The notes under the pieces: model-generated | What the model was told of the DNA's origin: nothing | Databases searched by the model: none | What the model saw: only the letters and a program-made list of their open reading frames with translations | Part shown: positions 1-64,000 of the stretch, piece by piece | Position numbering within the stretch: the stretch's first letter is position 1 | Layout of the letters: the number at the start of each line of letters is the position of its first letter | Origin: Minisyncoccota bacterium | Lineage (GTDB): Bacteria > Patescibacteriota > Minisyncoccia > Phycocordibacterales > Phycocordibacteraceae | Reading direction: 5' to 3' | Assembly: GCA_036405415.1 (NCBI GenBank) | Contig: DASWXP010000002.1 | Span: 427,678-491,677, forward strand | DNA: 64,000 nucleotides | Translations under genes and position numbers: made by a program

Positions 1-247
1 GGAATACTTCGCCGCCGTCATGGAGACCGTGCGCAGGATCGCGCCTGCAGTACGCGATGCCGTGGGCGCCAAGGGCGTGCACATCAACTCAAACCATGAG
101 CCTGAGGCAGGACAGGAAGTGTTCCACCTCCATATGCATATCGTCCCGCGCCACGAACGAGAATCGTTTGAATTCTGGCCGAACGCAAAGTATGAGGATG
201 GTGAAGCAGAAGCGGTTGCGGAGAAAATCCGCAACGAGCTAGCGTAG
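1..247 (+). CDS. HIT-family (histidine triad) hydrolase, 5'-truncated at window edge
   Basis: C-terminal HxHxHxx motif (FHLHMHIV). The reading frame is open from base 2 and the stop is at 245-247. Confidence 0.7.
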   Translation, partial: EYFAAVMETVRRIAPAVRDAVGAKGVHINSNHEPEAGQEVFHLHMHIVPRHERESFEFWPNAKYEDGEAEAVAEKIRNELA

Positions 248-1375
248 CGCCGCGATACCAGGAAGTGTGCCGTACGCTAGATAGTCGAGCATCGCGCCGC
301 CGCCAGTAGAGATGAACGAGAAGCCTTGAGAGAGTCCGAGGCTCTCGATAGCCGCTACCGTATCGCCGCCGCCTACGATCGAGTGCGCATGCGACCCCGC
401 GATAACCCGCGCAAGGCCCTGCGTTCCCTCGACAAACCCGTGCTCGTAATTTCCCAGAGGACCGTTCCAGAGAATGGTCTTCATGCTTTTCGCATGCTCC
501 GCGAGCATCGCGATGGTCTTCGGTCCGTTATCAAGTATTGCCTCATCCGGCTGTACATCCTGTATGTCAGCGACGCGTCCTTCTGCGCGTCCTTTCCCCA
601 CAGGAGCGACGACATAATCGAGCGGCAGAAGAAGCTTCCTGTCCTGAAGCAGCGCTTTGAGCGTTGCCTTATCTGCATTTGATACCAGGGACCTCCCCAC
701 AGGGCGTCCGGTTGCCTGCATGAAATCGTTCGCGAGCGCCCCGCCCACGAACACGCGCCCGTAGATCTTAAGGAGCTTGTTCAGGACCGGCTGCTTCGTG
801 GAGAACTTCGCGCCACCGATTATCGCCATGGACGGCTGCTTCGGCTTGAGCGCCTTCTTCAGCTCTTCTACTTCGTGCGAAAGCAGCAGTCCCGCATAGC
901 TCGGAAGTATCTCTGGCACCCCAACAACTGAGGCGTGCTTCCGATGACACACATCGAACGCGTCCTGTACGAAAATGTCTGCAAGGTCCGCGAGGCTCGC
1001 CGAAAATTCCTTGCTGTTACCTTCCTCTCCTTTGTCGCGTCTCAGATTCTCGAGCATGAGCACGTCTCCTGGCGATAGCTCTCGCGCCATCGCGCGTGCC
1101 TTAGGTCCTGAAGGCACGTCGCAGAACACGAGTCCCGGAATCCAGGCCTTCATCGCCTCGTACATAGGACGCAGCGTCTCAGTGCCGTTCCCCGTTATGT
1201 GCCCTGCGAGGATAACCTTCGCATGTCGCTCGCGCAGGTACTCGATTGTGGGAAGCGCAGCGCGCAGCCTGAAATCGTTCGTGACCTTCCCGTTCTCAGC
1301 TTCAGCATTGAGCGCAGCGCGCACCAACACCGGGATGCCTTCGAGCTTCCGAATGTCACGTACCGTACGCATCAC
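239..1375 (-). CDS. pgk: phosphoglycerate kinase
   Basis: Full-length 378-aa ORF with typical PGK N- and C-domain motifs (GGGASLELLEGK-like GGGAMLDYL..G.LPGI). The stop overlaps the tpiA start region. Confidence 0.93.
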   Translation of the reverse strand: MMRTVRDIRKLEGIPVLVRAALNAEAENGKVTNDFRLRAALPTIEYLRERHAKVILAGHITGNGTETLRPMYEAMKAWIPGLVFCDVPSGPKARAMARELSPGDVLMLENLRRDKGEEGNSKEFSASLADLADIFVQDAFDVCHRKHASVVGVPEILPSYAGLLLSHEVEELKKALKPKQPSMAIIGGAKFSTKQPVLNKLLKIYGRVFVGGALANDFMQATGRPVGRSLVSNADKATLKALLQDRKLLLPLDYVVAPVGKGRAEGRVADIQDVQPDEAILDNGPKTIAMLAEHAKSMKTILWNGPLGNYEHGFVEGTQGLARVIAGSHAHSIVGGGDTVAAIESLGLSQGFSFISTGGGAMLDYLAYGTLPGIAALR

Positions 1376-2124
1376 TAGCTGAGCGCTTTTACGAGCGCAG
1401 AGAACCCTGCGACATCGGTAGACGCGTGTCCCACGAGGAACCCGTCGACGCCGCTTCCTCCGGCGAGCCCGCGGACATTCGTCGCCTCGACCGAGCCGCC
1501 ATAGAGGATGCGCACCTTCTGGTTCGCGCGTCCTGGCATGTGTCCTGCGAGCACCTTCCTGATGTAGAGCACCATCTCCCCGAGATCGGCGGGCGTGATC
1601 GCGTCAGCGCCGGTCTTGCCGATCGCCCAGATCGGCTCGTATGCGATCACCACCTGAAGGCGCTCCTTCGGCGAGAGGTGCGCGAAGATCGCTTCGATCT
1701 GGCGACGCACATCCTTGAGGTAGTGCGCCTCATCGTCTCGCTCGCGCTCCCCCACGCAGACGATGGGTGTCATGCCGTGCGCAAGCGCATGGCGCGCCTT
1801 CTCGAGGACCATGGCGTCATCCTCGCCGCGCGCCCTGCGCTCTGAGTGCCCGACGATGACGAACGAGACGCCAAGCCCGCGCAGCGATCCTGCGGCGACC
1901 TCTCCGGTCTGCGCGCCGCCTACGGTTATAGAAACGTCTTGGGACGCGAGCTCTGGGTCTGTCTTCCCTGCCTTCGCGGGCGCAAGCATGCCGATATACG
2001 GGAAGGGCGGCGCGACCACTATCTCGTGATTACCTTTTGCCGCGAGGCGCTTTGCGCCCTGGTACAGGGTCTTTGCTTTCGCGCGCGTCTCGACGTACGC
2101 CTTCCAGTTTCCGACGATGAGCAT
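1375..2124 (-). CDS. tpiA: triosephosphate isomerase
   Basis: NWK, VGHSERR and AYEPIWAIGTG motifs; 249 aa. Confidence 0.93.
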   Translation of the reverse strand: MLIVGNWKAYVETRAKAKTLYQGAKRLAAKGNHEIVVAPPFPYIGMLAPAKAGKTDPELASQDVSITVGGAQTGEVAAGSLRGLGVSFVIVGHSERRARGEDDAMVLEKARHALAHGMTPIVCVGERERDDEAHYLKDVRRQIEAIFAHLSPKERLQVVIAYEPIWAIGKTGADAITPADLGEMVLYIRKVLAGHMPGRANQKVRILYGGSVEATNVRGLAGGSGVDGFLVGHASTDVAGFSALVKALS

Positions 2125-2147
2125 GGCTCAATCGTAGCACGCGGAGC

Positions 2148-3593
2148 CTACTCCTCCCGCCAGTCCACGAACTGGTAATCCGTTGACGTCTGCGGGGTGA
2201 ACGGGGGCGGATCGGTCGAGAGCTTGCGGTCGAAGGAATCGACGCGGCTCTGGTATCCCGCATCCGTATACCCGCTGAACGCTGACCAGCATCCGTTCTG
2301 CCACTGCGTGCCAGTGCGCATGTTCGACACGGTCGTACCGAGGATGGTGAGCGAGGTGCGCGGCTCGTACGACGACGGGCAGGCGTAGCGGTTGCGCCCG
2401 AAGGATCCTCCTTGCGCTACGAAGATGCCGTTGAGCGTCATGTTCTGCGGCGAGTTCGGGGTTATGAGGATGTTGTTCTCCGAGATAACCGTCAGGCCGT
2501 CCGACCCGTCGGTCGCTGCATACCGGAGGTTTCCCGGAAGCATTACATTCGTCTTCACGTTGGTGAGAGCCGGGGTCGCCGAAACCACCGTCACCTTCTG
2601 AGAGACGATGCCTTCGATCCAGACGTGGTCCTCAACGAAGATGAGGGCGCAGTCGCTCGGGAGCGTAAGCGTCTGATAGAAGCTCTCGCTCGAGATGAGG
2701 GTGCGGTCCGGGTAATCATCCGTCTCTTCGATCGCGTTAATTTGCTGCGAGTCGACGACGGACGTGTTGCTCACGCGATATACCGAGACAGTGCCGTTTG
2801 AATTGAAGATGAGGTGGTACCCGCGCCAGTACCCTGCGTTATTCACATTGGTGCTGTTACTGAAGCGAGGCAAGTGCCGCCCTGACGCGAGCGCCTTCGT
2901 CTTTAAGGCTGAGAAGTCAGCAGCGATACCGCTGAAATCGACCTGCGGCACGGGATATTCCCACAGACTCTGATTCGTTCCCGCACCCCACACCCCGGGC
3001 TTGGTCTGATTTCCTGAGCATCCGAAATCGCTGTTGCAAATCCATGACGAGAGAGAACTCGTAACAGGAGAGTTCGCCGTTCCGTCCATGCGGATGCCGC
3101 CGTTCGAATGGTACGGACCGAGGATCACACGATCCTCGCCTGCCCACACGGTACTGTTGAGCACGTACGCGTACTGCGCAACGGTCGGCCGCGCGTAGCG
3201 TGCAAGGATCGTGCGCGAGACGGTCGGGCTCTCAGACGGTGTGCCCGTGGAACGCAGGTCCACCGACGTGACCGTGCCGCAGGAACTGTTGCCGGTAACC
3301 GAGAGACTGATGGTGCCGGTCTGTCCTCCTTCCGGGTCCTGGTACGGGATAGAGTAGGGTCCTGGCTGTCCGGTACCGTTCTGAAGATCGTTCGGATAGT
3401 GCGCGAGGAACCAGCGGTAGTACTCGATGCCCGCTTCCGCGATAGCGGTCGCGCGCGCCATCGACGTCGCGTTCGACTGAAGTCGGTTCTCCGTGAGCAC
3501 GAACCCGGTGAGCGCGCCAAGCACGGTCACGAATATGGCGCCGAACACGATCGCCATGAGCATGAGGTAGCCGCGCTGAGGAGTCCGTTTCAT
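2148..3593 (-). CDS. PilX-like type IV pilus minor pilin / tip-associated protein
   Basis: N-terminus MKRTPQRGYLMLMAIVFGAIFVTVL matches the PilX_N-type hydrophobic segment that follows QRG. The protein is large, Ser/Thr/Asn-rich and extracellular-looking. It lies immediately downstream of pilin genes. Confidence 0.55.
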   Translation of the reverse strand: MKRTPQRGYLMLMAIVFGAIFVTVLGALTGFVLTENRLQSNATSMARATAIAEAGIEYYRWFLAHYPNDLQNGTGQPGPYSIPYQDPEGGQTGTISLSVTGNSSCGTVTSVDLRSTGTPSESPTVSRTILARYARPTVAQYAYVLNSTVWAGEDRVILGPYHSNGGIRMDGTANSPVTSSLSSWICNSDFGCSGNQTKPGVWGAGTNQSLWEYPVPQVDFSGIAADFSALKTKALASGRHLPRFSNSTNVNNAGYWRGYHLIFNSNGTVSVYRVSNTSVVDSQQINAIEETDDYPDRTLISSESFYQTLTLPSDCALIFVEDHVWIEGIVSQKVTVVSATPALTNVKTNVMLPGNLRYAATDGSDGLTVISENNILITPNSPQNMTLNGIFVAQGGSFGRNRYACPSSYEPRTSLTILGTTVSNMRTGTQWQNGCWSAFSGYTDAGYQSRVDSFDRKLSTDPPPFTPQTSTDYQFVDWREE

Positions 3594-3595
3594 AG

Positions 3596-4183
3596 CTATT
3601 CGTCGCGCAGGTTGCGCAAGGTCGCGCCACCCTCAAGCGTGAGGATGTTCGGTGCGCGCTGCGGATTGATGTCGACATCAAAGCGCACCCGTACGGTACG
3701 CACCTCAGCGACATCTATGGTCCCGGTTAGTTCCGTGCCGTCGATATCGAAGTACCTAAACGCGGGCGTCGACGCTGCGTTCTTCACGTCGGTCGCGAGC
3801 ACACTCGTCGTCTCTGGCTGCCCGGTGTATGACGGCGGATTCCCTGCCGCCTCGGTCACGCCACGATACAGCACGCCATTTGAGACGTAGAGCCGAATGC
3901 GCTCGATGCTCGAATCGACGTCGAGATCCGAGTAGAACGTGACGCTCGAGGTTGCGGTAGCGACAAGCGGATAGCCGCCGTCCTCTCCGTATGACGCTTC
4001 GCGCAGATGCTCGAGCGACTGGTTCACGCCGCGGCTCGCGCTATCGACCGCGCTCGTAGCCTCGAGCAGAAAGGCGTTCGAGCGATAGAAGTACGTGATC
4101 ATGGAGAGAAGGCCGAGACCCACGAGACTTGTGAGCCCGACCACGACTACCATCTCGACGAGCGTGAATCCGCGCGGATGCAT
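3596..4183 (-). CDS. type IV pilin (prepilin with class III signal)
   Basis: Start chosen at MHPRG|FTLVEMVVVVGL: a short basic leader, Gly at -1, Phe at +1 and Glu at +5. The ORF-track extension upstream to 4336 overlaps the preceding gene and is Arg/Ser-rich junk. Confidence 0.7.
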   Translation of the reverse strand: MHPRGFTLVEMVVVVGLTSLVGLGLLSMITYFYRSNAFLLEATSAVDSASRGVNQSLEHLREASYGEDGGYPLVATATSSVTFYSDLDVDSSIERIRLYVSNGVLYRGVTEAAGNPPSYTGQPETTSVLATDVKNAASTPAFRYFDIDGTELTGTIDVAEVRTVRVRFDVDINPQRAPNILTLEGGATLRNLRDE

Positions 4184-4187
4184 AGCC

Positions 4188-5654
4188 TTATTGTACGATG
4201 ACGCGCGCGCTCTGCGTGGTGCCAGGCTCGACGACGAACGGGATACTCGGCGTAGACGTCGAGAACGTGAATCCGCTCCCGATCGTGAAGCCGTACTGGT
4301 CCCACTCGAGCGAGAGCGGACGCGATCCGGAAGCATCCGTACTAGTCGCGATCACGGTCTTATAGATGGCGGCGCCCGTACCCGTGGTTCCCTTGAGCTT
4401 CTGTCCGGTGAGCGTGAACGGGACGTTCGGCGCCGGGATCGGTCCTACGACTGACGCGAGGCTCCACTTGAGGATGCGCGGCGCGCTCGTCGGGACGCTC
4501 GTCGAGAGGCTCGCTCCGAGCGCGAGTGTCGGATAGGTCGTCGTCGACACTCCCGAGAGCGATATCGGCGAGGATGAGAATCCTGCGCTGTTTCCTGGGA
4601 GCACGCTGTCCGGGAGCGGCGCGCCACTCTGGTCGAGCACGCGCACCAGCACACTTGTGCCGCCCCCTAGCACTGTTTGGAATGACGCGTCCGTCCACCG
4701 GACCAGGTATGAAGGCGCTAAAGGAAGGCCCTGGAACGAACCTGAGGATACGTATCCGCCCATGCCGTCCCCGGCGAGCGTCATAGCATCCGTGCTATGC
4801 ACCACATTCACGAGAGCGGTTACGCGCGCCGCCGAATCGAAAGTATCTTCGGTCGATGTCGCCTGCTCTGCATAGAAAGTCTGCACCGTGAACGAGGAGA
4901 GCACGTCTATAGCGAAGGTGCTGGTCGTGGTCTGTCCCTGCGCAACCGTGAGATACCCAGGGGTTGGGTTCTGGTTCGAGCTATCGCGCGCATAGGTCTG
5001 TGCCGAAGAGTAGCCGTCCTTGGTCACGGTGACGCGATAGTCGGTTGACGTAGCCGCGCCCGGGAATATAACCGCACCGGTTGTGTCGGTGAATGTCGTC
5101 ACGTCAACGTTCGGCGAGAGGCTCGGGTTATAGATACGGACCGATGCGCCCGACACCGCGCTTCCGAGCGCGTTCACTACCTGGATCCTGAGGGTACCGC
5201 CGCCCGTCGTGCTCTCTACGCCGTTCGGAGATACGTTCGATATGATCGCCACCTCGCGTTCCTCCCCCCGGAACGTGTAGCTCGCAGACACGCGTACGCG
5301 CTTGTAGTCAGTGGTGATGCCGTTTGTGTCCGCTGAGCCGCTTCCGTCTTTTGGATCGTCCACGTACTGCACGAATGTACGGACCGCATACGGGATGCCG
5401 TTCATGGTGGTGGTCGCGTACTGCGCTACCGGACCTGCGGGAATGCCGCCGATGGTCCCCACCGTCGCGTAGTCGAGCGAGCGGATGTATTCGATCTGCG
5501 TGGTCGCTACCGCGGTCGCGCCTGCCTTCGCTTTGGCCGAGGAAGACACGAGGAGCGAGGTGCGCAGGAGCCCGAGGAGCGCGACGAACACGATGAGCAC
5601 GAGCGCAGAACCGACGATAACGTCTACGAGCGTCATACCGCGCATCGGTTGCAT
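4188..5654 (-). CDS. large pilin-like protein (pseudopilin N-terminus plus beta-sandwich, CarboxypepD_reg-like domains)
   Basis: Prepilin-like N-terminus MQPMRG|MTLVDVIVGSALVLIV followed by about 450 aa that are Thr/Ser-rich. Start chosen at the ATG at 5654; the ORF-track GTG at 5672 is an alternative. Confidence 0.55.
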   Translation of the reverse strand: MQPMRGMTLVDVIVGSALVLIVFVALLGLLRTSLLVSSSAKAKAGATAVATTQIEYIRSLDYATVGTIGGIPAGPVAQYATTTMNGIPYAVRTFVQYVDDPKDGSGSADTNGITTDYKRVRVSASYTFRGEEREVAIISNVSPNGVESTTGGGTLRIQVVNALGSAVSGASVRIYNPSLSPNVDVTTFTDTTGAVIFPGAATSTDYRVTVTKDGYSSAQTYARDSSNQNPTPGYLTVAQGQTTTSTFAIDVLSSFTVQTFYAEQATSTEDTFDSAARVTALVNVVHSTDAMTLAGDGMGGYVSSGSFQGLPLAPSYLVRWTDASFQTVLGGGTSVLVRVLDQSGAPLPDSVLPGNSAGFSSSPISLSGVSTTTYPTLALGASLSTSVPTSAPRILKWSLASVVGPIPAPNVPFTLTGQKLKGTTGTGAAIYKTVIATSTDASGSRPLSLEWDQYGFTIGSGFTFSTSTPSIPFVVEPGTTQSARVIVQ

Positions 5655-5715
5655 AGATGCATGATACCGCACCAGAGTATGTGAAAGGCCGCGCGGCCCA
5701 GGCTTTGCTGTCGAG

Positions 5716-6927
5716 CTAGATCTTATCGGAGAGCGAGTAGATCGGCGTGATCATCGCCATCGCGAAGATGCCCACGGCGCCTCCGATGAAAAGCATGAGG
5801 AGCGGCTCAATGATGGTAGAGAGGTCCTTGGTGCGCTCCTCGACGTCGGTCTCGTAGTACTGCGCTACCTGCCCGAGCATGTCCGCTACCTTTCCGGTCT
5901 CCTCGCCCACGGCGATCATGTCGCCTACGAATACCGGGTAGAGCTTCGGATGATCGATGAACGACGCGGAAAGTGCCTCGCCCTTCCTGACGCGTTCTTC
6001 CGCTTCCCGGAGCACCTTCCCGAAGCTGTTGTCTCCCACCACTTCCCCTGAAATCTTGAGCGCGGAAAGCATCTCGACGCCGGAAGAAAGAAGCGACGAC
6101 AGGGAGCGTGCGGCACGTGCGCTCATGGTCTCGCGTACGAGTTCTCCGATAACCGGCATGCGGAGCGCGAGCATGAGGACGATCCGTGCGCCCGGCTTCG
6201 AGCGGACAAAGAAGAATATGCCGGCGAAGACGGCGATGAGGATTCCCATGGTAAGGAATGCGTTCGAGGCCATGAAATCAGACGTGTCGATGATGGCCTT
6301 CGTTGCTGCGGGAAGCTCTACCCCGAGCTCCTTGAACGTATTGGAAAGGGTCGGCACCACGTAGATGAGCATGAGCACGCCGATGATGACGATCGCGGTG
6401 AGGATGATCATCGGATAGATCATGGCGCCCTTCACCTTCTTCTGGAGGTTGAACGCCTTCTCCATCTGGCGCGCAACCACGGAAAGCGACTCGGCGAGCG
6501 TTCCTGATTCCTCGCCCGCTTTCGTCATGGCGATGAAGAGCTCCGAGAATACCTTCGGATGCTTCGCGAGCGCCTCATGGAACGAGGAGCCCTTCTTAAC
6601 CTCCTCGCTGAGCGCCGCAACGGTCTTCTTCAGGTATTTATTAGTTGCCTGGCGCTCGATAACAGAGAGCGCGCGCGTAAGCGGAAGACCCGCTGAAAGC
6701 ATCGCGGCGAGATTTTTCGTGAACGTTATCTTCTGGTCGGTCTTAATGCCCGAGCCGAAGGTTATCTGCGTCCATGCAGGACCGCTTCCGCCCCTCGCTT
6801 CTTCTACCGAGACAACTGTTGCGCCCTCCTTCTCCATCTCGCCGTACACCGCAAAGCGCGTCGGCGCTTCGATGACGCGATGCACTTCGCTTCCGTCACT
6901 GGTCTTCGCGGTTACGCGGAATTTCAT
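5716..6927 (-). CDS. pilC: type IV pilus assembly platform protein PilC (GspF family)
   Basis: Two T2SSF-domain repeats, three TM segments and the conserved IEPLLMLFIGGAVG C-terminal helix. Confidence 0.9.
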   Translation of the reverse strand: MKFRVTAKTSDGSEVHRVIEAPTRFAVYGEMEKEGATVVSVEEARGGSGPAWTQITFGSGIKTDQKITFTKNLAAMLSAGLPLTRALSVIERQATNKYLKKTVAALSEEVKKGSSFHEALAKHPKVFSELFIAMTKAGEESGTLAESLSVVARQMEKAFNLQKKVKGAMIYPMIILTAIVIIGVLMLIYVVPTLSNTFKELGVELPAATKAIIDTSDFMASNAFLTMGILIAVFAGIFFFVRSKPGARIVLMLALRMPVIGELVRETMSARAARSLSSLLSSGVEMLSALKISGEVVGDNSFGKVLREAEERVRKGEALSASFIDHPKLYPVFVGDMIAVGEETGKVADMLGQVAQYYETDVEERTKDLSTIIEPLLMLFIGGAVGIFAMAMITPIYSLSDKI

Positions 6928-7006
6928 ATCCGAATCGTAGCATGCAGATATGCGAACGGGCCGGGTTCCGTAGGAGGAACCCGGCCCGTGGCCAGACGAA
7001 GGCCGA

Positions 7007-7348
7007 TCAGTGACCGGAACGGGGCCTCGGCACCGTGGCCAGCAGGATGCCGGCCGAGACGCCGGCGATCAGCCCGAGCCAGCCGATGTCCTGGAGCAGT
7101 TCGAAGCCGCCCCAGCGGCACAGCAGCGCGATCAGCAGGCCGAGGCCGGCGATGACGAAGGCGATGTTCTCCGTCATCCACCAGTACAGCGCGGCCGCGA
7201 TGGCCATCGCGACCACGAAAGACCAGAGTCCTCCGACGCCCGTGTCGTTGTCCAGGGACACGAACGGGATCATGCCGGAGACCCAGGTGGCCCCAGCCGC
7301 GATGGCGACGGCAATCATGAGACCTGTGATGGTCTTTTTCATATTCAC
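7007..7348 (-). CDS. small four-TM membrane protein, hypothetical, in a compositionally foreign island (about 70-75% GC)
   Basis: Strong SD GGAGGAG 6 nt before the ATG. Codon third positions are dominated by G/C, unlike neighbouring genes. Four predicted hydrophobic helices. Downstream there is a perfect 12-bp hairpin GGGCCGGGTTCC..GGAACCCGGCCC. Confidence 0.5.
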   Translation of the reverse strand: MNMKKTITGLMIAVAIAAGATWVSGMIPFVSLDNDTGVGGLWSFVVAMAIAAALYWWMTENIAFVIAGLGLLIALLCRWGGFELLQDIGWLGLIAGVSAGILLATVPRPRSGH

Positions 7349-7402
7349 TCCTCCGAGAACACACTGTCGGAAATCCGGACAGAGAGGATGTGTTCCGCGT
7401 CC

Positions 7403-7431
7403 GTTATACTCCCCTACCCGTATAAAAACAA
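7403..7431 (-). promoter_or_regulatory. sigma70-like promoter for the 7007-7348 gene (TTGTTT-17-TATAAC on the minus strand)
   Basis: Read directly from the sequence in the 84-bp gap between the pilB stop and the small-gene start. The only support is hexamer similarity and 17-bp spacing. Confidence 0.3.
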
Positions 7432-7432
7432 T

Positions 7433-9229
7433 CTATTCAGAAACCGCACGGAGCACCTCCTCGATGGAGGTGATGCCGCGCGCGCTCTTGTAGATGCCGT
7501 CCTCAAGCATCGTGAGCATGCCCTCCTTGCGCGCCTGCGCCTCTATCGCGTCCGTTGTGCCGCTATGGAGGATGATGTCGCGGATCGCCGGCGACACCGA
7601 GAGCACCTCATGGATGCCGATGCGCCCTGAGTATCCGTCCTCGCACTGGGACGACGGCTTCGGACCATGGAACGGCACGCTCTCGATCTTCGTGCCCGCC
7701 TTCACGAGCTTCTCGTCCGTGAGCGCCTTCAATACCGCGTCGAACTTGTCGTCATGCGCTACCTTCGCGCGCTCTTCCGTATCGAGCGCGAACTGTTCCT
7801 TGTCGTCGCAGAGCCTGCGCACGAGACGCTGACCCACGATAACGCGGAGCGTGGAAACAAGGAGGAACGGCTCCACGCCCATATCGATGAGGCGCGGGAT
7901 GGCGCCGGCTGCGGAGTTGGTGTGGATGGTCGAGAGCACGAGGTGTCCCGTAAGCGCGGCGTTGATCGCGAGCGACGCGGTCTCGCCGTCGCGTATCTCT
8001 CCCACCATGATGATGTCCGGGTCCTGGCGCACGAGGGAACGGAGGCCGTTCGCGAACGTGAATCCGATCTCCGGCTTCACCTGCGTCTGGTTCACGCGCT
8101 TCATCTGGTACTCGATCGGGTCCTCGATCGTAGAGATGTTCACGTCCGGCGTATTGAGGATGTCGAGAATCGTATACAAGGTCGTCGTCTTTCCGGATCC
8201 GGTAGGACCAGAGATGAGGATGATGCCGGTGGTCTGCTTCGTCGCCTTATGAATGCGCTCCATGGTGTCGCCATGGAACCCGAGCACGTCGAGCGTGAAG
8301 CCTTCGCCCGTCTCGCGAAGGAGACGCATAACAATCTTCTCGCCGTAATAGGTCGGCAGCATCGACACGCGGAACGAGACCTTGTCGGTCTCGGTCTCCA
8401 TCTTGAAACGGCCGTCCTGCGGGAGACGCTTCTCGTCGAGCTTTAGGTTCGCGAGCACCTTGATGCGGGCCGTGATGCCGGCAGACGCGGTGCGCGGGAG
8501 CGTCATGGCGTCATGCAGCACACCGTCGATGCGATAGCGCACCAAGACTTCCTGCTCCATCGGCTCGATGTGGATGTCGGACGCCTTCTGGATGATGGCG
8601 TGACGCAGGAGCGTATCCACGATACGCACGATCGGCAGGTCCTCTGCCATCTTCTTGAGGTCCTCGCCCGACGCGTCGTCCCCCGCCCCTGCGTCCTTGA
8701 TGAGATTGATGCGGCCTGCCTCGGTCGAGATAAGGTCGCCGAACTCTTCCTTGAGCGACTTCTGGTACTGCAGCAGCACGTTCTTCAAAGACTCGTCGTC
8801 CGTTAGACGCGGAAGAATCTTGAGACCTGTCTTCTTACGCACCGAATCGATGGACGGGAGGTCTTCCGTATCAAGCATCGCTACCTCAAGCGAATCCCCT
8901 TCCTTCTTAAAGGCGATGATGGAGTGCGTGCGTGCAATCGGCTCTGGAATAAGTGACAGGACATTGAGATCAATCTTCTTGTCCTTCAAGTTCACGAACG
9001 GAATGCCGAGCACGTATGCCTTGATACGGCGGAGCGAGTCTGAAGAAAGAAGTCCCTGAGAGACGAGGATGTCGCCGATGGACTGTCCCCGGCGCTTTGC
9101 TTCCTCTTCCGCAGCGTCAACATCCTTCCTGGAGACGAGTCCGGAGTCGAGTATGAATTCCTTGAGTTCGCTTTCAGAGACCTGCATGCCGTTTAGTATT
9201 GAAAGTATAGCGCGCCACTGTTGAATCAC
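7433..9229 (-). CDS. pilB: type IV pilus assembly ATPase PilB (GspE family)
   Basis: Walker A GPTGSGKTTT, Asp box, Walker B DIIMVGEIRD and His box LVLSTIHTNSAAG, with a T2SSE_N-like N-terminal domain. The start is ambiguous: GTG at 9229 or ATG at 9187. Confidence 0.9.
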   Translation of the reverse strand: MIQQWRAILSILNGMQVSESELKEFILDSGLVSRKDVDAAEEEAKRRGQSIGDILVSQGLLSSDSLRRIKAYVLGIPFVNLKDKKIDLNVLSLIPEPIARTHSIIAFKKEGDSLEVAMLDTEDLPSIDSVRKKTGLKILPRLTDDESLKNVLLQYQKSLKEEFGDLISTEAGRINLIKDAGAGDDASGEDLKKMAEDLPIVRIVDTLLRHAIIQKASDIHIEPMEQEVLVRYRIDGVLHDAMTLPRTASAGITARIKVLANLKLDEKRLPQDGRFKMETETDKVSFRVSMLPTYYGEKIVMRLLRETGEGFTLDVLGFHGDTMERIHKATKQTTGIILISGPTGSGKTTTLYTILDILNTPDVNISTIEDPIEYQMKRVNQTQVKPEIGFTFANGLRSLVRQDPDIIMVGEIRDGETASLAINAALTGHLVLSTIHTNSAAGAIPRLIDMGVEPFLLVSTLRVIVGQRLVRRLCDDKEQFALDTEERAKVAHDDKFDAVLKALTDEKLVKAGTKIESVPFHGPKPSSQCEDGYSGRIGIHEVLSVSPAIRDIILHSGTTDAIEAQARKEGMLTMLEDGIYKSARGITSIEEVLRAVSE

Positions 9230-9255
9230 TGCGTTGTTGTATGCGAAGAGAGCGT

Positions 9256-9291
9256 GGAAAAGAAAACGCCCCCACGATTGCTCGTGGGGGC
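9256..9291 (-). terminator. intrinsic terminator: 10-bp GC stem (GCCCCCACGA/TCGTGGGGGC) plus a T-tract on the minus strand
   Basis: Perfect hairpin followed by GTTTTCTTTTCC on the minus strand. It lies directly after the 9319-9750 gene and before pilB. Confidence 0.6.
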
Positions 9292-9318
9292 ACTTGTTTG
9301 GGCGTCGTCGGTTGTCGG

Positions 9319-9750
9319 TCAGCCCCGATAGTGGGGCGAGCCGGCACCCGGGACGAAGCCGCCGCCGAACCGCTTCAGGTTGAAGCGATCGCCCGGATAG
9401 ACCGGTACCATCACCTGGCTGTGATCGGTGTCGACCGCGAGCGCCGTCTTCACGTCGATCCGTTCGGACCGCGGATTGCTCGGCGTGCCCAGGAAGATGG
9501 GCAGATCGAAGCGGTCGGCGGTCCGGATGGCCGGCTCGTAGCCGATGCGCTGCACCAGGTTGTCGCCGCGCTGGATGGTGAATTCCGGCCGGTTCTGGCC
9601 GGTGACCAGCCAGACGGCGCCGGCCAGCAGGGCGGCGACGCCCAGGCCGATCATGGCGCGACGACGGTTGTTCGGGGTGTTCATGCCGGCGAAGAAGTCG
9701 TTGCCGGAATCGCCGGCCGGGCGAGCAGAAGGAATGGCGGTGTCGGACAC
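9319..9750 (-). CDS. hypothetical membrane-anchored protein in a second high-GC island
   Basis: GTG start preceded by GGGAGA. One TM segment (MIGLGVAALLAGAVWLV), then a roughly 90-aa domain. About 68-70% GC with a G/C third-position bias. The antisense 176-aa ORF is Arg-rich and was rejected. Confidence 0.45.
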   Translation of the reverse strand: MSDTAIPSARPAGDSGNDFFAGMNTPNNRRRAMIGLGVAALLAGAVWLVTGQNRPEFTIQRGDNLVQRIGYEPAIRTADRFDLPIFLGTPSNPRSERIDVKTALAVDTDHSQVMVPVYPGDRFNLKRFGGGFVPGAGSPHYRG

Positions 9751-9884
9751 GTTGGGTCTCCCGATGTGTGACTCGAAGGAACAGACCTCCGAGCCTGGTT
9801 AATAGGCGAAGGCATTACTCGAAACTAAGTAAAACGATACACTTTTATACTTAAAATGTCAATACTCTGTGGACGAGACACGAA

Positions 9885-9912
9885 TTGACCTCATGCCTAT
9901 ATATGGTATGCT
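9885..9912 (+). promoter_or_regulatory. candidate promoter for nusA (TTGACC-16-TATGCT) in an AT-rich 240-bp spacer
   Basis: Hexamer match only. Confidence 0.3.
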
Positions 9913-10021
9913 TTCCTTATCTGGAATGTCCGCACCCGCGGGCATTCTCTATTTTAGAGAAACCCGGATGCGTGCGACCATACCCTTATATACGGTGCGA
10001 ACAATCACATAGAGAAGACTT

Positions 10022-11413
10022 ATGTTGGACCTCAAGACCATAAACCTAGTGCTCGGCGAGTTCGAGGAGCGCGGCATCACGAAAGAGACGATGATCGACG
10101 CTATCGAGCAGGCGATGGCAACGGCGTACAAGAAGGAATACGGAAAGCGCGGACAGGTAATCCGCGGGGCTCTTGATATGAACACGGGTACCGTGTCATT
10201 CGAGCAGGTGAAGACCGTCGTGGACGAGACCCTCGTGCGCTTCCCTGAGGAAGGCGAGGAAGTAACCGAGCTTCCGGCGCATCATCCGCACTTCGATCGC
10301 GAGGAGGAGGTCGCAGAAGGCGAGCTTCCGCGCTACGACGCGGAGAAGCACATGCTTCTTGAGGACGCGCAGCGCATCAAGCGCGGTGCCGAGCTCGGCG
10401 AGGAGATCATCTTCCCGCTCGAGCCGCAGGACGATTTCGGCCGCATCGCTGCACAGACCGCAAAGCAGGTGGTGATCCAGAAGATTCGCGAAGCGGAGAA
10501 GCTCTCTATCCTTGACGAGTTCGGCCACAAGAAGGGCGAGATCGTGACGGGTATCGTGCAGCGCGCAGAGCGCGGCGCTATCTTCGTCGACCTTGGTCGC
10601 GCGACCGGCGTGATCCCGTATGAGGAGCAGATTCCTGGCGAGCGCTACCGTCCAGGCGAGCGCATCAGCGCCTACCTCTACGCCGTAGACGAAGGGTTCC
10701 GTGGCGTATACCTCCGCCTCTCGCGCAGCCATCCACGCTTCCTCACCCGTCTCTTCGAGATGGAGGTGCCGGAGCTTGCTGCGGGCGCTATCGAGATCAA
10801 GGGTCTCGCGCGCGAGCCGGGTTCCCGCACCAAGATCGCGATTGCTTCGAACGATCCACACGTGGATCCGGTTGGCTCCCTCGTGGGCCAGCGTGGTGTC
10901 CGCGTCTCGACCGTCATGGCGGCGCTCGGCGGCGAGCGCATCGACATCATCGAGTGGAGCGAGGACATGGCGTCCTACATCAAGGAGTCGCTTTCCCCTG
11001 CTACCGTGCTTGAGGTTGAGCTCAACGAAGAGGAGCGCCGCGCGAAGGTAACGGTATCCGAGGACCAGCAGTCGCTTGCGATTGGCCGCGGTGGCCAGAA
11101 CGTGCGCCTTGCCGCGAAGCTCACCGGCTGGAACATCGACATCATGTCAGTTGGCGGCGAGAGCGTCGCTGATGCGGACGGACAGCAGGAGGACGCAGTA
11201 TCCGCTGCTACCGACGAGTCCGTAGCCGAGGTTGAGAACGCCGAGGACATGGATCCGGCAGTTGCAGCCGGCATCGATCCGACAGAGACCGAGTCCGTGG
11301 TTACCGAGGACGATTCCGAAGACAACACGCTTACGGTTGAGGACGAGACGTCCACCACCGACGAAGGCAACGAATCGATCGCGGACGCTGAGGAGTCTCG
11401 CGACCAGGCATAA
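10022..11413 (+). CDS. nusA: transcription termination/antitermination factor NusA with an acidic C-terminal extension
   Basis: NusA N-terminal domain plus S1 plus two KH domains (GLAIGRGGQNVRLAAKLTGW), followed by a D/E-rich tail. Confidence 0.9.
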   Translation: MLDLKTINLVLGEFEERGITKETMIDAIEQAMATAYKKEYGKRGQVIRGALDMNTGTVSFEQVKTVVDETLVRFPEEGEEVTELPAHHPHFDREEEVAEGELPRYDAEKHMLLEDAQRIKRGAELGEEIIFPLEPQDDFGRIAAQTAKQVVIQKIREAEKLSILDEFGHKKGEIVTGIVQRAERGAIFVDLGRATGVIPYEEQIPGERYRPGERISAYLYAVDEGFRGVYLRLSRSHPRFLTRLFEMEVPELAAGAIEIKGLAREPGSRTKIAIASNDPHVDPVGSLVGQRGVRVSTVMAALGGERIDIIEWSEDMASYIKESLSPATVLEVELNEEERRAKVTVSEDQQSLAIGRGGQNVRLAAKLTGWNIDIMSVGGESVADADGQQEDAVSAATDESVAEVENAEDMDPAVAAGIDPTETESVVTEDDSEDNTLTVEDETSTTDEGNESIADAEESRDQA

Positions 11414-11428
11414 CCCTACACAAAACAC

Positions 11429-11953
11429 ATGAACCTTCTTCACGACATCGCTCCAGGCTCCGCTGACCAGATGAACGTGGTCATCGAGATCCCGAACGGT
11501 TCCAAGAACAAGTACGAGATCGACAAGGAGACCGGCATGATCGCGCTTGATCGCGTGCTTCACACCGCACAGAGCTACCCGTTCGACTACGGCTTCGTGC
11601 CACAGACGCTTTGGGACGACGGCGACGCGCTTGATGTGGTGCTCCTCACCACCCAGCCGCTTCTTCCAGGCATCCTCGTGCACGCGCGTCCCGTAGCCAT
11701 CCTTCCGATGGTTGATGGCGGCGAGCAGGACGAGAAGGTGCTCGCGGTACCGGCTTCTGACCCGCGCTTCAACGACATCCGGGACCTCGGGGACGTGAAC
11801 AAGCACACCCTGAAGGAGATCTCGCACTTTTTCGAGACCTACAAGAAGATCCAGAACAAGGAGGTCTCGGTTGGAGAGTGGCAGGGCGTAGATGCAGCGA
11901 AGGCGGCATTCGCCCGCGCCGTTGAGATGTATCAGGGCAAGAAGGCTGCATAG
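11429..11953 (+). CDS. ppa: inorganic pyrophosphatase
   Basis: Family I PPase motifs (DGDALDVVLL, YPFDYGFVPQT). Confidence 0.9.
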   Translation: MNLLHDIAPGSADQMNVVIEIPNGSKNKYEIDKETGMIALDRVLHTAQSYPFDYGFVPQTLWDDGDALDVVLLTTQPLLPGILVHARPVAILPMVDGGEQDEKVLAVPASDPRFNDIRDLGDVNKHTLKEISHFFETYKKIQNKEVSVGEWQGVDAAKAAFARAVEMYQGKKAA

Positions 11954-12066
11954 CTTTCTTTGAAGGAAAAGACCCCGGGATTCCGGGGTCTTTTCCTATC
12001 CCCACGAGCCTTACGCGCGCGAATCAGGTCACCTATACTTAAGTGCACAGCTAACCCACATTCATC

Positions 12067-12366
12067 ATGGAGAACGTACCAGGAGAGAACATGCAGCAGG
12101 ACACGGCCGCTCCGGCGCCTGCTCCTGCCCCGGTAGCCGAAGAGGCAAAGAAGGGCGCCGCATACGGCTCCATCATCGGCATCGTGATCATCGTCGCGGT
12201 TCTTGTAGCCGGCGCGTTCTACGTCTGGGGCGAGCGCCTCAGCGAGCAGCAGCCGCAGGTCCCGGAGAACGGCGTCCGTGGCGAGATGCTTCCTGACGGG
12301 TCCTACCCTTCTGTCGAAGGTTCTCTTGACGTAGAGTCCGGCGAGAACGGCCCGCAGCCGCGCTAA
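12067..12366 (+). CDS. small single-TM hypothetical protein
   Basis: Pro/Ala-rich N-terminus, one hydrophobic helix IIGIVIIVAVLVAGAFYVW, and a terminator hairpin downstream at about 12380-12408. Confidence 0.4.
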   Translation: MENVPGENMQQDTAAPAPAPAPVAEEAKKGAAYGSIIGIVIIVAVLVAGAFYVWGERLSEQQPQVPENGVRGEMLPDGSYPSVEGSLDVESGENGPQPR

Positions 12367-12445
12367 CGGAGCACTGTAAAGAAACGCGCCCGCACCTGCG
12401 GGCGCTTTTCTTATATGTGCCGTCATTTGGTACTATGGCCCTACT

Positions 12446-13057
12446 ATGGAACACACACGCAAGAACCCTCGCGCCTCGATGCTCGTGCCGATGGTGGTCG
12501 AGAAGTCGCAGTTCGGCGAGCGCGGATACGATATCTATTCCCGTCTCCTCAAGGACCGCATCATCTTCCTCGGCGGCCCGATCGACAATGACACTGCGAA
12601 CCTCGTGATCGCACAGCTTCTGTTCCTCGAGTCTGAGGACCCGAAGAAGGATATCTACCTCTACATCAACTCTCCGGGAGGATCTGTCACGTCGACGCTG
12701 GCCATGATCGACACTATGAACCATGTGAAGCCGGACGTTGCTACCGTGTGTGTCGGTATGGCAGCATCCGGCGGAGCATGGACCCTTGCCGCAGGCGCCA
12801 AGGGCAAGCGCTTCGCGCTCCCGAACGCAGAGATCATGATCCACCAGCCGCTCGGCGGCGCTGAGGGCCAGGCGACTGATATCGAGATCACCGCGAAGCA
12901 GATCCTGAAGCTCCGCGAGCGCCTCAACAAGCTCATGGCAGGCTACACCGGACAGACGGTCGCGAAGATCGAAAAGGATGTCGAGCGCGACTTCTTCCTC
13001 ACCGCAGACGAAGCGAAGAAGTACGGTCTCGTAGACGTCGTCTACAAGAGTAAGTAG
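12446..13057 (+). CDS. clpP: ATP-dependent Clp protease proteolytic subunit
   Basis: Catalytic Ser motif [19 protein letters not shown] and the His/Asp region. Confidence 0.95.
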
Positions 13058-13061
13058 CTCG

Positions 13062-13096
13062 CCTTCCTCTGAAACGGCCTCGCCTTGCGCGAGGCC
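13062..13096 (+). terminator. intrinsic terminator after clpP
   Basis: A 9-12 bp stem CGGCCTCGC/GCGAGGCCG followed by a T-rich tail. Confidence 0.55.
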
Positions 13097-13191
13097 GTTT
13101 CATTTGCAAAAACGCTAAAAAGTGTTATTTTTCAATGGTTTTCAGGCTCCAGTACGACTGAAACGGCTGAAATACTACGCCTCACACCTAT

Positions 13192-14721
13192 ATGTCCATA
13201 AAGATCGTCCTCTCGCTCCTCGCGCTCTCCGGCCTCGCTGGAATCGCGCTCGGCTACGTCCTCCGTCTCCTTATCGCGCTCGGCCAGCGCGGGTCGCTAG
13301 AGCTTGAAGTGAAGCAGAAGATGCTCGAAGCGAAGGAGCGTGCCAACCGCATCATCACGGAAGCGGAAACCAAGGCTGACTCTATCGAGGAATCCCGCCT
13401 CTCTCCGCTCAAAGAGCGCGAAGAGAAGCTTGCGAAGGCATCGGAGCGCCTGGCTAAGCGCGAGGAATTCCTCGACGAGCGCGAGCGTGCACTCGTCGCT
13501 GAGAGCGAAGACGTGAAGAACCGCGAGAACGAGGCCGCCAACATGAAGAAGGAGGTGGAGCGCCTTCGCGAGGAACGCCGCCAGGAGCTCTCGCGCATCG
13601 CGCGCCTCTCTGAGAACGAGGCCAAGTCTCTCCTTATCAAGGATCTCGAGGAAAGCTACGAGGAGAGCGTGCTTGCGCGCCTCCAGAAGCTCGAGACTCA
13701 TGGACGCGAGCGTCTCGATGAGAAGGCTCGGTCCATTCTCCTTGCGATCATTCATCGCATGAGCGCGAGCGTCACGAACGACGTGATGACGCTTTCCGTG
13801 CAGATCCCGTCCGAAGAGGTTAAGGGCAAGATCATCGGCAAGGAAGGACGCAACATCAAGGCGTTCGAGCGCGCTACCGGCGTCGACATCATCATCGACG
13901 ACGCCCCGGACCGCATCACCCTCTCTTCGTTCGATCCGCTGCGCCGCCACACCGCGAAGCTCGCACTTGAGAACCTTATCGAGGACGGCCGCATCCAGCC
14001 TGCGAAGATCGAGGAGGCTGTAGAGAAGGCTAAGGCAGAGATCGCAGAGACCATCAAGCGGAAGGGCGAGGAGGCGGCGTACGAAGTAGGCGTCGTTGGC
14101 CTTGACCCGCGCCTCATTACCCTTCTCGGCCGTCTCAACTTCCGCACCAGCTACGGCCAGAACGTGCTCCGCCATTCGATCGAGATGGCGCACCTCGCGG
14201 GCATGCTCGCCGCTGAAGTGGGCGCAGACGTCGACATCGCGAAGGCCGGCGCGCTTCTCCATGACATCGGTAAGGCGCTCGATCACGAGGTGGACGGTAC
14301 GCATGTCGAGATCGGCCGCCGCATCCTCGAGAAGTACGGCGTAGACCGTCGCGTCATCCAGGCCATGCAGTCGCACCACGAGGAGTATCCGTATGAAACG
14401 CCTGAATCCATGGTGGTACAGGCAGCGGACGCGATCTCAGCAGGTCGTCCCGGCGCACGACGCGATACCGTCGAGCGCTACCTTGAGCGCCTTACGGATC
14501 TTGAGCGCGTCGCGCTCGGATTCCCGGGCGTCGAGAAGGTGTTTGCAATCTCAGCAGGCCGTGAGATCCGTATTTTCGTGAATCCAGGCAAGGTTTCTGA
14601 CATTCAGACGCATCGCCTTGCACGCGATATCGCAGAGCGCATCCAGAAGGAGCTCAAATATCCAGGAGAGATCAAGGTTAACGTGATTCGAGAGAACCGA
14701 GTCGTTGAATTTGCGCGATAA
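13192..14721 (+). CDS. rny: ribonuclease Y
   Basis: N-terminal TM, coiled-coil, KH domain (GKIIGKEGRNIK) and HD domain (LLHDIGKA). Confidence 0.9.
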   Translation: MSIKIVLSLLALSGLAGIALGYVLRLLIALGQRGSLELEVKQKMLEAKERANRIITEAETKADSIEESRLSPLKEREEKLAKASERLAKREEFLDERERALVAESEDVKNRENEAANMKKEVERLREERRQELSRIARLSENEAKSLLIKDLEESYEESVLARLQKLETHGRERLDEKARSILLAIIHRMSASVTNDVMTLSVQIPSEEVKGKIIGKEGRNIKAFERATGVDIIIDDAPDRITLSSFDPLRRHTAKLALENLIEDGRIQPAKIEEAVEKAKAEIAETIKRKGEEAAYEVGVVGLDPRLITLLGRLNFRTSYGQNVLRHSIEMAHLAGMLAAEVGADVDIAKAGALLHDIGKALDHEVDGTHVEIGRRILEKYGVDRRVIQAMQSHHEEYPYETPESMVVQAADAISAGRPGARRDTVERYLERLTDLERVALGFPGVEKVFAISAGREIRIFVNPGKVSDIQTHRLARDIAERIQKELKYPGEIKVNVIRENRVVEFAR

Positions 14722-14906
14722 GATGGCTTTTCTTACAAAACGGCCTCGCTTCTGCGGGGCTGTTTTGTTGAAAAATATTGATTTCACCTTATCCCCTTAT
14801 AAAATCAACCCCTATTGCGTAAAATATGGCGTTTTCTATACTTTTCCCGTAGCCCTCTCATAGGGCTTGTGAGCCCTAAGAGGATTAACCCCTAAAAGAA
14901 CGACAC

Positions 14907-15179
14907 ATGAACAAGGCAGATATCGCAGGAAAGGTGCAGGAGGTACTCGGTGGTACCAAGGCTGACGCAGAGCGCGCAGTCGAGACCGTTATCTCGTGCA
15001 TCACCGACGGCCTTAAGGGCGGTGACGAGGTTTCTATCGCAGGCCTCGGCATCTTCAGCGCAAAGGCACGTCCGGCTCGCACCGGCCGCAACCCGCGCAC
15101 CGGCGAGACCATCAAGATCGCTGCAACCCGCACTCCGAAGTTCCGCGCAGCAAAGGCGCTTAAGGACGCAGTTAAGTAG
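14907..15179 (+). CDS. hup: DNA-binding protein HU
   Basis: 90-aa bacterial histone-like fold with the GRNPRTGE arm motif. Confidence 0.9.
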   Translation: MNKADIAGKVQEVLGGTKADAERAVETVISCITDGLKGGDEVSIAGLGIFSAKARPARTGRNPRTGETIKIAATRTPKFRAAKALKDAVK

Positions 15180-15196
15180 TTCTAAGGTTTTCTTGC

Positions 15197-15224
15197 AAAA
15201 GCCCCGCACCTGCGGGGCTTTTGC
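15197..15224. terminator. bidirectional hairpin terminator between hup (+) and rarA (-)
   Basis: AAAAGCCCCGCAcCTGCGGGGCTTTT. Confidence 0.55.
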
Positions 15225-16375
15225 TATGTTCCTTCTGGGAAATACTTCTTGTGCTTCAGCTTCTCGGGCATATAACTTTCTGTACCGTAGCGTTCGTACC
15301 CCTTCCCGTATTCAAGGCCCTTCATGAGCTTCGTGGGAGCGTTCCGGAGCTTCTTTGGGACTGGAAGGTTCCCGAACGCATGCACGTCTGCCTGTGCCGC
15401 GCGGAGCGCTTCATACGCGGACTTCGTCTTCTTGCACTGAGAGAGGTATGCGACGCCATGTGCGAGGTTTATGGCGCATTCCGGATACCCGATGCTCCGG
15501 CATGCTTCGAACACCGCGTTCGCCACAACGAGCGCAGTTGGCTGGGCAAGCCCTATGTCCTCTGACGCGAAGATAACCATCCTGCGGGCGATGAAGAGCG
15601 GATCCTCCCCTGCCTCTACCATGCGGGCCAGATAGTACATGGCGGCATCCGGCTGCGAGGCACGCATGCTCTTAATGAAGGCGCTTATGGTGTCATAGTG
15701 CTCATCTCCCTTCTTGTCGTAGCGCAGGTGCGGGTCCTCGAGCGCTTTCGTGAGCGTTTCAACGGTAACTTTCCCGTAGAGAGACTTCGATCCTTCGAGC
15801 ATCGTGAGCGCTCGGCGCGCGTCCCCATTCGCGTAACCCATGAGCCACTCGAACGCATCCTTCGAGAGCTTTATCTTCGTGCGCGCGATAATAGCCCTCA
15901 GCGCTTCCTCGCTAATCGGTTCGAGCACGAAGACACGGCAGCGCGAGAGAAGGGCCGGGATAACCTCAAACGACGGGTTCTCGGTCGTGGCACCGATAAG
16001 CGTCAGCTCCCCGCTCTCTACATACGGGAGCAGAAAGTCCTGCTGGCTCTTGTTAAACCGGTGTATCTCGTCGAGAAACAGGACTTTGGGACGTAAGTTA
16101 AGAGCGCTTCCCGGATTGCCCTGCCCCACGATCTTCCTGATGTCGTCCTTCCCTGCTGAGACCGCAGACAGCTCGTACAGCTCCGCGTCGAGTGCCCGCG
16201 CGTAGATGCGCGCGATCGTGGTCTTTCCGGTGCCTGGCGGGCCCCACAGGACGAATGAGAAGCGGTGCTTCTTCTCGATAGCCACGCGAAGCGGTTTCCC
16301 CTCCCCCACCAGATGTTCCTGACCCACGTATTGGTCGAGGATCTGGGGACGGATGCGGTTTGCCAGGGGTTCCAT
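15224..16375 (-). CDS. rarA: replication-associated recombination protein A (AAA ATPase)
   Basis: Walker A GPPGTGKTT, Walker B LFLDEIHR and a MgsA C-terminal domain. Start chosen at MEPLANRIRP. Confidence 0.85.
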   Translation of the reverse strand: MEPLANRIRPQILDQYVGQEHLVGEGKPLRVAIEKKHRFSFVLWGPPGTGKTTIARIYARALDAELYELSAVSAGKDDIRKIVGQGNPGSALNLRPKVLFLDEIHRFNKSQQDFLLPYVESGELTLIGATTENPSFEVIPALLSRCRVFVLEPISEEALRAIIARTKIKLSKDAFEWLMGYANGDARRALTMLEGSKSLYGKVTVETLTKALEDPHLRYDKKGDEHYDTISAFIKSMRASQPDAAMYYLARMVEAGEDPLFIARRMVIFASEDIGLAQPTALVVANAVFEACRSIGYPECAINLAHGVAYLSQCKKTKSAYEALRAAQADVHAFGNLPVPKKLRNAPTKLMKGLEYGKGYERYGTESYMPEKLKHKKYFPEGT

Positions 16376-16440
16376 ACAGAAATCATACGCCAAAACACAA
16401 AAGCCCGCGTGAAGCGGGCTTTTGTGTTGGAGCGTCTCTT

Positions 16441-17655
16441 CTAGAGCGCGTCTACCGCCTCTTCGGCGAGGTCCATAGCCTCATCTGCGAAGTCGATAGC
16501 GTCGTCGTAGTCCTCGTCGTCGAATGCGTCCTCAGCGTCTGCGAGTGCATCCTCTGCCTCATCGAGAAGATCGTACGCCTCGTCGGTATCCTCACCGTCG
16601 TCATCAGCCTCATCGATCTCGTCACGAGCCTCGTCGATCGCGTCCTGCGCGTCCTCGATCGCATCTTCTGCATCAGACTCGTCATCGCCGGAAGAGCTTC
16701 CGGTGCCGATCTCGTCGAGGGCCTCGTCGATGAGATCCATCGCCTCGTCTGCGAGCTCGATTGCGTCGTTGTAGTCCTTATCGTCGAATGCGTCCTCGGC
16801 ATCGTTAAGGAGGTCAGCAGCCTCATCAAGGAGGTCCTCAGCCTCGTCGGTGTCCTCGCCGTCGTCGTAAGCTTCGTCTACCTCGTCCCACGCATCGTCG
16901 AGCGCACGATCGGTCTTCTTGATCTTCTCCTCGGCTTCGTCCTCGTCACCGCCATCATTGCCGTCGATCTCGTCTGCGGCGTCATCGATGGACTCCTGCG
17001 CGTCCTGCGCGAGGCTCTCTGCCTCTGAGTAATCCTCCTCCACGAACGCGTATAGTGCGTCCTTGAGAAGATTGTCTGCCTCGGCGAGATACGTCTTGGA
17101 CTTCCCTACGTTATCGCCGTCGTCCTTCGCGTCCTCATAGTCGTCCATCGTGTCCTCGTACGAATCGCGCGCGTCGAGGATCGCGTTGCGCGCCTCTCGC
17201 TGCGCAGAGCTCACTACCGGAGTCGTTGGAAGTGGTGTCGGTGCTGGCGTAGGCGTTGGCGTCGGGGTTGGCTTTGGCGCTGAAGTGCCTCCTGACGTGA
17301 GCACGATGTACTTCGCGCGCGAAAGCGGGCCCCAGGTGCCGGTAGCGGAAATACCGTTTGCGGCCTGCCACTTCGACACTGCGGCTGCGGTCTTCGCCTG
17401 GAACTGATTGGTCTCCTGGCCAGGAGACCCCACGCCGGACGCTGAGATGGTGTAGCCGGCGCCGTTAAGGTAGCGCTGCAAGCAGCGCACCTCTTCGCTG
17501 ACCGTTCCGATCTCGAGGTTCTTGGTGCTAAAGACGCAGGTGGCAGCGCGTGCCGAAGACGGCATGAGCGCAGCTCCTGCAAGGAATACAGCGAGCGCGA
17601 TGAGCGCAGCAGCGTTCCTCTGATGGGCAGTGATGTACATAGACGAAAGGTTCAT
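16441..17655 (-). CDS. secreted peptidoglycan-binding-domain protein with a PT-linker and highly acidic repeats
   Basis: Signal peptide, then a PG_binding_1-like segment (RCLQRYLNGAGY...WQAANGI...TG), a (PT)n linker and about 250 aa of D/E-rich sequence with internal repeats. Confidence 0.7.
   Translation of the reverse strand: MNLSSMYITAHQRNAAALIALAVFLAGAALMPSSARAATCVFSTKNLEIGTVSEEVRCLQRYLNGAGYTISASGVGSPGQETNQFQAKTAAAVSKWQAANGISATGTWGPLSRAKYIVLTSGGTSAPKPTPTPTPTPAPTPLPTTPVVSSAQREARNAILDARDSYEDTMDDYEDAKDDGDNVGKSKTYLAEADNLLKDALYAFVEEDYSEAESLAQDAQESIDDAADEIDGNDGGDEDEAEEKIKKTDRALDDAWDEVDEAYDDGEDTDEAEDLLDEAADLLNDAEDAFDDKDYNDAIELADEAMDLIDEALDEIGTGSSSGDDESDAEDAIEDAQDAIDEARDEIDEADDDGEDTDEAYDLLDEAEDALADAEDAFDDEDYDDAIDFADEAMDLAEEAVDAL
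16444..16629 (-). repeat. intragenic repeat unit 2 (about 60 aa acidic repeat)
   Basis: DEIDEADDDGEDTDEAYDLLDEAEDALADAEDAFDDEDYDDAIDFADEAMDL is about 65-70% identical to the unit at 16708-16893. Confidence 0.6.
16708..16893 (-). repeat. intragenic repeat unit 1
   Basis: DEVDEAYDDGEDTDEAEDLLDEAADLLNDAEDAFDDKDYNDAIELADEAMDL. Confidence 0.6.
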
Positions 17656-17769
17656 TGATAACGGATTGACCGTGCAAGACGCCGGTTCGTACTACTTAAG
17701 ATAGCACGCACGCATGTGTCTTATATGAAAGAACGACGCATGTGCTGCGTCGTTCTTTCATTGCTTCGG

Positions 17770-17840
17770 TGCGGGCGGGGAGAATCGAACTCCCAACTCA
17801 ACTTTGGAAGAGTCGTGTTTTACCACTAAACTACGCCCGC
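17770..17840 (-). tRNA. tRNA-Gly (anticodon TCC)
   Basis: Cloverleaf read by hand: acceptor GCGGGCG, T-loop TTCGATT, anticodon loop CTTCCAA. No encoded CCA. Confidence 0.8.
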
Positions 17841-17868
17841 TTCGGGTTCGAGCATATCACATCTCTTG

Positions 17869-17939
17869 TCGGGCCGCCGAGAATCGAACTCGGTCTATCT
17901 GCTCCCAAAGCAGACGTACTACCGGTATACTACGGCCCG
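17869..17939 (-). tRNA. tRNA-Pro (anticodon TGG)
   Basis: Acceptor CGGGCCG/CGGCCCG, anticodon loop TTTGGGA, T-loop TTCGATT. Confidence 0.8.
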
Positions 17940-18074
17940 ATGCGGACATCCTAGCAGGAATATGAATATTCGCACGTTGTGCCCGAGTGTCGTTTAGGAG
18001 ACTTTGAGGAAATCCTTTTCATTGCTGGGTTTTTTAGGGACGTTCATCGATCCATCATAAATGTCCTCTGTCCT

Positions 18075-18114
18075 TTATCCCCATTATCCCCCTACTTATC
18101 CACTGTTATCCCCT
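18075..18114 (+). promoter_or_regulatory. tandem array of four DnaA-box-like 9-mers (TTATCCCCA, TTATCCCCC, TTATCCACT, TTATCCCCT)
   Basis: Direct head-to-tail repeats with 9-12 bp periodicity between two tRNA genes. The consensus DnaA box is TTATCCACA. Confidence 0.45.
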
Positions 18115-18158
18115 AACACAAAAGACAGCCTTTCGGGCTGTCTTTTGTGTTTCTCGAG

Positions 18159-18230
18159 TGCGGCCAGGGAGAATCGAACTCCCGACTCGTCCTTGGCAAG
18201 GACGCGTTTTACCACTAAACCATGGCCGCT
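18159..18230 (-). tRNA. tRNA-Gly (anticodon GCC)
   Basis: Acceptor GCGGCCA, anticodon loop TTGCCAA, T-loop TTCGATT. Confidence 0.8.
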
Positions 18231-18273
18231 TCGGGAGGCATCATAGCACAGGTATGCCAGAGAACTCCAGTCT

Positions 18274-19455
18274 CTAGCGTGCGATGTCCCACGGCGGGAA
18301 GGATATATCCGAGAGGTCCCCTTCCCTGCCGAGTAGCGCTTCCTTCGGGAGCGCCCGCAGATTGAAGTGACTGGCCATAGAGAATCCGTATGCGCCAGCG
18401 TTCCTGATAGCAAGAAGCTCTCCGATCTCCGGGAGCAGCATGGAGCGGTCTATCGCAAGCAAGTCCCCTGATTCGCATATGTTCCCCGCAACCGTTATGT
18501 GGGCCTTCTTGCCGCTCCTGCGACCTACTATATCTATCGGATGATACGCGCCGTACATCGCATGACGAATGAGATGGTTGAAGCCGGTGTTCACGCCCAC
18601 GAAGGTGCGCTTCGCTGTTTCCTTAACGTCTGTTACGGATGTTACGAGCGTGCCACTCTCCGCAACGATGAAACGTCCAGGCTCCATAGCGAACACAATC
18701 TCTCTGCCCTTCTGGTCCTTAAAATCGCGCAACAGGGCGCGCATGTTCTTTCCGAGTGTCTTGAGATCAAGTTCCCATTCCTCCGGGCGGTACGGGATCC
18801 CGAGCCCGCCACCGAAATCTACGTGCGCTACATCAGGAAACTTCCCCGCAGTTCCAAGAAGCGCACGTACCGCTTTGAGGAACGTGTCAGCATCAAGGAC
18901 ATTCGAACCTATGTGCTGCTGGATGCCGGTTATGCGCAGCCCGTACGAAACAGCTATCTCTTTGGCTTTCGGTATGTCCTTGAGCGTGATGCCGAACTTG
19001 CTGTTAGGTCCGCCCGTCATGACATGCGCATGATGCCCGGCACCGATGCCCTGATTGATCCTGAGTGAGACATTCTTTCCGAGGCCGTTCCTGCCCCATA
19101 TTTCGAGCTGCGTGAGTGAATCTAGGTTTATACGGGCTCCTGAGCCTGCAGCTTTCACGAGCTCCGCTTCTGAAAGGCTGGAACAAGTGAAGCTCAGGGT
19201 CCTTGCCGGGAATCCTGCTCTCTTAGCAGCACTGAGTTCTCCCAGACTCACTGCCTCTGCCCCGATTCCCTCTTCCCTGATTATCCTCAGGACCTGGGGG
19301 TTCGCATTGGCCTTAACGGCATAATGAAACTCTATTTCGGGGAAATGACGCTTTAGCTTCTGGCACTGTGCCCGAATGACGCTTTCTTCATAGACGTACA
19401 CCGGAGTCCCGAACATGTCGGCCGCACGCACGAAGTGCGAATCGTCTCGTTTCAT
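18274..19455 (-). CDS. lysA: diaminopimelate decarboxylase (PLP-dependent, Orn/DAP/Arg decarboxylase family)
   Basis: FHYAVKAN PLP-lysine motif, GGG region and a CESGD C-terminal motif. Start set at MKRDDSHF because the longer ORF would run through the tRNA-Arg gene. Confidence 0.85.
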   Translation of the reverse strand: MKRDDSHFVRAADMFGTPVYVYEESVIRAQCQKLKRHFPEIEFHYAVKANANPQVLRIIREEGIGAEAVSLGELSAAKRAGFPARTLSFTCSSLSEAELVKAAGSGARINLDSLTQLEIWGRNGLGKNVSLRINQGIGAGHHAHVMTGGPNSKFGITLKDIPKAKEIAVSYGLRITGIQQHIGSNVLDADTFLKAVRALLGTAGKFPDVAHVDFGGGLGIPYRPEEWELDLKTLGKNMRALLRDFKDQKGREIVFAMEPGRFIVAESGTLVTSVTDVKETAKRTFVGVNTGFNHLIRHAMYGAYHPIDIVGRRSGKKAHITVAGNICESGDLLAIDRSMLLPEIGELLAIRNAGAYGFSMASHFNLRALPKEALLGREGDLSDISFPPWDIAR

Positions 19456-19457
19456 AC

Positions 19458-19532
19458 TGGTGCCTCCGCCAGGACTCGAACCTGGAACGACAGTTCCGAA
19501 GACTGTTGTGATATCCATTTCACCACAGAGGC
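19458..19532 (-). tRNA. tRNA-Arg (anticodon TCG) with genomically encoded 3' CCA
   Basis: Acceptor GCCTCTG/CGGAGGC, anticodon loop CTTCGGA, T-loop TTCGAGT, terminal ACCA. Confidence 0.8.
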
Positions 19533-19592
19533 CTGCCCCTGATAGTACGCGACGACTAGGAGAAAGGCCACTCACGTACTAGTATTTCGGAT

Positions 19593-21056
19593 ATGAAATA
19601 CGCGGTTCCCCTCGAGGTTTCCCGTGTAACCGCTTCCCTGCGCGATGCCGGATATGAGGCATATCTCGTGGGCGGTTGCGTACGCGATCTCCTTCTCAAC
19701 CGCACCCCAAAGGACTGGGACGTTACCACGAATGCGAAGCCTGAGCACATCCAGGCGGTCTTCCCTGAATCCTTCTACGAGAACGACTTCGGGACCGTTG
19801 GCGTAAAGACCGGGAGCGAAGACCCCAAGCTCGCGATCATTGAAGTAACTCCGTACCGCACAGAGTCTGGATATTCGGACAAGCGCCGTCCGGACGCAGT
19901 TGCCTTTGGGGATAACCTCGAGGAGGATCTTGCCCGTCGTGACTTCACGATAAATGCCATTGCCCTTGATGATTCTAAAGGACAGCTTGTTGACCCTTAT
20001 AAAGGACAAAAGGACATAGAATCGAAGGTTCTGCGTACCGTGGGTTCCCCTACCGAGCGGTTTGAGGAGGATGCACTGCGTCTTATGCGCGCGATTCGTC
20101 TCGTTGCCGAGCTCCATTTCGCGCTTGATACGGACACGGCAGCAGCCATCCAGGAAAAGGGCTCTAATCTGGGACACATTTCACGTGAAAGAGTCCGCGA
20201 CGAGTTCGTCCGGATCCTCAATTCCTCGCAGCCGATGATGGCGCTCGTCCTATGCCAGCAGCTCGGAATCCTTACCTACATTGCTCCAGATCTCACTCGA
20301 GGTGTAGGCATAGAGCAGAATCAGGCCCATAGCTATGATGTTTTTGGGCACCTCATGCGTTCCCTTCAGCACGCTGCTGACAAGGAATGGAGCTTTGATA
20401 TACGCCTTGCGGCGGTATTCCATGATGTTTCCAAACCTGAAACTCGCCGCTGGTCTGACGAGAAGCGGGACTGGACGTTCCATGGCCATGAGGTTGTAGG
20501 CGCTCGGGTAACCAAAAAAGCCTTGGAAAACCTGCGTTTTTCACGTGAAACTATAGAAAAGGTTACTAAACTGGTCCGCTGGCACATGTTCTTCTCCGAC
20601 CCAGAGCAGATTACCCTTTCGGCGGTTCGTCGCATGATCCGGAACGTTGGAGAGGAAAATATCTGGGATCTCCTGAATCTCCGCATCTGCGACCGCATCG
20701 GCACCGGACGCCCTAAGGAGCAGCCGTTCCGCTTCCGCAAGTACAAGGCCATGGTTGAGGAGGCGCTCAGAGATCCAATCTCTGTAGGAATGCTCAAGAC
20801 TGACGGAAATCGCATTATGGAGAAGTTCCACGTGCAACCGGGTCCCAAGATTGGCTTTGCCCTGCACGCCCTCCTTGAAGAGGTTCTTGAGGATCCTAAG
20901 AAGAATACTGAGGAATATCTGGATTCCCGCACTGAAGAGCTACTTGGGCTTTCAGAGCAGGAACTTAAAGCCCTGGGAGAATCCGGAAAGAAGCGAAGGG
21001 AGGTCGAAGAGGAGAGGGAAATACGAGAAATCCTCGAAAGGCACCATGTTTGCTAG
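19593..21056 (+). CDS. cca: CCA-adding enzyme / tRNA nucleotidyltransferase with HD domain
   Basis: PolyA_pol head domain (GGCVRDLLL, DWDV) and an HD domain (FHDVSKP). Confidence 0.85.
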   Translation: MKYAVPLEVSRVTASLRDAGYEAYLVGGCVRDLLLNRTPKDWDVTTNAKPEHIQAVFPESFYENDFGTVGVKTGSEDPKLAIIEVTPYRTESGYSDKRRPDAVAFGDNLEEDLARRDFTINAIALDDSKGQLVDPYKGQKDIESKVLRTVGSPTERFEEDALRLMRAIRLVAELHFALDTDTAAAIQEKGSNLGHISRERVRDEFVRILNSSQPMMALVLCQQLGILTYIAPDLTRGVGIEQNQAHSYDVFGHLMRSLQHAADKEWSFDIRLAAVFHDVSKPETRRWSDEKRDWTFHGHEVVGARVTKKALENLRFSRETIEKVTKLVRWHMFFSDPEQITLSAVRRMIRNVGEENIWDLLNLRICDRIGTGRPKEQPFRFRKYKAMVEEALRDPISVGMLKTDGNRIMEKFHVQPGPKIGFALHALLEEVLEDPKKNTEEYLDSRTEELLGLSEQELKALGESGKKRREVEEEREIREILERHHVC

Positions 21057-21532
21057 AAATTTTCACGTGGAACACCGAAATATCTAGTATTTAAGGCGTT
21101 CTACTCTCCAAACGCATTGTTTCATGTGAAAACAGAAAGGCCGCAGGAAGCGGCCTCTGTAATGTCTGATTCTACCGAGCGGCGAGCAAGAAATGGGGTT
21201 AGGGGCTTTGGAATGAGGCCCGCCAATAGAGATGGTTGAATCTGACAGAATGAACTGATGATTGTGCTTTCACGTGGAACGGGACGCGAGCCGGACCCAG
21301 TTTAGTGTGAGGGAGATACGCTCCGAAGTTCGTTGGACAGCTGCTAGCTACACGTGATTTGCACCTGATAGGGCACAAAGAGCGCGCAAAGAACATTCGC
21401 CTCCCGAGGGAAGGCATACGACTCTCACGAGCGTTACCGACCCCTCAGGTCCTTATAGATAGTACCGCTCTATAGGACATAGTAAAGGACAACTTTGTGG
21501 ATTAGGTGGATAACTTTGTCTTTTATTGTCCT

Positions 21533-22327
21533 TTAAAGCGTAATGGACACGGGGCAGTGGTCAGATCCGAGAATGTCCGGATGAATTTCGGCTTTCTTGA
21601 TCTTCTTGGAAAGCTTTTTTGAAACGAACACGTAGTCGATGCGCCAGCCGACATTCCGCTCACGAGCCTTGGCAAAATGGCTCCACCACGTGTAATGCCC
21701 GTTTCCTTCTGTGAATAGACGGAACGTGTCTACAAACCCTGCCGCAACGATGTTATCGATTCCTTCGCGCTCCTCATCGGTAAAGCCTTTAACGCCTACG
21801 TTCTGCTTGGGGCGGGCAAGATCGTCCGGAGTATGCGCAACGTTCAAATCGCCGCAGAAAATAACGGCTTTTTCCTCCTCAAGCCGCTTCATGTATTCAA
21901 GAAATGCAGGGTCCCAGTGCCTATACCGAAGCGGGAGACGAGAGAGGTCGTCCTTGGCGTTCGGGGTATAGACCGAGACTACGTAGAAATCGCCCATATC
22001 CGCCGCTATTATGCGTCCCTCCTCGTTTGGGTCTCCGTATCCGTCGTCTGCCAAGCCGTGCTTCTTAGCAATATCTTCCGGCATGCCGAAGAGCACGTTC
22101 TTTGGAACCTTCTTTGAGAAGATAGCGGTTCCGCTGTATCCCTTCTTGTTCTTCGCTGAATACCAGTATTCTTCGTATCCCTTGAGATCAACAGGGGACT
22201 GGTGCTGTTCGGCCTTGGTTTCCTGAAGACAGATGATGTCCGGTTTCAATTCTTCGAGGAAGGGAACGAAAAGACCCTTCTTATGAACTGCACGGATGCC
22301 GTTAACGTTCCAGGAGACGATTTTCAT
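21533..22327 (-). CDS. xthA: exodeoxyribonuclease III (AP endonuclease)
   Basis: SWNVNG and the catalytic His motif SDHCP at the C-terminus. Confidence 0.9.
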   Translation of the reverse strand: MKIVSWNVNGIRAVHKKGLFVPFLEELKPDIICLQETKAEQHQSPVDLKGYEEYWYSAKNKKGYSGTAIFSKKVPKNVLFGMPEDIAKKHGLADDGYGDPNEEGRIIAADMGDFYVVSVYTPNAKDDLSRLPLRYRHWDPAFLEYMKRLEEEKAVIFCGDLNVAHTPDDLARPKQNVGVKGFTDEEREGIDNIVAAGFVDTFRLFTEGNGHYTWWSHFAKARERNVGWRIDYVFVSKKLSKKIKKAEIHPDILGSDHCPVSITL

Positions 22328-22358
22328 GTCCCCATTCTATATCGTTCCGTACTGTCTG

Positions 22359-23267
22359 CTAGACCCGCCTCGAGTGAAACTTCTTGTGCACCTCCCGCAG
22401 ATGCGCATCGGTAACGTGCGTGTAGATCTGGGTCGTATTGATAGAGGCGTGGCCAAGCAGCTGCTGCACGGAGCGAATATCTGCGCCATTTGAGAGGAGA
22501 TCCGTAGCAAATGAGTGGCGCAGGACGTGAGGCGTAACTTTCTTCGTAATGCCTGCCTTTGCGGCATACGTTTTCATAAGAAGCTCTATGGAGCGGGGAG
22601 TGAGGCGGGTAGGGGGGCGCTTTTTCGCTTCCTTTACGCGCGCGACCGATACAAAGAGGGCAGGTTCCATGTCCGTACGGGCTTTAAGGTAGGCCCGTAC
22701 CGCATTCTTTGCGGCTTCAGAAAGGAATACGACGCGTACCTTGTCGCCCTTTCCGCGGATAGAGAAGTCGTCTCGAGAGAGATCAAGGTCCGAATCGAGG
22801 GAACAGAGCTCAGAAACACGGAGTCCCGTAGAGAAGAAGAGCTCCAGTATCGCCTTATCCCGGAGCGAGCGCTCGTCAGTCCCATCCGCTGCGGCAAGGA
22901 GGCGCTCAAGCTCCGTATTCGAGATTAGGTCCAAGTGACGTTCAGGAACCTTCGCAAGCTCTATCTTTTCTGGGGAAAGGGAAGCGATATCGCGCTTCCT
23001 GAGGAACTTCAGGTATGCGCGCAGGGCAATGAGGTAGTAATTCTGCGTGCGACGCTTCATCGAGTCCTTGTTCGTGCCCGGCTGGCGGTTCAGCCAGAGA
23101 CGGAACTCGCGCACTTTCTCCTCCGTGATGTCAGATGCGTTCTTAATGTCGCCCCACTCGAAGAAACGGGTAAGGTAATGGTCATAATTCTCGACCGTTT
23201 TCACCGCCCGGCCGCGCTCAATCTCGATATATTCGAGGAATTCGCGTTTCATCTGCCGGGCATCCAT
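22359..23267 (-). CDS. tyrosine recombinase XerC/XerD family
   Basis: Catalytic R..HxxR..Y (HVLRHSFAT, LLGHASINTTQIYTHV). Confidence 0.85.
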   Translation of the reverse strand: MDARQMKREFLEYIEIERGRAVKTVENYDHYLTRFFEWGDIKNASDITEEKVREFRLWLNRQPGTNKDSMKRRTQNYYLIALRAYLKFLRKRDIASLSPEKIELAKVPERHLDLISNTELERLLAAADGTDERSLRDKAILELFFSTGLRVSELCSLDSDLDLSRDDFSIRGKGDKVRVVFLSEAAKNAVRAYLKARTDMEPALFVSVARVKEAKKRPPTRLTPRSIELLMKTYAAKAGITKKVTPHVLRHSFATDLLSNGADIRSVQQLLGHASINTTQIYTHVTDAHLREVHKKFHSRRV

Positions 23268-23360
23268 ACCCTAGAAGGGTAGCATGCGGTTCGCACAATA
23301 TTTTGCCGCCCCATAAGGAAACACTTGCGCTTTTAATCAAGGTGTGGTAGGGTATGGCCA

Positions 23361-23627
23361 ATGCTAACGAAACGAGTGAAGACCGCGGTAGTTAAGGACG
23401 CGGCCCGACATGACACTGACACCGGTTCTCCGGATGTGCAGGTCGCTATCCTTACCCGCAAGATCACGGAGCTTACGACCCATCTCAAGAAGAACAAGAA
23501 GGATTTCCATTCCCGTCGCGGTCTTCTCCAGATGGTCGCTGACCGTCGTACCCATCTTCGCTACCTCGAGAAGAACGATAAGCGCCGTTACAGCGCGATC
23601 GTGAAGAAGCTGGGGCTCAAGAAGTAG
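23361..23627 (+). CDS. rpsO: 30S ribosomal protein S15
   Basis: 88 aa with DTGSPDVQVAILT and HSRRGLLQMV motifs. Confidence 0.9.
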   Translation: MLTKRVKTAVVKDAARHDTDTGSPDVQVAILTRKITELTTHLKKNKKDFHSRRGLLQMVADRRTHLRYLEKNDKRRYSAIVKKLGLKK

Positions 23628-23733
23628 GGAACTCGCGGGCACAAGCCCGCGATTCTCATTTCGTAGCAGTGCTAGAATATAACCAGGGTTCCTCTGAGCC
23701 CGCTTACAACCCGTTTTAATACATCAATCCGCT

Positions 23734-24249
23734 ATGCCCGTGATCAAGCATCCGGCGCAGCGTGTAGGGGTCTTCATCGATACTCAGAACCTCTACCACA
23801 GCGCCAAACATCTTTATAAATCCCGCGTTAACTTCGCGAACGTCCTCGAAGAGGCTGTGGGGGACCGCGTCCTCGTGCGTGCTATCGCCTACGTCATCTC
23901 GACCGAAAGCGGGGAAGAGAGCGCGTTCTTCGACGCCCTCACCAAGATTGGCATCGAGACCAAGGTGAAAGGCCTTCAGGTGTTCTCAGACGGCGCCAAG
24001 AAGGCCGACTGGGACGTAGGGCTCGCCATCGACGCCGTAAAGCTCGCGCCGAAGCTCGATACCGTGATTCTTGCGACTGGGGACGGCGACTTCGTCCCGC
24101 TCATCGAATACCTCGATATGAACCAGGGCTGCCAGGTGGAAGTCATTTCCTTCGGCAAGTCCTCCTCCCAGAAGCTGAAGGAAGCCGCACATGCCTTCAC
24201 CGACATGTGCGAGAACCCGAAGCGGTTCATAATCGGCTCGAGAGGGTAG
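23734..24249 (+). CDS. NYN-domain (LabA-like) protein
   Basis: VGVFIDTQNL, ATGDGDF and conserved Asp positions of the PIN-like NYN fold. Confidence 0.7.
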   Translation: MPVIKHPAQRVGVFIDTQNLYHSAKHLYKSRVNFANVLEEAVGDRVLVRAIAYVISTESGEESAFFDALTKIGIETKVKGLQVFSDGAKKADWDVGLAIDAVKLAPKLDTVILATGDGDFVPLIEYLDMNQGCQVEVISFGKSSSQKLKEAAHAFTDMCENPKRFIIGSRG

Positions 24250-24312
24250 TCCCTCCTATGCACGCCCCGCGCACGAAATGCGCGGGGCGTTGCGGTTATA
24301 CTGCAGAGAGTC

Positions 24313-25884
24313 ATGGCGACCACCGACCAGCCTGTACCGACACCGGAGCCGAGCGCCCCTGTCGACCGCTCCCAGTTCATCCGCACCATGGCAAAGGACA
24401 TGGCGGCGGCTGGCGGCGCGAACGCAAATGTGCGTCCGCTTCCTGCTCCCGCACCAAAGAGGGAAGAGGTCCCTGTCGCGGGCGTAACGCTTCCGAAGAC
24501 CGAAGAGCCGTTCTTCGAGCGCCCGCAGTCCCGCGCTGAGCGCGAAGCAGACATACCAGTACCGCTTCCGTCGATGCAGGAAGCCGGGGCGATCGTTGCG
24601 CCGAAAGAAGATCGAGAAGCGGTGCTCGCGCGCCTTCGCGAGAAGGTGAGCCAGAGCGCGAACATGTCTATCCAGCAGTCTCCGGCGCCTGCAGTCCCTG
24701 CGCCCGCTGCTCCTGCAGCAGAGAAGTCATGGCCCGATATCCCTGCACCGCCAGCCAGCTTCGCTGCTCCTGCGGCCGCACCTGAACCTGTTCCAGCCGC
24801 TCCTGCTCAGCCTGAGTGGCAGAACGTCCCGAATCCTGCTCCCGCGTTCACGCCAATGGCTGAGCCACAGCCTGCGCGCATCCCGCCGCTTGAGCGCGCT
24901 CCGGGGAGGGATACGTATCGCGAGCCCGTCGAAGAGGCGCTGCCAGCGCGCCCGAACGCTGCGCCTGCACCCGACCGGATGCACACATACTCCTCAGATT
25001 TCGCTAAGCGCATCGATACCCAGGGCGCGTCCACGTTCTCCGTGCTCGCTGCCGAGCAGGACTCGGCAACGCCGCGCGTAGCGGCACCGGTAAAGAAGCA
25101 AGGCAGCGGGAAGGCGATGCTTGCCATCGGAAGCGGCGTACTCCTCATAGCGCTTGCGGTTGGCGGCGTGTTCTTGACCTACCAGTTCGTCATGACCATG
25201 CGCGACACGCCTATCGCAGCGCTCACCGTACCGTCCATCGTGGTCGCTGACGAATACGAGGAGCTCTCCGGCACTGGAGACGAGCTCATGCGCGCGCTCG
25301 CGACGAGTGCAGGCGGGGCAGTAGTCCCCGGGAACGTGATTGTCACCTACATCCTTGAGGACATGACCGAAGAGGGCGGCGGCATCGTGAAGAGCCCTGC
25401 CGGCGGGGCAGCGTTCCTTCGCGCGCTCCAGGTACCGGCTCCGGATATCCTCCTTCGCAACATCGCAAAGGAGAGCGCTGCGGGCGTCGTGAACACTGGC
25501 AGCGAATCAAGCGTATTCTTCGCGCTTCGCGTTGACTCGTATGAGCGCACCTACGCAGGCATGCTTACCTGGGAGCCGCTCATGCTGCGAGACCTTTCCA
25601 TACTCTATCCGCTCTACCCGACAGAGGCGGCTCCTGAGCCTGTAGCCACAACCACGGCCACGTCGACCGCCGCGACCACGACGCCCGTAGCGCTCGATCC
25701 GGTTCCCGCAAGCGCGCTTTCCCGGTTCTCGGACGCGGTTGTCGCGAACCATGACGTCCGCGTATTGCGCGATACTGCGGGCCGCTCACTTCTTTTGTAC
25801 GGCTACGCCGACAAGCGCACGCTCATAATCGCCCGCGACGAGGCGGCGTTTGAGGCGCTGCTTCCGCGACTTAAGGCTGAGTAG
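24313..25884 (+). CDS. Pro/Ala-rich single-TM hypothetical protein
   Basis: Low-complexity N-terminal half, one TM helix (AMLAIGSGVLLIALAVGGVFL) and a C-terminal globular region. Confidence 0.5.
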   Translation: MATTDQPVPTPEPSAPVDRSQFIRTMAKDMAAAGGANANVRPLPAPAPKREEVPVAGVTLPKTEEPFFERPQSRAEREADIPVPLPSMQEAGAIVAPKEDREAVLARLREKVSQSANMSIQQSPAPAVPAPAAPAAEKSWPDIPAPPASFAAPAAAPEPVPAAPAQPEWQNVPNPAPAFTPMAEPQPARIPPLERAPGRDTYREPVEEALPARPNAAPAPDRMHTYSSDFAKRIDTQGASTFSVLAAEQDSATPRVAAPVKKQGSGKAMLAIGSGVLLIALAVGGVFLTYQFVMTMRDTPIAALTVPSIVVADEYEELSGTGDELMRALATSAGGAVVPGNVIVTYILEDMTEEGGGIVKSPAGGAAFLRALQVPAPDILLRNIAKESAAGVVNTGSESSVFFALRVDSYERTYAGMLTWEPLMLRDLSILYPLYPTEAAPEPVATTTATSTAATTTPVALDPVPASALSRFSDAVVANHDVRVLRDTAGRSLLLYGYADKRTLIIARDEAAFEALLPRLKAE

Positions 25885-25926
25885 GGGACTGGATTTCCCC
25901 GATCCGATTCATGCTAGAGTACCGGC

Positions 25927-26280
25927 ATGAATACCGAACATTTCCGCACCCGCCTTACGGAAGAGAAGGCTCGCCTCGAGGCTGAGCTCGCGACCGTAGG
26001 CCGCAAGAACCCGAGCAACCCGAACGACTGGGAGGCTGTCCCTGAAGAGACCGGACTCGAAGCCGATCCGAACGATCGTGCAGACCAGATGGAGGAATTC
26101 GGCAATAACAATGCCATCCTCGTAGACCTAGAGGCCCGCTACAACGACGTTCTCGCCGCGCTCGCGCGTCTTGAGGAGGGAACGTACGGCGTCTGCGAAG
26201 TTTCCGGGGAGGAGATCGAGGAGGAGCGTCTTGAGGCGGATCCTGCGGCACGCACCTGCAAGGCGCACCTCAACGGATAG
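25927..26280 (+). CDS. DksA/TraR-family C4 zinc-finger protein
   Basis: Coiled-coil N-terminus and a C-terminal C..C...C..C-like motif GVCEVSGEEI..ARTCKAH. Confidence 0.65.
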   Translation: MNTEHFRTRLTEEKARLEAELATVGRKNPSNPNDWEAVPEETGLEADPNDRADQMEEFGNNNAILVDLEARYNDVLAALARLEEGTYGVCEVSGEEIEEERLEADPAARTCKAHLNG

Positions 26281-26283
26281 CGT

Positions 26284-26952
26284 ATGGGTACGCTCCTGGT
26301 TAAGGACGTGCTCTCGTACGGCTGGAATACTTTCCGTGCGCGTCCGTGGCTCTTCGTTCAGGCAGGCATACTGCTGCTTCTCGTGAACCTCGGTGTGAGC
26401 CTCGTGCAGTCCGTGTTCGAAGCGGGCGCGGAGCTCGGCGACGGGGCAGTCGTAGCGATCGTCGGCCTTGCTTCGGCTGCGTTCGGCATGGCGGTATCGT
26501 TCTTCGTGTCGATGGGAGAGACCGCCTTCTTCCTCAAGGCGCATGACAAGGTCACGGAAGCGTCCCTCAAGGACCTCTGGCACCCGAAGCCGTTCTGGAA
26601 CTTCGTGGGCGCATCCATCCTTGCGGGTATCGCGATTATCCTCGGATTCATCGCACTCATCATCCCGGGTATCATCCTCGGCATCCTCTTCATGTTCGTG
26701 GGGTATATCGTGATCGATCAGGGTCTGAAACCTATCGATGCGCTCAAGCGCAGCTGGGAGCTTACGAAGGGCAGCCGCTGGAAGCTGTTCTTTCTCTCGC
26801 TCGCGCTCATTGGCATCAACATCCTTGGCCTTCTCGCGCTTCTTATAGGACTTCTCGTATCGGTTCCAGTATCGTTCCTTGCGGTAACGCATGCGTACCG
26901 CACCCTTTCAGGAAAGGGAGTCGTGGAAGCTCCAGAAGAGGCTACGGCCTAG
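26284..26952 (+). CDS. polytopic membrane protein, hypothetical
   Basis: Five or six hydrophobic segments; no recognisable motif. Confidence 0.5.
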   Translation: MGTLLVKDVLSYGWNTFRARPWLFVQAGILLLLVNLGVSLVQSVFEAGAELGDGAVVAIVGLASAAFGMAVSFFVSMGETAFFLKAHDKVTEASLKDLWHPKPFWNFVGASILAGIAIILGFIALIIPGIILGILFMFVGYIVIDQGLKPIDALKRSWELTKGSRWKLFFLSLALIGINILGLLALLIGLLVSVPVSFLAVTHAYRTLSGKGVVEAPEEATA

Positions 26953-27008
26953 CGAATCTGATAACGCAAAAGCCCTCCGAACCGGAGGGCTTTTGCTTGT
27001 CTCGGAAA

Positions 27009-28031
27009 CTAGGATCCGAACGGATTCTTCGCGCCGCGTACCTCGAAGTGGAGGTGATAGCCGGTGGACTGCCCGGTATTGCCCACGGTACCGATGGACT
27101 GGCCACGAGATACCGTCTCACCGACCGATACCGTGTCCGTGCTCATGTGCGCGTACAGGGTCTGCACGCCGTTGCCATGATCGATAACTACGTAGTTGCC
27201 GTAGCCTCCGTTCCAGCCGCCGACACGCGAGACGATAACGGTTCCGCCAGCGGCAGCGTAGATAGGGGAGCCTGACGGTGCCGCGATATCGACGCCGTTC
27301 CAGCCGTGGATGCCCTGGGAAAGGCGCCCTGCCGGAGCCGGGTTCGTGAACGAACCTGAGAACGAGGAGTCTGAAGTGTTTCCGGTTGACTTCACGCTGC
27401 CCATGGAGCCGCCAGTCTTGATCTTTGATACTGATGAAGAAGAGGACTTCGCAACGGTCTTCGCCTTTGCAGCCGGCGCGCTTGCGAGCTCGCCGCCAGG
27501 AATGATGACGGTAGTGCCCTTCACGAGCTCGTCTACCGAGGAAATGCCGTTGTACGAGGCGATCTCGCTCGCGTCCGAGCTGTACTTCTTCGCGATAGAG
27601 GCGAGGGTATCGCCAGAAGCGACCGTGTACCGGACGCCTGAGACCGGAAGGATGATGAGCGACATGCCTGGGCGGAGGTCGTTCCTGCCGATGTTGTTGG
27701 CCCAGAGGATGGTGTTCCCGGATACGTCGAACATATCCGCGATGCCCGAAAGGGAATCGCCCTCGCGCACTATATACGTGGAGATCTTGCCGTTATTGCT
27801 TGCACGATCGATGTCGGCAATCGTACCCTCAGGGCCTGAATAGGCGATAAGGGCGGAACCGCCGGTCATGGAAACGCCGCCGCGGCCCTTGGCAGGGTTC
27901 GGATCCGGGTTCGTCGCAGCCTCAAGGAGATCAAGGCTGCTGTCATGCACCATGGGTACGGAGGAACCTCCGTCTGACGCGTTTGTTACGGAAAATGGCC
28001 AGAATGCGCTTGCGGCGTTCGGCAGAAGCAC
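27009..28031 (-). CDS. M23-family metallopeptidase with two LysM domains
   Basis: LysM motifs (GDSLSGIA, GDTLASIAKKY) and the M23 catalytic HxxxD...HLHFE region. Confidence 0.85.
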   Translation of the reverse strand: MLLPNAASAFWPFSVTNASDGGSSVPMVHDSSLDLLEAATNPDPNPAKGRGGVSMTGGSALIAYSGPEGTIADIDRASNNGKISTYIVREGDSLSGIADMFDVSGNTILWANNIGRNDLRPGMSLIILPVSGVRYTVASGDTLASIAKKYSSDASEIASYNGISSVDELVKGTTVIIPGGELASAPAAKAKTVAKSSSSSVSKIKTGGSMGSVKSTGNTSDSSFSGSFTNPAPAGRLSQGIHGWNGVDIAAPSGSPIYAAAGGTVIVSRVGGWNGGYGNYVVIDHGNGVQTLYAHMSTDTVSVGETVSRGQSIGTVGNTGQSTGYHLHFEVRGAKNPFGS

Positions 28032-28315
28032 GATTCCTATCCCCAGAAGGAGGCTTGCGGCGATTAGAGCGCCAGGAATCCAGTATGCATTTCGATCGTT
28101 CGCCAGGGCGATGGGATCGGAAGGTTTAAGAGGGTCAGAAATAGGGGAACCAGGGGTATTTCAGCGTTTCTTCAGAATACAAATATGGCGTATATAGGCC
28201 ATATCTTGCGTGTCAGCCACTCACTCGATGAAGCTAGTATAAACGCTCTGAGGGAGGGGTCAACCGCCCCCAAAATAGGGTGTTGAGAGCGATATTCGGG
28301 TATAGTTGGCAAGGC

Positions 28316-30235
28316 ATGCAGCACCTCGAAGGACTCAACGACGCGCAGCGGGAAGCGGTTCTCGCGACGGACGGTCCTATATCGGTGCTCGCGGGCGCAG
28401 GGTCCGGAAAAACCCGTGTTCTCACCACCCGCATCTACCACCTCATCAAGAACGGCACCCCTGCAGACCGCATCCTTGCCGTTACCTTCACCAACAAGGC
28501 GGCCCGGGAGATGAAAGAGCGCCTCGCGCACCGCCTCGGCGGTACGCCGCTTCCGATGGTAGCTACGTTCCACGGGCTCGGCCGTGAGATCCTGCAGCGC
28601 TACGGCAGCCGCATCGGCGTGCCGCGGTACTTCACCATCTTCGACCGCGACGACTCGAAGGATGCGGTGAAGCAGGTACTCAAGGAGATGGACATCGACC
28701 CTAAGGAGCTCTCTCCAGGGTTCGTGCTCTCGCGCATCTCGAAAGAGAAGGGGGAAGGAAGAACCGCAGAAGAATTCCGCGAATCGGACGGACGCCGCAG
28801 CTTCCAAATGCGCGTGGTGTCAGAGGTGTGGCCGCGATACGAAGCGATCGTACGCAAGGAGAAAGCGCTCGATTTCGACGACCTGATCTGCCTTCCCGTA
28901 CGCCTTCTGCGCGATCACGAAGACATCCGTCAGGAAGCGGAAGCGCTCTACTCCTACATCCACGTCGACGAGTTCCAGGATACGAACGGGCTGCAGGGAA
29001 AGCTCGCGGGATACCTCGCAGCAAAGCACAAGAACCTCTTCGTGGTGGGGGACATCGATCAGACCATATACACCTGGCGCGGCGCTACCATCGAGAACCT
29101 CCTCAAATTCGAAGAGACCTACCCGAACGCGAAGACCATCGTGCTCGCGCATAACTACCGCTCCACGAAGACCATCGTCGCAGCCGGAAACCAGATAATC
29201 GAGAAGAACGAGAACCGGAAGGAGAAGCGCGCCGTAACGGACAACCCTGACGGCGAGCGCATCAAGCTGCATCTTGCGCGAAGCGCCGAGAGCGAGGCGC
29301 GCTACATCGCACGCGAAGCCAGGAAAGCGATGCGCGAAGGCGTCCCAGCAGAAGAGATCGCCGTACTGTTCCGCACGAACTTCCAGTCGCGCGCGCTCGA
29401 GGAGGCATTCCTCGGGGAAGGGGTGCCGTACAAGGTCTTAGGTACGCGGTTCTTGGACCGCAGAGAGGTCCGCGACGTGCTTGCGTGGGTGCGCCTTGCG
29501 CTTGATCCCGCACGCGAAGCGGACCGCATTCGCGCAGCCCAAGCGCCATCGCGCGGCATCGGGAAAGTGACACTTGGAAAGCTTGCTGCAGGGGACAGGG
29601 AAGCGCTTCGACCTGCAGAGCGTACGAAGGTCGCCGCGTTTGAAGAGGTCGTAGCATCGCTCCACGAAGCGGCGCTTTCGCTTACGCCGTCTGAGTTCGT
29701 GCGTCTCGTTATCGAGAAATCAGGACTCGAGGCGTCGCTCCAGAAGGGCGGGGAAGAGGATCAAGAGCGCCTCGAGAACGCGAAGGAGCTCGCAACACTC
29801 GCAAGCCGTTTCGATCACCTTTCAGGAGAGGAAGGTATCGCCGCGTTCCTCGCCGAGAGCGCGCTCGCCGGGGATCAGGACGAGATGGACGCGCCCGGGA
29901 AGAAGAATCTTCCGGGCGTGACGCTCATGACAGTGCATGCCGCGAAAGGACTCGAATTCGATACGGTATTCGTGTCCGGCATGGAAGAAGGACTGTTCCC
30001 GCACCAGGGACACGAAGGAGAGAAGCGGGACGAGGAAGAAGAGCGCCGCCTCTTCTACGTGGCTGTGACGCGCGCGAAGCGACGTCTCTATCTCACACTC
30101 GCTAAGGTGCGCCGTATCTACGGCACCGATTTCGTGTCTGAGCCGTCCTCGTTCATCCGCGACATCGACGAAGCGCTCATCGAGTACTCGGAGAGCGACG
30201 AGCCGCCGTTCGGCGAGCGCTATATTTACATATAA
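28316..30235 (+). CDS. ATP-dependent DNA helicase UvrD/PcrA family
   Basis: Helicase motifs I (AGAGSGKTRVLT), II (DEFQDTN), and III through VI. Start chosen at MQHLEGLNDAQ; the ORF-track start is 28280. Confidence 0.9.
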   Translation: MQHLEGLNDAQREAVLATDGPISVLAGAGSGKTRVLTTRIYHLIKNGTPADRILAVTFTNKAAREMKERLAHRLGGTPLPMVATFHGLGREILQRYGSRIGVPRYFTIFDRDDSKDAVKQVLKEMDIDPKELSPGFVLSRISKEKGEGRTAEEFRESDGRRSFQMRVVSEVWPRYEAIVRKEKALDFDDLICLPVRLLRDHEDIRQEAEALYSYIHVDEFQDTNGLQGKLAGYLAAKHKNLFVVGDIDQTIYTWRGATIENLLKFEETYPNAKTIVLAHNYRSTKTIVAAGNQIIEKNENRKEKRAVTDNPDGERIKLHLARSAESEARYIAREARKAMREGVPAEEIAVLFRTNFQSRALEEAFLGEGVPYKVLGTRFLDRREVRDVLAWVRLALDPAREADRIRAAQAPSRGIGKVTLGKLAAGDREALRPAERTKVAAFEEVVASLHEAALSLTPSEFVRLVIEKSGLEASLQKGGEEDQERLENAKELATLASRFDHLSGEEGIAAFLAESALAGDQDEMDAPGKKNLPGVTLMTVHAAKGLEFDTVFVSGMEEGLFPHQGHEGEKRDEEEERRLFYVAVTRAKRRLYLTLAKVRRIYGTDFVSEPSSFIRDIDEALIEYSESDEPPFGERYIYI

Positions 30236-30237
30236 GT

Positions 30238-31014
30238 ATGTTCGCGAAGAAATCCCTTGGCCAGAACTTCCTAATGCACCGGCAGACTGCTGAGCGTATC
30301 GTCGTCGCTGCCGCGCTCCCCGAGAATGCGCTCGTGCTCGAGATAGGGCCGGGAACCGGCATGCTCACGAAGGAGCTGCTGGCGGCAGGGCATCGCGTAG
30401 TTGCGGTAGAAGCGGACAATGCGCTTGCGCCGGAGCTCGAAGAAACGTTTAAGGACGAAGTGGGGCAGGGGAAGCTTCGGGTGGTGCACGGCGACATCCG
30501 GGAATTTGACCCGAAGGACGTGGGTGAGACGTACCATCTCGTCGCCAACATCCCGTACTACATAACCGGCGAGATCATCCGTCAGTTCCTCACAGCCGCG
30601 CACAAGCCCCGATCCATGACCCTCCTCGTCCAGAAGGAGGTAGCCGAGCGCATTGCGCGCTCGAAGAAGGAGAGCCTGCTTTCTCTGTCCGTTAAGGCAT
30701 ACGGAGAACCTAAATACTGCTTTACCGTACCCCGGGGCGCCTTCCGGCCCGCGCCGAACGTGGATTCGGCTGTCCTATATATAGGAAACGTGGGTTCAGG
30801 AGCGTTCAAGGGCTCAGAAGCGAGCTTTTTCGAGGTTCTGCATGTTGGGTTCGCGCATAAGCGCAAGCGCTTGGCGAAGAACCTTGCGGAGAAGTGGGGA
30901 AGCGACGCTGTGACAGCCGCGTTCGCCCGGCTCGCGCTGCCTGAAAACATCCGCGCCGAAGACCTGTCGCTCGAGCGCTGGCTCGGCCTCGCGAACGAAC
31001 TCACGCAGCCGTAG
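30238..31014 (+). CDS. rsmA: 16S rRNA (adenine1518/1519-N6)-dimethyltransferase
   Basis: GQNFL start motif, the SAM-binding EIGPGTG motif and NIPY. Confidence 0.9.
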   Translation: MFAKKSLGQNFLMHRQTAERIVVAAALPENALVLEIGPGTGMLTKELLAAGHRVVAVEADNALAPELEETFKDEVGQGKLRVVHGDIREFDPKDVGETYHLVANIPYYITGEIIRQFLTAAHKPRSMTLLVQKEVAERIARSKKESLLSLSVKAYGEPKYCFTVPRGAFRPAPNVDSAVLYIGNVGSGAFKGSEASFFEVLHVGFAHKRKRLAKNLAEKWGSDAVTAAFARLALPENIRAEDLSLERWLGLANELTQP

Positions 31015-31095
31015 GGGGTGCGTGCAATACACAACTCGTATCTTCCTTTCGTGAAGGGTTGATGATTCGTGCGTGGTACTATTTCGCTAAGGAAT

Positions 31096-32100
31096 ATGGC
31101 TCATTCTGCACGCACTCTTCGCATCATCGGCGCATCGCTGCTCGCACTCCTCATGATAGGAGGCTCGTATATGTTCTCGGGTCCTACGCCCTGGGGCAGG
31201 GTAGCCGAGGCAGAGTCGGCAGAAGAGCTCCTCAAGGCATACGCAGCCAAGGACACCGACACGGACGGGCTCCCGGACTGGCAGGAGTCGCTCTACGGCA
31301 CTGACCCTAATAACCCGGAGTCCTTCCAGGCAGGGATCAAGGATGGGGAGGCAGTGGCGCAAGGGCTCGTGCAGCCGAGGGTAGCGGTGCGTCCCGAGGA
31401 TGAGCCTATCGACCCGAGCACGATTCCGGGAACCGTCGCAGCGCCGTCCTCGGTAACCGACCGCTTCTCGCAGACGCTTCTCAAGCAGTACCTGCTCAGC
31501 CGCGGCGAGAACCCGCCGACCCCCGCCGAGATAACGGCGTTCGTCACGGACGCTCTCGCAGACCTCTCGCTGAGCTCGCAGCACCCTGACGCCTTCTCGC
31601 TTGCGGACGTACGCGCTTCCTCCGAGACCGGCACGGACGGCCTCGCCCTGTACGCCGCTCGCGCAGAAGAGGCGCTCGCTTCGCAGAATATTCGCCCTGC
31701 GAAGAATGAGCTCTTCTACTTCTCTGATGCCGTAAAAGGCAACTCGAGCGCGCTCGGAAAGATCAGGCAGATCAGCGACGCGTACGAGGCGTCGAGCCGC
31801 GCATTCATGCAGGTGCCGGTACCGGAGGAAGCGCGCAGGGCACATCTTTCGGTCGCGAACGCGCTGAACGGCATGGCTGCCATCACGGAAGATCTTGCGT
31901 CCCTTGAGACTGATCCGCTTCGTGCGCTCGTTGGCCTTGCAGCATACGACAAGCAGTCCGCAGAGCTTATCCGCGCGCTCGCTTCCATGCATAACGTGCT
32001 TTCGGCGCGCTCGGTGTCCATACCAGCAGGGCAATCCGGTGCGGAATTCCTGTTCCTCGCCGAAGAGTCAGCACGGAGCGCGGCAGCCGGCCAGCAATAA
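31096..32100 (+). CDS. membrane-anchored hypothetical protein (first gene of the plus-strand T4SS-like block)
   Basis: N-terminal TM anchor, then an acidic/Ala-rich extracytoplasmic region. The alternative start is 31069. Confidence 0.45.
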   Translation: MAHSARTLRIIGASLLALLMIGGSYMFSGPTPWGRVAEAESAEELLKAYAAKDTDTDGLPDWQESLYGTDPNNPESFQAGIKDGEAVAQGLVQPRVAVRPEDEPIDPSTIPGTVAAPSSVTDRFSQTLLKQYLLSRGENPPTPAEITAFVTDALADLSLSSQHPDAFSLADVRASSETGTDGLALYAARAEEALASQNIRPAKNELFYFSDAVKGNSSALGKIRQISDAYEASSRAFMQVPVPEEARRAHLSVANALNGMAAITEDLASLETDPLRALVGLAAYDKQSAELIRALASMHNVLSARSVSIPAGQSGAEFLFLAEESARSAAAGQQ

Positions 32101-32106
32101 AAGAGT

Positions 32107-33558
32107 ATGCGAAACCTTCTACCCCAGACCATTGCGACCCTCGCGCTTGCTTTTGTGTTACTCAGTCCAAGCGCTGCACATGCGGTAGCGGGCCCGGTTG
32201 TAGAGGTGGGTCCTGCGCTCGTCACGCAGAAGCTCACCCTCATCGAAAGCGGCATAAGCGCCGTGAAGAACGCCGCATCGGTCACGAAGGAATACATCCT
32301 CGACACGCTTGCCTGGGAGGTCGCGAACATGGCGATCGAATCCATAACCGCAAGCACGGTCAATTGGATAAATTCCGGGTTCCAGGGGTCTCCTGCGTTC
32401 GTCACCGATCTTCAGCAGAACCTCCGCGGCGTTGACGACGCTATCGCGGCGCGATTCTTCGAGGAGCTCTCGAACCAGGAGATCGAGACGACGCCTTTCC
32501 AGGACCGTGTGCTCGATGCGGTACGGCTCGGCTATTACCTGCGCACCAGCCCTGAATCTTTCTACACGCGCTACCCGAACACGCTCAGCGCCGTGAGCGA
32601 CAACCCGAGCGCCTTCCTGGCAGGGGATTTCAGTCAGGGAGGCTGGGACGCCTGGTTCCAGACGGTTATGAACCCGTCGAACAATCCGCTCAGCGCGCTA
32701 GACCTCATCAACCGCGAGCTCGAAGATGCGGTTTCGTCTGGCACCGGCACCAGGCTCCAGGAGCTCTCCTGGAACCGCGGCTTCTTGCAGTGGTGCGGCG
32801 ATGAGATCTCCGGCGAACAGGATGCTGGAGAGCAGCAGACGCTCGCGCTCGGACAGACCGACCAGTGTGTCGGGAAGAAGACGAGGACTCCAGGCGTCGT
32901 TATACAAGAGCAGCTCAATCAGGCGGTGGGTTCGGGCATGGAGCGTCTTACGGTCGCGGATGATTTCAATGAGATAATCGGCGCACTCCTCAACCAGCTC
33001 GCGCTCCAGGTGCTCGGGGGAGGGAATGGAGGAGGCCTCGTCGGTGCGAGTCGACCTTCTGCCGGCGGCGGCGCTTCATTCATAGATTCAACACGCGGCC
33101 AGGGCTCGGGTTCCGGTGCAGGACTCAGCGCATCGTTCCTCGCCACCATACAGAACCAGCGCACTCAGGTCGAACGGTTCCAGGCGAACTGGACGAAGAT
33201 CCGCGGTGCTGCTGAAGCAGCAGCACAGCAGTGTGGATCAAACGGAACACCTGACGCGCAGGCGGCGCTTGATAGGGCAGGTGCGCAGCTCGTGCGCGCA
33301 GCAGACGCGCTCGCTGCCATCGCTGAGCTCGAAGCGGATATCAGTGAGGCAAATGCCGAAGGCGGAAACCAGTCCGCAGCGCTTGCAGGTATCTCAAGCA
33401 GGTACGGCACACTCATAAACACGAACGTGCTTCCGACACCGGAGGAGATATCTGAGGCTGAGAACGGGGCACAGGACACGGGTGATGCCGACCCAGGATC
33501 CCTGTACAGCCAGTTGATGCGCCAGTCTTCGTCGTTGTCCTGCCGTGCGGATACTTAG
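32107..33558 (+). CDS. secreted hypothetical protein
   Basis: Signal peptide ending AHA, Gly/Ser-rich central region and coiled-coil. Confidence 0.5.
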   Translation: MRNLLPQTIATLALAFVLLSPSAAHAVAGPVVEVGPALVTQKLTLIESGISAVKNAASVTKEYILDTLAWEVANMAIESITASTVNWINSGFQGSPAFVTDLQQNLRGVDDAIAARFFEELSNQEIETTPFQDRVLDAVRLGYYLRTSPESFYTRYPNTLSAVSDNPSAFLAGDFSQGGWDAWFQTVMNPSNNPLSALDLINRELEDAVSSGTGTRLQELSWNRGFLQWCGDEISGEQDAGEQQTLALGQTDQCVGKKTRTPGVVIQEQLNQAVGSGMERLTVADDFNEIIGALLNQLALQVLGGGNGGGLVGASRPSAGGGASFIDSTRGQGSGSGAGLSASFLATIQNQRTQVERFQANWTKIRGAAEAAAQQCGSNGTPDAQAALDRAGAQLVRAADALAAIAELEADISEANAEGGNQSAALAGISSRYGTLINTNVLPTPEEISEAENGAQDTGDADPGSLYSQLMRQSSSLSCRADT

Positions 33559-33561
33559 GCT

Positions 33562-36096
33562 ATGCGAGGATTGCTCCGCATATCACTGATCTTCGTCGCA
33601 CTGCTGCTAGTGGGCGCACAGGATGTTCATGCTTTTTCCGGCATTCCGGCCATAGATGCACAGGTGACACAGCAACAGCTCCAAGCAATAGGAACTACTT
33701 GTTCAAGTGCTCAAGGGGCACAGAAAACACGAGGAGCGTTCGGCGAACGGGGTACCGGCACGAAGGACTCTTGTATTGCAGAGGATGATGATCACAGGAT
33801 TTTCTGTAGATACAGCTCCGCGAGCGGACAGTACAGAGATGCCGAGTATTGCCAAATAACCTATAAAGACATTCAGCCTCCTGCAGAGAACACGAAGACC
33901 GTAGACGTGAACCTGCTTAACGTGACCGGCGGCGGCGTTGACCAAGACGTAACCACACAGCAAGAAGCCGACAGTTCCGGGCAGGTGGCCTCAGCCCCAA
34001 AGTCTTGTAGCGCATTCGATATCGCAGCATGTATCCGCGCGCTCCCGGGGATGCTCTTCGTGGCGCTCGGATTCATATTCCTCACGATCTCGGGACTCAT
34101 CCTGTTCTTGGCGGGAACGCTCTTCAACTGGGTGGTACTGCGCACAGTGTTCCAGTTCGGGGAGTATTTCGGCACGTCCGAAGGCATGCTCGTGGCGTGG
34201 GGTGTGGTGCGCGACATCGCGAACATAGGCCTTCTCTTCGGCTTCATCCTCATGGGCGTCCTGCTCATCCTGAACGTCGACGGGGGAGGGCACGGGCATG
34301 GGCACGGAGGCGGCATCAGCGCCAAGAAGGCGATACCGCGCCTAATCATCTTCGCGGTGCTCCTCAACTTCAGCCTCTTCACAACGCAGTTCGTCGTTGA
34401 TATCGCGAACGCGTTCGGCTCCACCTTCACGACCCTGGCGGGCGACACAGAGTGCGAAGCGGGCGTCTCGGGAGGAACAGGAGGGTCAGAGAGCCTCGAG
34501 GATTGCGCCGTGAAGACCGGCATCTCAGGAAAGATCCTCGCTGCGACCGGCATAACCAAGATCAACGACCTGGACGCCGCGAAAGAAGGCATCGAGATGT
34601 TCTTCAACAGGACGTATCAGTACGCCACGTCGCTCATGATGCTTTCCGTCTTCGTGCTCATAACCGCTATGGTGCTGCTCGCGGGCGCGGTCATGTTGGT
34701 CATACGCGTCGTCGTGCTCTCGTTCCTTATGGTGACGTCGCCTATCGGGTTCGCTGGTATGGTGATACCGGGACTGTCGGGCATCGCGCAGAAGTGGTGG
34801 GACACCCTTATACACCAGGCATTCTTCGCTCCGGTGTACCTGCTGCTTATCTTCATCAGCATCAAGCTCACCGAAGGCCTCATCGGCAACGGCAACAACC
34901 TCACGAACGCTATCATCGGGAACCAGGGCGTGGGCACCGCGGGGAACGTCCAGGTCGTGATGATCTATGCGATTGTTATCGGCTTCATGATCGCCTCGCT
35001 CGTAGCTGCCCAGAAGATGGGCGCGATGGGCGCGAAGTTCGCTACGAGCTCGGCAGCTGCCCTTACGGTCGGCAGCGCAGGATTTGTCGGAAGGAGAACG
35101 CTCGGTGTGGGCTCTGAGATGGCTGCTAAGCGAATCGCCCAGTCCTCATGGGCGCGCAATAATGGCTTCGGGAGCAGGACCGCATACAACCTCTTCAACA
35201 AGGGAGCCACATCGAGCTTCAGCCTCCGCAACGGCCTTGGCGGCGCGGCTAAGGGCATGGGTCTCGACATGGGTAAGGCTAGCAAGGACGTTTCGCATGG
35301 CATACATGGCATCGTAGAAAAGGAAGTAAAGGCGCGAAAGGAGTTCGCGGACAAGGGAATCAAGCAGACGGGTGCAGAGGTGGCGCAAGAGAATGCGCTC
35401 AAGGACGAGAAGGAGCAGTTGAAATACTACAAGAGCGCCGCTCAGGAACAGGCCGCACGAGACAAGGATACTGATGAGGCTCCTATCAAAGCACAGGAGA
35501 ACGCCTACAAGGCCATGGCGGACGCCCGCACTGAAGCTATTGAAAGTAAGAAGAGGGGAATCGCCTCACTTATCAAAGCAGGCGGTGGCGGTGATGCGCT
35601 TAAGCGCGAAGAAGAGGCGCTTGAAGCCCTCGAAGAGGCACATGCTCAGGCTTCTGCAACGGAGGCGGCAGATATCGCGGCGAGGAAGCAGCTCCTCGAC
35701 GAGCGGCAGGCTCGCTATCAGCAGACGATCAAGGGATACGATGACCGCAGCAAGCAGATCGATCGCGAGATCAGTGGGTACGAGGAGTTCGACCCTGCAA
35801 CCCGCAAGATGGTCTGGCGTCCTGGCGTCTCTCAAGATTCAGCACGGCGTACATACGGCGAAGCCATCAAGGCGCAACACGGTCTTCCTTGGCCGTCAGT
35901 GGGTCACCACGTGAACGAAGAAGCGGCCGCTGACATCATCAAGAAGCTCAAGAAGAGCAAGCGTGACAAGCTCATCGATGCGCTCAAGGAGAACGCGAAG
36001 GACGAAGAGAAGGAAGAGAAGAAGGATGATCATGGAGGAGGAGATGACCACGGAAAGGGTGGCGACAAGGGTGGTGGCGGACATGCACCTCACTAG
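33562..36096 (+). CDS. VirB6/TrbL-like polytopic membrane protein with a long charged C-terminal tail
   Basis: Signal peptide, a Cys-containing periplasmic domain, at least six TM helices, then a roughly 300-aa coiled-coil/charged tail ending in a Gly/His-rich stretch. The assignment rests on topology and operon context, not a motif match. Confidence 0.45.
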   Translation: MRGLLRISLIFVALLLVGAQDVHAFSGIPAIDAQVTQQQLQAIGTTCSSAQGAQKTRGAFGERGTGTKDSCIAEDDDHRIFCRYSSASGQYRDAEYCQITYKDIQPPAENTKTVDVNLLNVTGGGVDQDVTTQQEADSSGQVASAPKSCSAFDIAACIRALPGMLFVALGFIFLTISGLILFLAGTLFNWVVLRTVFQFGEYFGTSEGMLVAWGVVRDIANIGLLFGFILMGVLLILNVDGGGHGHGHGGGISAKKAIPRLIIFAVLLNFSLFTTQFVVDIANAFGSTFTTLAGDTECEAGVSGGTGGSESLEDCAVKTGISGKILAATGITKINDLDAAKEGIEMFFNRTYQYATSLMMLSVFVLITAMVLLAGAVMLVIRVVVLSFLMVTSPIGFAGMVIPGLSGIAQKWWDTLIHQAFFAPVYLLLIFISIKLTEGLIGNGNNLTNAIIGNQGVGTAGNVQVVMIYAIVIGFMIASLVAAQKMGAMGAKFATSSAAALTVGSAGFVGRRTLGVGSEMAAKRIAQSSWARNNGFGSRTAYNLFNKGATSSFSLRNGLGGAAKGMGLDMGKASKDVSHGIHGIVEKEVKARKEFADKGIKQTGAEVAQENALKDEKEQLKYYKSAAQEQAARDKDTDEAPIKAQENAYKAMADARTEAIESKKRGIASLIKAGGGGDALKREEEALEALEEAHAQASATEAADIAARKQLLDERQARYQQTIKGYDDRSKQIDREISGYEEFDPATRKMVWRPGVSQDSARRTYGEAIKAQHGLPWPSVGHHVNEEAAADIIKKLKKSKRDKLIDALKENAKDEEKEEKKDDHGGGDDHGKGGDKGGGGHAPH

Positions 36097-36108
36097 TACA
36101 ATGCACCT

Positions 36109-36858
36109 ATGGATACCCCCGAGGAACTTGATGACGCAGATGTGAGTGCCGCCGTCGCTTCGGCGATGCGTGACCTGCCTAAGCCGGTACGCGATTTCCT
36201 CAAGAGCGATGAGCGCGACGTGGTGGTACGCGACCTGTCTGCGAAGTACAACCTCCATGTAGACCAGGCAGGGGAGTTCGAGCGCGCGTTCATACTCATG
36301 CTGCTCGGCGTCGAGCGTCCTGAGGAATTTATGGCATCGCTTTCAGCGACCGGACTAACTGCTGACGTCATCAACGGCCTGGCAACGGACCTTAATGAGC
36401 GGGTGTTCACTCCGTTGCGGGACGCCGAGCGCTTGGCAGCAACCACCCCGGTACCCGTTCCGCCAAAGAAGCCTGAGCCGATCCCGCCGCCTGCGCTCGA
36501 CTACCAGCCAGCGCAGACCCTTCCAGGGTCGCCGGTCCCAGCTCCCATGCCCGCGCTCGCTGTTGCTCCACAGGCGCCCGTTGCGCAGCAGCATATCGTA
36601 CATGCGATGCCAGAGACGCATCAGGCAGGGTGGCATCCAGCAGCGGCAGTTCACATATTCGTTCCCACACACCAGGCCATGCCTCAGCCGGTTCCTGTAG
36701 CTGCGACCCCTGTTCCTGTACAGCCTGAGCCGGCGCCAGTTGTACCTGCTGCGCCCGCACCCGCACCTGAGGTTCCTGTGGCAGCAGAGGTGGTGGTATC
36801 GCAACCTCCTCCTATAACGAAGAGTTACGGCGCTGATCCGTATCGCGAACCGATTTAA
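36109..36858 (+). CDS. Pro-rich hypothetical protein
   Basis: Globular N-terminal 120 aa, then a PxP-rich low-complexity region. Confidence 0.4.
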   Translation: MDTPEELDDADVSAAVASAMRDLPKPVRDFLKSDERDVVVRDLSAKYNLHVDQAGEFERAFILMLLGVERPEEFMASLSATGLTADVINGLATDLNERVFTPLRDAERLAATTPVPVPPKKPEPIPPPALDYQPAQTLPGSPVPAPMPALAVAPQAPVAQQHIVHAMPETHQAGWHPAAAVHIFVPTHQAMPQPVPVAATPVPVQPEPAPVVPAAPAPAPEVPVAAEVVVSQPPPITKSYGADPYREPI

Positions 36859-36905
36859 CCAACCGCGCGCGATGCTCGTGCGCAGCATCGGGTATACTGA
36901 TAGCG

Positions 36906-37319
36906 ATGGAGTACCAGGTCCCGCAGTTCATTGAGGTCGAAGACAAGATCTTCGGACCGTTCACGCTCAAGCAGTTCGTATACGTCGCGGGCGGGGTAGG
37001 GCTCTGCGCGATCCTTCTCCTGTACTTGCCGCTCATCGTCGGCATCTTCCTCGCGATTCCGGTAGCCGCGTTCACCGCTGCGCTCGCGTTCTACAAGATT
37101 AACAACAAGCCGTTCGTAGATATTCTCGAAGCCGGCTTCAACTACTACATCGGCAACCGGCTGTATCTCTGGAAGAAGGAGCAGCCCCAGGCGCCGGCAG
37201 CACCTACGATACAGGCTCCCGTAACACCGACAGACACACAGAAGCTCGGCCTTACCCAAGGAAAGCTCAAGGACCTCGCGTGGTCTCTAGATATCCAGGA
37301 TAGGGAGCCTGGCGCATAA
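36906..37319 (+). CDS. PrgI-family (VirB3-like) small membrane protein
   Basis: N-terminus VPQFIEVEDKIFGPFTLKQFVYVAGG and two TM helices, the typical PrgI signature. It lies immediately upstream of the VirB4 ATPase. Confidence 0.6.
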   Translation: MEYQVPQFIEVEDKIFGPFTLKQFVYVAGGVGLCAILLLYLPLIVGIFLAIPVAAFTAALAFYKINNKPFVDILEAGFNYYIGNRLYLWKKEQPQAPAAPTIQAPVTPTDTQKLGLTQGKLKDLAWSLDIQDREPGA

Positions 37320-37324
37320 CCCGT

Positions 37325-37954
37325 ATGTCTCCGACCAAGACCACCCAGTCGTTCGTACCGGTGAAGGAAGTGCGCAACGGCGTGATTGTCCTTAAGAATG
37401 ACGGTTACCGCGCTGTCCTGATGTGTTCTTCGATAAACTTCGCGCTTAAGGGCGAAGACGAGCAGCGCGCCATCATCGGCGGATTCCAGAGCCTCCTTAA
37501 CACGCTCGATTTCTCGATCCAGATCGTCGTCCATTCGCGCAAGACTGATATCCGCCCGTACCTCGCCCTCCTTGAGACGCGCATGCAGGACCAGACCACG
37601 GAGCTTATGCGCCTGCAGCTTCGCGAGTACATCCAGTTCATCCGCAACTTCATCGATTCGAGCGACATCATGTCGAAGCTCTTCTACGTCGTGGTGCCGT
37701 ACACCCCGGGGGCAGGGGGTATCGTGAAGCAGGCCGCGCCGCTCTTCGGCGGGAAGCCTGTCCCCCAGGGACAAGGCCAGGGTTCGTTCGAGGAGCACCG
37801 CGTACAGCTCGAGCAGCGCATGGCGCTGGTCGTCTCAGGCCTCGCCTCAAGCGGCGTGCGTGCGGTGCCGCTTGGAACCGAGGAGATCATCGAGCTCCTG
37901 TACCGATCTTTCAACCTCTCAGAGCTCGAGAATCCTATCCACCTAGCCGCATAG
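37325..37954 (+). CDS. VirB4/TrbE-family ATPase, N-terminal segment (ends at in-frame TAG)
   Basis: N-terminal VirB4 signature VPVKEVRNGVIVLKNDGYRAVLMCSSINFALKGEDEQ. It is in the same frame as the following ORF, separated only by TAG-CCT. Confidence 0.65.
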   Translation: MSPTKTTQSFVPVKEVRNGVIVLKNDGYRAVLMCSSINFALKGEDEQRAIIGGFQSLLNTLDFSIQIVVHSRKTDIRPYLALLETRMQDQTTELMRLQLREYIQFIRNFIDSSDIMSKLFYVVVPYTPGAGGIVKQAAPLFGGKPVPQGQGQGSFEEHRVQLEQRMALVVSGLASSGVRAVPLGTEEIIELLYRSFNLSELENPIHLAA

Positions 37955-37957
37955 CCT

Positions 37958-39784
37958 ATGGCACTCCTTGATTTCCTCGGAAAGAATAAGAAAGGGAACG
38001 ACGCGCCGGCTATAGCGCCGGTGCTTCCGAAGGATATCTACGCGGAAGGGGAGCTCCAGCTTGCGGACGCGATCGCGCCGGCCGCGCTCAAGGTAGGTCC
38101 GCGCGAGCTTGAGCTCGGCGAGAAGGTCTCGCGCTCGTTCTACACCATCTCGTATCCGCGCTTCTTGGTAGACAGCTGGTTCACCCCGATCATTAACCTC
38201 GACAAGGTGTTCGATGTCTCTATCTTCATCCACCCAGTGGAGACCGGCTCCGCATTGCGCGGCTTCCAGAAGAAGGTAGCGGAGATCGAGAGCCAGATCG
38301 CTGACCGCGAGGAGAAGGGCCTCGTCCGCGATCCGATGCTCGATACCGCGTATCGCGACCTCGAACAGCTCCGCGACCAGCTGCAGCAGGCCGAGGAGCA
38401 TATCTTCGAGGTAGGTTTGTACATAACGATATACGGAAGCTCCAAGGAGGAGCTCGACAAGATCGAGGCGGATGTCCGCGGCATCCTCGACGCGAAGCTG
38501 GTCTACACGAAGCCTGCCTTGTTCCAGCAGGAGCAGGGCTTCCGCTCCACGCTTCCGCTTGCGAACGACGAGCTCCAGGTTACCTCGAAGCTTAATTCCT
38601 CGCCGCTTTCCTCCATATTCCCGTTCGTCTCCTTCGACCTCACCTCAGACCGCGGCATCCTCTATGGCATCAACCGCCATAACGCGTCGTTGATCCTCTT
38701 CGACCGCTTCTCGCTCGAGAACTACAACTCCGTGGTATTCGCGAAGTCTGGTTCAGGCAAGTCGTACGCCGTGAAGCTCGAGATTCTCCGTTCGCTCATG
38801 TTCGGGACTGATGTCATCGTCATCGATCCGGAGCGCGAGTATGAGAACCTCGCACAGGCGACCGGCGGACGCACCTTCAACATTTCGCTTTCGTCTGAGC
38901 ATCACATCAACCCGTTCGACCTTCCGGCGGTGAAGGAGGATGAGGAGCCGGGGGACATCCTGCGCTCGAACATCATCAACCTCGTAGGACTCTTCCGCAT
39001 CATGCTTGGCGGCCTCTCGCCTGAAGAGGATGCGATCATCGACCGCGCAATCACCGAGACCTATGCGCTCAAAGACATCACCGGGGATGCCGACTTCACA
39101 GGAATCGAGCCGCCGCTCCTCTCTGACTTCGAGAACGTGCTCTCTGGCATGGAAGGCTCTGAATCGCTCGTAACGCGCCTTTCCAAGTACACGCACGGCA
39201 CCTGGGCCGGCTTCATCAACCAGCCGACCAACATCGACATAAACAAGCAGTTCATCGTCTTCTCGGTGCGCGACATGGAGGACGAGCTGAAGCCGGTGGC
39301 GATGTACATCATCACGCACTACATCTGGAACGCGGTGCGCAAGGACCTCCGTAAGCGCTTGCTTATCATCGACGAGGCCTGGTGGATGATGAAGTCGGAC
39401 GATACGGCGTCGTTCCTCTACAGCCTCGCGAAGCGCGGCCGCAAGTACTATCTCGGCGTCGCTACCATCACGCAGGACGTGGAAGACTTCCTTCGCTCGC
39501 CCTACGGCCGTCCGATCCTCACGAACTCGTCGATGCAGCTTCTCTTGAAGCAGTCACCGACCACCATCAACATACTCAAGGAAACCTTCAACCTTACGGA
39601 CGAAGAGAAGTTCCTGCTCCTTGAGTCCGGGGTGGGGGAGGGGCTCTTTTTCGCCGGCCTCAAGCATGTGGCTATCAAGGTGGTCGCCTCCTACACCGAA
39701 GACCAGATCATCACCTCAGACCCGTCGCAGCTCCTTCAGATCCGCCGCGAGAAGGAACGGATGGATCAAGGGCTTTCGGCATAG
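37958..39784 (+). CDS. VirB4/TrbE-family T4SS ATPase, C-terminal ATPase segment
   Basis: Walker A VVFAKSGSGKSY, Walker B LLIIDEAWWM, and CagE_TrbE_VirB-type region. Confidence 0.85.
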   Translation: MALLDFLGKNKKGNDAPAIAPVLPKDIYAEGELQLADAIAPAALKVGPRELELGEKVSRSFYTISYPRFLVDSWFTPIINLDKVFDVSIFIHPVETGSALRGFQKKVAEIESQIADREEKGLVRDPMLDTAYRDLEQLRDQLQQAEEHIFEVGLYITIYGSSKEELDKIEADVRGILDAKLVYTKPALFQQEQGFRSTLPLANDELQVTSKLNSSPLSSIFPFVSFDLTSDRGILYGINRHNASLILFDRFSLENYNSVVFAKSGSGKSYAVKLEILRSLMFGTDVIVIDPEREYENLAQATGGRTFNISLSSEHHINPFDLPAVKEDEEPGDILRSNIINLVGLFRIMLGGLSPEEDAIIDRAITETYALKDITGDADFTGIEPPLLSDFENVLSGMEGSESLVTRLSKYTHGTWAGFINQPTNIDINKQFIVFSVRDMEDELKPVAMYIITHYIWNAVRKDLRKRLLIIDEAWWMMKSDDTASFLYSLAKRGRKYYLGVATITQDVEDFLRSPYGRPILTNSSMQLLLKQSPTTINILKETFNLTDEEKFLLLESGVGEGLFFAGLKHVAIKVVASYTEDQIITSDPSQLLQIRREKERMDQGLSA

Positions 39785-39787
39785 GCC

Positions 39788-40312
39788 ATGGATAAGAAGC
39801 ACACTATTGGGAGCGTGAACGCCGGGTTCATGATCGTGACTGCGCTTGCGATAGACGGTACGCAGCTTCTCCTGACCGCAAGCGTATTCCTCATCCCGCT
39901 CACCTGGCTCTTCTCGTTCATCGCGTTCATCTTGTTCCCGCTCTGGTTCATGCTCTCGGGCGTTAAGTACGGGGGCGGGGCAGGGGGACGCAGGCTCCTT
40001 ATCATGCTCGCGAGCGCCATCGCGGAGATAGCCCCTCTCATAAACGGGCTTCCTGCTTTGAGCGCAGGCGTGATAGGAACGGTGATACAGACCAGGATCG
40101 AGGACGCGAGAAGGAATGCGGGCGGGAAAGTCACACCGAAAACCGCGCTCGCAGCCGCACGCATGGTCCGCATGCAGCGAGCAGCGCTCGCCCGACAGGA
40201 CGCAGCGCGTCGGGAGCGCGAAGCAACACAAGTAGCACGTCACACGCCAGCGAACGACAACGTTCCTCCGGCCGCAAACGATAACGGTTTTGAGGAGCGT
40301 AGAGCAGCCTAG
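39788..40312 (+). CDS. three-TM hypothetical membrane protein
   Basis: Hydrophobic N-terminal 100 aa and a basic, Ala/Arg-rich C-terminus. Confidence 0.45.
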   Translation: MDKKHTIGSVNAGFMIVTALAIDGTQLLLTASVFLIPLTWLFSFIAFILFPLWFMLSGVKYGGGAGGRRLLIMLASAIAEIAPLINGLPALSAGVIGTVIQTRIEDARRNAGGKVTPKTALAAARMVRMQRAALARQDAARREREATQVARHTPANDNVPPAANDNGFEERRAA

Positions 40313-40360
40313 CTTACCCCCGTCCGTACGCGATCTCAGTGCTGCCTGGCGGTATATACT

Positions 40361-41344
40361 GTGCATATGATACGAAGCGCGCTCATCGCACTAGCTCTTC
40401 TTCTTGGAGGAGTCGCTCATGCCCAGGCACTTCCCGGAGCCGAGCCTCTCACGGTCTTGCTTTCTCCTGAGCATCCCCGTCCATACCAATCCTTTCAGGT
40501 CTCTCCGCGGAGCTCCCTCATCGACCTCTCCGCAAGTACGGTCCGCGTGTCCGTAGACGGCACCCAGGTGTATGAAGGGAGCGGAACGCAAGCGGCGACC
40601 GTCCGTGCCGGAGCTCTCGGAACCCGCACGAATGTCACGGTTAGCGTGACTGACGCGGCAGGGAAGGTATACACCAAGCAGATCTCAGTGCGGCCTGCCG
40701 AGGTCTCGCTCGTACTCGAGCCTGCATCGACCGCGCATCCTTTCTATAAGGGCGGCGGGTTGGTGGCGTCAGAAGGGACGGTCCGTCTCATCGCGCTAGC
40801 AGACCTGCGCACGTCTGCTGGTGTCCGTATCCCGCCACAGAACCTCGTGTATACCTGGAGGCTAGGAGATCGTGTCCTTACGGACGCCTCAGGGATAGGG
40901 AAGTCGGCGCTTACTGCCACCGCTCCGGTCCGCTACCGGAACGCTGACATCAGCGTAACGGTGTCGAGCGCTGACAGCTCGCTCGTGGCAGAGGCGCGGA
41001 CCCTGGTCTCGGCCGTGGATCCTGTCGCTCGCGTCTACCAGAACGATCCGCTGCTCGGCCCGAACTTCGATATGGCGCTCGCGAGCCGGTTCTCTATGCC
41101 TGACACGGAAGCCACCTTCCGTGCCGTCGGGTACTTCTTTGCCGTTCCGCCTGTGTTCTCTTGGAACGTGAACAGCTCGTCCGGGGGCAGCGACAAGGAC
41201 GTTACGGTTCGCGCGACCGGAAACGGTACCGGCACCGCCCGGCTATCCCTTACTGCTACCGAGTCTGAATCCCGAAGGAGCGCCTCGTCCGCATTCACGG
41301 TTGATTTCGGCTCCGCCCGCGGCTTTGGATTCTTCGGCCTATAA
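40361..41344 (+). CDS. secreted hypothetical protein (beta-rich, Ser/Thr/Val-rich)
   Basis: Signal peptide ending AHAQA. Confidence 0.45.
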   Translation: MHMIRSALIALALLLGGVAHAQALPGAEPLTVLLSPEHPRPYQSFQVSPRSSLIDLSASTVRVSVDGTQVYEGSGTQAATVRAGALGTRTNVTVSVTDAAGKVYTKQISVRPAEVSLVLEPASTAHPFYKGGGLVASEGTVRLIALADLRTSAGVRIPPQNLVYTWRLGDRVLTDASGIGKSALTATAPVRYRNADISVTVSSADSSLVAEARTLVSAVDPVARVYQNDPLLGPNFDMALASRFSMPDTEATFRAVGYFFAVPPVFSWNVNSSSGGSDKDVTVRATGNGTGTARLSLTATESESRRSASSAFTVDFGSARGFGFFGL

Positions 41345-41347
41345 CCT

Positions 41348-42217
41348 ATGAAATACTTTCTCTTCGCCCTCGCGCTCCTGACCCTTCCAGCCCTCGCGTT
41401 CGCACAGGAGACCGGTTTCGTGCCGCTCACGAACACCCCGTTCATCGAGCAGGCAGGGAACGCGGTTGATCTTCCGAACATGCTCAACCAGCTCTACCGG
41501 CTCTGCATCGGCATCGCGGCGGTCGTGGCGGTGCTCCAGATCATGCGCGCGGGCATCATGTACATGGGAGGGGACAGCGTGACCGAGAAGAAGGAGGCAA
41601 AGAACCTTATCGCGCTCTCTATCGGCGGGCTCGTGCTGGTCCTTTCTCCGGTTATCGTGTTCTCGGTTATCAACCCCGACATCCTGAGCCTCAAGATCGG
41701 CGGTATCGAGAACCTGCGCACGCAAGGCACCGGAACGACGACACAGCAGACCGCAAGCACTACGCAGACAGGGGGAGGGGGCTCTGGACAGTCCTGCCCG
41801 ACAGCACCGATCCTTATCGCAAGCAACGGCATTTGTCCGAACGGGCACGCAGAGATGCCTGCCGCGTGCGTCGCGAGCAAGTGCAGCGGCATGACGGGAG
41901 GGAAGTGCTGCTACCAGACCACTTCAGCCCAAGCACCCGCTAACCAGCCTGCGAACTACACGCCCACCGGTCCGCAGCGGTTCAAGATGGCATACAAAGA
42001 CGTCGATTTCCTCAACTCTGATCCTGCCCTGAGCGGGAGGGAGTGTGTCACATATATCGACCGGACTCTTCCTTCGCTTGAAACCTGCCAGGAAGCAGAG
42101 ATCGAGACCGGCACTCGGCTTACTGCCGACGAGAAAGAGTTTATTTTCGTGAAGCGCTGTATAAATAATGAGTTGCCGCGACACCGATTCATGGATCTTC
42201 CTACTTGCGCCTCCTAG
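41348..42217 (+). CDS. VirB2/TrbC-like pilin-like secreted membrane protein with a Cys-rich C-terminal domain
   Basis: Signal peptide, two adjacent hydrophobic helices separated by a short loop (LCIGIAAVVAVLQIM...LIALSIGGLVLVLSPVIVF), then a C-terminal domain with about 10 Cys. The call rests on topology only. Confidence 0.4.
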   Translation: MKYFLFALALLTLPALAFAQETGFVPLTNTPFIEQAGNAVDLPNMLNQLYRLCIGIAAVVAVLQIMRAGIMYMGGDSVTEKKEAKNLIALSIGGLVLVLSPVIVFSVINPDILSLKIGGIENLRTQGTGTTTQQTASTTQTGGGGSGQSCPTAPILIASNGICPNGHAEMPAACVASKCSGMTGGKCCYQTTSAQAPANQPANYTPTGPQRFKMAYKDVDFLNSDPALSGRECVTYIDRTLPSLETCQEAEIETGTRLTADEKEFIFVKRCINNELPRHRFMDLPTCAS

Positions 42218-42220
42218 ATT

Positions 42221-43438
42221 ATGAACCGACGTACTCTCTTCATCATCGCAGCCGTCATCGTCCTCATCGGGCTTGTTGTGGGTGCTATCTTCCTTTTCGG
42301 CAACAATGCCACTCTCGAGCCGGGTGTTCCTGGGAATCCCTTCGGCTCGAGTGAGGATCGCGACCCGTCCTCTTCACTTACTCCTGATGGCCAGCCGGTA
42401 CAGGGCGCAGGAACCGTCGTGGCGCCGCGCCTGATCCGCATCACGGACGTGCCGGTCGCCAAAGGGGCAGCGGCACTCTACATACCTCCGGTGCTTGGGG
42501 CGACCTCTACCGATCCCGGAACGCCCGAGGACGTCGAGATACGCTTCATTGAGCGCCAGAGCGGAAACGTGTATTCGTTCCGCGTTCATGACCGCCTCCT
42601 TACCAGGACCTCGAACCGTACGCTTCCGGGCATCCAGGACGCAGTGTGGAGCGCGGACGGTACGCGCGCATTTGCGCGCTATCTGACCAGAGGATCGGAT
42701 GGTATCGAGCGTATCGATACGTACGCACTCACGCACGACGGCTCGGAAGGGTATTTCTTGGAGCAAGGGGTCGATGCTATCGCCGTCCAGGCCTCAACCA
42801 CTGTGTTCTCGCTCCTTCCGAGCAGTTCCGGCTCCATCGGAACGCTTTCAAATACTGACGGGTCTAACGTGCGCACCCTGTTCACGTCCGCGCTCTCGCG
42901 CCTTGCGGTTTCGTTTTCCGGCGGGGATATCGTAGCTACCACAAAGGCTTCTTCGGGCCTTGATGGGTACAGCTTCCTGGTCTCTCGTGCAGACGGGTCG
43001 TTTACGCGTATCCTCGGTCCGTTCCGGGGACTTACGACACTCGCGAACGCCGAAGGCACCGCTGTCCTCTTCAGCTATGTCGACAGGAACCGGACCTATC
43101 TGCAGACCATTGATCTTGCGACGCGTGCCGTGACCGCGCTACCGCTCTCGACGCTCTCAGAGAAGTGCGTTTGGGCACCAGGAGGAAGGGCGGTGTATTG
43201 CGCAGTCCCGACCGCACTGGCAGGGAACGTTCCTGACGATTGGTACCAAGGTGCGCAGTCCTTCTCGGACCGTCTCTGGCGCATCGACCTCGACACCCGC
43301 CTCGCAACACTCGTGGTTGATCCAGGACAGGTAGCTGAGGTTGCAATCGATGCGGTAGCGCTCTCTATCGACCCAACAGCTGACGTTCTGGTATTCACGA
43401 ACAAGAAGGACGGAACCCTCTGGGTGTATGACCTCTAA
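42221..43438 (+). CDS. N-terminally anchored extracytoplasmic protein (beta-propeller-like), hypothetical
   Basis: One TM helix, then a repetitive beta-rich domain. Confidence 0.5.
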   Translation: MNRRTLFIIAAVIVLIGLVVGAIFLFGNNATLEPGVPGNPFGSSEDRDPSSSLTPDGQPVQGAGTVVAPRLIRITDVPVAKGAAALYIPPVLGATSTDPGTPEDVEIRFIERQSGNVYSFRVHDRLLTRTSNRTLPGIQDAVWSADGTRAFARYLTRGSDGIERIDTYALTHDGSEGYFLEQGVDAIAVQASTTVFSLLPSSSGSIGTLSNTDGSNVRTLFTSALSRLAVSFSGGDIVATTKASSGLDGYSFLVSRADGSFTRILGPFRGLTTLANAEGTAVLFSYVDRNRTYLQTIDLATRAVTALPLSTLSEKCVWAPGGRAVYCAVPTALAGNVPDDWYQGAQSFSDRLWRIDLDTRLATLVVDPGQVAEVAIDAVALSIDPTADVLVFTNKKDGTLWVYDL

Positions 43439-43440
43439 AG

Positions 43441-43467
43441 AAAAAAGCCCGCGTTTGCGGGCTTTTT
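43441..43467. terminator. bidirectional terminator between the T4SS-like block (+) and yidC (-)
   Basis: AAAAAAGCCCGCgtttGCGGGCTTTTT. Confidence 0.6.
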
Positions 43468-44196
43468 CTATGCTTCTGAGCGAACCTTTTCTCTGCGCAC
43501 GATATATTCCTGCAGCAACCCTACCAGGTTAGAGGTTATGAAGTAGAGGGCGATGGCTACCGACGTGAAGTATGCCGCGATTGCGATAAATATCGGTAGG
43601 ATGAAGCGCATCTGGGTCGCCATAGCGCGCCCAAAATCGGCCTGCATGTCCTTACCTGGCTCCTTAGGCTTCTCCGGCATCGGAATCGCGTACCATCCAT
43701 ATGCGAGCTGTGTGAGTCCCGCCAGAAGCGAGAGCACGATGCTCGCGCCCGTAACCGCGAAGATGCCGAGGAAGAGGGGAGCGATGGTCTCAGGAACCGG
43801 AATGAAGGAGTAGAGGATGTCCGTATTAACCGTGAGTAGGGTCTTGCTGTTAAATACCCAATAGAGAGACAAGACGATTGGGAGCTGAATGAGGAGGGTA
43901 AGGAGTCCCGCGAACGGGTTCACCTTGTATTCCTTGTAGAGTGCGAACATGGCCTTGGCCTGCGCTTCCTTATCATCCTTCATGGTCTCCCGGATCTTCT
44001 TCATCTCAGGCTCCATCGCCTTCACCGCGCGCTGAGTGCGGAGTGCCGCGAAGGAAAGCGGCATGATGATGATCTTCACGATGAGGGTCGCGACCACTAC
44101 CGCAAGACCGATATCGTATCCCGGAAGGACGTCCGTGAGGCCGATGAGAAGGTTATAGATGGGCGTGTAGAGGGTGGTATAGAAGAAATCGATCAT
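43468..44196 (-). CDS. yidC: membrane protein insertase YidC/Oxa1 (short form)
   Basis: Five-TM 60-kDa IMP core with the conserved LPIVLSLYW region. Confidence 0.9.
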   Translation of the reverse strand: MIDFFYTTLYTPIYNLLIGLTDVLPGYDIGLAVVVATLIVKIIIMPLSFAALRTQRAVKAMEPEMKKIRETMKDDKEAQAKAMFALYKEYKVNPFAGLLTLLIQLPIVLSLYWVFNSKTLLTVNTDILYSFIPVPETIAPLFLGIFAVTGASIVLSLLAGLTQLAYGWYAIPMPEKPKEPGKDMQADFGRAMATQMRFILPIFIAIAAYFTSVAIALYFITSNLVGLLQEYIVRREKVRSEA

Positions 44197-44211
44197 GATT
44201 GAGTCAGTCTA

Positions 44212-44538
44212 CTACGCTCCTTGGGTAAGCGCTCGTGAAAGGAGCTCGGTAAGCTCGGTTTTCAGTTCCTGATAGGGAAGGGAAGAAGCGCCGGGGCGGG
44301 CATACACGATGAGCGTAGTGTCTTTAGCGCAATAACCCTTCATAACCGAAAGCATGCGGCGCTTCAGAAGGTGCCGGGATACCGATAGTTTGGCTATTTT
44401 CTTAGAGATAACGGTCGCGCACCCTCCGTTTCCGTCGGTTTTTCTGACGGAAATGGAGAAGTGGGCGCTCGCCGCCCGGGTTTCCGGGCCCATAGGCGCG
44501 AAATGCGCCCGAGAGAGGCGCATTTCCTTACGAATCAT
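44212..44538 (-). CDS. rnpA: ribonuclease P protein component
   Basis: 108 aa, basic, in the conserved rpmH-rnpA-yidC arrangement. Its start overlaps the rpmH stop by 1 nt. The 284-aa ORF in the track is an upstream extension through rpmH and was rejected. Confidence 0.7.
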   Translation of the reverse strand: MIRKEMRLSRAHFAPMGPETRAASAHFSISVRKTDGNGGCATVISKKIAKLSVSRHLLKRRMLSVMKGYCAKDTTLIVYARPGASSLPYQELKTELTELLSRALTQGA

Positions 44539-44675
44539 TATACGGTGAGCTTTGCGCGTCCCTTGCGGCGGCGGCGAAGGAGCACGGCGCGCCCGGTCGG
44601 GGTAGCGGAACGAGCACGGAACCCGTGGGTACGTGCGCGCTTCTTCTTTTTCGGCTGGTAGGTGCGCTTTGGCAT
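44538..44675 (-). CDS. rpmH: 50S ribosomal protein L34
   Basis: Hand translation gives [45 protein letters not shown]. It is below the ORF-track length cutoff. Confidence 0.85.
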
Positions 44676-44764
44676 GTGCACAGGATATTAACAGGTTGAC
44701 GCGGGACTCGCAAGGAAATGCCTCGTCCGGACCTTTCTCGCGGAATTTCCCCCGGCCGGTATAC

Positions 44765-44773
44765 TTATCCACA
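44765..44773 (+). promoter_or_regulatory. perfect DnaA box TTATCCACA immediately upstream of the dnaA start codon
   Basis: Exact consensus 4 nt before the ATG at 44777. Confidence 0.6.
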
Positions 44774-44776
44774 CCT

Positions 44777-46129
44777 ATGAACCGGCATGATCCTCGAGAG
44801 CTCTGGGAGTACGTCCTTACGCAGGTAGAGTTGTCGATTTCGGCCGCGAATTTCAACACCTGGTTCCGCGACAGCACCATCGTGAAGATAGAAGAGGGGA
44901 TCGTGTACATCGGGGTCCCGAGCCAGTTCTTCAAGGACTGGTTCCTGAAGAAGTTCCATACGCTCCTTTTGAAGATCGTACGCGGGGTGTCGCACGAATA
45001 CCGGAATATCGAGTACATGATCGTTAAGAGCGACCGCCAGAAGCCGCCCAAGGAGTCCCGCCGCACGCCGCAACCAACCGTTGAGATGCCGCTCGACGAG
45101 TTCTATATAAATAAGAGCGACGGCCTGAATCCTCGCTATACCTTCGATACGTTCGTGGTGGGGGCCTTCAACGAGCTCGCGCATACGGCGGCCCAGGCAG
45201 CGCTTAAGCGCCCAGGCATCATGTATAACCCTTTGTTTATCTACGGAGAGACCGGGAGAGGGAAGACGCACCTCATCCAGGCCATTGGCAACCAGTTCAA
45301 GAAGCTCTACCCGGGCCGGAAAGTCTTCTACCTGACCGCGGAGACCTTCGCGCAGGACTATACGAATTCTATCCAGAACGGCACGACGAACCGCTTCAAG
45401 GATAAGTACCGCCAGTACGACCTCCTGATCATGGACGATATCCAGTTCTTCTCGAAGAAGGAGAAGACTCAGGAAGAGCTCTTTCACCTCTTCAATGCCC
45501 TCTATGACAACAACAAGCAGATCCTGTTCTCGTCCGATAGGGCGCCGGCAGCCATCCCAGATATCGCAGACCGTCTCCGCGGACGCTTCGCTGCCGGCAT
45601 GTCTATCGATATCGGCGAGCCGGATACGGAGAGCCGTATGGAAATAGTACGCAAGAAGGCCGCGTCGCACGGCGTATACCTCTCGAATGAGGTGGTAGAA
45701 CACATCGCAACCTCGATTTCAGGTTCTATCCGCGAACTTGAGGGCGTAATCAACAGTGTTGTCTGCCACACCCAAGTTAAAGGAGTGCCCCCGGACCTCG
45801 CTGAGGTACGTCACTCCCTGCGATCCTTCGCTCGGCCGCAGAAGACAGTTTCGGTTAAGCACGTGGTCGCGAAAGTCGCGGAGTTCTACGGTATAGACGA
45901 GGAAAGCATCTACGAGAAGACCCGCAGGAGGGAAGTAGTGCGCCCGCGCCAGGTCATTATGTACATCCTTCGCGAGGATTTCTCGGTCTCGTATCCGACC
46001 ATCGGCTCGAAGCTCGGCGGCCGCGACCATACTACGGTCATCCACTCGTGCGAGAAGGTGAAGCGCGAGGTACTCGAGGACGCAGAACTCGCCAAAGAGA
46101 TCCAGGACATTAGGACCTTGCTTGTATAA
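44777..46129 (+). CDS. dnaA: chromosomal replication initiator protein DnaA
   Basis: AAA+ Walker A GETGRGKTHL, Walker B LLIMDDIQF, and a C-terminal DNA-binding domain. Start chosen at MNRHDPRELW. Confidence 0.95.
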   Translation: MNRHDPRELWEYVLTQVELSISAANFNTWFRDSTIVKIEEGIVYIGVPSQFFKDWFLKKFHTLLLKIVRGVSHEYRNIEYMIVKSDRQKPPKESRRTPQPTVEMPLDEFYINKSDGLNPRYTFDTFVVGAFNELAHTAAQAALKRPGIMYNPLFIYGETGRGKTHLIQAIGNQFKKLYPGRKVFYLTAETFAQDYTNSIQNGTTNRFKDKYRQYDLLIMDDIQFFSKKEKTQEELFHLFNALYDNNKQILFSSDRAPAAIPDIADRLRGRFAAGMSIDIGEPDTESRMEIVRKKAASHGVYLSNEVVEHIATSISGSIRELEGVINSVVCHTQVKGVPPDLAEVRHSLRSFARPQKTVSVKHVVAKVAEFYGIDEESIYEKTRRREVVRPRQVIMYILREDFSVSYPTIGSKLGGRDHTTVIHSCEKVKREVLEDAELAKEIQDIRTLLV

Positions 46130-46130
46130 G

Positions 46131-46358
46131 TGTGGGGAAAACCCATGGATAACGCAGGTAAAAGGATGGGGACCAGGGCTGAAGTACGGTGTGGAAAGCG
46201 GATGCGTGTGTGGACAGGAAACGCACTATCCACGGACGGTCTCGCCGAGACGAGGTATTTTCCCACAGCCTGTGCGGCAGGGTTCCAGGGAAGGGGCAAG
46301 GGTTTACGGGCTTTAAGGGGTTGTCCCCGGTATCAACAGCCCTAATAATAGAAGCATT
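46131..46358. promoter_or_regulatory. candidate oriC: DnaA-box cluster plus an AT-rich stretch between dnaA and dnaN
   Basis: At least six 9-mers within 1-2 mismatches of TTATCCACA on both strands. An AT-rich 30 bp lies just before the dnaN start. Confidence 0.55.
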
Positions 46359-47459
46359 ATGATTATCACCTTGGACAAGAAGGAGTTCGCAGAAGGCGTG
46401 CAGAGCGTCGCACGCTTCGCCGAGCGAAGGAGTGGGACGCTCCCAGTCCTTGCAGGTATCGCCATCATCGCAGGGGACGACGGCATCAAGCTTCGCGCCA
46501 CGAACCTAGAGACCGGCATCGACCTCAAAGTGAACGGTACGATCAAGAGCGACGGCGTCGTAGCGCTTCCAGCCAATACGCTTCGCGAGATCGCGTCCTC
46601 GCTTTCAGGGTCCGGTACGCTTACACTCGAGCATGCGGGAGATACGGTCGTGGTGTCGACCGGAAACGGCCGCTCTACACTCAAGACCCTTCCGTTCGAG
46701 GATTTCCCCACGCTCCCGCTTCCAGAGTCTCCTAAGGCGAAATTCGAGCTTCCAGGGGCGCTCCTTCGCGCGCTTGTGAACGCGGTCGTGAACTACGCGT
46801 CGACCTCCACGGTGCGTCCTGAGCTCGCCTCTGTGCTTATCACAAGCGAAGGGAATACGCTCAAAGCGGTCGCTACCGACTCGTTCCGCCTCGCGGAGAA
46901 GAAGATCGGCGTTTCAGGCGCGGTTCCAGCGTTCTCGATCCTCATTCCTGCTAAGAATGCGGTAGATATCATGCAGACCCTTCCAGACGAGGCGGTCGAG
47001 ATGGTGGTGGACGAGCATCAGTGCGCGTTCTTCTGGGGTCAGGGCGTGCTTACGACCCGCCTCGTGACCGCGAATTACCCTGATTACACCCAGATCATCC
47101 CGAAGCAGTTCGTGTCCGAGGCAACAATCCTCAAGAAGGACTTCGATGCGGCGCTGAAGCGCACAAGCATCTTCTCTGACACCTTCCAGAAGGTGCGTGT
47201 CGGGTTCGATCCGGCTGCGAAGGGAGTGTCTCTTTCTGCACAGAACGCGGACGTGGGAGATTCTTCAGAAACCGTGCCAGCATCGGTCTCAGGAGAGTCC
47301 GTGCAGCTCTCGTTCAACCATCGCTATCTTTCTGCGCCTATCTCGTCGATTACAGCAGAGAGCGTGACGCTATCTGCGAGCGGCATAGGCCGCGCCATGG
47401 TTATCAGGGGCTCCGGAGACGCGTCATTCCTGTATCTGGTGATGCCGATGAATCAGTAG
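46359..47459 (+). CDS. dnaN: DNA polymerase III beta sliding clamp
   Basis: Three-domain clamp of 366 aa, in the conserved position after dnaA. Confidence 0.9.
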   Translation: MIITLDKKEFAEGVQSVARFAERRSGTLPVLAGIAIIAGDDGIKLRATNLETGIDLKVNGTIKSDGVVALPANTLREIASSLSGSGTLTLEHAGDTVVVSTGNGRSTLKTLPFEDFPTLPLPESPKAKFELPGALLRALVNAVVNYASTSTVRPELASVLITSEGNTLKAVATDSFRLAEKKIGVSGAVPAFSILIPAKNAVDIMQTLPDEAVEMVVDEHQCAFFWGQGVLTTRLVTANYPDYTQIIPKQFVSEATILKKDFDAALKRTSIFSDTFQKVRVGFDPAAKGVSLSAQNADVGDSSETVPASVSGESVQLSFNHRYLSAPISSITAESVTLSASGIGRAMVIRGSGDASFLYLVMPMNQ

Positions 47460-47466
47460 TGCCTCT

Positions 47467-47871
47467 ATGGAAGGCAACGCGGTGTTTCTGAATCAGAAGA
47501 CTTTTGTCTATAACCCAAGCGGTAAGTTTCTGGCATTGTTGCGGACAGAAACCGCGCCAACACGGCCGCTTAAGTGGGACCTGCCTGGCGGCGGGTATGA
47601 GGCAGGGGAGACCCCGGTAGAAGGAGCGGAACGAGAGATACGAGAGGAGACCGGGCTTGAGGTTACCGAGACAAGGCCCTTGTGTCTTGTGAGCGAGCAC
47701 GACAGCGCCACGTGTTGGATTACGGTCGCATACATAGCAAAGACCGAAAGCGAAGACGTGAAGCTTAGTGAAGAGCACTCCGAATACAGATGGGTAACCA
47801 AGGAAGAATTTCTCGGGCTCGATTCGTCTGATAAGTGGCGGAAGATCGCCGAAGAGAATCTCGTTTCATAG
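47467..47871 (+). CDS. NUDIX hydrolase
   Basis: Nudix box GGYEAGETPVEGAEREIREETGL. Confidence 0.8.
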   Translation: MEGNAVFLNQKTFVYNPSGKFLALLRTETAPTRPLKWDLPGGGYEAGETPVEGAEREIREETGLEVTETRPLCLVSEHDSATCWITVAYIAKTESEDVKLSEEHSEYRWVTKEEFLGLDSSDKWRKIAEENLVS

Positions 47872-47902
47872 CCGGCACTCTTGGGCGGTATACTTAGTCC
47901 AT

Positions 47903-48241
47903 ATGAAATTCTTTGTCACATACCAGATGCCCCATACCGGGCTTGATGAGTGGATGAAGCTTCCTGAAGAGGAACGCAAGGCGCAGGAAGAGCAGATGCA
48001 GTCAGAGTGGAATGCTTGGATGGCTTCACACAAGGATATGATCCTTGAAAGCGCCGGAGTAGGGAAGCCGAAGCGGGTAACGAAGGATTCTGTCGAAGAT
48101 GGTCGTAACGACATCATGATGTACTCCTTCGTCGAGGCAGAGTCCCTTGAGGCGGCTGCAGCCATGTTCAAGGACCACCCGCACTTCGGCATCCCGGGAG
48201 CATGGATAGAGGTTATGTCAGTGAACAAGGACATCAGCTAA
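47903..48241 (+). CDS. hypothetical small protein
   Basis: 112-aa ORF with a terminator downstream; no recognisable motif. Confidence 0.4.
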   Translation: MKFFVTYQMPHTGLDEWMKLPEEERKAQEEQMQSEWNAWMASHKDMILESAGVGKPKRVTKDSVEDGRNDIMMYSFVEAESLEAAAAMFKDHPHFGIPGAWIEVMSVNKDIS

Positions 48242-48278
48242 GAGGAAAAGCAAAAGGCCCGCAGAAGCGGGCCTTTTG

Positions 48279-50474
48279 CTAGTTATCGCGATTATCTCGG
48301 TTCCTCCTGCTGTTGCGATCGGTGTCCTCTTCTTGCGGCTCTTCTACGGTCTGGTCAGTAGAGGTCGCTTGAGGCTGTCCGAATCCTGAGGACCACGCTT
48401 GGATAGGGCCTTCCCAGTACGGGAGCTGCGGATCGCTGTACGGGTTCGCGGGCGGTCCGCTCATAGGATTGTCCTTGTTCGTGAGAAGAAGAAGAGAGTG
48501 CCAGACAACCTGTCCGCGAAGCACTGGAGGCGCGTTCTCCGGGATAGCTGGCGGCTCGTTGAAGTATCCCTTCTCGAGACGGGGGAGCGCGTAATCCATG
48601 AACTGGCGCCACATCGGGGCCACGATGTATCCCGCGATCTCTTTCACCATAGGGCTGTTGTCATTGTTTCCAGCCCACATCGCGACCGCGATGTTCGGCG
48701 AGTACCCGACCGTCCACGCGTCACGGGACTCGTTGGTAGTACCGGTCTTCGCAGCCACGTCGTAATCAGAGAAGGCGAGCGGGTTAACCGGGTTGTAGGA
48801 CGGGATGCGCGCCTGATTGTCAGACATGATGTCCGCCATGGTGCGGGCAACCTCAGGAGAGATCGCCTGCTCAGGCCGCTCCTCGAACTTCTTCATTACC
48901 TTGCCCTTCATGTCGCGGATCTCGAGGATGCCGGTGGGCGGATTGCGCACGCCGTCGTTCGCGAACACGCCCATCGCGCTCGCCATCTCGAGCGGAGAGA
49001 CCTCGGCGGCGCCGAGCGCGAACGAGAGGCCATACTCCTTCGCTTCGCCGAGGGTGGTGATACCCATGCGGCGCGAGAGGTCGATCACGCTGTCGATGCC
49101 TGCGAGGTAGAGCGCCTTAACCGCAGGGATATTGATGGACTGCGCGAGCGCGGTCCTGAACGTCATCGGTCCGCGGAACTGGAGGTCGTAGTTCTGCGGG
49201 GCGTAACAAGGCGCGGTCGAGTTCGATACGTCGCCCACGCCGCAGGCGGTAGAGAACTGGGTCGGAACATCGAAGATAACCGTCTCAGAGGTGTATCCCT
49301 TCTCGATCGCGGCTGCATACACGAACGGCTTGAAGGACGAGCCTGGCTGGCGTGGCGCGACCGCCACGTTGTAGTTGCCCGGAATGACCTCGTCGAAGTA
49401 GTCGCGGCTACCCACCATCGAGAGGATCTGTCCGGTCTTCGGATCGATCGCGACCATGGCCGCATTCGAGGCGTTGAAGCGCGCGGTGTTCGCGAGCGCG
49501 CCCTCCTTGAGTATGGTCTGCGCGGCGTTCTGGAGCTCTACATCCAGGGTCGTGATGACGGTAAGGCCCTGAGTTACCACGTCAGGTCCGTACATCTCTT
49601 CGAGCTGCTCCTCGATATAGAACACGAAGTGCGGTGCAATGATCGAGTTGTTCTGCTGGCGGCTGAACACCACAGTCTCCTTCTGGGCCTCCGTCATCTC
49701 ATCCTCGGTTATGTAGCCGAGATACTCCATGCGCTCGAGCACATAGTCCTTACGCTCGTCCAGGCGCGCGCGGTTGTTGCCATAGGGAGAGAAGTACGTC
49801 GGGCGCTGGGGGATAGAGGCGAGATACGCCGCTTCGGCGAGCGTGAGATCGTTAGCGCTCTTCCCGAAGAACGCGCGCGACGCGACTTCGGCGCCGTAAA
49901 GCGTGCCGCCGTACGGGGTTACGTTGAAGTAGAACTCGAGAATCTGGTCCTTGGTGTGTTTCTGCTCGAGCTTCCAAGCGAGTACCCACTCCTGAATCTT
50001 GCGGACCGGACTCTTCTCACCCGAAAGGATGGTGTTCTTCACGACCTGCTGGGTGATGGTAGAGCCGCCTTGCGCGAACGAGAGCGTCGTTATGTCCACC
50101 CAGATAGCGCGGGCGATGGCGGTGAATGAGACGCCGCTGTGGTTATAGAACTCGGAGTCCTCGATGGCGATAGCGGCCTTCTGGAGGTTCGGTGATATCT
50201 CCGAAAGCGGCACGACATTGCGGCGGACGTCATGGTTGAGGTCGTACAGTACCGTCTTGCCCTCACGATCGTAGATCTTCGTGGACTGCGCTACCTTGCG
50301 CGAATCGAAGGAGTTGAGGTCCGGAATCGGAGTGAAAGCGGCCCAAAGGATGCCGGCACCGGCAAGGAGCATGAGCGCGCCCACGCCAAGGAAGACGACC
50401 TTGAGCACGGGGTGAGGGTTCTCAAGATGCTTGCGGACGTCGAGCTTCTTCATTTTCTTAGTCATATTGGGCAC
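48279..50474 (-). CDS. class A penicillin-binding protein (glycosyltransferase plus transpeptidase)
   Basis: GT51 motifs (EDSEFYNHSGV, GGSTITQQ), a transpeptidase SxxK/SxN/KTG region, and an N-terminal TM anchor. Confidence 0.9.
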   Translation of the reverse strand: MPNMTKKMKKLDVRKHLENPHPVLKVVFLGVGALMLLAGAGILWAAFTPIPDLNSFDSRKVAQSTKIYDREGKTVLYDLNHDVRRNVVPLSEISPNLQKAAIAIEDSEFYNHSGVSFTAIARAIWVDITTLSFAQGGSTITQQVVKNTILSGEKSPVRKIQEWVLAWKLEQKHTKDQILEFYFNVTPYGGTLYGAEVASRAFFGKSANDLTLAEAAYLASIPQRPTYFSPYGNNRARLDERKDYVLERMEYLGYITEDEMTEAQKETVVFSRQQNNSIIAPHFVFYIEEQLEEMYGPDVVTQGLTVITTLDVELQNAAQTILKEGALANTARFNASNAAMVAIDPKTGQILSMVGSRDYFDEVIPGNYNVAVAPRQPGSSFKPFVYAAAIEKGYTSETVIFDVPTQFSTACGVGDVSNSTAPCYAPQNYDLQFRGPMTFRTALAQSINIPAVKALYLAGIDSVIDLSRRMGITTLGEAKEYGLSFALGAAEVSPLEMASAMGVFANDGVRNPPTGILEIRDMKGKVMKKFEERPEQAISPEVARTMADIMSDNQARIPSYNPVNPLAFSDYDVAAKTGTTNESRDAWTVGYSPNIAVAMWAGNNDNSPMVKEIAGYIVAPMWRQFMDYALPRLEKGYFNEPPAIPENAPPVLRGQVVWHSLLLLTNKDNPMSGPPANPYSDPQLPYWEGPIQAWSSGFGQPQATSTDQTVEEPQEEDTDRNSRRNRDNRDN

Positions 50475-50513
50475 ATGCTATCACGGCAAACGGCTCCCGA
50501 AGGAGCCGTTTCG

Positions 50514-50711
50514 CTAGAAGGTTTCTTCCTCAGAGTCTTCTTCGGACTCTTCGTCCGTGTCGAAGGCATCGTCCTCGTCGAGCTCGTCATCCTCCAGGTC
50601 GTCCTCGTCGAAGGCGGTGGTGCCGAGCTCGTCATCCTTGATCTCATCATCCATATCCATGATGGTATGCAAATTACGATTTAGTAGGCTCTCGCGAAGA
50701 TGCGCGAGCAT
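50514..50711 (-). CDS. small highly acidic hypothetical protein
   Basis: 65-aa D/E-rich ORF between a terminator and ruvC. Coding status is uncertain. Confidence 0.3.
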   Translation of the reverse strand: MLAHLRESLLNRNLHTIMDMDDEIKDDELGTTAFDEDDLEDDELDEDDAFDTDEESEEDSEEETF

Positions 50712-50746
50712 CTCCTATTGTGAGAGACGCAGAAATCTTTGCAAGC

Positions 50747-51223
50747 TTACCGCTGGGAACGTGTGGAAAGCGCGCATATGGCTAGCGCGATCGCATCGAG
50801 CTCGTCATCGAGGCGTTTCTTCGCGGGAAGGGTAAGAAGACGGGGCACCATAGCCGCTACCGCCTTCTTGTCTGAGGCGCCGTATCCCGTAACCGCGAGC
50901 TTCACCTGCTGCGGGGAGTGTTCAGACACAGAAAGTCCGGCTTCTGCTGCAGCCGACAAGGCTGCGCCGCGCGCTTCTGCGACGCCGAGCGCGCTCCGCT
51001 TATTGTTCGTGCTCCAGAACAGACTCTCGATAGCGACCGAATCAGGCCAGTATTCCTTGATTGCTGTGACTACAGCGTCATGGATGGCGGCGAGCCGCTC
51101 CTCAGGGGCGCCTTTCGGAGGACAGATGCAATCACTCCATATATGCGTAGGGCGCGAAGGATCGCCCTCGAGCACTGCGAGGCCCATGCGATCGAATCCT
51201 GGGTCTATTGCAAGGACACGCAT
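50747..51223 (-). CDS. ruvC: Holliday junction resolvase RuvC
   Basis: VLAIDPG start motif and RNase H-like fold residues. Confidence 0.9.
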   Translation of the reverse strand: MRVLAIDPGFDRMGLAVLEGDPSRPTHIWSDCICPPKGAPEERLAAIHDAVVTAIKEYWPDSVAIESLFWSTNNKRSALGVAEARGAALSAAAEAGLSVSEHSPQQVKLAVTGYGASDKKAVAAMVPRLLTLPAKKRLDDELDAIALAICALSTRSQR

Positions 51224-51225
51224 CG

Positions 51226-51786
51226 CTAGTCGCTCTCAGAGCTCTCGTATCCGCGAGCGTTCGTGAAGACGCGCTGCACGTCGTCATGCTCATCGAACTG
51301 GTCGAAGAGCTTTCCGAGCGCCTCCTCATCCTCCTGCGAGAGATCCATCAACGGCTCGTTCGGAGCGTACGATCCGTCAGGGGAGCGGGTGAATGCCCAT
51401 GCGGCTGAGCCTTGGCCTCCGAGCTCGATGCCAGCTTTGGAAAGAAGATGCTTTATCTCCTGGGTGGTGCGGTTGGTGTTATCGGTGAGCGCGTCGACGA
51501 TAACGGCGGCAGCGCCCGGACCGTAGAACTCGTAGACGGTCTGCGAGAGGTCGCCGGAATCCTTGGAGGTTCCTTTGGTAACCGCGCGCTCGATCGAATC
51601 CTTAGGCATGTTTATCGCTTTGGCGCGTGCGATGACGGTCGCGAGCGCAGGAGAGTTCACGTCCCCGTTCGCTTTCTTCGACTCCATCGCTATCAGTTTC
51701 GAGAATCGGCCGAACGCCTTTGATTTAGCTGCGTCTGTCACACCCTTTTGGCGCTTGATCTGCGCCCACTTGCTGTGTCCTGCCAT
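51226..51786 (-). CDS. YebC/PmpR-family transcriptional regulator
   Basis: MAGHSKWAQIKRQK N-terminus. Confidence 0.9.
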   Translation of the reverse strand: MAGHSKWAQIKRQKGVTDAAKSKAFGRFSKLIAMESKKANGDVNSPALATVIARAKAINMPKDSIERAVTKGTSKDSGDLSQTVYEFYGPGAAAVIVDALTDNTNRTTQEIKHLLSKAGIELGGQGSAAWAFTRSPDGSYAPNEPLMDLSQEDEEALGKLFDQFDEHDDVQRVFTNARGYESSESD

Positions 51787-51803
51787 AGGCTTACTGTACC
51801 AAA

Positions 51804-52784
51804 TTACGGATTCAGATACTCCTTGCCTTTATTCGTAAGGATGCGTCCTCTCGGGGAGCGCTCGACGAACCCAAGTCGCAAGAGGTACGGCTCATACACG
51901 TTCTCAACCGTGTCAGGATCCTCGTGGAGCGCGCTTGCGAGCGCGCGGATGCCTGCAGGCCCGCCCTTGAACGCATCGCGAAGCGTCTCGAGGTACCGGC
52001 GATCGTCCTTCGTAAGGCCGAGCGTATCGATGCCGAACAGTTCGCACGCAAGGTCCGCTACTTCCGCTGACAACTCCTTCTCCTCGACCTGCGCGTAGTC
52101 GCGGATGCGCTTCAGAAGCGCGTTCGCCACACGCGGGGTAGCGCGGCTTCGGGTAGCGACACGCTCGATAACCTCGTCAGGAGCGGAGAGCCCGAGCACA
52201 CCAGCGGAACGGCGGATGATGCGATTAAGGTCTTCCTCTGTATAGAAGTCGAGCTGGTACACACCACCACCGAATCGGGAGCGGAGCGGAGAAGAGAGCT
52301 GCGCGACGCGCGTGGTAGCGCCCACGAGCGTGAACGGCGGAAGCGCAAGCTCAACCGTGCGCGCGGACGGCCCCTTCCCGAGCACGATATCGAGCGACCC
52401 GGACTCAAGCGCAGGATAGAGGAGCTCTTCCACCTTCGAAGAGAGCTGATGGATCTCGTCTATGAAGAGGACCGTGCCTGGTTCGAGGTTCGTGAGGATG
52501 GAGGCGAGGTCCGCAGCGCGCTCGATAGCGACACCGGAAGTTGACTTGAGAGGCGCGTCGAGTGAGGCGGCCACAAGGTGAGCCAAGGTGGTCTTTCCGA
52601 CACCCGGAGGGCCATAGAACAGGATATGCTCCGGCATGTCTCCGCGTTTCTTCGCGGCCTCAAGCACCACAGAAACGTTGGCTTTAACGTGCCCTTGGCC
52701 CACATAATCCTCCCAGGACGCAGGGCGGAGCGCTGAGTCGAGGGCCTGGTCGCGAAGCTTCGGGGTATCGGAGGGGCTTGACAT
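51804..52784 (-). CDS. ruvB: Holliday junction branch-migration helicase RuvB
   Basis: Walker A GPPGVGKTTLA, Walker B LFIDEIH and a RuvB C-terminal winged helix. Confidence 0.95.
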   Translation of the reverse strand: MSSPSDTPKLRDQALDSALRPASWEDYVGQGHVKANVSVVLEAAKKRGDMPEHILFYGPPGVGKTTLAHLVAASLDAPLKSTSGVAIERAADLASILTNLEPGTVLFIDEIHQLSSKVEELLYPALESGSLDIVLGKGPSARTVELALPPFTLVGATTRVAQLSSPLRSRFGGGVYQLDFYTEEDLNRIIRRSAGVLGLSAPDEVIERVATRSRATPRVANALLKRIRDYAQVEEKELSAEVADLACELFGIDTLGLTKDDRRYLETLRDAFKGGPAGIRALASALHEDPDTVENVYEPYLLRLGFVERSPRGRILTNKGKEYLNP

Positions 52785-53080
52785 AAAATTGCACTATGCT
52801 AGTATTCTATCACACCGGCTCTTTACCAGGGCCGATTCTCTTTTCAGATCGCACATAGCACCCTCTAGGCAAGGCTTGACGGCTTCAGGGCGTTTCCCCA
52901 AGGACCATCTGGTACCGCGCTTGTTCGCGGAGCGCTGGGTTCATCCTCAGGCGACTCGTTCACCTTCCTTAATTGGAAGGAGTGCCTGGAGGGTACTGTG
53001 TAGGATCTCGAGTGAATACGCAGTGAGAAACGCACGCCAAGGCGTGCGTTTTGCGTTATGGGCGCGGTACTATGAGCGCA

Positions 53081-53250
53081 TGACCGCGGACGAGGTGAGG
53101 AACGCGTATGACGAAGCGAGCGCTCTCGTTGTTGCCGAGCACGCTGCGCGCATGGATGCGCTCCTTGAGCGGGCCCGAATGAGGGTGCAGGGTACGAAAG
53201 ACCAGGCGCGCATCGATGAGGTGCGGGAACGTCTCGCCAAGGGCCTATGA
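53081..53250 (+). CDS. small hypothetical ORF (56 aa), start overlapping next gene by ATGA
   Basis: ORF only; weak RBS. Confidence 0.2.
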
Positions 53251-53882
53251 GTTCGCTCGAACGAACGCCCGAAACGGCAGAGCTACGGCCATCTGAGGAG
53301 GCTCTTCCCAGTGAGAGTTTCGAATCTTTCGAGCAGGCGGCAGGCGCCGCCGAGCTCGCGCTCGTCGCGAAAGGGCTCTCGACCGAGAACGAGCTCATGA
53401 AGCTCGCGACAAAGCAGGATAATGGAGACACATTCGCCGCGCTCATGCAGGAGATCCGCGAAGCGCGCGAGGAGAGTCGCCGGTTCCGCGAGGATCTCGC
53501 GCGGCTGCGCTCCGGTACGGCGCTCGGACTCGCGCTTCAGGCGCAGGAAGGGAGAGCGATCGCTCCATCGCCCATATCAGCCGAAGCGCTTTCAGAGCAC
53601 CCTGAGCGCGCACGGACGCTCCTCGAATCGGTCGAAGCTTCAGCGCGAGAGCGTGAGGATCATATACCAGAGGCCGCGCCCCGGCTGCGCACGCTCCGGG
53701 AGGAGACGAGCGAAGCACTGATGCGGATCCAAGAATCAGGAGACAGCAGATACGGGACGCTCTCTATGAAAGTGGCGGAAATCGCAGCGCGGGCGCTTGC
53801 GAACGCAGCGGGCCTCGGCCTCGGCGTCGCCGGGTACGACATCCTGAAGGAGGTGACAAAAGCGTACCGCGCGAAAGCTTAG
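53247..53882 (+). CDS. coiled-coil hypothetical protein
   Basis: Ala/Glu/Arg-rich and helical. Its stop overlaps convergently with the PilB-like gene stop. Confidence 0.45.
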   Translation: MSSLERTPETAELRPSEEALPSESFESFEQAAGAAELALVAKGLSTENELMKLATKQDNGDTFAALMQEIREAREESRRFREDLARLRSGTALGLALQAQEGRAIAPSPISAEALSEHPERARTLLESVEASAREREDHIPEAAPRLRTLREETSEALMRIQESGDSRYGTLSMKVAEIAARALANAAGLGLGVAGYDILKEVTKAYRAKA

Positions 53883-55561
53883 TCTCGCGGGAGGTCGACA
53901 ACCCTGAACACCTCCTCGAGCGAGGTCTCTCCGGAAAGCGCTTTCAGTACGCCGTCCTGAGCCATGGTCAAAAATCCCTGGCGGCGGACTGACTTCGCGA
54001 TATCGCCCTCGCTCGGATTCTCGCGCAGATACGTGCCGAGTTCGTCGTCCATGAATATCGCCTCGTGCACGCCGGTGCGTCCCTTGTAGCCGGTACTGTC
54101 CGGGGATTTCGGATCTGGTACCCAGACCATATCGATTGAAGCGGGGAGCAGGCTCTTGTCCTCGACGGTTGCGAGCACCTTTTCCATAAGCGCCTTCTGC
54201 TCCGGGGTTGCAGGGACCTGCTTGCGCTCTTCGGGGTTGAGAGTGCGGACAAGACGCTGCGCCATGGCGACTGACACGGCGCTCGCGAACGTCTTCGGGT
54301 CGACGCCGAGATCTACGAGGCGCGGGAACGTACCTGCAGCGTTGTTGGTGTGGAGCGTAGAGAATACGAAATGTCCGGTGAGCGCGGCCTGGACCGCGGT
54401 CTCCGCAACCTCGCCGTCGCGCACCTCGCCAACCATGATCACGTCAGGGTCCTGGCGAAGCACGGAGCGGAGTCCCGACGCGAAAGTGTAGTTCTTGCCG
54501 TCGGTCTGGGTCTGCACGATGCCCGGGAGGTGATACTCGATCGGATCCTCAATCGTGACGATCTTGATTTCTGGCGTATGGATATGGCGCAGGAACGCGT
54601 ACAACGTCGTCGTCTTACCGGATCCGGTAGGTCCCGTAACGAGGAGCATGCCGGTAGGGCGGGTGATCTCCCTCTTGAGGCGCTCAAGGAGGTTCGGTCG
54701 GATGCCAAGCTTCTCGAACGAGACGCCGAGGATAGATGGGTCCAAGATACGCATCACGAACGATTCGCCGTACGCGCCCGGGATGAGCGAGGTGCGGATT
54801 TCCACTTCTGTATCGCCGACCGGAACCGTGAAGCGTCCGTCCTGCGCGCGGTCGCGGATATTGAGCTTCAGTCCCGAAAGGAGCTTTATGCGCGACGAAA
54901 GGAGCTGATAGGTGTGCGTGTCGAATGTGTATCCGTCCGTAAGCGCGCCATCAAGACGAAGGCGAAGGCGGATGCCTTCCTCCTCAGGCTCTATATGGAT
55001 GTCGGACGCCTTGAGGGAGAAGGCAGTGGCGAGTACGAACTCAAGCACGCGAGACACCTGTGCGCGTGCGCCCGTAACCAGCACCTCGTCGAGTCGAGCG
55101 CGAAGGAGCGCGAGGCTGGTGAGCTCCTCGCGGTCTTTTGCGAGCTCGTCGCCGCGGATATCAAGTACGCCCGCCTTGGTCTCGGTTGCAAGCGAGAGCT
55201 CCGCATAGCGAGAGTACGCGCGCTCAAGCGACTTCTTCGAGACGAGGAACCGGGTGAGGATGAACCCCTGCGACTCGAGCGCATGCTCGATATCCCTCAA
55301 TAAGGAAGTGTTCGGATTGCGGAACGCGATCGAGAGATGCTTCCCGGTCTTCTCGAACGCGACCACTTCCGCTTCCCGAGCCTCTTTCTCCGGAATGAGC
55401 CGGAGCGCATCCACGTTTATCGGCACGACCGTGAGGTCGGTGTAGTTAAGGCCGTACTTCTGAGAGAGGAGTTGGGCGAGATCCTCCTCTTCCTGCTCGT
55501 GCAGGGAGAGAAGCTTCGCGTTCTCGGCGTCAGTATCGAAATGTGCAGGCATTACGCCCAT
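53879..55561 (-). CDS. second GspE/PilB-family secretion ATPase (paralog of pilB)
   Basis: Walker A GPTGSGKTTT, Asp box, Walker B DVIMVGEVRD and His box FVFSTLHTNNAAG. No flanking pilC or pilin genes. Confidence 0.85.
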   Translation of the reverse strand: MGVMPAHFDTDAENAKLLSLHEQEEEDLAQLLSQKYGLNYTDLTVVPINVDALRLIPEKEAREAEVVAFEKTGKHLSIAFRNPNTSLLRDIEHALESQGFILTRFLVSKKSLERAYSRYAELSLATETKAGVLDIRGDELAKDREELTSLALLRARLDEVLVTGARAQVSRVLEFVLATAFSLKASDIHIEPEEEGIRLRLRLDGALTDGYTFDTHTYQLLSSRIKLLSGLKLNIRDRAQDGRFTVPVGDTEVEIRTSLIPGAYGESFVMRILDPSILGVSFEKLGIRPNLLERLKREITRPTGMLLVTGPTGSGKTTTLYAFLRHIHTPEIKIVTIEDPIEYHLPGIVQTQTDGKNYTFASGLRSVLRQDPDVIMVGEVRDGEVAETAVQAALTGHFVFSTLHTNNAAGTFPRLVDLGVDPKTFASAVSVAMAQRLVRTLNPEERKQVPATPEQKALMEKVLATVEDKSLLPASIDMVWVPDPKSPDSTGYKGRTGVHEAIFMDDELGTYLRENPSEGDIAKSVRRQGFLTMAQDGVLKALSGETSLEEVFRVVDLPRD

Positions 55562-55610
55562 GATACCGCCTCGGCGCGCGCGTTCCTAAGCCGCTTGGTA
55601 CAATTTCCCC

Positions 55611-56054
55611 ATGAGACCTGCGGTAACCGTGACTGACCTCGAAGCGCTGGCTGCGGAAGCGACCGCGTTCATCGCGGCGCTTCTTCCGAAAGAGACAGGA
55701 GCGACGCTCGTGACCTTGTCAGGAGACCTTGGTGCGGGGAAGACCTCGTTCACGCAGGCGGTAGCAAAAGCGCTCGGCGTCGAGGATCACGTGACGAGCC
55801 CCACGTTCGTGCTCGCGAAATCATACGCGCTCCCGGAAGGGCTCGCGTTTAAGGAGCTCCTCCATATCGACGCCTATCGTCTCGAGGAAGGGAAGGATCT
55901 TGTACCGCTCGGATTCTTTGAGTCGATGGAAGACACCGGTACGCTCGTGTTTCTCGAGTGGCCGGAGATCGTCGCGGACAAGCTACCAAAGCCGGACGCT
56001 GCGATAACGATTGTGGCGAACGAGGACGGCTCCCGCACCATCACGTATGCGTAA
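55611..56054 (+). CDS. tsaE: tRNA threonylcarbamoyladenosine biosynthesis protein TsaE
   Basis: P-loop GDLGAGKTSF plus an SPTF motif. Confidence 0.8.
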   Translation: MRPAVTVTDLEALAAEATAFIAALLPKETGATLVTLSGDLGAGKTSFTQAVAKALGVEDHVTSPTFVLAKSYALPEGLAFKELLHIDAYRLEEGKDLVPLGFFESMEDTGTLVFLEWPEIVADKLPKPDAAITIVANEDGSRTITYA

Positions 56055-58425
56055 GACCCGCCTGGTACTGCTTGACGCGCACGCGATCATCCATCGCGCG
56101 TATCACGCGCTCCCTGATTTCACGGCGCCTTCCGGAGAGCCGACCGGCGCGCTCTACGGGCTCTCGTCGATGCTTCTGCGCATCGCGACCGAGCTTCGCC
56201 CCGATTACGTAGCCGCGTGCTACGACCTGCCGAAGCCGACCGTTCGTCACGAGGCGTACGCGGATTACAAGGCAGGGCGCGCGCAGACCGACGACTCGCT
56301 CTCAGCTCAGCTCACCACCTCGCGCCGCTTGTTCGACGCGTTCGCGATACCTATATACGAGAAGGCAGGATTCGAGGCGGACGACATCCTCGGCACCATC
56401 GTCGAGAAGCTCAAGGGCGACGACGAGGTCGAGATCGTCATCGCTTCAGGCGACATGGACACCATGCAGCTCATCTCGGGAAAGAAGGTGCAGGTATACA
56501 CCCTGAAGAAAGGCCTTAACGACACGATCTTGTATGACGAGGCTGCCGTAACGGAGCGGTACGGATTCGGTCCTGAGCGCATCGCGGACTTCAAGGGACT
56601 TCGTGGCGATCCCTCGGACAACATCAAGGGCGTTCCCGGCATCGGCGAGAAGACCGGCACCGAACTCATCCAGAAGTTCGGCTCGGTGGAGGACATCTAT
56701 GACGCGATCGCAAAGGACGAGAGCGCGGTTCTTGCCGCAGGCATCAGGCCGCGCATCCTGAATCTCCTCAAGGAACACGAGGAAGATGCTCGATTCTCGA
56801 AGTCGCTCGCCACTATCCGTGAGGACGCGCCCATCTCTTTCTCGTTCCCGAAGAAGTTCTGGAAGGACTGTATCGACCAGGCGAAGCTGCTCGCGCTCTT
56901 TGACGAGCTCGGATTCCGCTCACTTAAGCCGCGCGTAAAGAGCTTGCTCACGAAGGAAGGAGAGGTAGACGAAGAGGACGAAGAATCTTTTGAGGAACTT
57001 CCTGAAGAGGAAGATGTCCCGAAGACCCGCCTTGAAGAGGCGAAAGTGATGCTGTGGCTCCTGTATTCCGATTTCACGAACCCGTCGCTCGATGACATCC
57101 TCGCGTACACGAAGGCGAAATCCTTCGATGAGGCATACTCGACTCTCGAGAAGGGGATCACAGAGACCGGGCGCTTGAAAGAGGTCTACGAGGAGATGGA
57201 ACGTCCTTTGATCGGCATCATCGAAGAGATGCATCAGTGCGGCGTGCGGATCGATACGGCGGTGCTCGAGGATCTGCGCAAGAAATACCGCAAGGAGCTC
57301 ACCGCGATCGAGAAGCGTATCTATAAAGCAGCAGGACGCGAGTTCAATATCAGCTCCCCGAAGCAGCTCGGCGAGGTCTTGTTCGACGAGCTCGGTCTCA
57401 TGGCGAAAGGACAGAAGAAGACCTCGACCGGACAGCGCTCAACCAAGGAATCGGAGCTCGAGAAGATCAAAGATCTTCATCCAATCGTTGCGGACGTGCT
57501 TGAGTTCCGCGGGCTCCAGAAGCTCCTTTCGACCTATATCGAGGCGCTCCCGCCGCTTCTCTGGGACGACGGCAGGCTCCATGCGCAGTTCCTGCAGTAC
57601 GGCGCCGTTACCGGACGCATGGCGAGCCAGAACCCAGGGCTCCAGAACATCCCGATGCGCACGGAACGCGGACGCGCGATCCGGCATGCGTTCGTGCCGC
57701 GCGACGGCTTCACGCTCGTGGGTCTCGATTATTCTCAGATCGAGCTTCGCATCGCGGCGATGCTCTCGGGGGATCAGAAGCTCATCGATATCTTCAAGTC
57801 AGGACGCGACGTGCATCAGGAGGTTGCCGCTGCGGTGTTCAACGTGGCTCCTGAGAACGTGGACCGCGAGATGCGCCGGCGCGCGAAGATCATAAACTTC
57901 GGCATTCTCTACGGCATGGGCGTGAACGCGCTCAAGACGCAGCTCGGGACCACGACGTCCGAAGCGCACACCTTCTACGACGATTACTTCGAGACCTTCA
58001 AGACGCTCGCGCAGTACCTCGAGTCCACGCGCGGGTTCGCGCGCAAGCACGGATACACGGAGACCCTGTTCGGGCGCAGACGTCAGTTCCCGGAGATGAA
58101 ATCGCCGCTTCCGTACGTGCGGGCGCAGGCAGAGCGCATGGCCATCAATGCGCCGATCCAGGGAACCCAGGCGGACATCACGAAGCGCGCCATGGTGTCC
58201 GTGGACAAGCTTCTGAAGGAGATGGGCGCGAAGGAGGACGTGCACCTGCTTCTACAGGTGCATGACGAACTCGTGTACGAGATCCGGAACAGCAGAGTCG
58301 CTGAGCTTGCGGAGAAGATCAGGACAGAAATGGAACGCGCGCTCCCTGAGGAATACGCCGAGGGCGTACCGGTTATCGCCGAAGCGAAGTCCGGCTCTGA
58401 TTGGGGAAACATGGAAGCGCTATGA
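56047..58425 (+). CDS. polA: DNA polymerase I
   Basis: 5'-nuclease domain (LLDAHAIIHRAYHA), a degenerate 3'-5' exo region, and pol motifs A (DYSQIELR), B (RRRAKIINFGILYG) and C (QVHDELV). Confidence 0.9.
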   Translation: MRKTRLVLLDAHAIIHRAYHALPDFTAPSGEPTGALYGLSSMLLRIATELRPDYVAACYDLPKPTVRHEAYADYKAGRAQTDDSLSAQLTTSRRLFDAFAIPIYEKAGFEADDILGTIVEKLKGDDEVEIVIASGDMDTMQLISGKKVQVYTLKKGLNDTILYDEAAVTERYGFGPERIADFKGLRGDPSDNIKGVPGIGEKTGTELIQKFGSVEDIYDAIAKDESAVLAAGIRPRILNLLKEHEEDARFSKSLATIREDAPISFSFPKKFWKDCIDQAKLLALFDELGFRSLKPRVKSLLTKEGEVDEEDEESFEELPEEEDVPKTRLEEAKVMLWLLYSDFTNPSLDDILAYTKAKSFDEAYSTLEKGITETGRLKEVYEEMERPLIGIIEEMHQCGVRIDTAVLEDLRKKYRKELTAIEKRIYKAAGREFNISSPKQLGEVLFDELGLMAKGQKKTSTGQRSTKESELEKIKDLHPIVADVLEFRGLQKLLSTYIEALPPLLWDDGRLHAQFLQYGAVTGRMASQNPGLQNIPMRTERGRAIRHAFVPRDGFTLVGLDYSQIELRIAAMLSGDQKLIDIFKSGRDVHQEVAAAVFNVAPENVDREMRRRAKIINFGILYGMGVNALKTQLGTTTSEAHTFYDDYFETFKTLAQYLESTRGFARKHGYTETLFGRRRQFPEMKSPLPYVRAQAERMAINAPIQGTQADITKRAMVSVDKLLKEMGAKEDVHLLLQVHDELVYEIRNSRVAELAEKIRTEMERALPEEYAEGVPVIAEAKSGSDWGNMEAL

Positions 58426-59072
58426 TCTACCTCTTTCACGGAAGCGATGTAGGAAAAGTGCGCGCCAAAGCGTTCCAGTGGGTAGCGGCTGCGCGCGCGA
58501 AGGCGCCGGATGCAGCGTACATACGACTTGAAGGTAAGGAGATAACCGAAGCGGCGCTCACCGAGGCGCTCTCGACGCAGGGCCTCTTCTTCTCGAAGTC
58601 GCTTGTGTTTATCGATGATCCGTTCGCCGCACAGGAATCGGGAGATGTCGTGCTTTCGCTCCTTGATGCGCTTTCTGAGTCTGAGAATCCGGTTGGCATC
58701 CTTGCGCCGAAGCTTCTCGCAGCTCAGGTAAAGAAGCTCGAAGCGAAGGCTGCGAAGGTATTCAAAGAGGACTCAGCAGCAAAGCCTGCGCGCGGATTCA
58801 ATGGCGCGCTCGTGAACGCACTCGGTTCCAGGAACAGTACCGCGCTTTGGAAGGAGATAGTGAAAGCGTTCCGTTCAGGCGACGTGCCAGAGACCGTGCA
58901 CGGCCTCCTTCACTGGAAGGCGCGCGACCTGATGCAGAAGGGGAGTCCTGCGTGGACGAAGGAAGAGGCGAGAGCGCTTTCAGCTTCTCTTATCGAGCTC
59001 GTTGCCGAATCTCGTTCGGGAGATCTGGCGCTCGGTCCTGCGCTTGAGCGGTTCGCTCTCTCGCTTCGATAA
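58422..59072 (+). CDS. holA: DNA polymerase III delta subunit-like protein
   Basis: MIYLFHGSD N-terminus typical of HolA; short form; ATGA overlap with the polA stop. Confidence 0.55.
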   Translation: MIYLFHGSDVGKVRAKAFQWVAAARAKAPDAAYIRLEGKEITEAALTEALSTQGLFFSKSLVFIDDPFAAQESGDVVLSLLDALSESENPVGILAPKLLAAQVKKLEAKAAKVFKEDSAAKPARGFNGALVNALGSRNSTALWKEIVKAFRSGDVPETVHGLLHWKARDLMQKGSPAWTKEEARALSASLIELVAESRSGDLALGPALERFALSLR

Positions 59073-59075
59073 GTT

Positions 59076-59621
59076 ATGAAGGAAATTGTCTTTGTCACGG
59101 GTAATCCAGGAAAAGTTCAGGAGGTGGAGCGCTTTCTCGGACTGCCGCTAAAGCACGTGGCCGTTGAGCTTGAAGAGCTCCAATCAATAGACCCGGAATC
59201 TATCGTAAGACGCAAAGCCGAGGCGGCTTTTGGGAAGCTTGGCGTCCCTCTTCTTGTAGAGGACACATCAGTAGTATTTACAGCGCTAAATCGGCTCCCC
59301 GGGCCTTTTATAAAATACTTCGAAGAAGAGCTTGGACAAGAAGGCCTCTGTCGTTTGCTTGATGGCAAAGATCGTTCTTGTGTGGCAACCGCACGCTTTG
59401 CATTTCATGATGGCGCACAGGTACACGTGTTTGAGGGATCGATGCCTGGTAGTGTGGCGGATACTCCACGCGGAACTCGTAGCTTTGGGTGGGCGTCTAT
59501 CGTCGTCCCAGAAGGTAAGGAGAAAACGTACGCAGAGATGTCTGATGAAGAACAGGCAGAAGTCGCCATGCGAAAGAAAGCGCTTCTGAGGCTCCGAGAG
59601 GCGCTTGCCTCGCTCTATTAG
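59076..59621 (+). CDS. rdgB: non-canonical purine NTP pyrophosphatase (Ham1/RdgB family)
   Basis: VTGNPGK, EDTS and FHDG motifs. Confidence 0.85.
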   Translation: MKEIVFVTGNPGKVQEVERFLGLPLKHVAVELEELQSIDPESIVRRKAEAAFGKLGVPLLVEDTSVVFTALNRLPGPFIKYFEEELGQEGLCRLLDGKDRSCVATARFAFHDGAQVHVFEGSMPGSVADTPRGTRSFGWASIVVPEGKEKTYAEMSDEEQAEVAMRKKALLRLREALASLY

Positions 59622-59628
59622 TATTTTG

Positions 59629-59701
59629 TCCGCCTACCTGGGCTCGAACCAGGGACCGTCTCCTTAAAAGGGAGCTGCTCTACCGACTGAGCTATAGGCG
59701 G
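59629..59701 (-). tRNA. tRNA-Lys (anticodon TTT)
   Basis: Hand-folded: acceptor CCGCCTA/TAGGCGG, D-arm GCTCAGTCGGTAGAGC, anticodon loop CTTTTAA, T-loop TTCGAGC. There is a G27-A43 mismatch in the anticodon stem. Confidence 0.7.
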
Positions 59702-59720
59702 ATGTGGGCACGTTATACCG

Positions 59721-60605
59721 CTAATACGTATACAGGTCTACCGTCTTCCCGGCGGCATCAAGCAGCTTCACAGAATCACGAGTCGGTTTCCAGAGCTCGC
59801 GGTTCTCGTCCAGGTAGATGCGCCACGTGCTTCCGGTGAAGTTCGCGTCGCCTCGATGATGCTCCACGCAGCCGTTATACGTGAGGTACTCGTCGATAAG
59901 GTCCTCGCAGCGGCTGGAGACTCCCGAGCGCGATGGCGTGGTGCAGGATGCGGTCGACTGCATGCGGTAATAGCACGTATCGTCGCGCAGCTCGTTCCCT
60001 TCGTAATAACGATCGAACTCCTGTGAGGCGAGCGGACAGGAAGTCGGAAGCGCTGGTTGGTATTTCTGGTTGCGCTGGAGATACCCGATGCACATATTCT
60101 CCTTGAAGGAGACGCCGAGCGGAGACTCTCCGGTAACGACGAGCGCGGTATCGCCCTGCTGAAGCACGATCCGATCGGTCGAGTTCACGCGCCCTGAACG
60201 GGGAAGTACCGCTCCTTCCGGGATGCGCCCGTTCTTTCCGGACGCTCCGGACACGAGACGCCATCCGGTTATATCGATCGGCGCCGTACCGGTGTTTTGG
60301 ATAGAGACGTACTCGAGGTCCGGGTCGGTAGTGCCAGCGTTCCCGACGCCCGAGACGCGCACCTCGCCGCGAAGCGGGGAAGGGTCGCTAGTTCCCTGAA
60401 GCCCGGAGAGCCCGTTCCCGATGTTCGTGATATCTCCCCAGATGCTTCCGCCATCCCCGTATCCTTGCTGGTTCGTGTCCACGTCGGTAATCGGCGTGAT
60501 GTACGGGCCCGCAAACGAGATAGGGCGGTTCGGTCCGCCGCTATAGAGCCATGCGGCGAAGAAGAACACGAGGACGCCGAGGAAGAAGACCGCGTCGCTT
60601 TTCAT
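59721..60605 (-). CDS. membrane-anchored lamin-tail-domain (LTD) protein
   Basis: N-terminal TM, then an LTD-like segment (GEVRVSGVGNAGTTDPDLEYVSIQNTGTAPIDITGWRL), and a Cys-rich C-terminal region. Confidence 0.55.
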   Translation of the reverse strand: MKSDAVFFLGVLVFFFAAWLYSGGPNRPISFAGPYITPITDVDTNQQGYGDGGSIWGDITNIGNGLSGLQGTSDPSPLRGEVRVSGVGNAGTTDPDLEYVSIQNTGTAPIDITGWRLVSGASGKNGRIPEGAVLPRSGRVNSTDRIVLQQGDTALVVTGESPLGVSFKENMCIGYLQRNQKYQPALPTSCPLASQEFDRYYEGNELRDDTCYYRMQSTASCTTPSRSGVSSRCEDLIDEYLTYNGCVEHHRGDANFTGSTWRIYLDENRELWKPTRDSVKLLDAAGKTVDLYTY

Positions 60606-60624
60606 GCCCGTATAGTACCAAGTA

Positions 60625-61890
60625 CTAGAGAATCTTCTTGAGTTCCTCGCGCACTACCTGTGCATCGCTCCACGGCGTCCTCACGTTGTTCGCCTCCATG
60701 ATGTACGGATCGGTACCCTTGCCGGTTATGAGGACAGCGTCTCCGGTCTTCGCAAGCGAGAGAGCGCGCGCGATTGCTGCGCGGCGGTCCATGATGATCT
60801 CTGGCTTTCGGTCCATGCCTGCAGCCATCGCATCAACGATAGTGCGCGGATCCTCGTCGTACGGATCCTCGTTCGCAAGAATAACCACGTCGCAATACGT
60901 CTCCGCGATCTTGCCCATCTCAGGACGCTTCCACGTGTCGCGCCCGCCGCCCGTGTTCCCAAGTACGCAGATGCGGCGCGTGGGGTATGCCTCATAGAGT
61001 GCTTTCAGAGAATCCGGCGTATGCGCGTAATCGACGATCGCCTGGAAGTCCTGTCCTTCCTCGATGCGCTCGGTGCGTCCGGGGATGCGCTCGAGCGCAG
61101 CGAGTCCTTCGGCGATCTTCGGAAGTGGTACCTCAAGGAATTCGGCCGCCTTTATAACCGCAAGCGCGTTCATGATGCTGAAGCTTCCCGGAAGCTGGAG
61201 CGTAAAGCGAACATCCTTGTATGTGAACGAGGCACGGCCTGGAGCAAGCTCCACATCGCTCGCTTCCTCGTATGAGAACGGACGCTTCTCCTCGACCGGA
61301 AGCGCAAGGTACGGAGCGCTCCTGGGATCGTCGCCGTTCGGGATTATCACGCGCGGACGCTTCGGAGAGCGAGCGAGCTCCTTGCCGATTTCGAGCTTTG
61401 CGAGCGCGTAGTTCTCGAATCCACCATGAGACTCGATGTGCTCTTTCTGCAGGTTCGTGAAGATGAGGCCGTTCTGGAAGAGGTAGCGATGGCGGTGCTG
61501 GCGTGTGCTTTCTGAGGTGATCTCGACCACGGCATACTTCGCGCCCGCTTTCACGGCCTTCGCGAGGAACGCGTGGATGAATCCGCGCCCAGGCATCGTC
61601 ATCTTGTATAGGTTCGGTTCTGACTCGTCGTTAATCGCGAAGCGAATCGTGCCCGCAACCGCAGACGGGTATCCCGCGTAGCGCAGCACCGAGAACAGCA
61701 TGTCTGAAACAGACGACTTTCCCTTGGTGCCGGTTACGCCGATAACCGTAAGCTTCTTTGCAGGGAACCCGTAGCTTGCAGCAAGGAGGAATGCGAGCGT
61801 GCGGTGATAGAAGGGAAGAAGAGGGTGTACCAAAGAGGAAGGGAGAACCTTCTTGAGTAGCTCGATGAGCGCGTTCAGTATCTTGTACAT
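60625..61890 (-). CDS. Mur ligase family protein (MurE/MurF-like, short N-terminus)
   Basis: P-loop GVTGTKGKSS and a DYAHTPDSL motif. Confidence 0.8.
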   Translation of the reverse strand: MYKILNALIELLKKVLPSSLVHPLLPFYHRTLAFLLAASYGFPAKKLTVIGVTGTKGKSSVSDMLFSVLRYAGYPSAVAGTIRFAINDESEPNLYKMTMPGRGFIHAFLAKAVKAGAKYAVVEITSESTRQHRHRYLFQNGLIFTNLQKEHIESHGGFENYALAKLEIGKELARSPKRPRVIIPNGDDPRSAPYLALPVEEKRPFSYEEASDVELAPGRASFTYKDVRFTLQLPGSFSIMNALAVIKAAEFLEVPLPKIAEGLAALERIPGRTERIEEGQDFQAIVDYAHTPDSLKALYEAYPTRRICVLGNTGGGRDTWKRPEMGKIAETYCDVVILANEDPYDEDPRTIVDAMAAGMDRKPEIIMDRRAAIARALSLAKTGDAVLITGKGTDPYIMEANNVRTPWSDAQVVREELKKIL

Positions 61891-61892
61891 GG

Positions 61893-62435
61893 CTATTTTG
61901 AGAGAGCTGCCTTAAGCCGCGCGTCCTTCCCGAGCACTGACGCCGGAACCCTCGAAAGGGCAGCTCGTGCCTCGCGTTCCGTGTATCCGAGGGCGACGAG
62001 CGTGTCGAATACTTCCGAGTCGTCTGTGTCATGTGTTTTCGCGCCTCCGACCTTCTCTGAGAGCTCGACGAGGAGCTTCTCTGCGGCTTTCTTCCCGAGG
62101 CCGATGACACGGGTGAGGTAATCGAGGTCGCGGGTGCCAATCGCGCCTTCGAGCGCTTCGCGCGGCGCCTTCCGAAGGATGCCAAGCGCGGTCTTGGGAC
62201 CCACGCCCGGAACGCCCACGAGAAGCTCGAAGAAGCGGCGCTCCGCCTCGTCCGGGAACCCGTAGAGATCCATGCCGTCCTGCTTAACTGCCAGATAGGT
62301 CTTAAGAGTGATTTCTTGGCCCTCAGCATAGGCTTCCGGAGCAGACATATATATGAATGCGCCCCAGCCGGAGATGTCGAGGATGATGCCTCCTGGCTCC
62401 GTGCCCGCTACCGTGCCGCGTACCTGCCTGATCAT
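61893..62435 (-). CDS. ruvA: Holliday junction DNA helicase subunit RuvA
   Basis: MIRQVRGTV start, two HhH motifs (VPGVGPKTA) and a C-terminal domain III. The ORF-track extension up to 62822 overlaps rpsT on the other strand and was rejected. Confidence 0.85.
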   Translation of the reverse strand: MIRQVRGTVAGTEPGGIILDISGWGAFIYMSAPEAYAEGQEITLKTYLAVKQDGMDLYGFPDEAERRFFELLVGVPGVGPKTALGILRKAPREALEGAIGTRDLDYLTRVIGLGKKAAEKLLVELSEKVGGAKTHDTDDSEVFDTLVALGYTEREARAALSRVPASVLGKDARLKAALSK

Positions 62436-62492
62436 AGGCGTATCGTAGCATTTCTTGCGCATATTCCCGGAATGCCGTAGTATCCGCACTAC

Positions 62493-62756
62493 ATGGCAAT
62501 CACCAAGAACGCAAAGAAGGCCCACCGCGCATCTCTCAAGAAGCGCGTCTTCAACGTCCGCCGCAAGCGCGCGCTTACCGACACCACCAAGGTTGTCCGC
62601 AAGGCGATCGCGACCGACGTGAAGGAGGCAGAGAAGTCCCTCTCGGCAGCCTACAAGGCGATCGACAAGGCAGCGAAGACCGGCGTCATCAAGAAGAACG
62701 CGGCGTCCCGCAAGAAGTCCCGCCTCGCACAGGCAATCGCTCGCGCGAAGGCATAA
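62493..62756 (+). CDS. rpsT: 30S ribosomal protein S20
   Basis: 87-aa basic helical protein with an AITKNAKKAHRAS N-terminus. Confidence 0.9.
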   Translation: MAITKNAKKAHRASLKKRVFNVRRKRALTDTTKVVRKAIATDVKEAEKSLSAAYKAIDKAAKTGVIKKNAASRKKSRLAQAIARAKA

Positions 62757-62760
62757 GCAA

Positions 62761-62789
62761 AAGACCCGCACTCCGCGGGTCTTTTGCTT
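62761..62789 (+). terminator. intrinsic terminator after rpsT
   Basis: AAGACCCGCactcGCGGGTCTTTTGCTTTT. Confidence 0.6.
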
Positions 62790-62795
62790 TTCAGG

Positions 62796-62867
62796 TGCTC
62801 TCGGCAGGAATCGAACCTGCATTGCCTCCTTCGGAGGGAGGCGTCCTATCCATTGAACGACGAGAGC
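62796..62867 (-). tRNA. tRNA-Arg (anticodon CCG)
   Basis: Acceptor GCTCTCG/CGAGAGC, anticodon loop CTCCGAA, T-loop TTCGATT. Confidence 0.8.
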
Positions 62868-62930
62868 GCTTCCGGACTATAGCAGAAACAGCGCCCGATT
62901 GGGGCGCTGTTTCTGTACTTGGTGCTCTCG

Positions 62931-63002
62931 GATGGAATCGAACCATCATTACAACTTCCGCAAAGTTGCGTCCTATCCATTGAACGACGAGAGCGTAAAT
63001 GG
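62931..63002 (-). tRNA. tRNA-Arg (anticodon GCG)
   Basis: Same acceptor and D-arm as the neighbouring tRNA-Arg, anticodon loop TTGCGGA, T-loop TTCGATT. Confidence 0.75.
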
Positions 63003-63027
63003 ACTCTACCGCACCTAGGGCCGTAAA

Positions 63028-63516
63028 TCAAAGGCGCAAAAGGTCGATGATGCGGTCGGTGAGGGACTCGTCGTGCCTGCCTTCGTCAACGTGCTCCGCG
63101 AAGAACTCATAGAGCTCGAGCGGGTCCGGCCCAACGATCGGGATCAGGAGATGCGGCGCGAGAATCTTGTGGGTGCGCAGCGACAGGGCAGGGGGGCGGT
63201 TCGGATCGATGTACTCGAGGACCGAGAACGAGTGAATGCTCTCGTACTCGTACAGGTTCTCGTCGATCATCACGCCCTCGTCCGTGACGCGGAAGAGGTG
63301 CATGCGAGGTCGCTTCAAGGTCGAGAGCGCGAGCGTGCCGCTTGCTACCAGAATGAGAAGCGCGAGAATCACGTTCCCGAAGAGCGCGGACGCGATCGCG
63401 CCCGCAACCGCGACGATGCCGAGCGCCCAATACCAGTCGCCGCTCTTCTCCTCGAAGAGATATCCCTCCGCACTCCATTCGAAGAACACTGCGCGTGCCA
63501 TAGATACGAGAATCAT
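63028..63516 (-). CDS. hypothetical membrane protein
   Basis: Two TM helices near the N-terminus and an acidic C-terminal domain. Confidence 0.45.
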   Translation of the reverse strand: MILVSMARAVFFEWSAEGYLFEEKSGDWYWALGIVAVAGAIASALFGNVILALLILVASGTLALSTLKRPRMHLFRVTDEGVMIDENLYEYESIHSFSVLEYIDPNRPPALSLRTHKILAPHLLIPIVGPDPLELYEFFAEHVDEGRHDESLTDRIIDLLRL

Positions 63517-63550
63517 AGCACTCGCATATGCACGAACTGCCTACATTATG

Positions 63551-63636
63551 CGGAGGAGGTGGGATTCGAACCCACGAGACCTTTTGGGCCTGACTGTTTT
63601 CAAGACAGTTCGTTTCGACCACTCACGCACTCCTCC
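63551..63636 (-). tRNA. tRNA-Ser (anticodon TGA), long variable arm
   Basis: Acceptor GGAGGAG/CTCCTCC, anticodon loop CTTGAAA, an extra arm of about 18 nt, and T-loop TTCGAAT. Confidence 0.75.
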
Positions 63637-63649
63637 GTGTCTATATGGT

Positions 63650-63922
63650 TTACGCTACCGGAGCGTCTGATGCAATTGCCGAAAATTCCCGACGATCCTT
63701 CCTGAACGCGAGTAGGTAAACGAGCTCGAGGATGCCGAGCGAGTTCACCACGAGCAGCGCTACGAACCAGAAGGTCTGGCCGTTTCTCGCGGCGTGCCAG
63801 AGCGCGAACGCCTTGATGATGGTGGTCCAGAGCGCAAGCGCGATGAAGAGCGCGAAGAGCATGCCGCCCGGAACCGCAGAAAGGAATGGGAGGAGGTCCT
63901 CGGTGAACGCGAAGGGATGCAT
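63650..63922 (-). CDS. small two-TM membrane protein, hypothetical
   Basis: Start chosen at MHPFAFTEDLL. The upstream part of the longer ORF is Cys/Arg-rich and unlikely to be coding. Confidence 0.4.
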   Translation of the reverse strand: MHPFAFTEDLLPFLSAVPGGMLFALFIALALWTTIIKAFALWHAARNGQTFWFVALLVVNSLGILELVYLLAFRKDRREFSAIASDAPVA

Positions 63923-64000
63923 CGGGGCGAGTGTAGCACGCGGGCCACAGGGCGTGTAGCATAGGCGCATGCGACACCTCGGGATAGATTTCGGCACGAA

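Follow-up and report, generated by a model that had tools for sequence, protein, structure and literature searches.

The locus considered here raises the question of whether a VirB4 gene has been cut in two by a stop codon or has two genes as its normal form. In the window, the 64,000-nucleotide stretch of DNA analysed, two ORFs of 209 and 608 codons lie in a single reading frame that spans 820 codons in total, the length typical of VirB4. The 209-codon ORF opens with the ATG at 37,325 and closes with a TAG at 37,952–37,954, the triplet CCT occupies 37,955–37,957, and the next ATG stands at 37,958. The first-pass annotation, whose account of this arrangement agrees with the sequence, described a VirB4 gene interrupted by an amber codon and left four options unranked: a recent nonsense mutation, a sequencing or assembly error, programmed readthrough, and a genuine two-polypeptide VirB4. 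The last of these stood, while the other three did not. Very probably, this is a T4SS operon of patescibacterial (Paceibacterota) type in which two ordinary genes stand side by side and together encode a genuine two-polypeptide VirB4. The two-gene layout is already known and is conserved across Patescibacteria, and the TAG taken for an amber codon within VirB4 is where a small gene upstream normally ends.

Two complementary pieces of VirB4

The VirB4-family ATPase gene (37,958–39,784, forward strand) encodes a TrsE-like protein of 608 aa that lacks the first ~170–180 residues of single-chain VirB4, as assigned from NCBIfam, PDB, and pSK41 TrsE comparisons. It matches the NCBIfam model NF045971 ("VirB4-like conjugal transfer ATPase, CD1110 family") with 376.3 bits, above the curated cut-off of 325 bits, over model positions 183–733 of 752. 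Together with Pfam matches to P-loop_TraG, AAA_10, and DUF87, this score bears out the original identification of the long piece as a VirB4 ATPase. Walker A (AKSGSGKSY) and Walker B (LLIIDEAWW) motifs are visible in the translation. The C-terminal domain of VirB4 (PDB 4AG5) is matched with an E-value of 1.9e-44, with TrwK residues 300–741 aligned to residues 129–561 of the 608-aa piece, from which roughly the first 170 TrwK residues are absent. The alignment with pSK41 TrsE (E 4e-39) is colinear from residue ~35 of both proteins. A single-polypeptide member of the CD1110 family includes the N-terminal ~180 model positions; the ATPase piece begins at 183 and is not such a member. Judged from sequence, the full length of this family would be supplied by the pair of proteins together and by neither ORF alone.

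The TrsD-like gene (37,325–37,954, forward strand) encodes a free-standing, 209-aa homologue of the N-terminal part of VirB4, an assignment that draws on its homologues, NCBIfam matches, and fold. There are 3974 homologues of this N piece, and the best 120 of the 3974 (100% to 68% identity) are all stand-alone proteins of 208–214 aa. These best 120, like the database entry identical to the N piece, carry the label PF26593 ("TraC-like"), which comes solely from precomputed annotation; a Pfam scan of the N piece gave no match. In NCBIfam, the N piece covers positions 2–102 of the CD1110 VirB4 model (E 8.8e-6) and 101–233 of the mycoplasma VirB4 model (VirB4_plasma; E 6.8e-9). Both are N-terminal model positions, which points to remote homology to the VirB4 N-terminus. 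The ATPase piece covers positions 293–893 of the mycoplasma model, in addition to 183–733 of the CD1110 model; since the stretches covered by the two proteins do not overlap in either model, the pieces are complementary and not redundant.

Structure prediction leads to the same family. The AlphaFold model of the N piece has a pLDDT of 82.5, and its 14 best PDB matches in Foldseek are all TrwK/VirB4 chains (E 4e-4 to 5e-3). The first match after these has an E-value of 0.22, so TrwK is the sole significant PDB match. The N piece is therefore predicted to adopt the VirB4 N-terminal fold, and the relation to the VirB4 N-terminus proposed in the first-pass annotation is upheld by this fold and by the N-terminal NCBIfam matches. 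Searches of PDB sequences with phmmer (the N piece itself) and hmmsearch (a 36-sequence N-piece profile) returned nothing meaningful; TrwK came up in the fold comparison alone.

Both genes sit within a T4SS-like module. Directly upstream of the TrsD-like gene, with a 5-nt spacer, is a gene for a PrgI-family (VirB3-like) membrane protein (36,906–37,319, forward strand; Pfam PF12666 PrgI, E 6.7e-10, 39.8 bits against a cut-off of 27). The module also has a gene at 33,562–36,096 (forward strand) for a large membrane protein that is possibly VirB6-like; in NCBIfam the protein resembles the Mbov_0396 family ICE transmembrane protein only weakly, at an E-value of 1.3e-4 that falls short of the cut-off, and in a Pfam scan it has no match. 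Downstream, a VirB2/TrbC-like pilin candidate (41,348–42,217, forward strand) comes just under the curated Pfam cut-offs for T4SS_pilin (E 3.3e-5) and for TrbC (E 3e-4). The 13 scanned ORFs of 28,280–43,438 include no relaxase or coupling protein. The locus is chromosomal and is adjoined by the housekeeping genes UvrD and KsgA.

The junction across relatives

The junction itself (37,952–37,957, forward strand) comprises the TAG stop of the TrsD-like gene and the 3-nt spacer CCT. TAG-CCT-ATG is identical across four independent Logan run assemblies (SRR11449179, SRR11449181, SRR11449182, and SRR11449183), the contigs of which are identical to the window over 3.9–4.7 kb, junction included. TAG is also the commonest stop of the window, ending 33 of its 55 long ORFs, and had rightly been described as an ordinary stop elsewhere in this DNA. 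No suppressor tRNA is found in the window.

The comparison of orthologs, intact versus split, for which the first-pass annotation had called, was made with 78 species-level relatives in which both genes were located, all Paceibacterota/Patescibacteria MAGs; with the window, these amount to 79 loci. The two-gene split is present in 78 of the 78 species loci, the pattern that the first-pass annotation had set as the mark of a true split gene, and its headline of an "interrupted" VirB4 is accordingly unsupported. What varies is the junction. The stop codon of the N-piece gene is TAA in 58 loci, TAG in 13, and TGA in 8; the spacer to the ATPase gene ranges from −14 to 805 nt, with 66 of the 79 loci at 6 nt or less; and the relative frame is 0, 1, or 2 in 37, 23, and 19 loci, respectively. 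In two loci (L062 and L068), an unrelated gene for a 23S rRNA-intervening-sequence protein (PF05635, E 5e-37) stands between the two pieces. The start of the ATPase is constant, with an ATG at a conserved M-A/S-L-L-D-F in all 79 loci, and the ATPase ORFs complete within the fetched loci measure 603–613 aa. For both pieces dN/dS is 0.03–0.13 at a dS of about 0.7–2, values that indicate strong purifying selection on each of them.

Among the best 150 representatives of 50%-identity clusters, a single protein has the length of a fusion. This natural fused relative (P0177, 797 aa) has a TraC_F_IV match that crosses the join, and the ~30 residues that head the ATPase piece are missing from it; it therefore represents a different architecture and is not the window gene minus a mutation.

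A Shine-Dalgarno motif precedes the ATPase gene in 0 of the 79 loci. This absence was considered as a sign of translational coupling and dropped, as the whole window is motif-poor, with such a motif upstream of only 10 of its 55 ORFs.

Weighing the explanations

A recent nonsense mutation in a continuous 820-codon virB4, which would make the gene an incipient pseudogene and the T4SS module non-functional, fits the shared frame, the summed length of the two ORFs, and the existence of one fused relative. The fused protein, however, lacks the ATPase head, the split falls at the same place in every species locus with its ATG and start motif conserved, and the low dN/dS of both pieces holds over saturating synonymous divergence. 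The conserved split and this constraint exclude a recent mutation, and the chance left to it is negligible. An equally negligible chance attaches to a false stop produced by sequencing or assembly. Such an error is just an a priori possibility in a metagenome-assembled genome, and it is excluded by the four separately assembled runs that agree on the junction; moreover, a stop is found there in every relative.

Programmed readthrough or recoding of TAG would give a single 819-aa VirB4, possibly beside the separate chains. An in-frame 3-nt spacer is common to all ten relatives that are at least 80% identical, and the 79 loci as a whole show a modest excess of in-frame junctions (37). Against this, in 42 of the 79 loci the two genes are in different frames or widely separated, and 31 of the 37 in-frame loci use TAA, which of the three stops is the least readily read through; the spacer codon of the in-frame loci varies as well. 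The frequent use of TAG as a terminator in the window and the lack of a suppressor tRNA there also speak against recoding. The in-frame excess was itself rejected as a hint of readthrough after control junctions of equally tight spacing and the operon-wide habit of 3-nt spacers had been taken into account. Nearby junctions that separate unrelated genes are in frame as often or more: the frame is kept in 70% of junctions from the ATPase gene to the next gene (19% from PrgI to the N piece), and in 8 of the 12 junctions of the operon in the window, 5 of which have the form of a stop, 3 nt, and an ATG in the same frame. The excess stems from a general preference for 3-nt spacers and from shared ancestry, and the frame shared by the two ORFs is a by-product of the 3-nt spacer used at many operon junctions. 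Since neither the stop codon nor the spacer nor the relative frame is constant, readthrough is excluded as a conserved mechanism, and readthrough or recoding in any form is extremely unlikely. There is a very slim chance that in the clade of the window a few ribosomes pass the stop and produce a fused VirB4 beside the two chains; such a protein could then nucleate or control how the two-chain ATPase assembles.

The 209-aa protein could instead be an accessory paralogue of the VirB4 N-terminus with a role of its own, such as a regulator or an adaptor, which would make the 608-aa protein a self-sufficient short VirB4. The C-terminal extensions of 300–440 aa seen in many relatives and the report that TrsD of Gracilibacteria is unlinked to virB4 would suit such a division of labor. 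It is nevertheless very unlikely, given that each piece matches a different part of the single-chain VirB4 models and the two parts complement each other without overlap, that roughly the first 170 residues of TrwK have no counterpart in the ATPase piece, that the natural fusion is colinear with a TraC_F_IV match across the join, and that the two genes are very tightly adjacent in most loci.

The two-polypeptide VirB4 is the reading that accommodates these observations, and the analysis shows that TAG ends the first protein normally. As the split is conserved and the other options are excluded, the doubt once cast on the function of the T4SS-like module has no basis in the junction.

Kinship with known systems and a proposed role for TrsD

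The relevant name in the literature is TrsD; a search of it under "split VirB4" gave nothing. In the T4SS of MPF_FATA class represented by TrsD-TrsE (TraD-TraE) of Staphylococcus aureus pGO1/pSK41, the gene order is that of the window: VirB3-like (TrsC/PrgI), TrsD, and VirB4 ATPase. Sizes in pSK41-type systems are ~210–230 aa for TrsD (227 aa in pSK41) and ~610–670 aa for the VirB4 ATPase, and pSK41 TrsE shares with the ATPase piece a similar M..FL/F.KKK head. The N piece, at 209 aa, agrees with the TrsD family both in size (~200–230 aa, stand-alone) and in position, with a VirB3-like gene on one side and a VirB4 ATPase gene on the other. A comparison of the 36-sequence N-piece profile with the single pSK41 TrsD sequence by hhalign is weak (probability 60%, E 8.7e-5, 165 colinear columns); the proteins align over their full length, but with 14% identity. 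As a conjugative plasmid, pSK41 has both a relaxase and a coupling protein, whereas the locus in the window is chromosomal. Plasmids of Bacillus, Clostridium, and Pontibacillus match the window in gene order and split point, and in these Bacillota plasmids the gene in the PrgI position is annotated as "PrgI family mobile element protein". Single-chain VirB4 proteins (R388 TrwK, F TraC, the C. difficile CD1110 family, and the mycoplasma ICE Mbov_0397 family) are matched colinearly over their full length by the N and C pieces; in contrast to them, the window version consists of two polypeptides, split within the Pfam TraC_F_IV N-terminal region.

The closest parallels are the T4SSs of Patescibacteria (Quinonero-Coronel et al. 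2025, PMC12102498; Wang et al. 2023, on Ca. Southlakia epibionticum). They share with the window the component set of VirB4, TrsD, PrgI/VirB3, a VirB6-like protein, and a VirB2-like pilin, with TrsD adjoining virB4; there is no difference of substance, and the window adds one more member. According to PMC12102498, no T4SS component is more abundant in Patescibacteria than TrsD, a remote homologue of the VirB4 N-terminus; 1,664 of its 2,272 homologues adjoin virB4, and it is counted among the essential genes of Ca. Southlakia epibionticum ML1. The literature gives it no assigned function. As read here, PMC12102498 and Wang et al. 2023 do not discuss the stop, spacer, and frame of the junction or the complementarity of the pieces.

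In the two-polypeptide VirB4, the product of the TrsD-like gene would provide the first ~200 residues of the VirB4 N-terminal domain as a free-standing protein, and the product of the ATPase gene would provide the remainder of that domain and the Walker A/B ATPase domain. Ribosomes that stop at the TAG may restart at the ATG 3 nt on, a translational coupling that would yield roughly equal amounts of the two chains. The chains would then associate non-covalently to rebuild a VirB4-like subunit, which may dock on the PrgI/VirB3-like protein encoded just upstream and form the ATPase motor of the T4SS. The data support TrsD as the missing N-terminal subdomain of a two-chain VirB4, with one ancient split point common to pSK41, Bacillota megaplasmids, and Patescibacteria. 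This idea is not spelled out in the two patescibacterial studies as read here.

For this Paceibacterota genome, a false alarm is removed: the T4SS-like module is not disabled by a nonsense codon, and the secretion module looks intact. Patescibacteria and Gram-positive systems of the pGO1/pSK41 type as a rule encode VirB4 in two genes, and this genome does likewise. More generally, annotation pipelines and readers of raw sequence can take a "stop-NNN-ATG" that keeps the frame between functionally linked ORFs of a compact, tightly packed genome as part of the usual operon design; it does not indicate gene decay or recoding. Complementary coverage, natural fusion, and fold match together lead to a testable function for TrsD, which would be a detached N-terminal subdomain of VirB4.

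The junction within its operon

The VirB4-family locus comprises two forward-strand ORFs in one frame: a TrsD-like small ORF of 209 codons (37325-37954, with its ATG at 37325 and its TAG at 37952-37954) and, separated from that TAG only by the spacer CCT, an ATPase ORF of 608 codons that opens with the ATG at 37958 (37958-39784). Re-reading of the window confirmed this layout, which the first-pass annotation had described and taken for a single VirB4 gene interrupted by an in-frame amber codon. The apparent interruption is an ordinary gene boundary between two separate cistrons, the first of which ends in an ordinary stop.

A PrgI (VirB3-like) gene, identified by Pfam, lies 5 nt upstream of the small ORF, and a VirB2/TrbC-like pilin candidate with a weak Pfam match lies downstream of the ATPase ORF. 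Genes for a UvrD-family helicase (28280-30235) and the KsgA/RsmA rRNA dimethylase (30238-31014) are on the same strand as the T4SS-like genes, and their adjoining position indicates that the module is chromosomal and embedded among housekeeping genes. The T4SS-like genes start within ~1.1 kb downstream of the KsgA/RsmA gene (from 31069 or 32107). Neither a relaxase nor a coupling protein showed up among the scanned ORFs of the window operon.

Junctions between unquestionably different genes resemble the TrsD-like/VirB4 junction. In the operon (28280-43438), the pattern "stop + 3 nt + ATG" occurs on the forward strand at 5 of 12 junctions, each in the same frame (33558/33562, 37954/37958, 39784/39788, 41344/41348, and 42217/42221), and 8 of the 12 are in frame. 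Among the control junctions in the fetched loci, spacers from PrgI to the small ORF are mostly 1-6 nt (15/80 in frame); between the ATPase and the gene after it, 13 of 33 spacers are 3 nt long and 23 of the 33 junctions are in frame. In-frame adjacency is thus usual in this operon; by the logic of the first-pass annotation, the ORF at 39788 would likewise count as "fused" to VirB4. The nucleotides directly before the ATG often end in CT (GCT, CCT, CACCT), possibly a favoured context for re-initiation.

TAG, described earlier as an ordinary stop elsewhere in the window, is used more often than any other stop there: it ends 33 of the 55 crude long ORFs, against 14 for TAA and 8 for TGA. None of the window's 8 tRNA genes is a suppressor. 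Shine-Dalgarno-like 4-mers precede only 10 of the 55 ORFs, which suggests that the genome largely initiates without the motif; its absence before the ATPase gene (0/79 loci) therefore does not discriminate for coupling.

Complementary parts of VirB4

The assignment of the long ORF to the VirB4-family ATPases is borne out by (i) matches to Pfam P-loop_TraG, AAA_10, and DUF87, (ii) a score of 376 bits (cut-off 325) against the NCBIfam model "VirB4-like conjugal transfer ATPase, CD1110 family", and (iii) a match to the VirB4 C-terminal domain structure 4AG5 (E 1.9e-44). Residues 300-741 of R388 TrwK align with residues 129-561 of the long ORF.

In the CD1110 model (752 positions), the small protein matches 2-102 (E 8.8e-6) and the ATPase piece 183-733; in the NCBIfam mycoplasma ICE VirB4 model (894 positions), the small protein matches 101-233 (E 6.8e-9) and the ATPase piece 293-893. 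Because the two pieces occupy separate positions of single-chain models, they are complementary rather than redundant. When an AlphaFold model of the small protein, built from a 36-sequence alignment (mean pLDDT 82.5), is compared with the PDB, the 14 top-ranked structures are all TrwK/VirB4 chains from the R388 T4SS (E 4e-4 to 5e-3, probability 1.00); the match ranked after them reaches only E 0.22. Precomputed annotation assigns the protein to Pfam PF26593 ("TraC-like"), whereas a local Pfam-A scan (37325-37951, E <= 0.01) found no family. This library-version discrepancy calls for caution with "no hit" results.

A natural single-chain relative, P0177 (797 aa), was recovered from 1.8 billion cluster representatives, a search that yielded 2357 families; among the best 150, it is the one protein long enough for a fusion. 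Its TrsD-like residues 7-213 are followed by a ~12-residue joint and an ATPase part (226-796) that shares 57% identity with its window counterpart and lacks the conserved ~30-residue M-A-L-L-D-F head. The Pfam domain TraC_F_IV matches across the join. Many TrsD-like representatives among the matches listed are 300-440 aa long, the homologous region being N-terminal and followed by a C-terminal extension; homologues on Bacillota plasmids also run to 274-328 aa.

Ribosomes terminating 3 nt upstream would translate the ATPase cistron by coupling, which could yield near-equimolar chains. The two chains may then come together and reconstitute a VirB4-like subunit, which would dock on the PrgI/VirB3-like protein and hexamerise as the T4SS motor.

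Conservation of the split and alternative readings

The small protein has 3974 homologues. The best 120, with identities between 100% and 68%, are all free-standing proteins 208-214 aa long and come from Paceibacterota/Patescibacteria assemblies. The locus was fetched from 80 species genomes and the junction measured in the 78 with both genes locatable, every one of them split, and in the window. Across these 79 loci, the small ORF ends in TAA 58 times, in TAG 13 times, and in TGA 8 times. At one extreme the two genes overlap by 14 nt and at the other they are 805 nt apart, with 29 loci having a spacer of 3 nt, 15 one of 1 nt, and 13 one of 2 nt; the downstream gene is in frame 0/+1/+2 in 37/23/19. 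The ATPase gene always opens with ATG at a conserved M-A/S-L-L-D-F start, and ATPase ORFs complete within the fetched loci encode 603-613 aa. In two species (loci L062, 4631-5349, and L068, 4607-5411), a complete unrelated gene for a 23S rRNA-intervening-sequence/four-helix-bundle protein (PF05635, E 5e-37) separates the TrsD-like and VirB4 genes. Such inserted genes and changes of stop, spacer, and frame would be intolerable for a single gene read through its stop.

The intergenic DNA opens with TAGGC-type repeats (TAGGCTTTAGGCACTAGGCTCTAGC), and L068 also holds a 130-aa ORF (4637-5029) without a Pfam match. Locus L066 (~4632-4645) is the sole species whose upstream ORF, ending in TGA, extends 14 nt past the ATPase start codon, in contrast to the 1-6 nt spacers elsewhere. 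Locus L079, a 2 kb contig (DAHXMN010000149.1) assigned to a "Candidatus Woesearchaeota archaeon" bin, has a TrsD-like gene that shares 61% identity with that of the window, and then the ATPase gene; it is probably a mis-binned patescibacterial contig.

Four explanations had been listed for the TAG, and the genuine two-polypeptide VirB4 is the one that stands, given the conserved split, selection on both ORFs, and complementary model coverage. A recent nonsense mutation is extremely improbable: measured against relatives diverged to synonymous near-saturation (dS ~0.7-2), the small ORF has a dN/dS of 0.03-0.13 and the ATPase ORF one of 0.03-0.07, so that both are kept by strong purifying selection. 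Sequencing or assembly error is just as implausible, since independent assemblies of four sequencing runs reproduce the window exactly over 3.9-4.7 kb, TAG-CCT-ATG included. Programmed readthrough as a conserved mechanism is ruled out by the variable stop, spacer, and frame, and a trace of it restricted to the in-frame clade is very unlikely. That TrsD is an accessory paralogue and not a complementing fragment is somewhat less remote, yet still unlikely in view of the complementary coverage of VirB4 models and the natural fusion P0177.

The TrsD-VirB4 pair in other systems

The same layout occurs on plasmids, where tblastn with the small protein matched 416 records, mostly Bacillota. On plasmids of Pontibacillus, Clostridium perfringens, and Bacillus thuringiensis, the match is a protein of its own, annotated "hypothetical protein". 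The C. perfringens and B. thuringiensis genes sit between one annotated as PrgI family and one for a DUF87 ATPase; the Pontibacillus gene follows one for an unnamed hypothetical protein and precedes one for a CD1110-family VirB4-like ATPase. These plasmid junctions are 11-14 nt overlaps or 130 nt apart. Staphylococcus aureus pSK41 has the order TrsC (VirB3-like), TrsD (227 aa), and TrsE (672 aa, DUF87). The window ATPase and TrsE align from residue ~35 of both (E 4e-39), which places the split at the same point; the small-protein profile matches pSK41 TrsD weakly over 165 colinear columns (E 8.7e-5, probability 60%). Haloarchaeal records also appear (Haladaptatus 9, Natrinema 5, Natronosalvus 3), so a free-standing VirB4 N-terminal piece may also occur in archaeal conjugation-like systems.

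Both cistrons are conserved, under selection, and complementary parts of VirB4, and nothing at this junction signals module inactivation. The locus is a typical, already known TrsD-VirB4 pair of the patescibacterial T4SS. Quinonero-Coronel et al. 2025 (PMC12102498) report that no T4SS component is more abundant in Patescibacteria than TrsD, 1,664 of whose 2,272 homologues are associated with virB4, and list the homologue of Ca. Southlakia epibionticum ML1 as essential. The two-gene layout of the window is thus standard for the phylum and already published.
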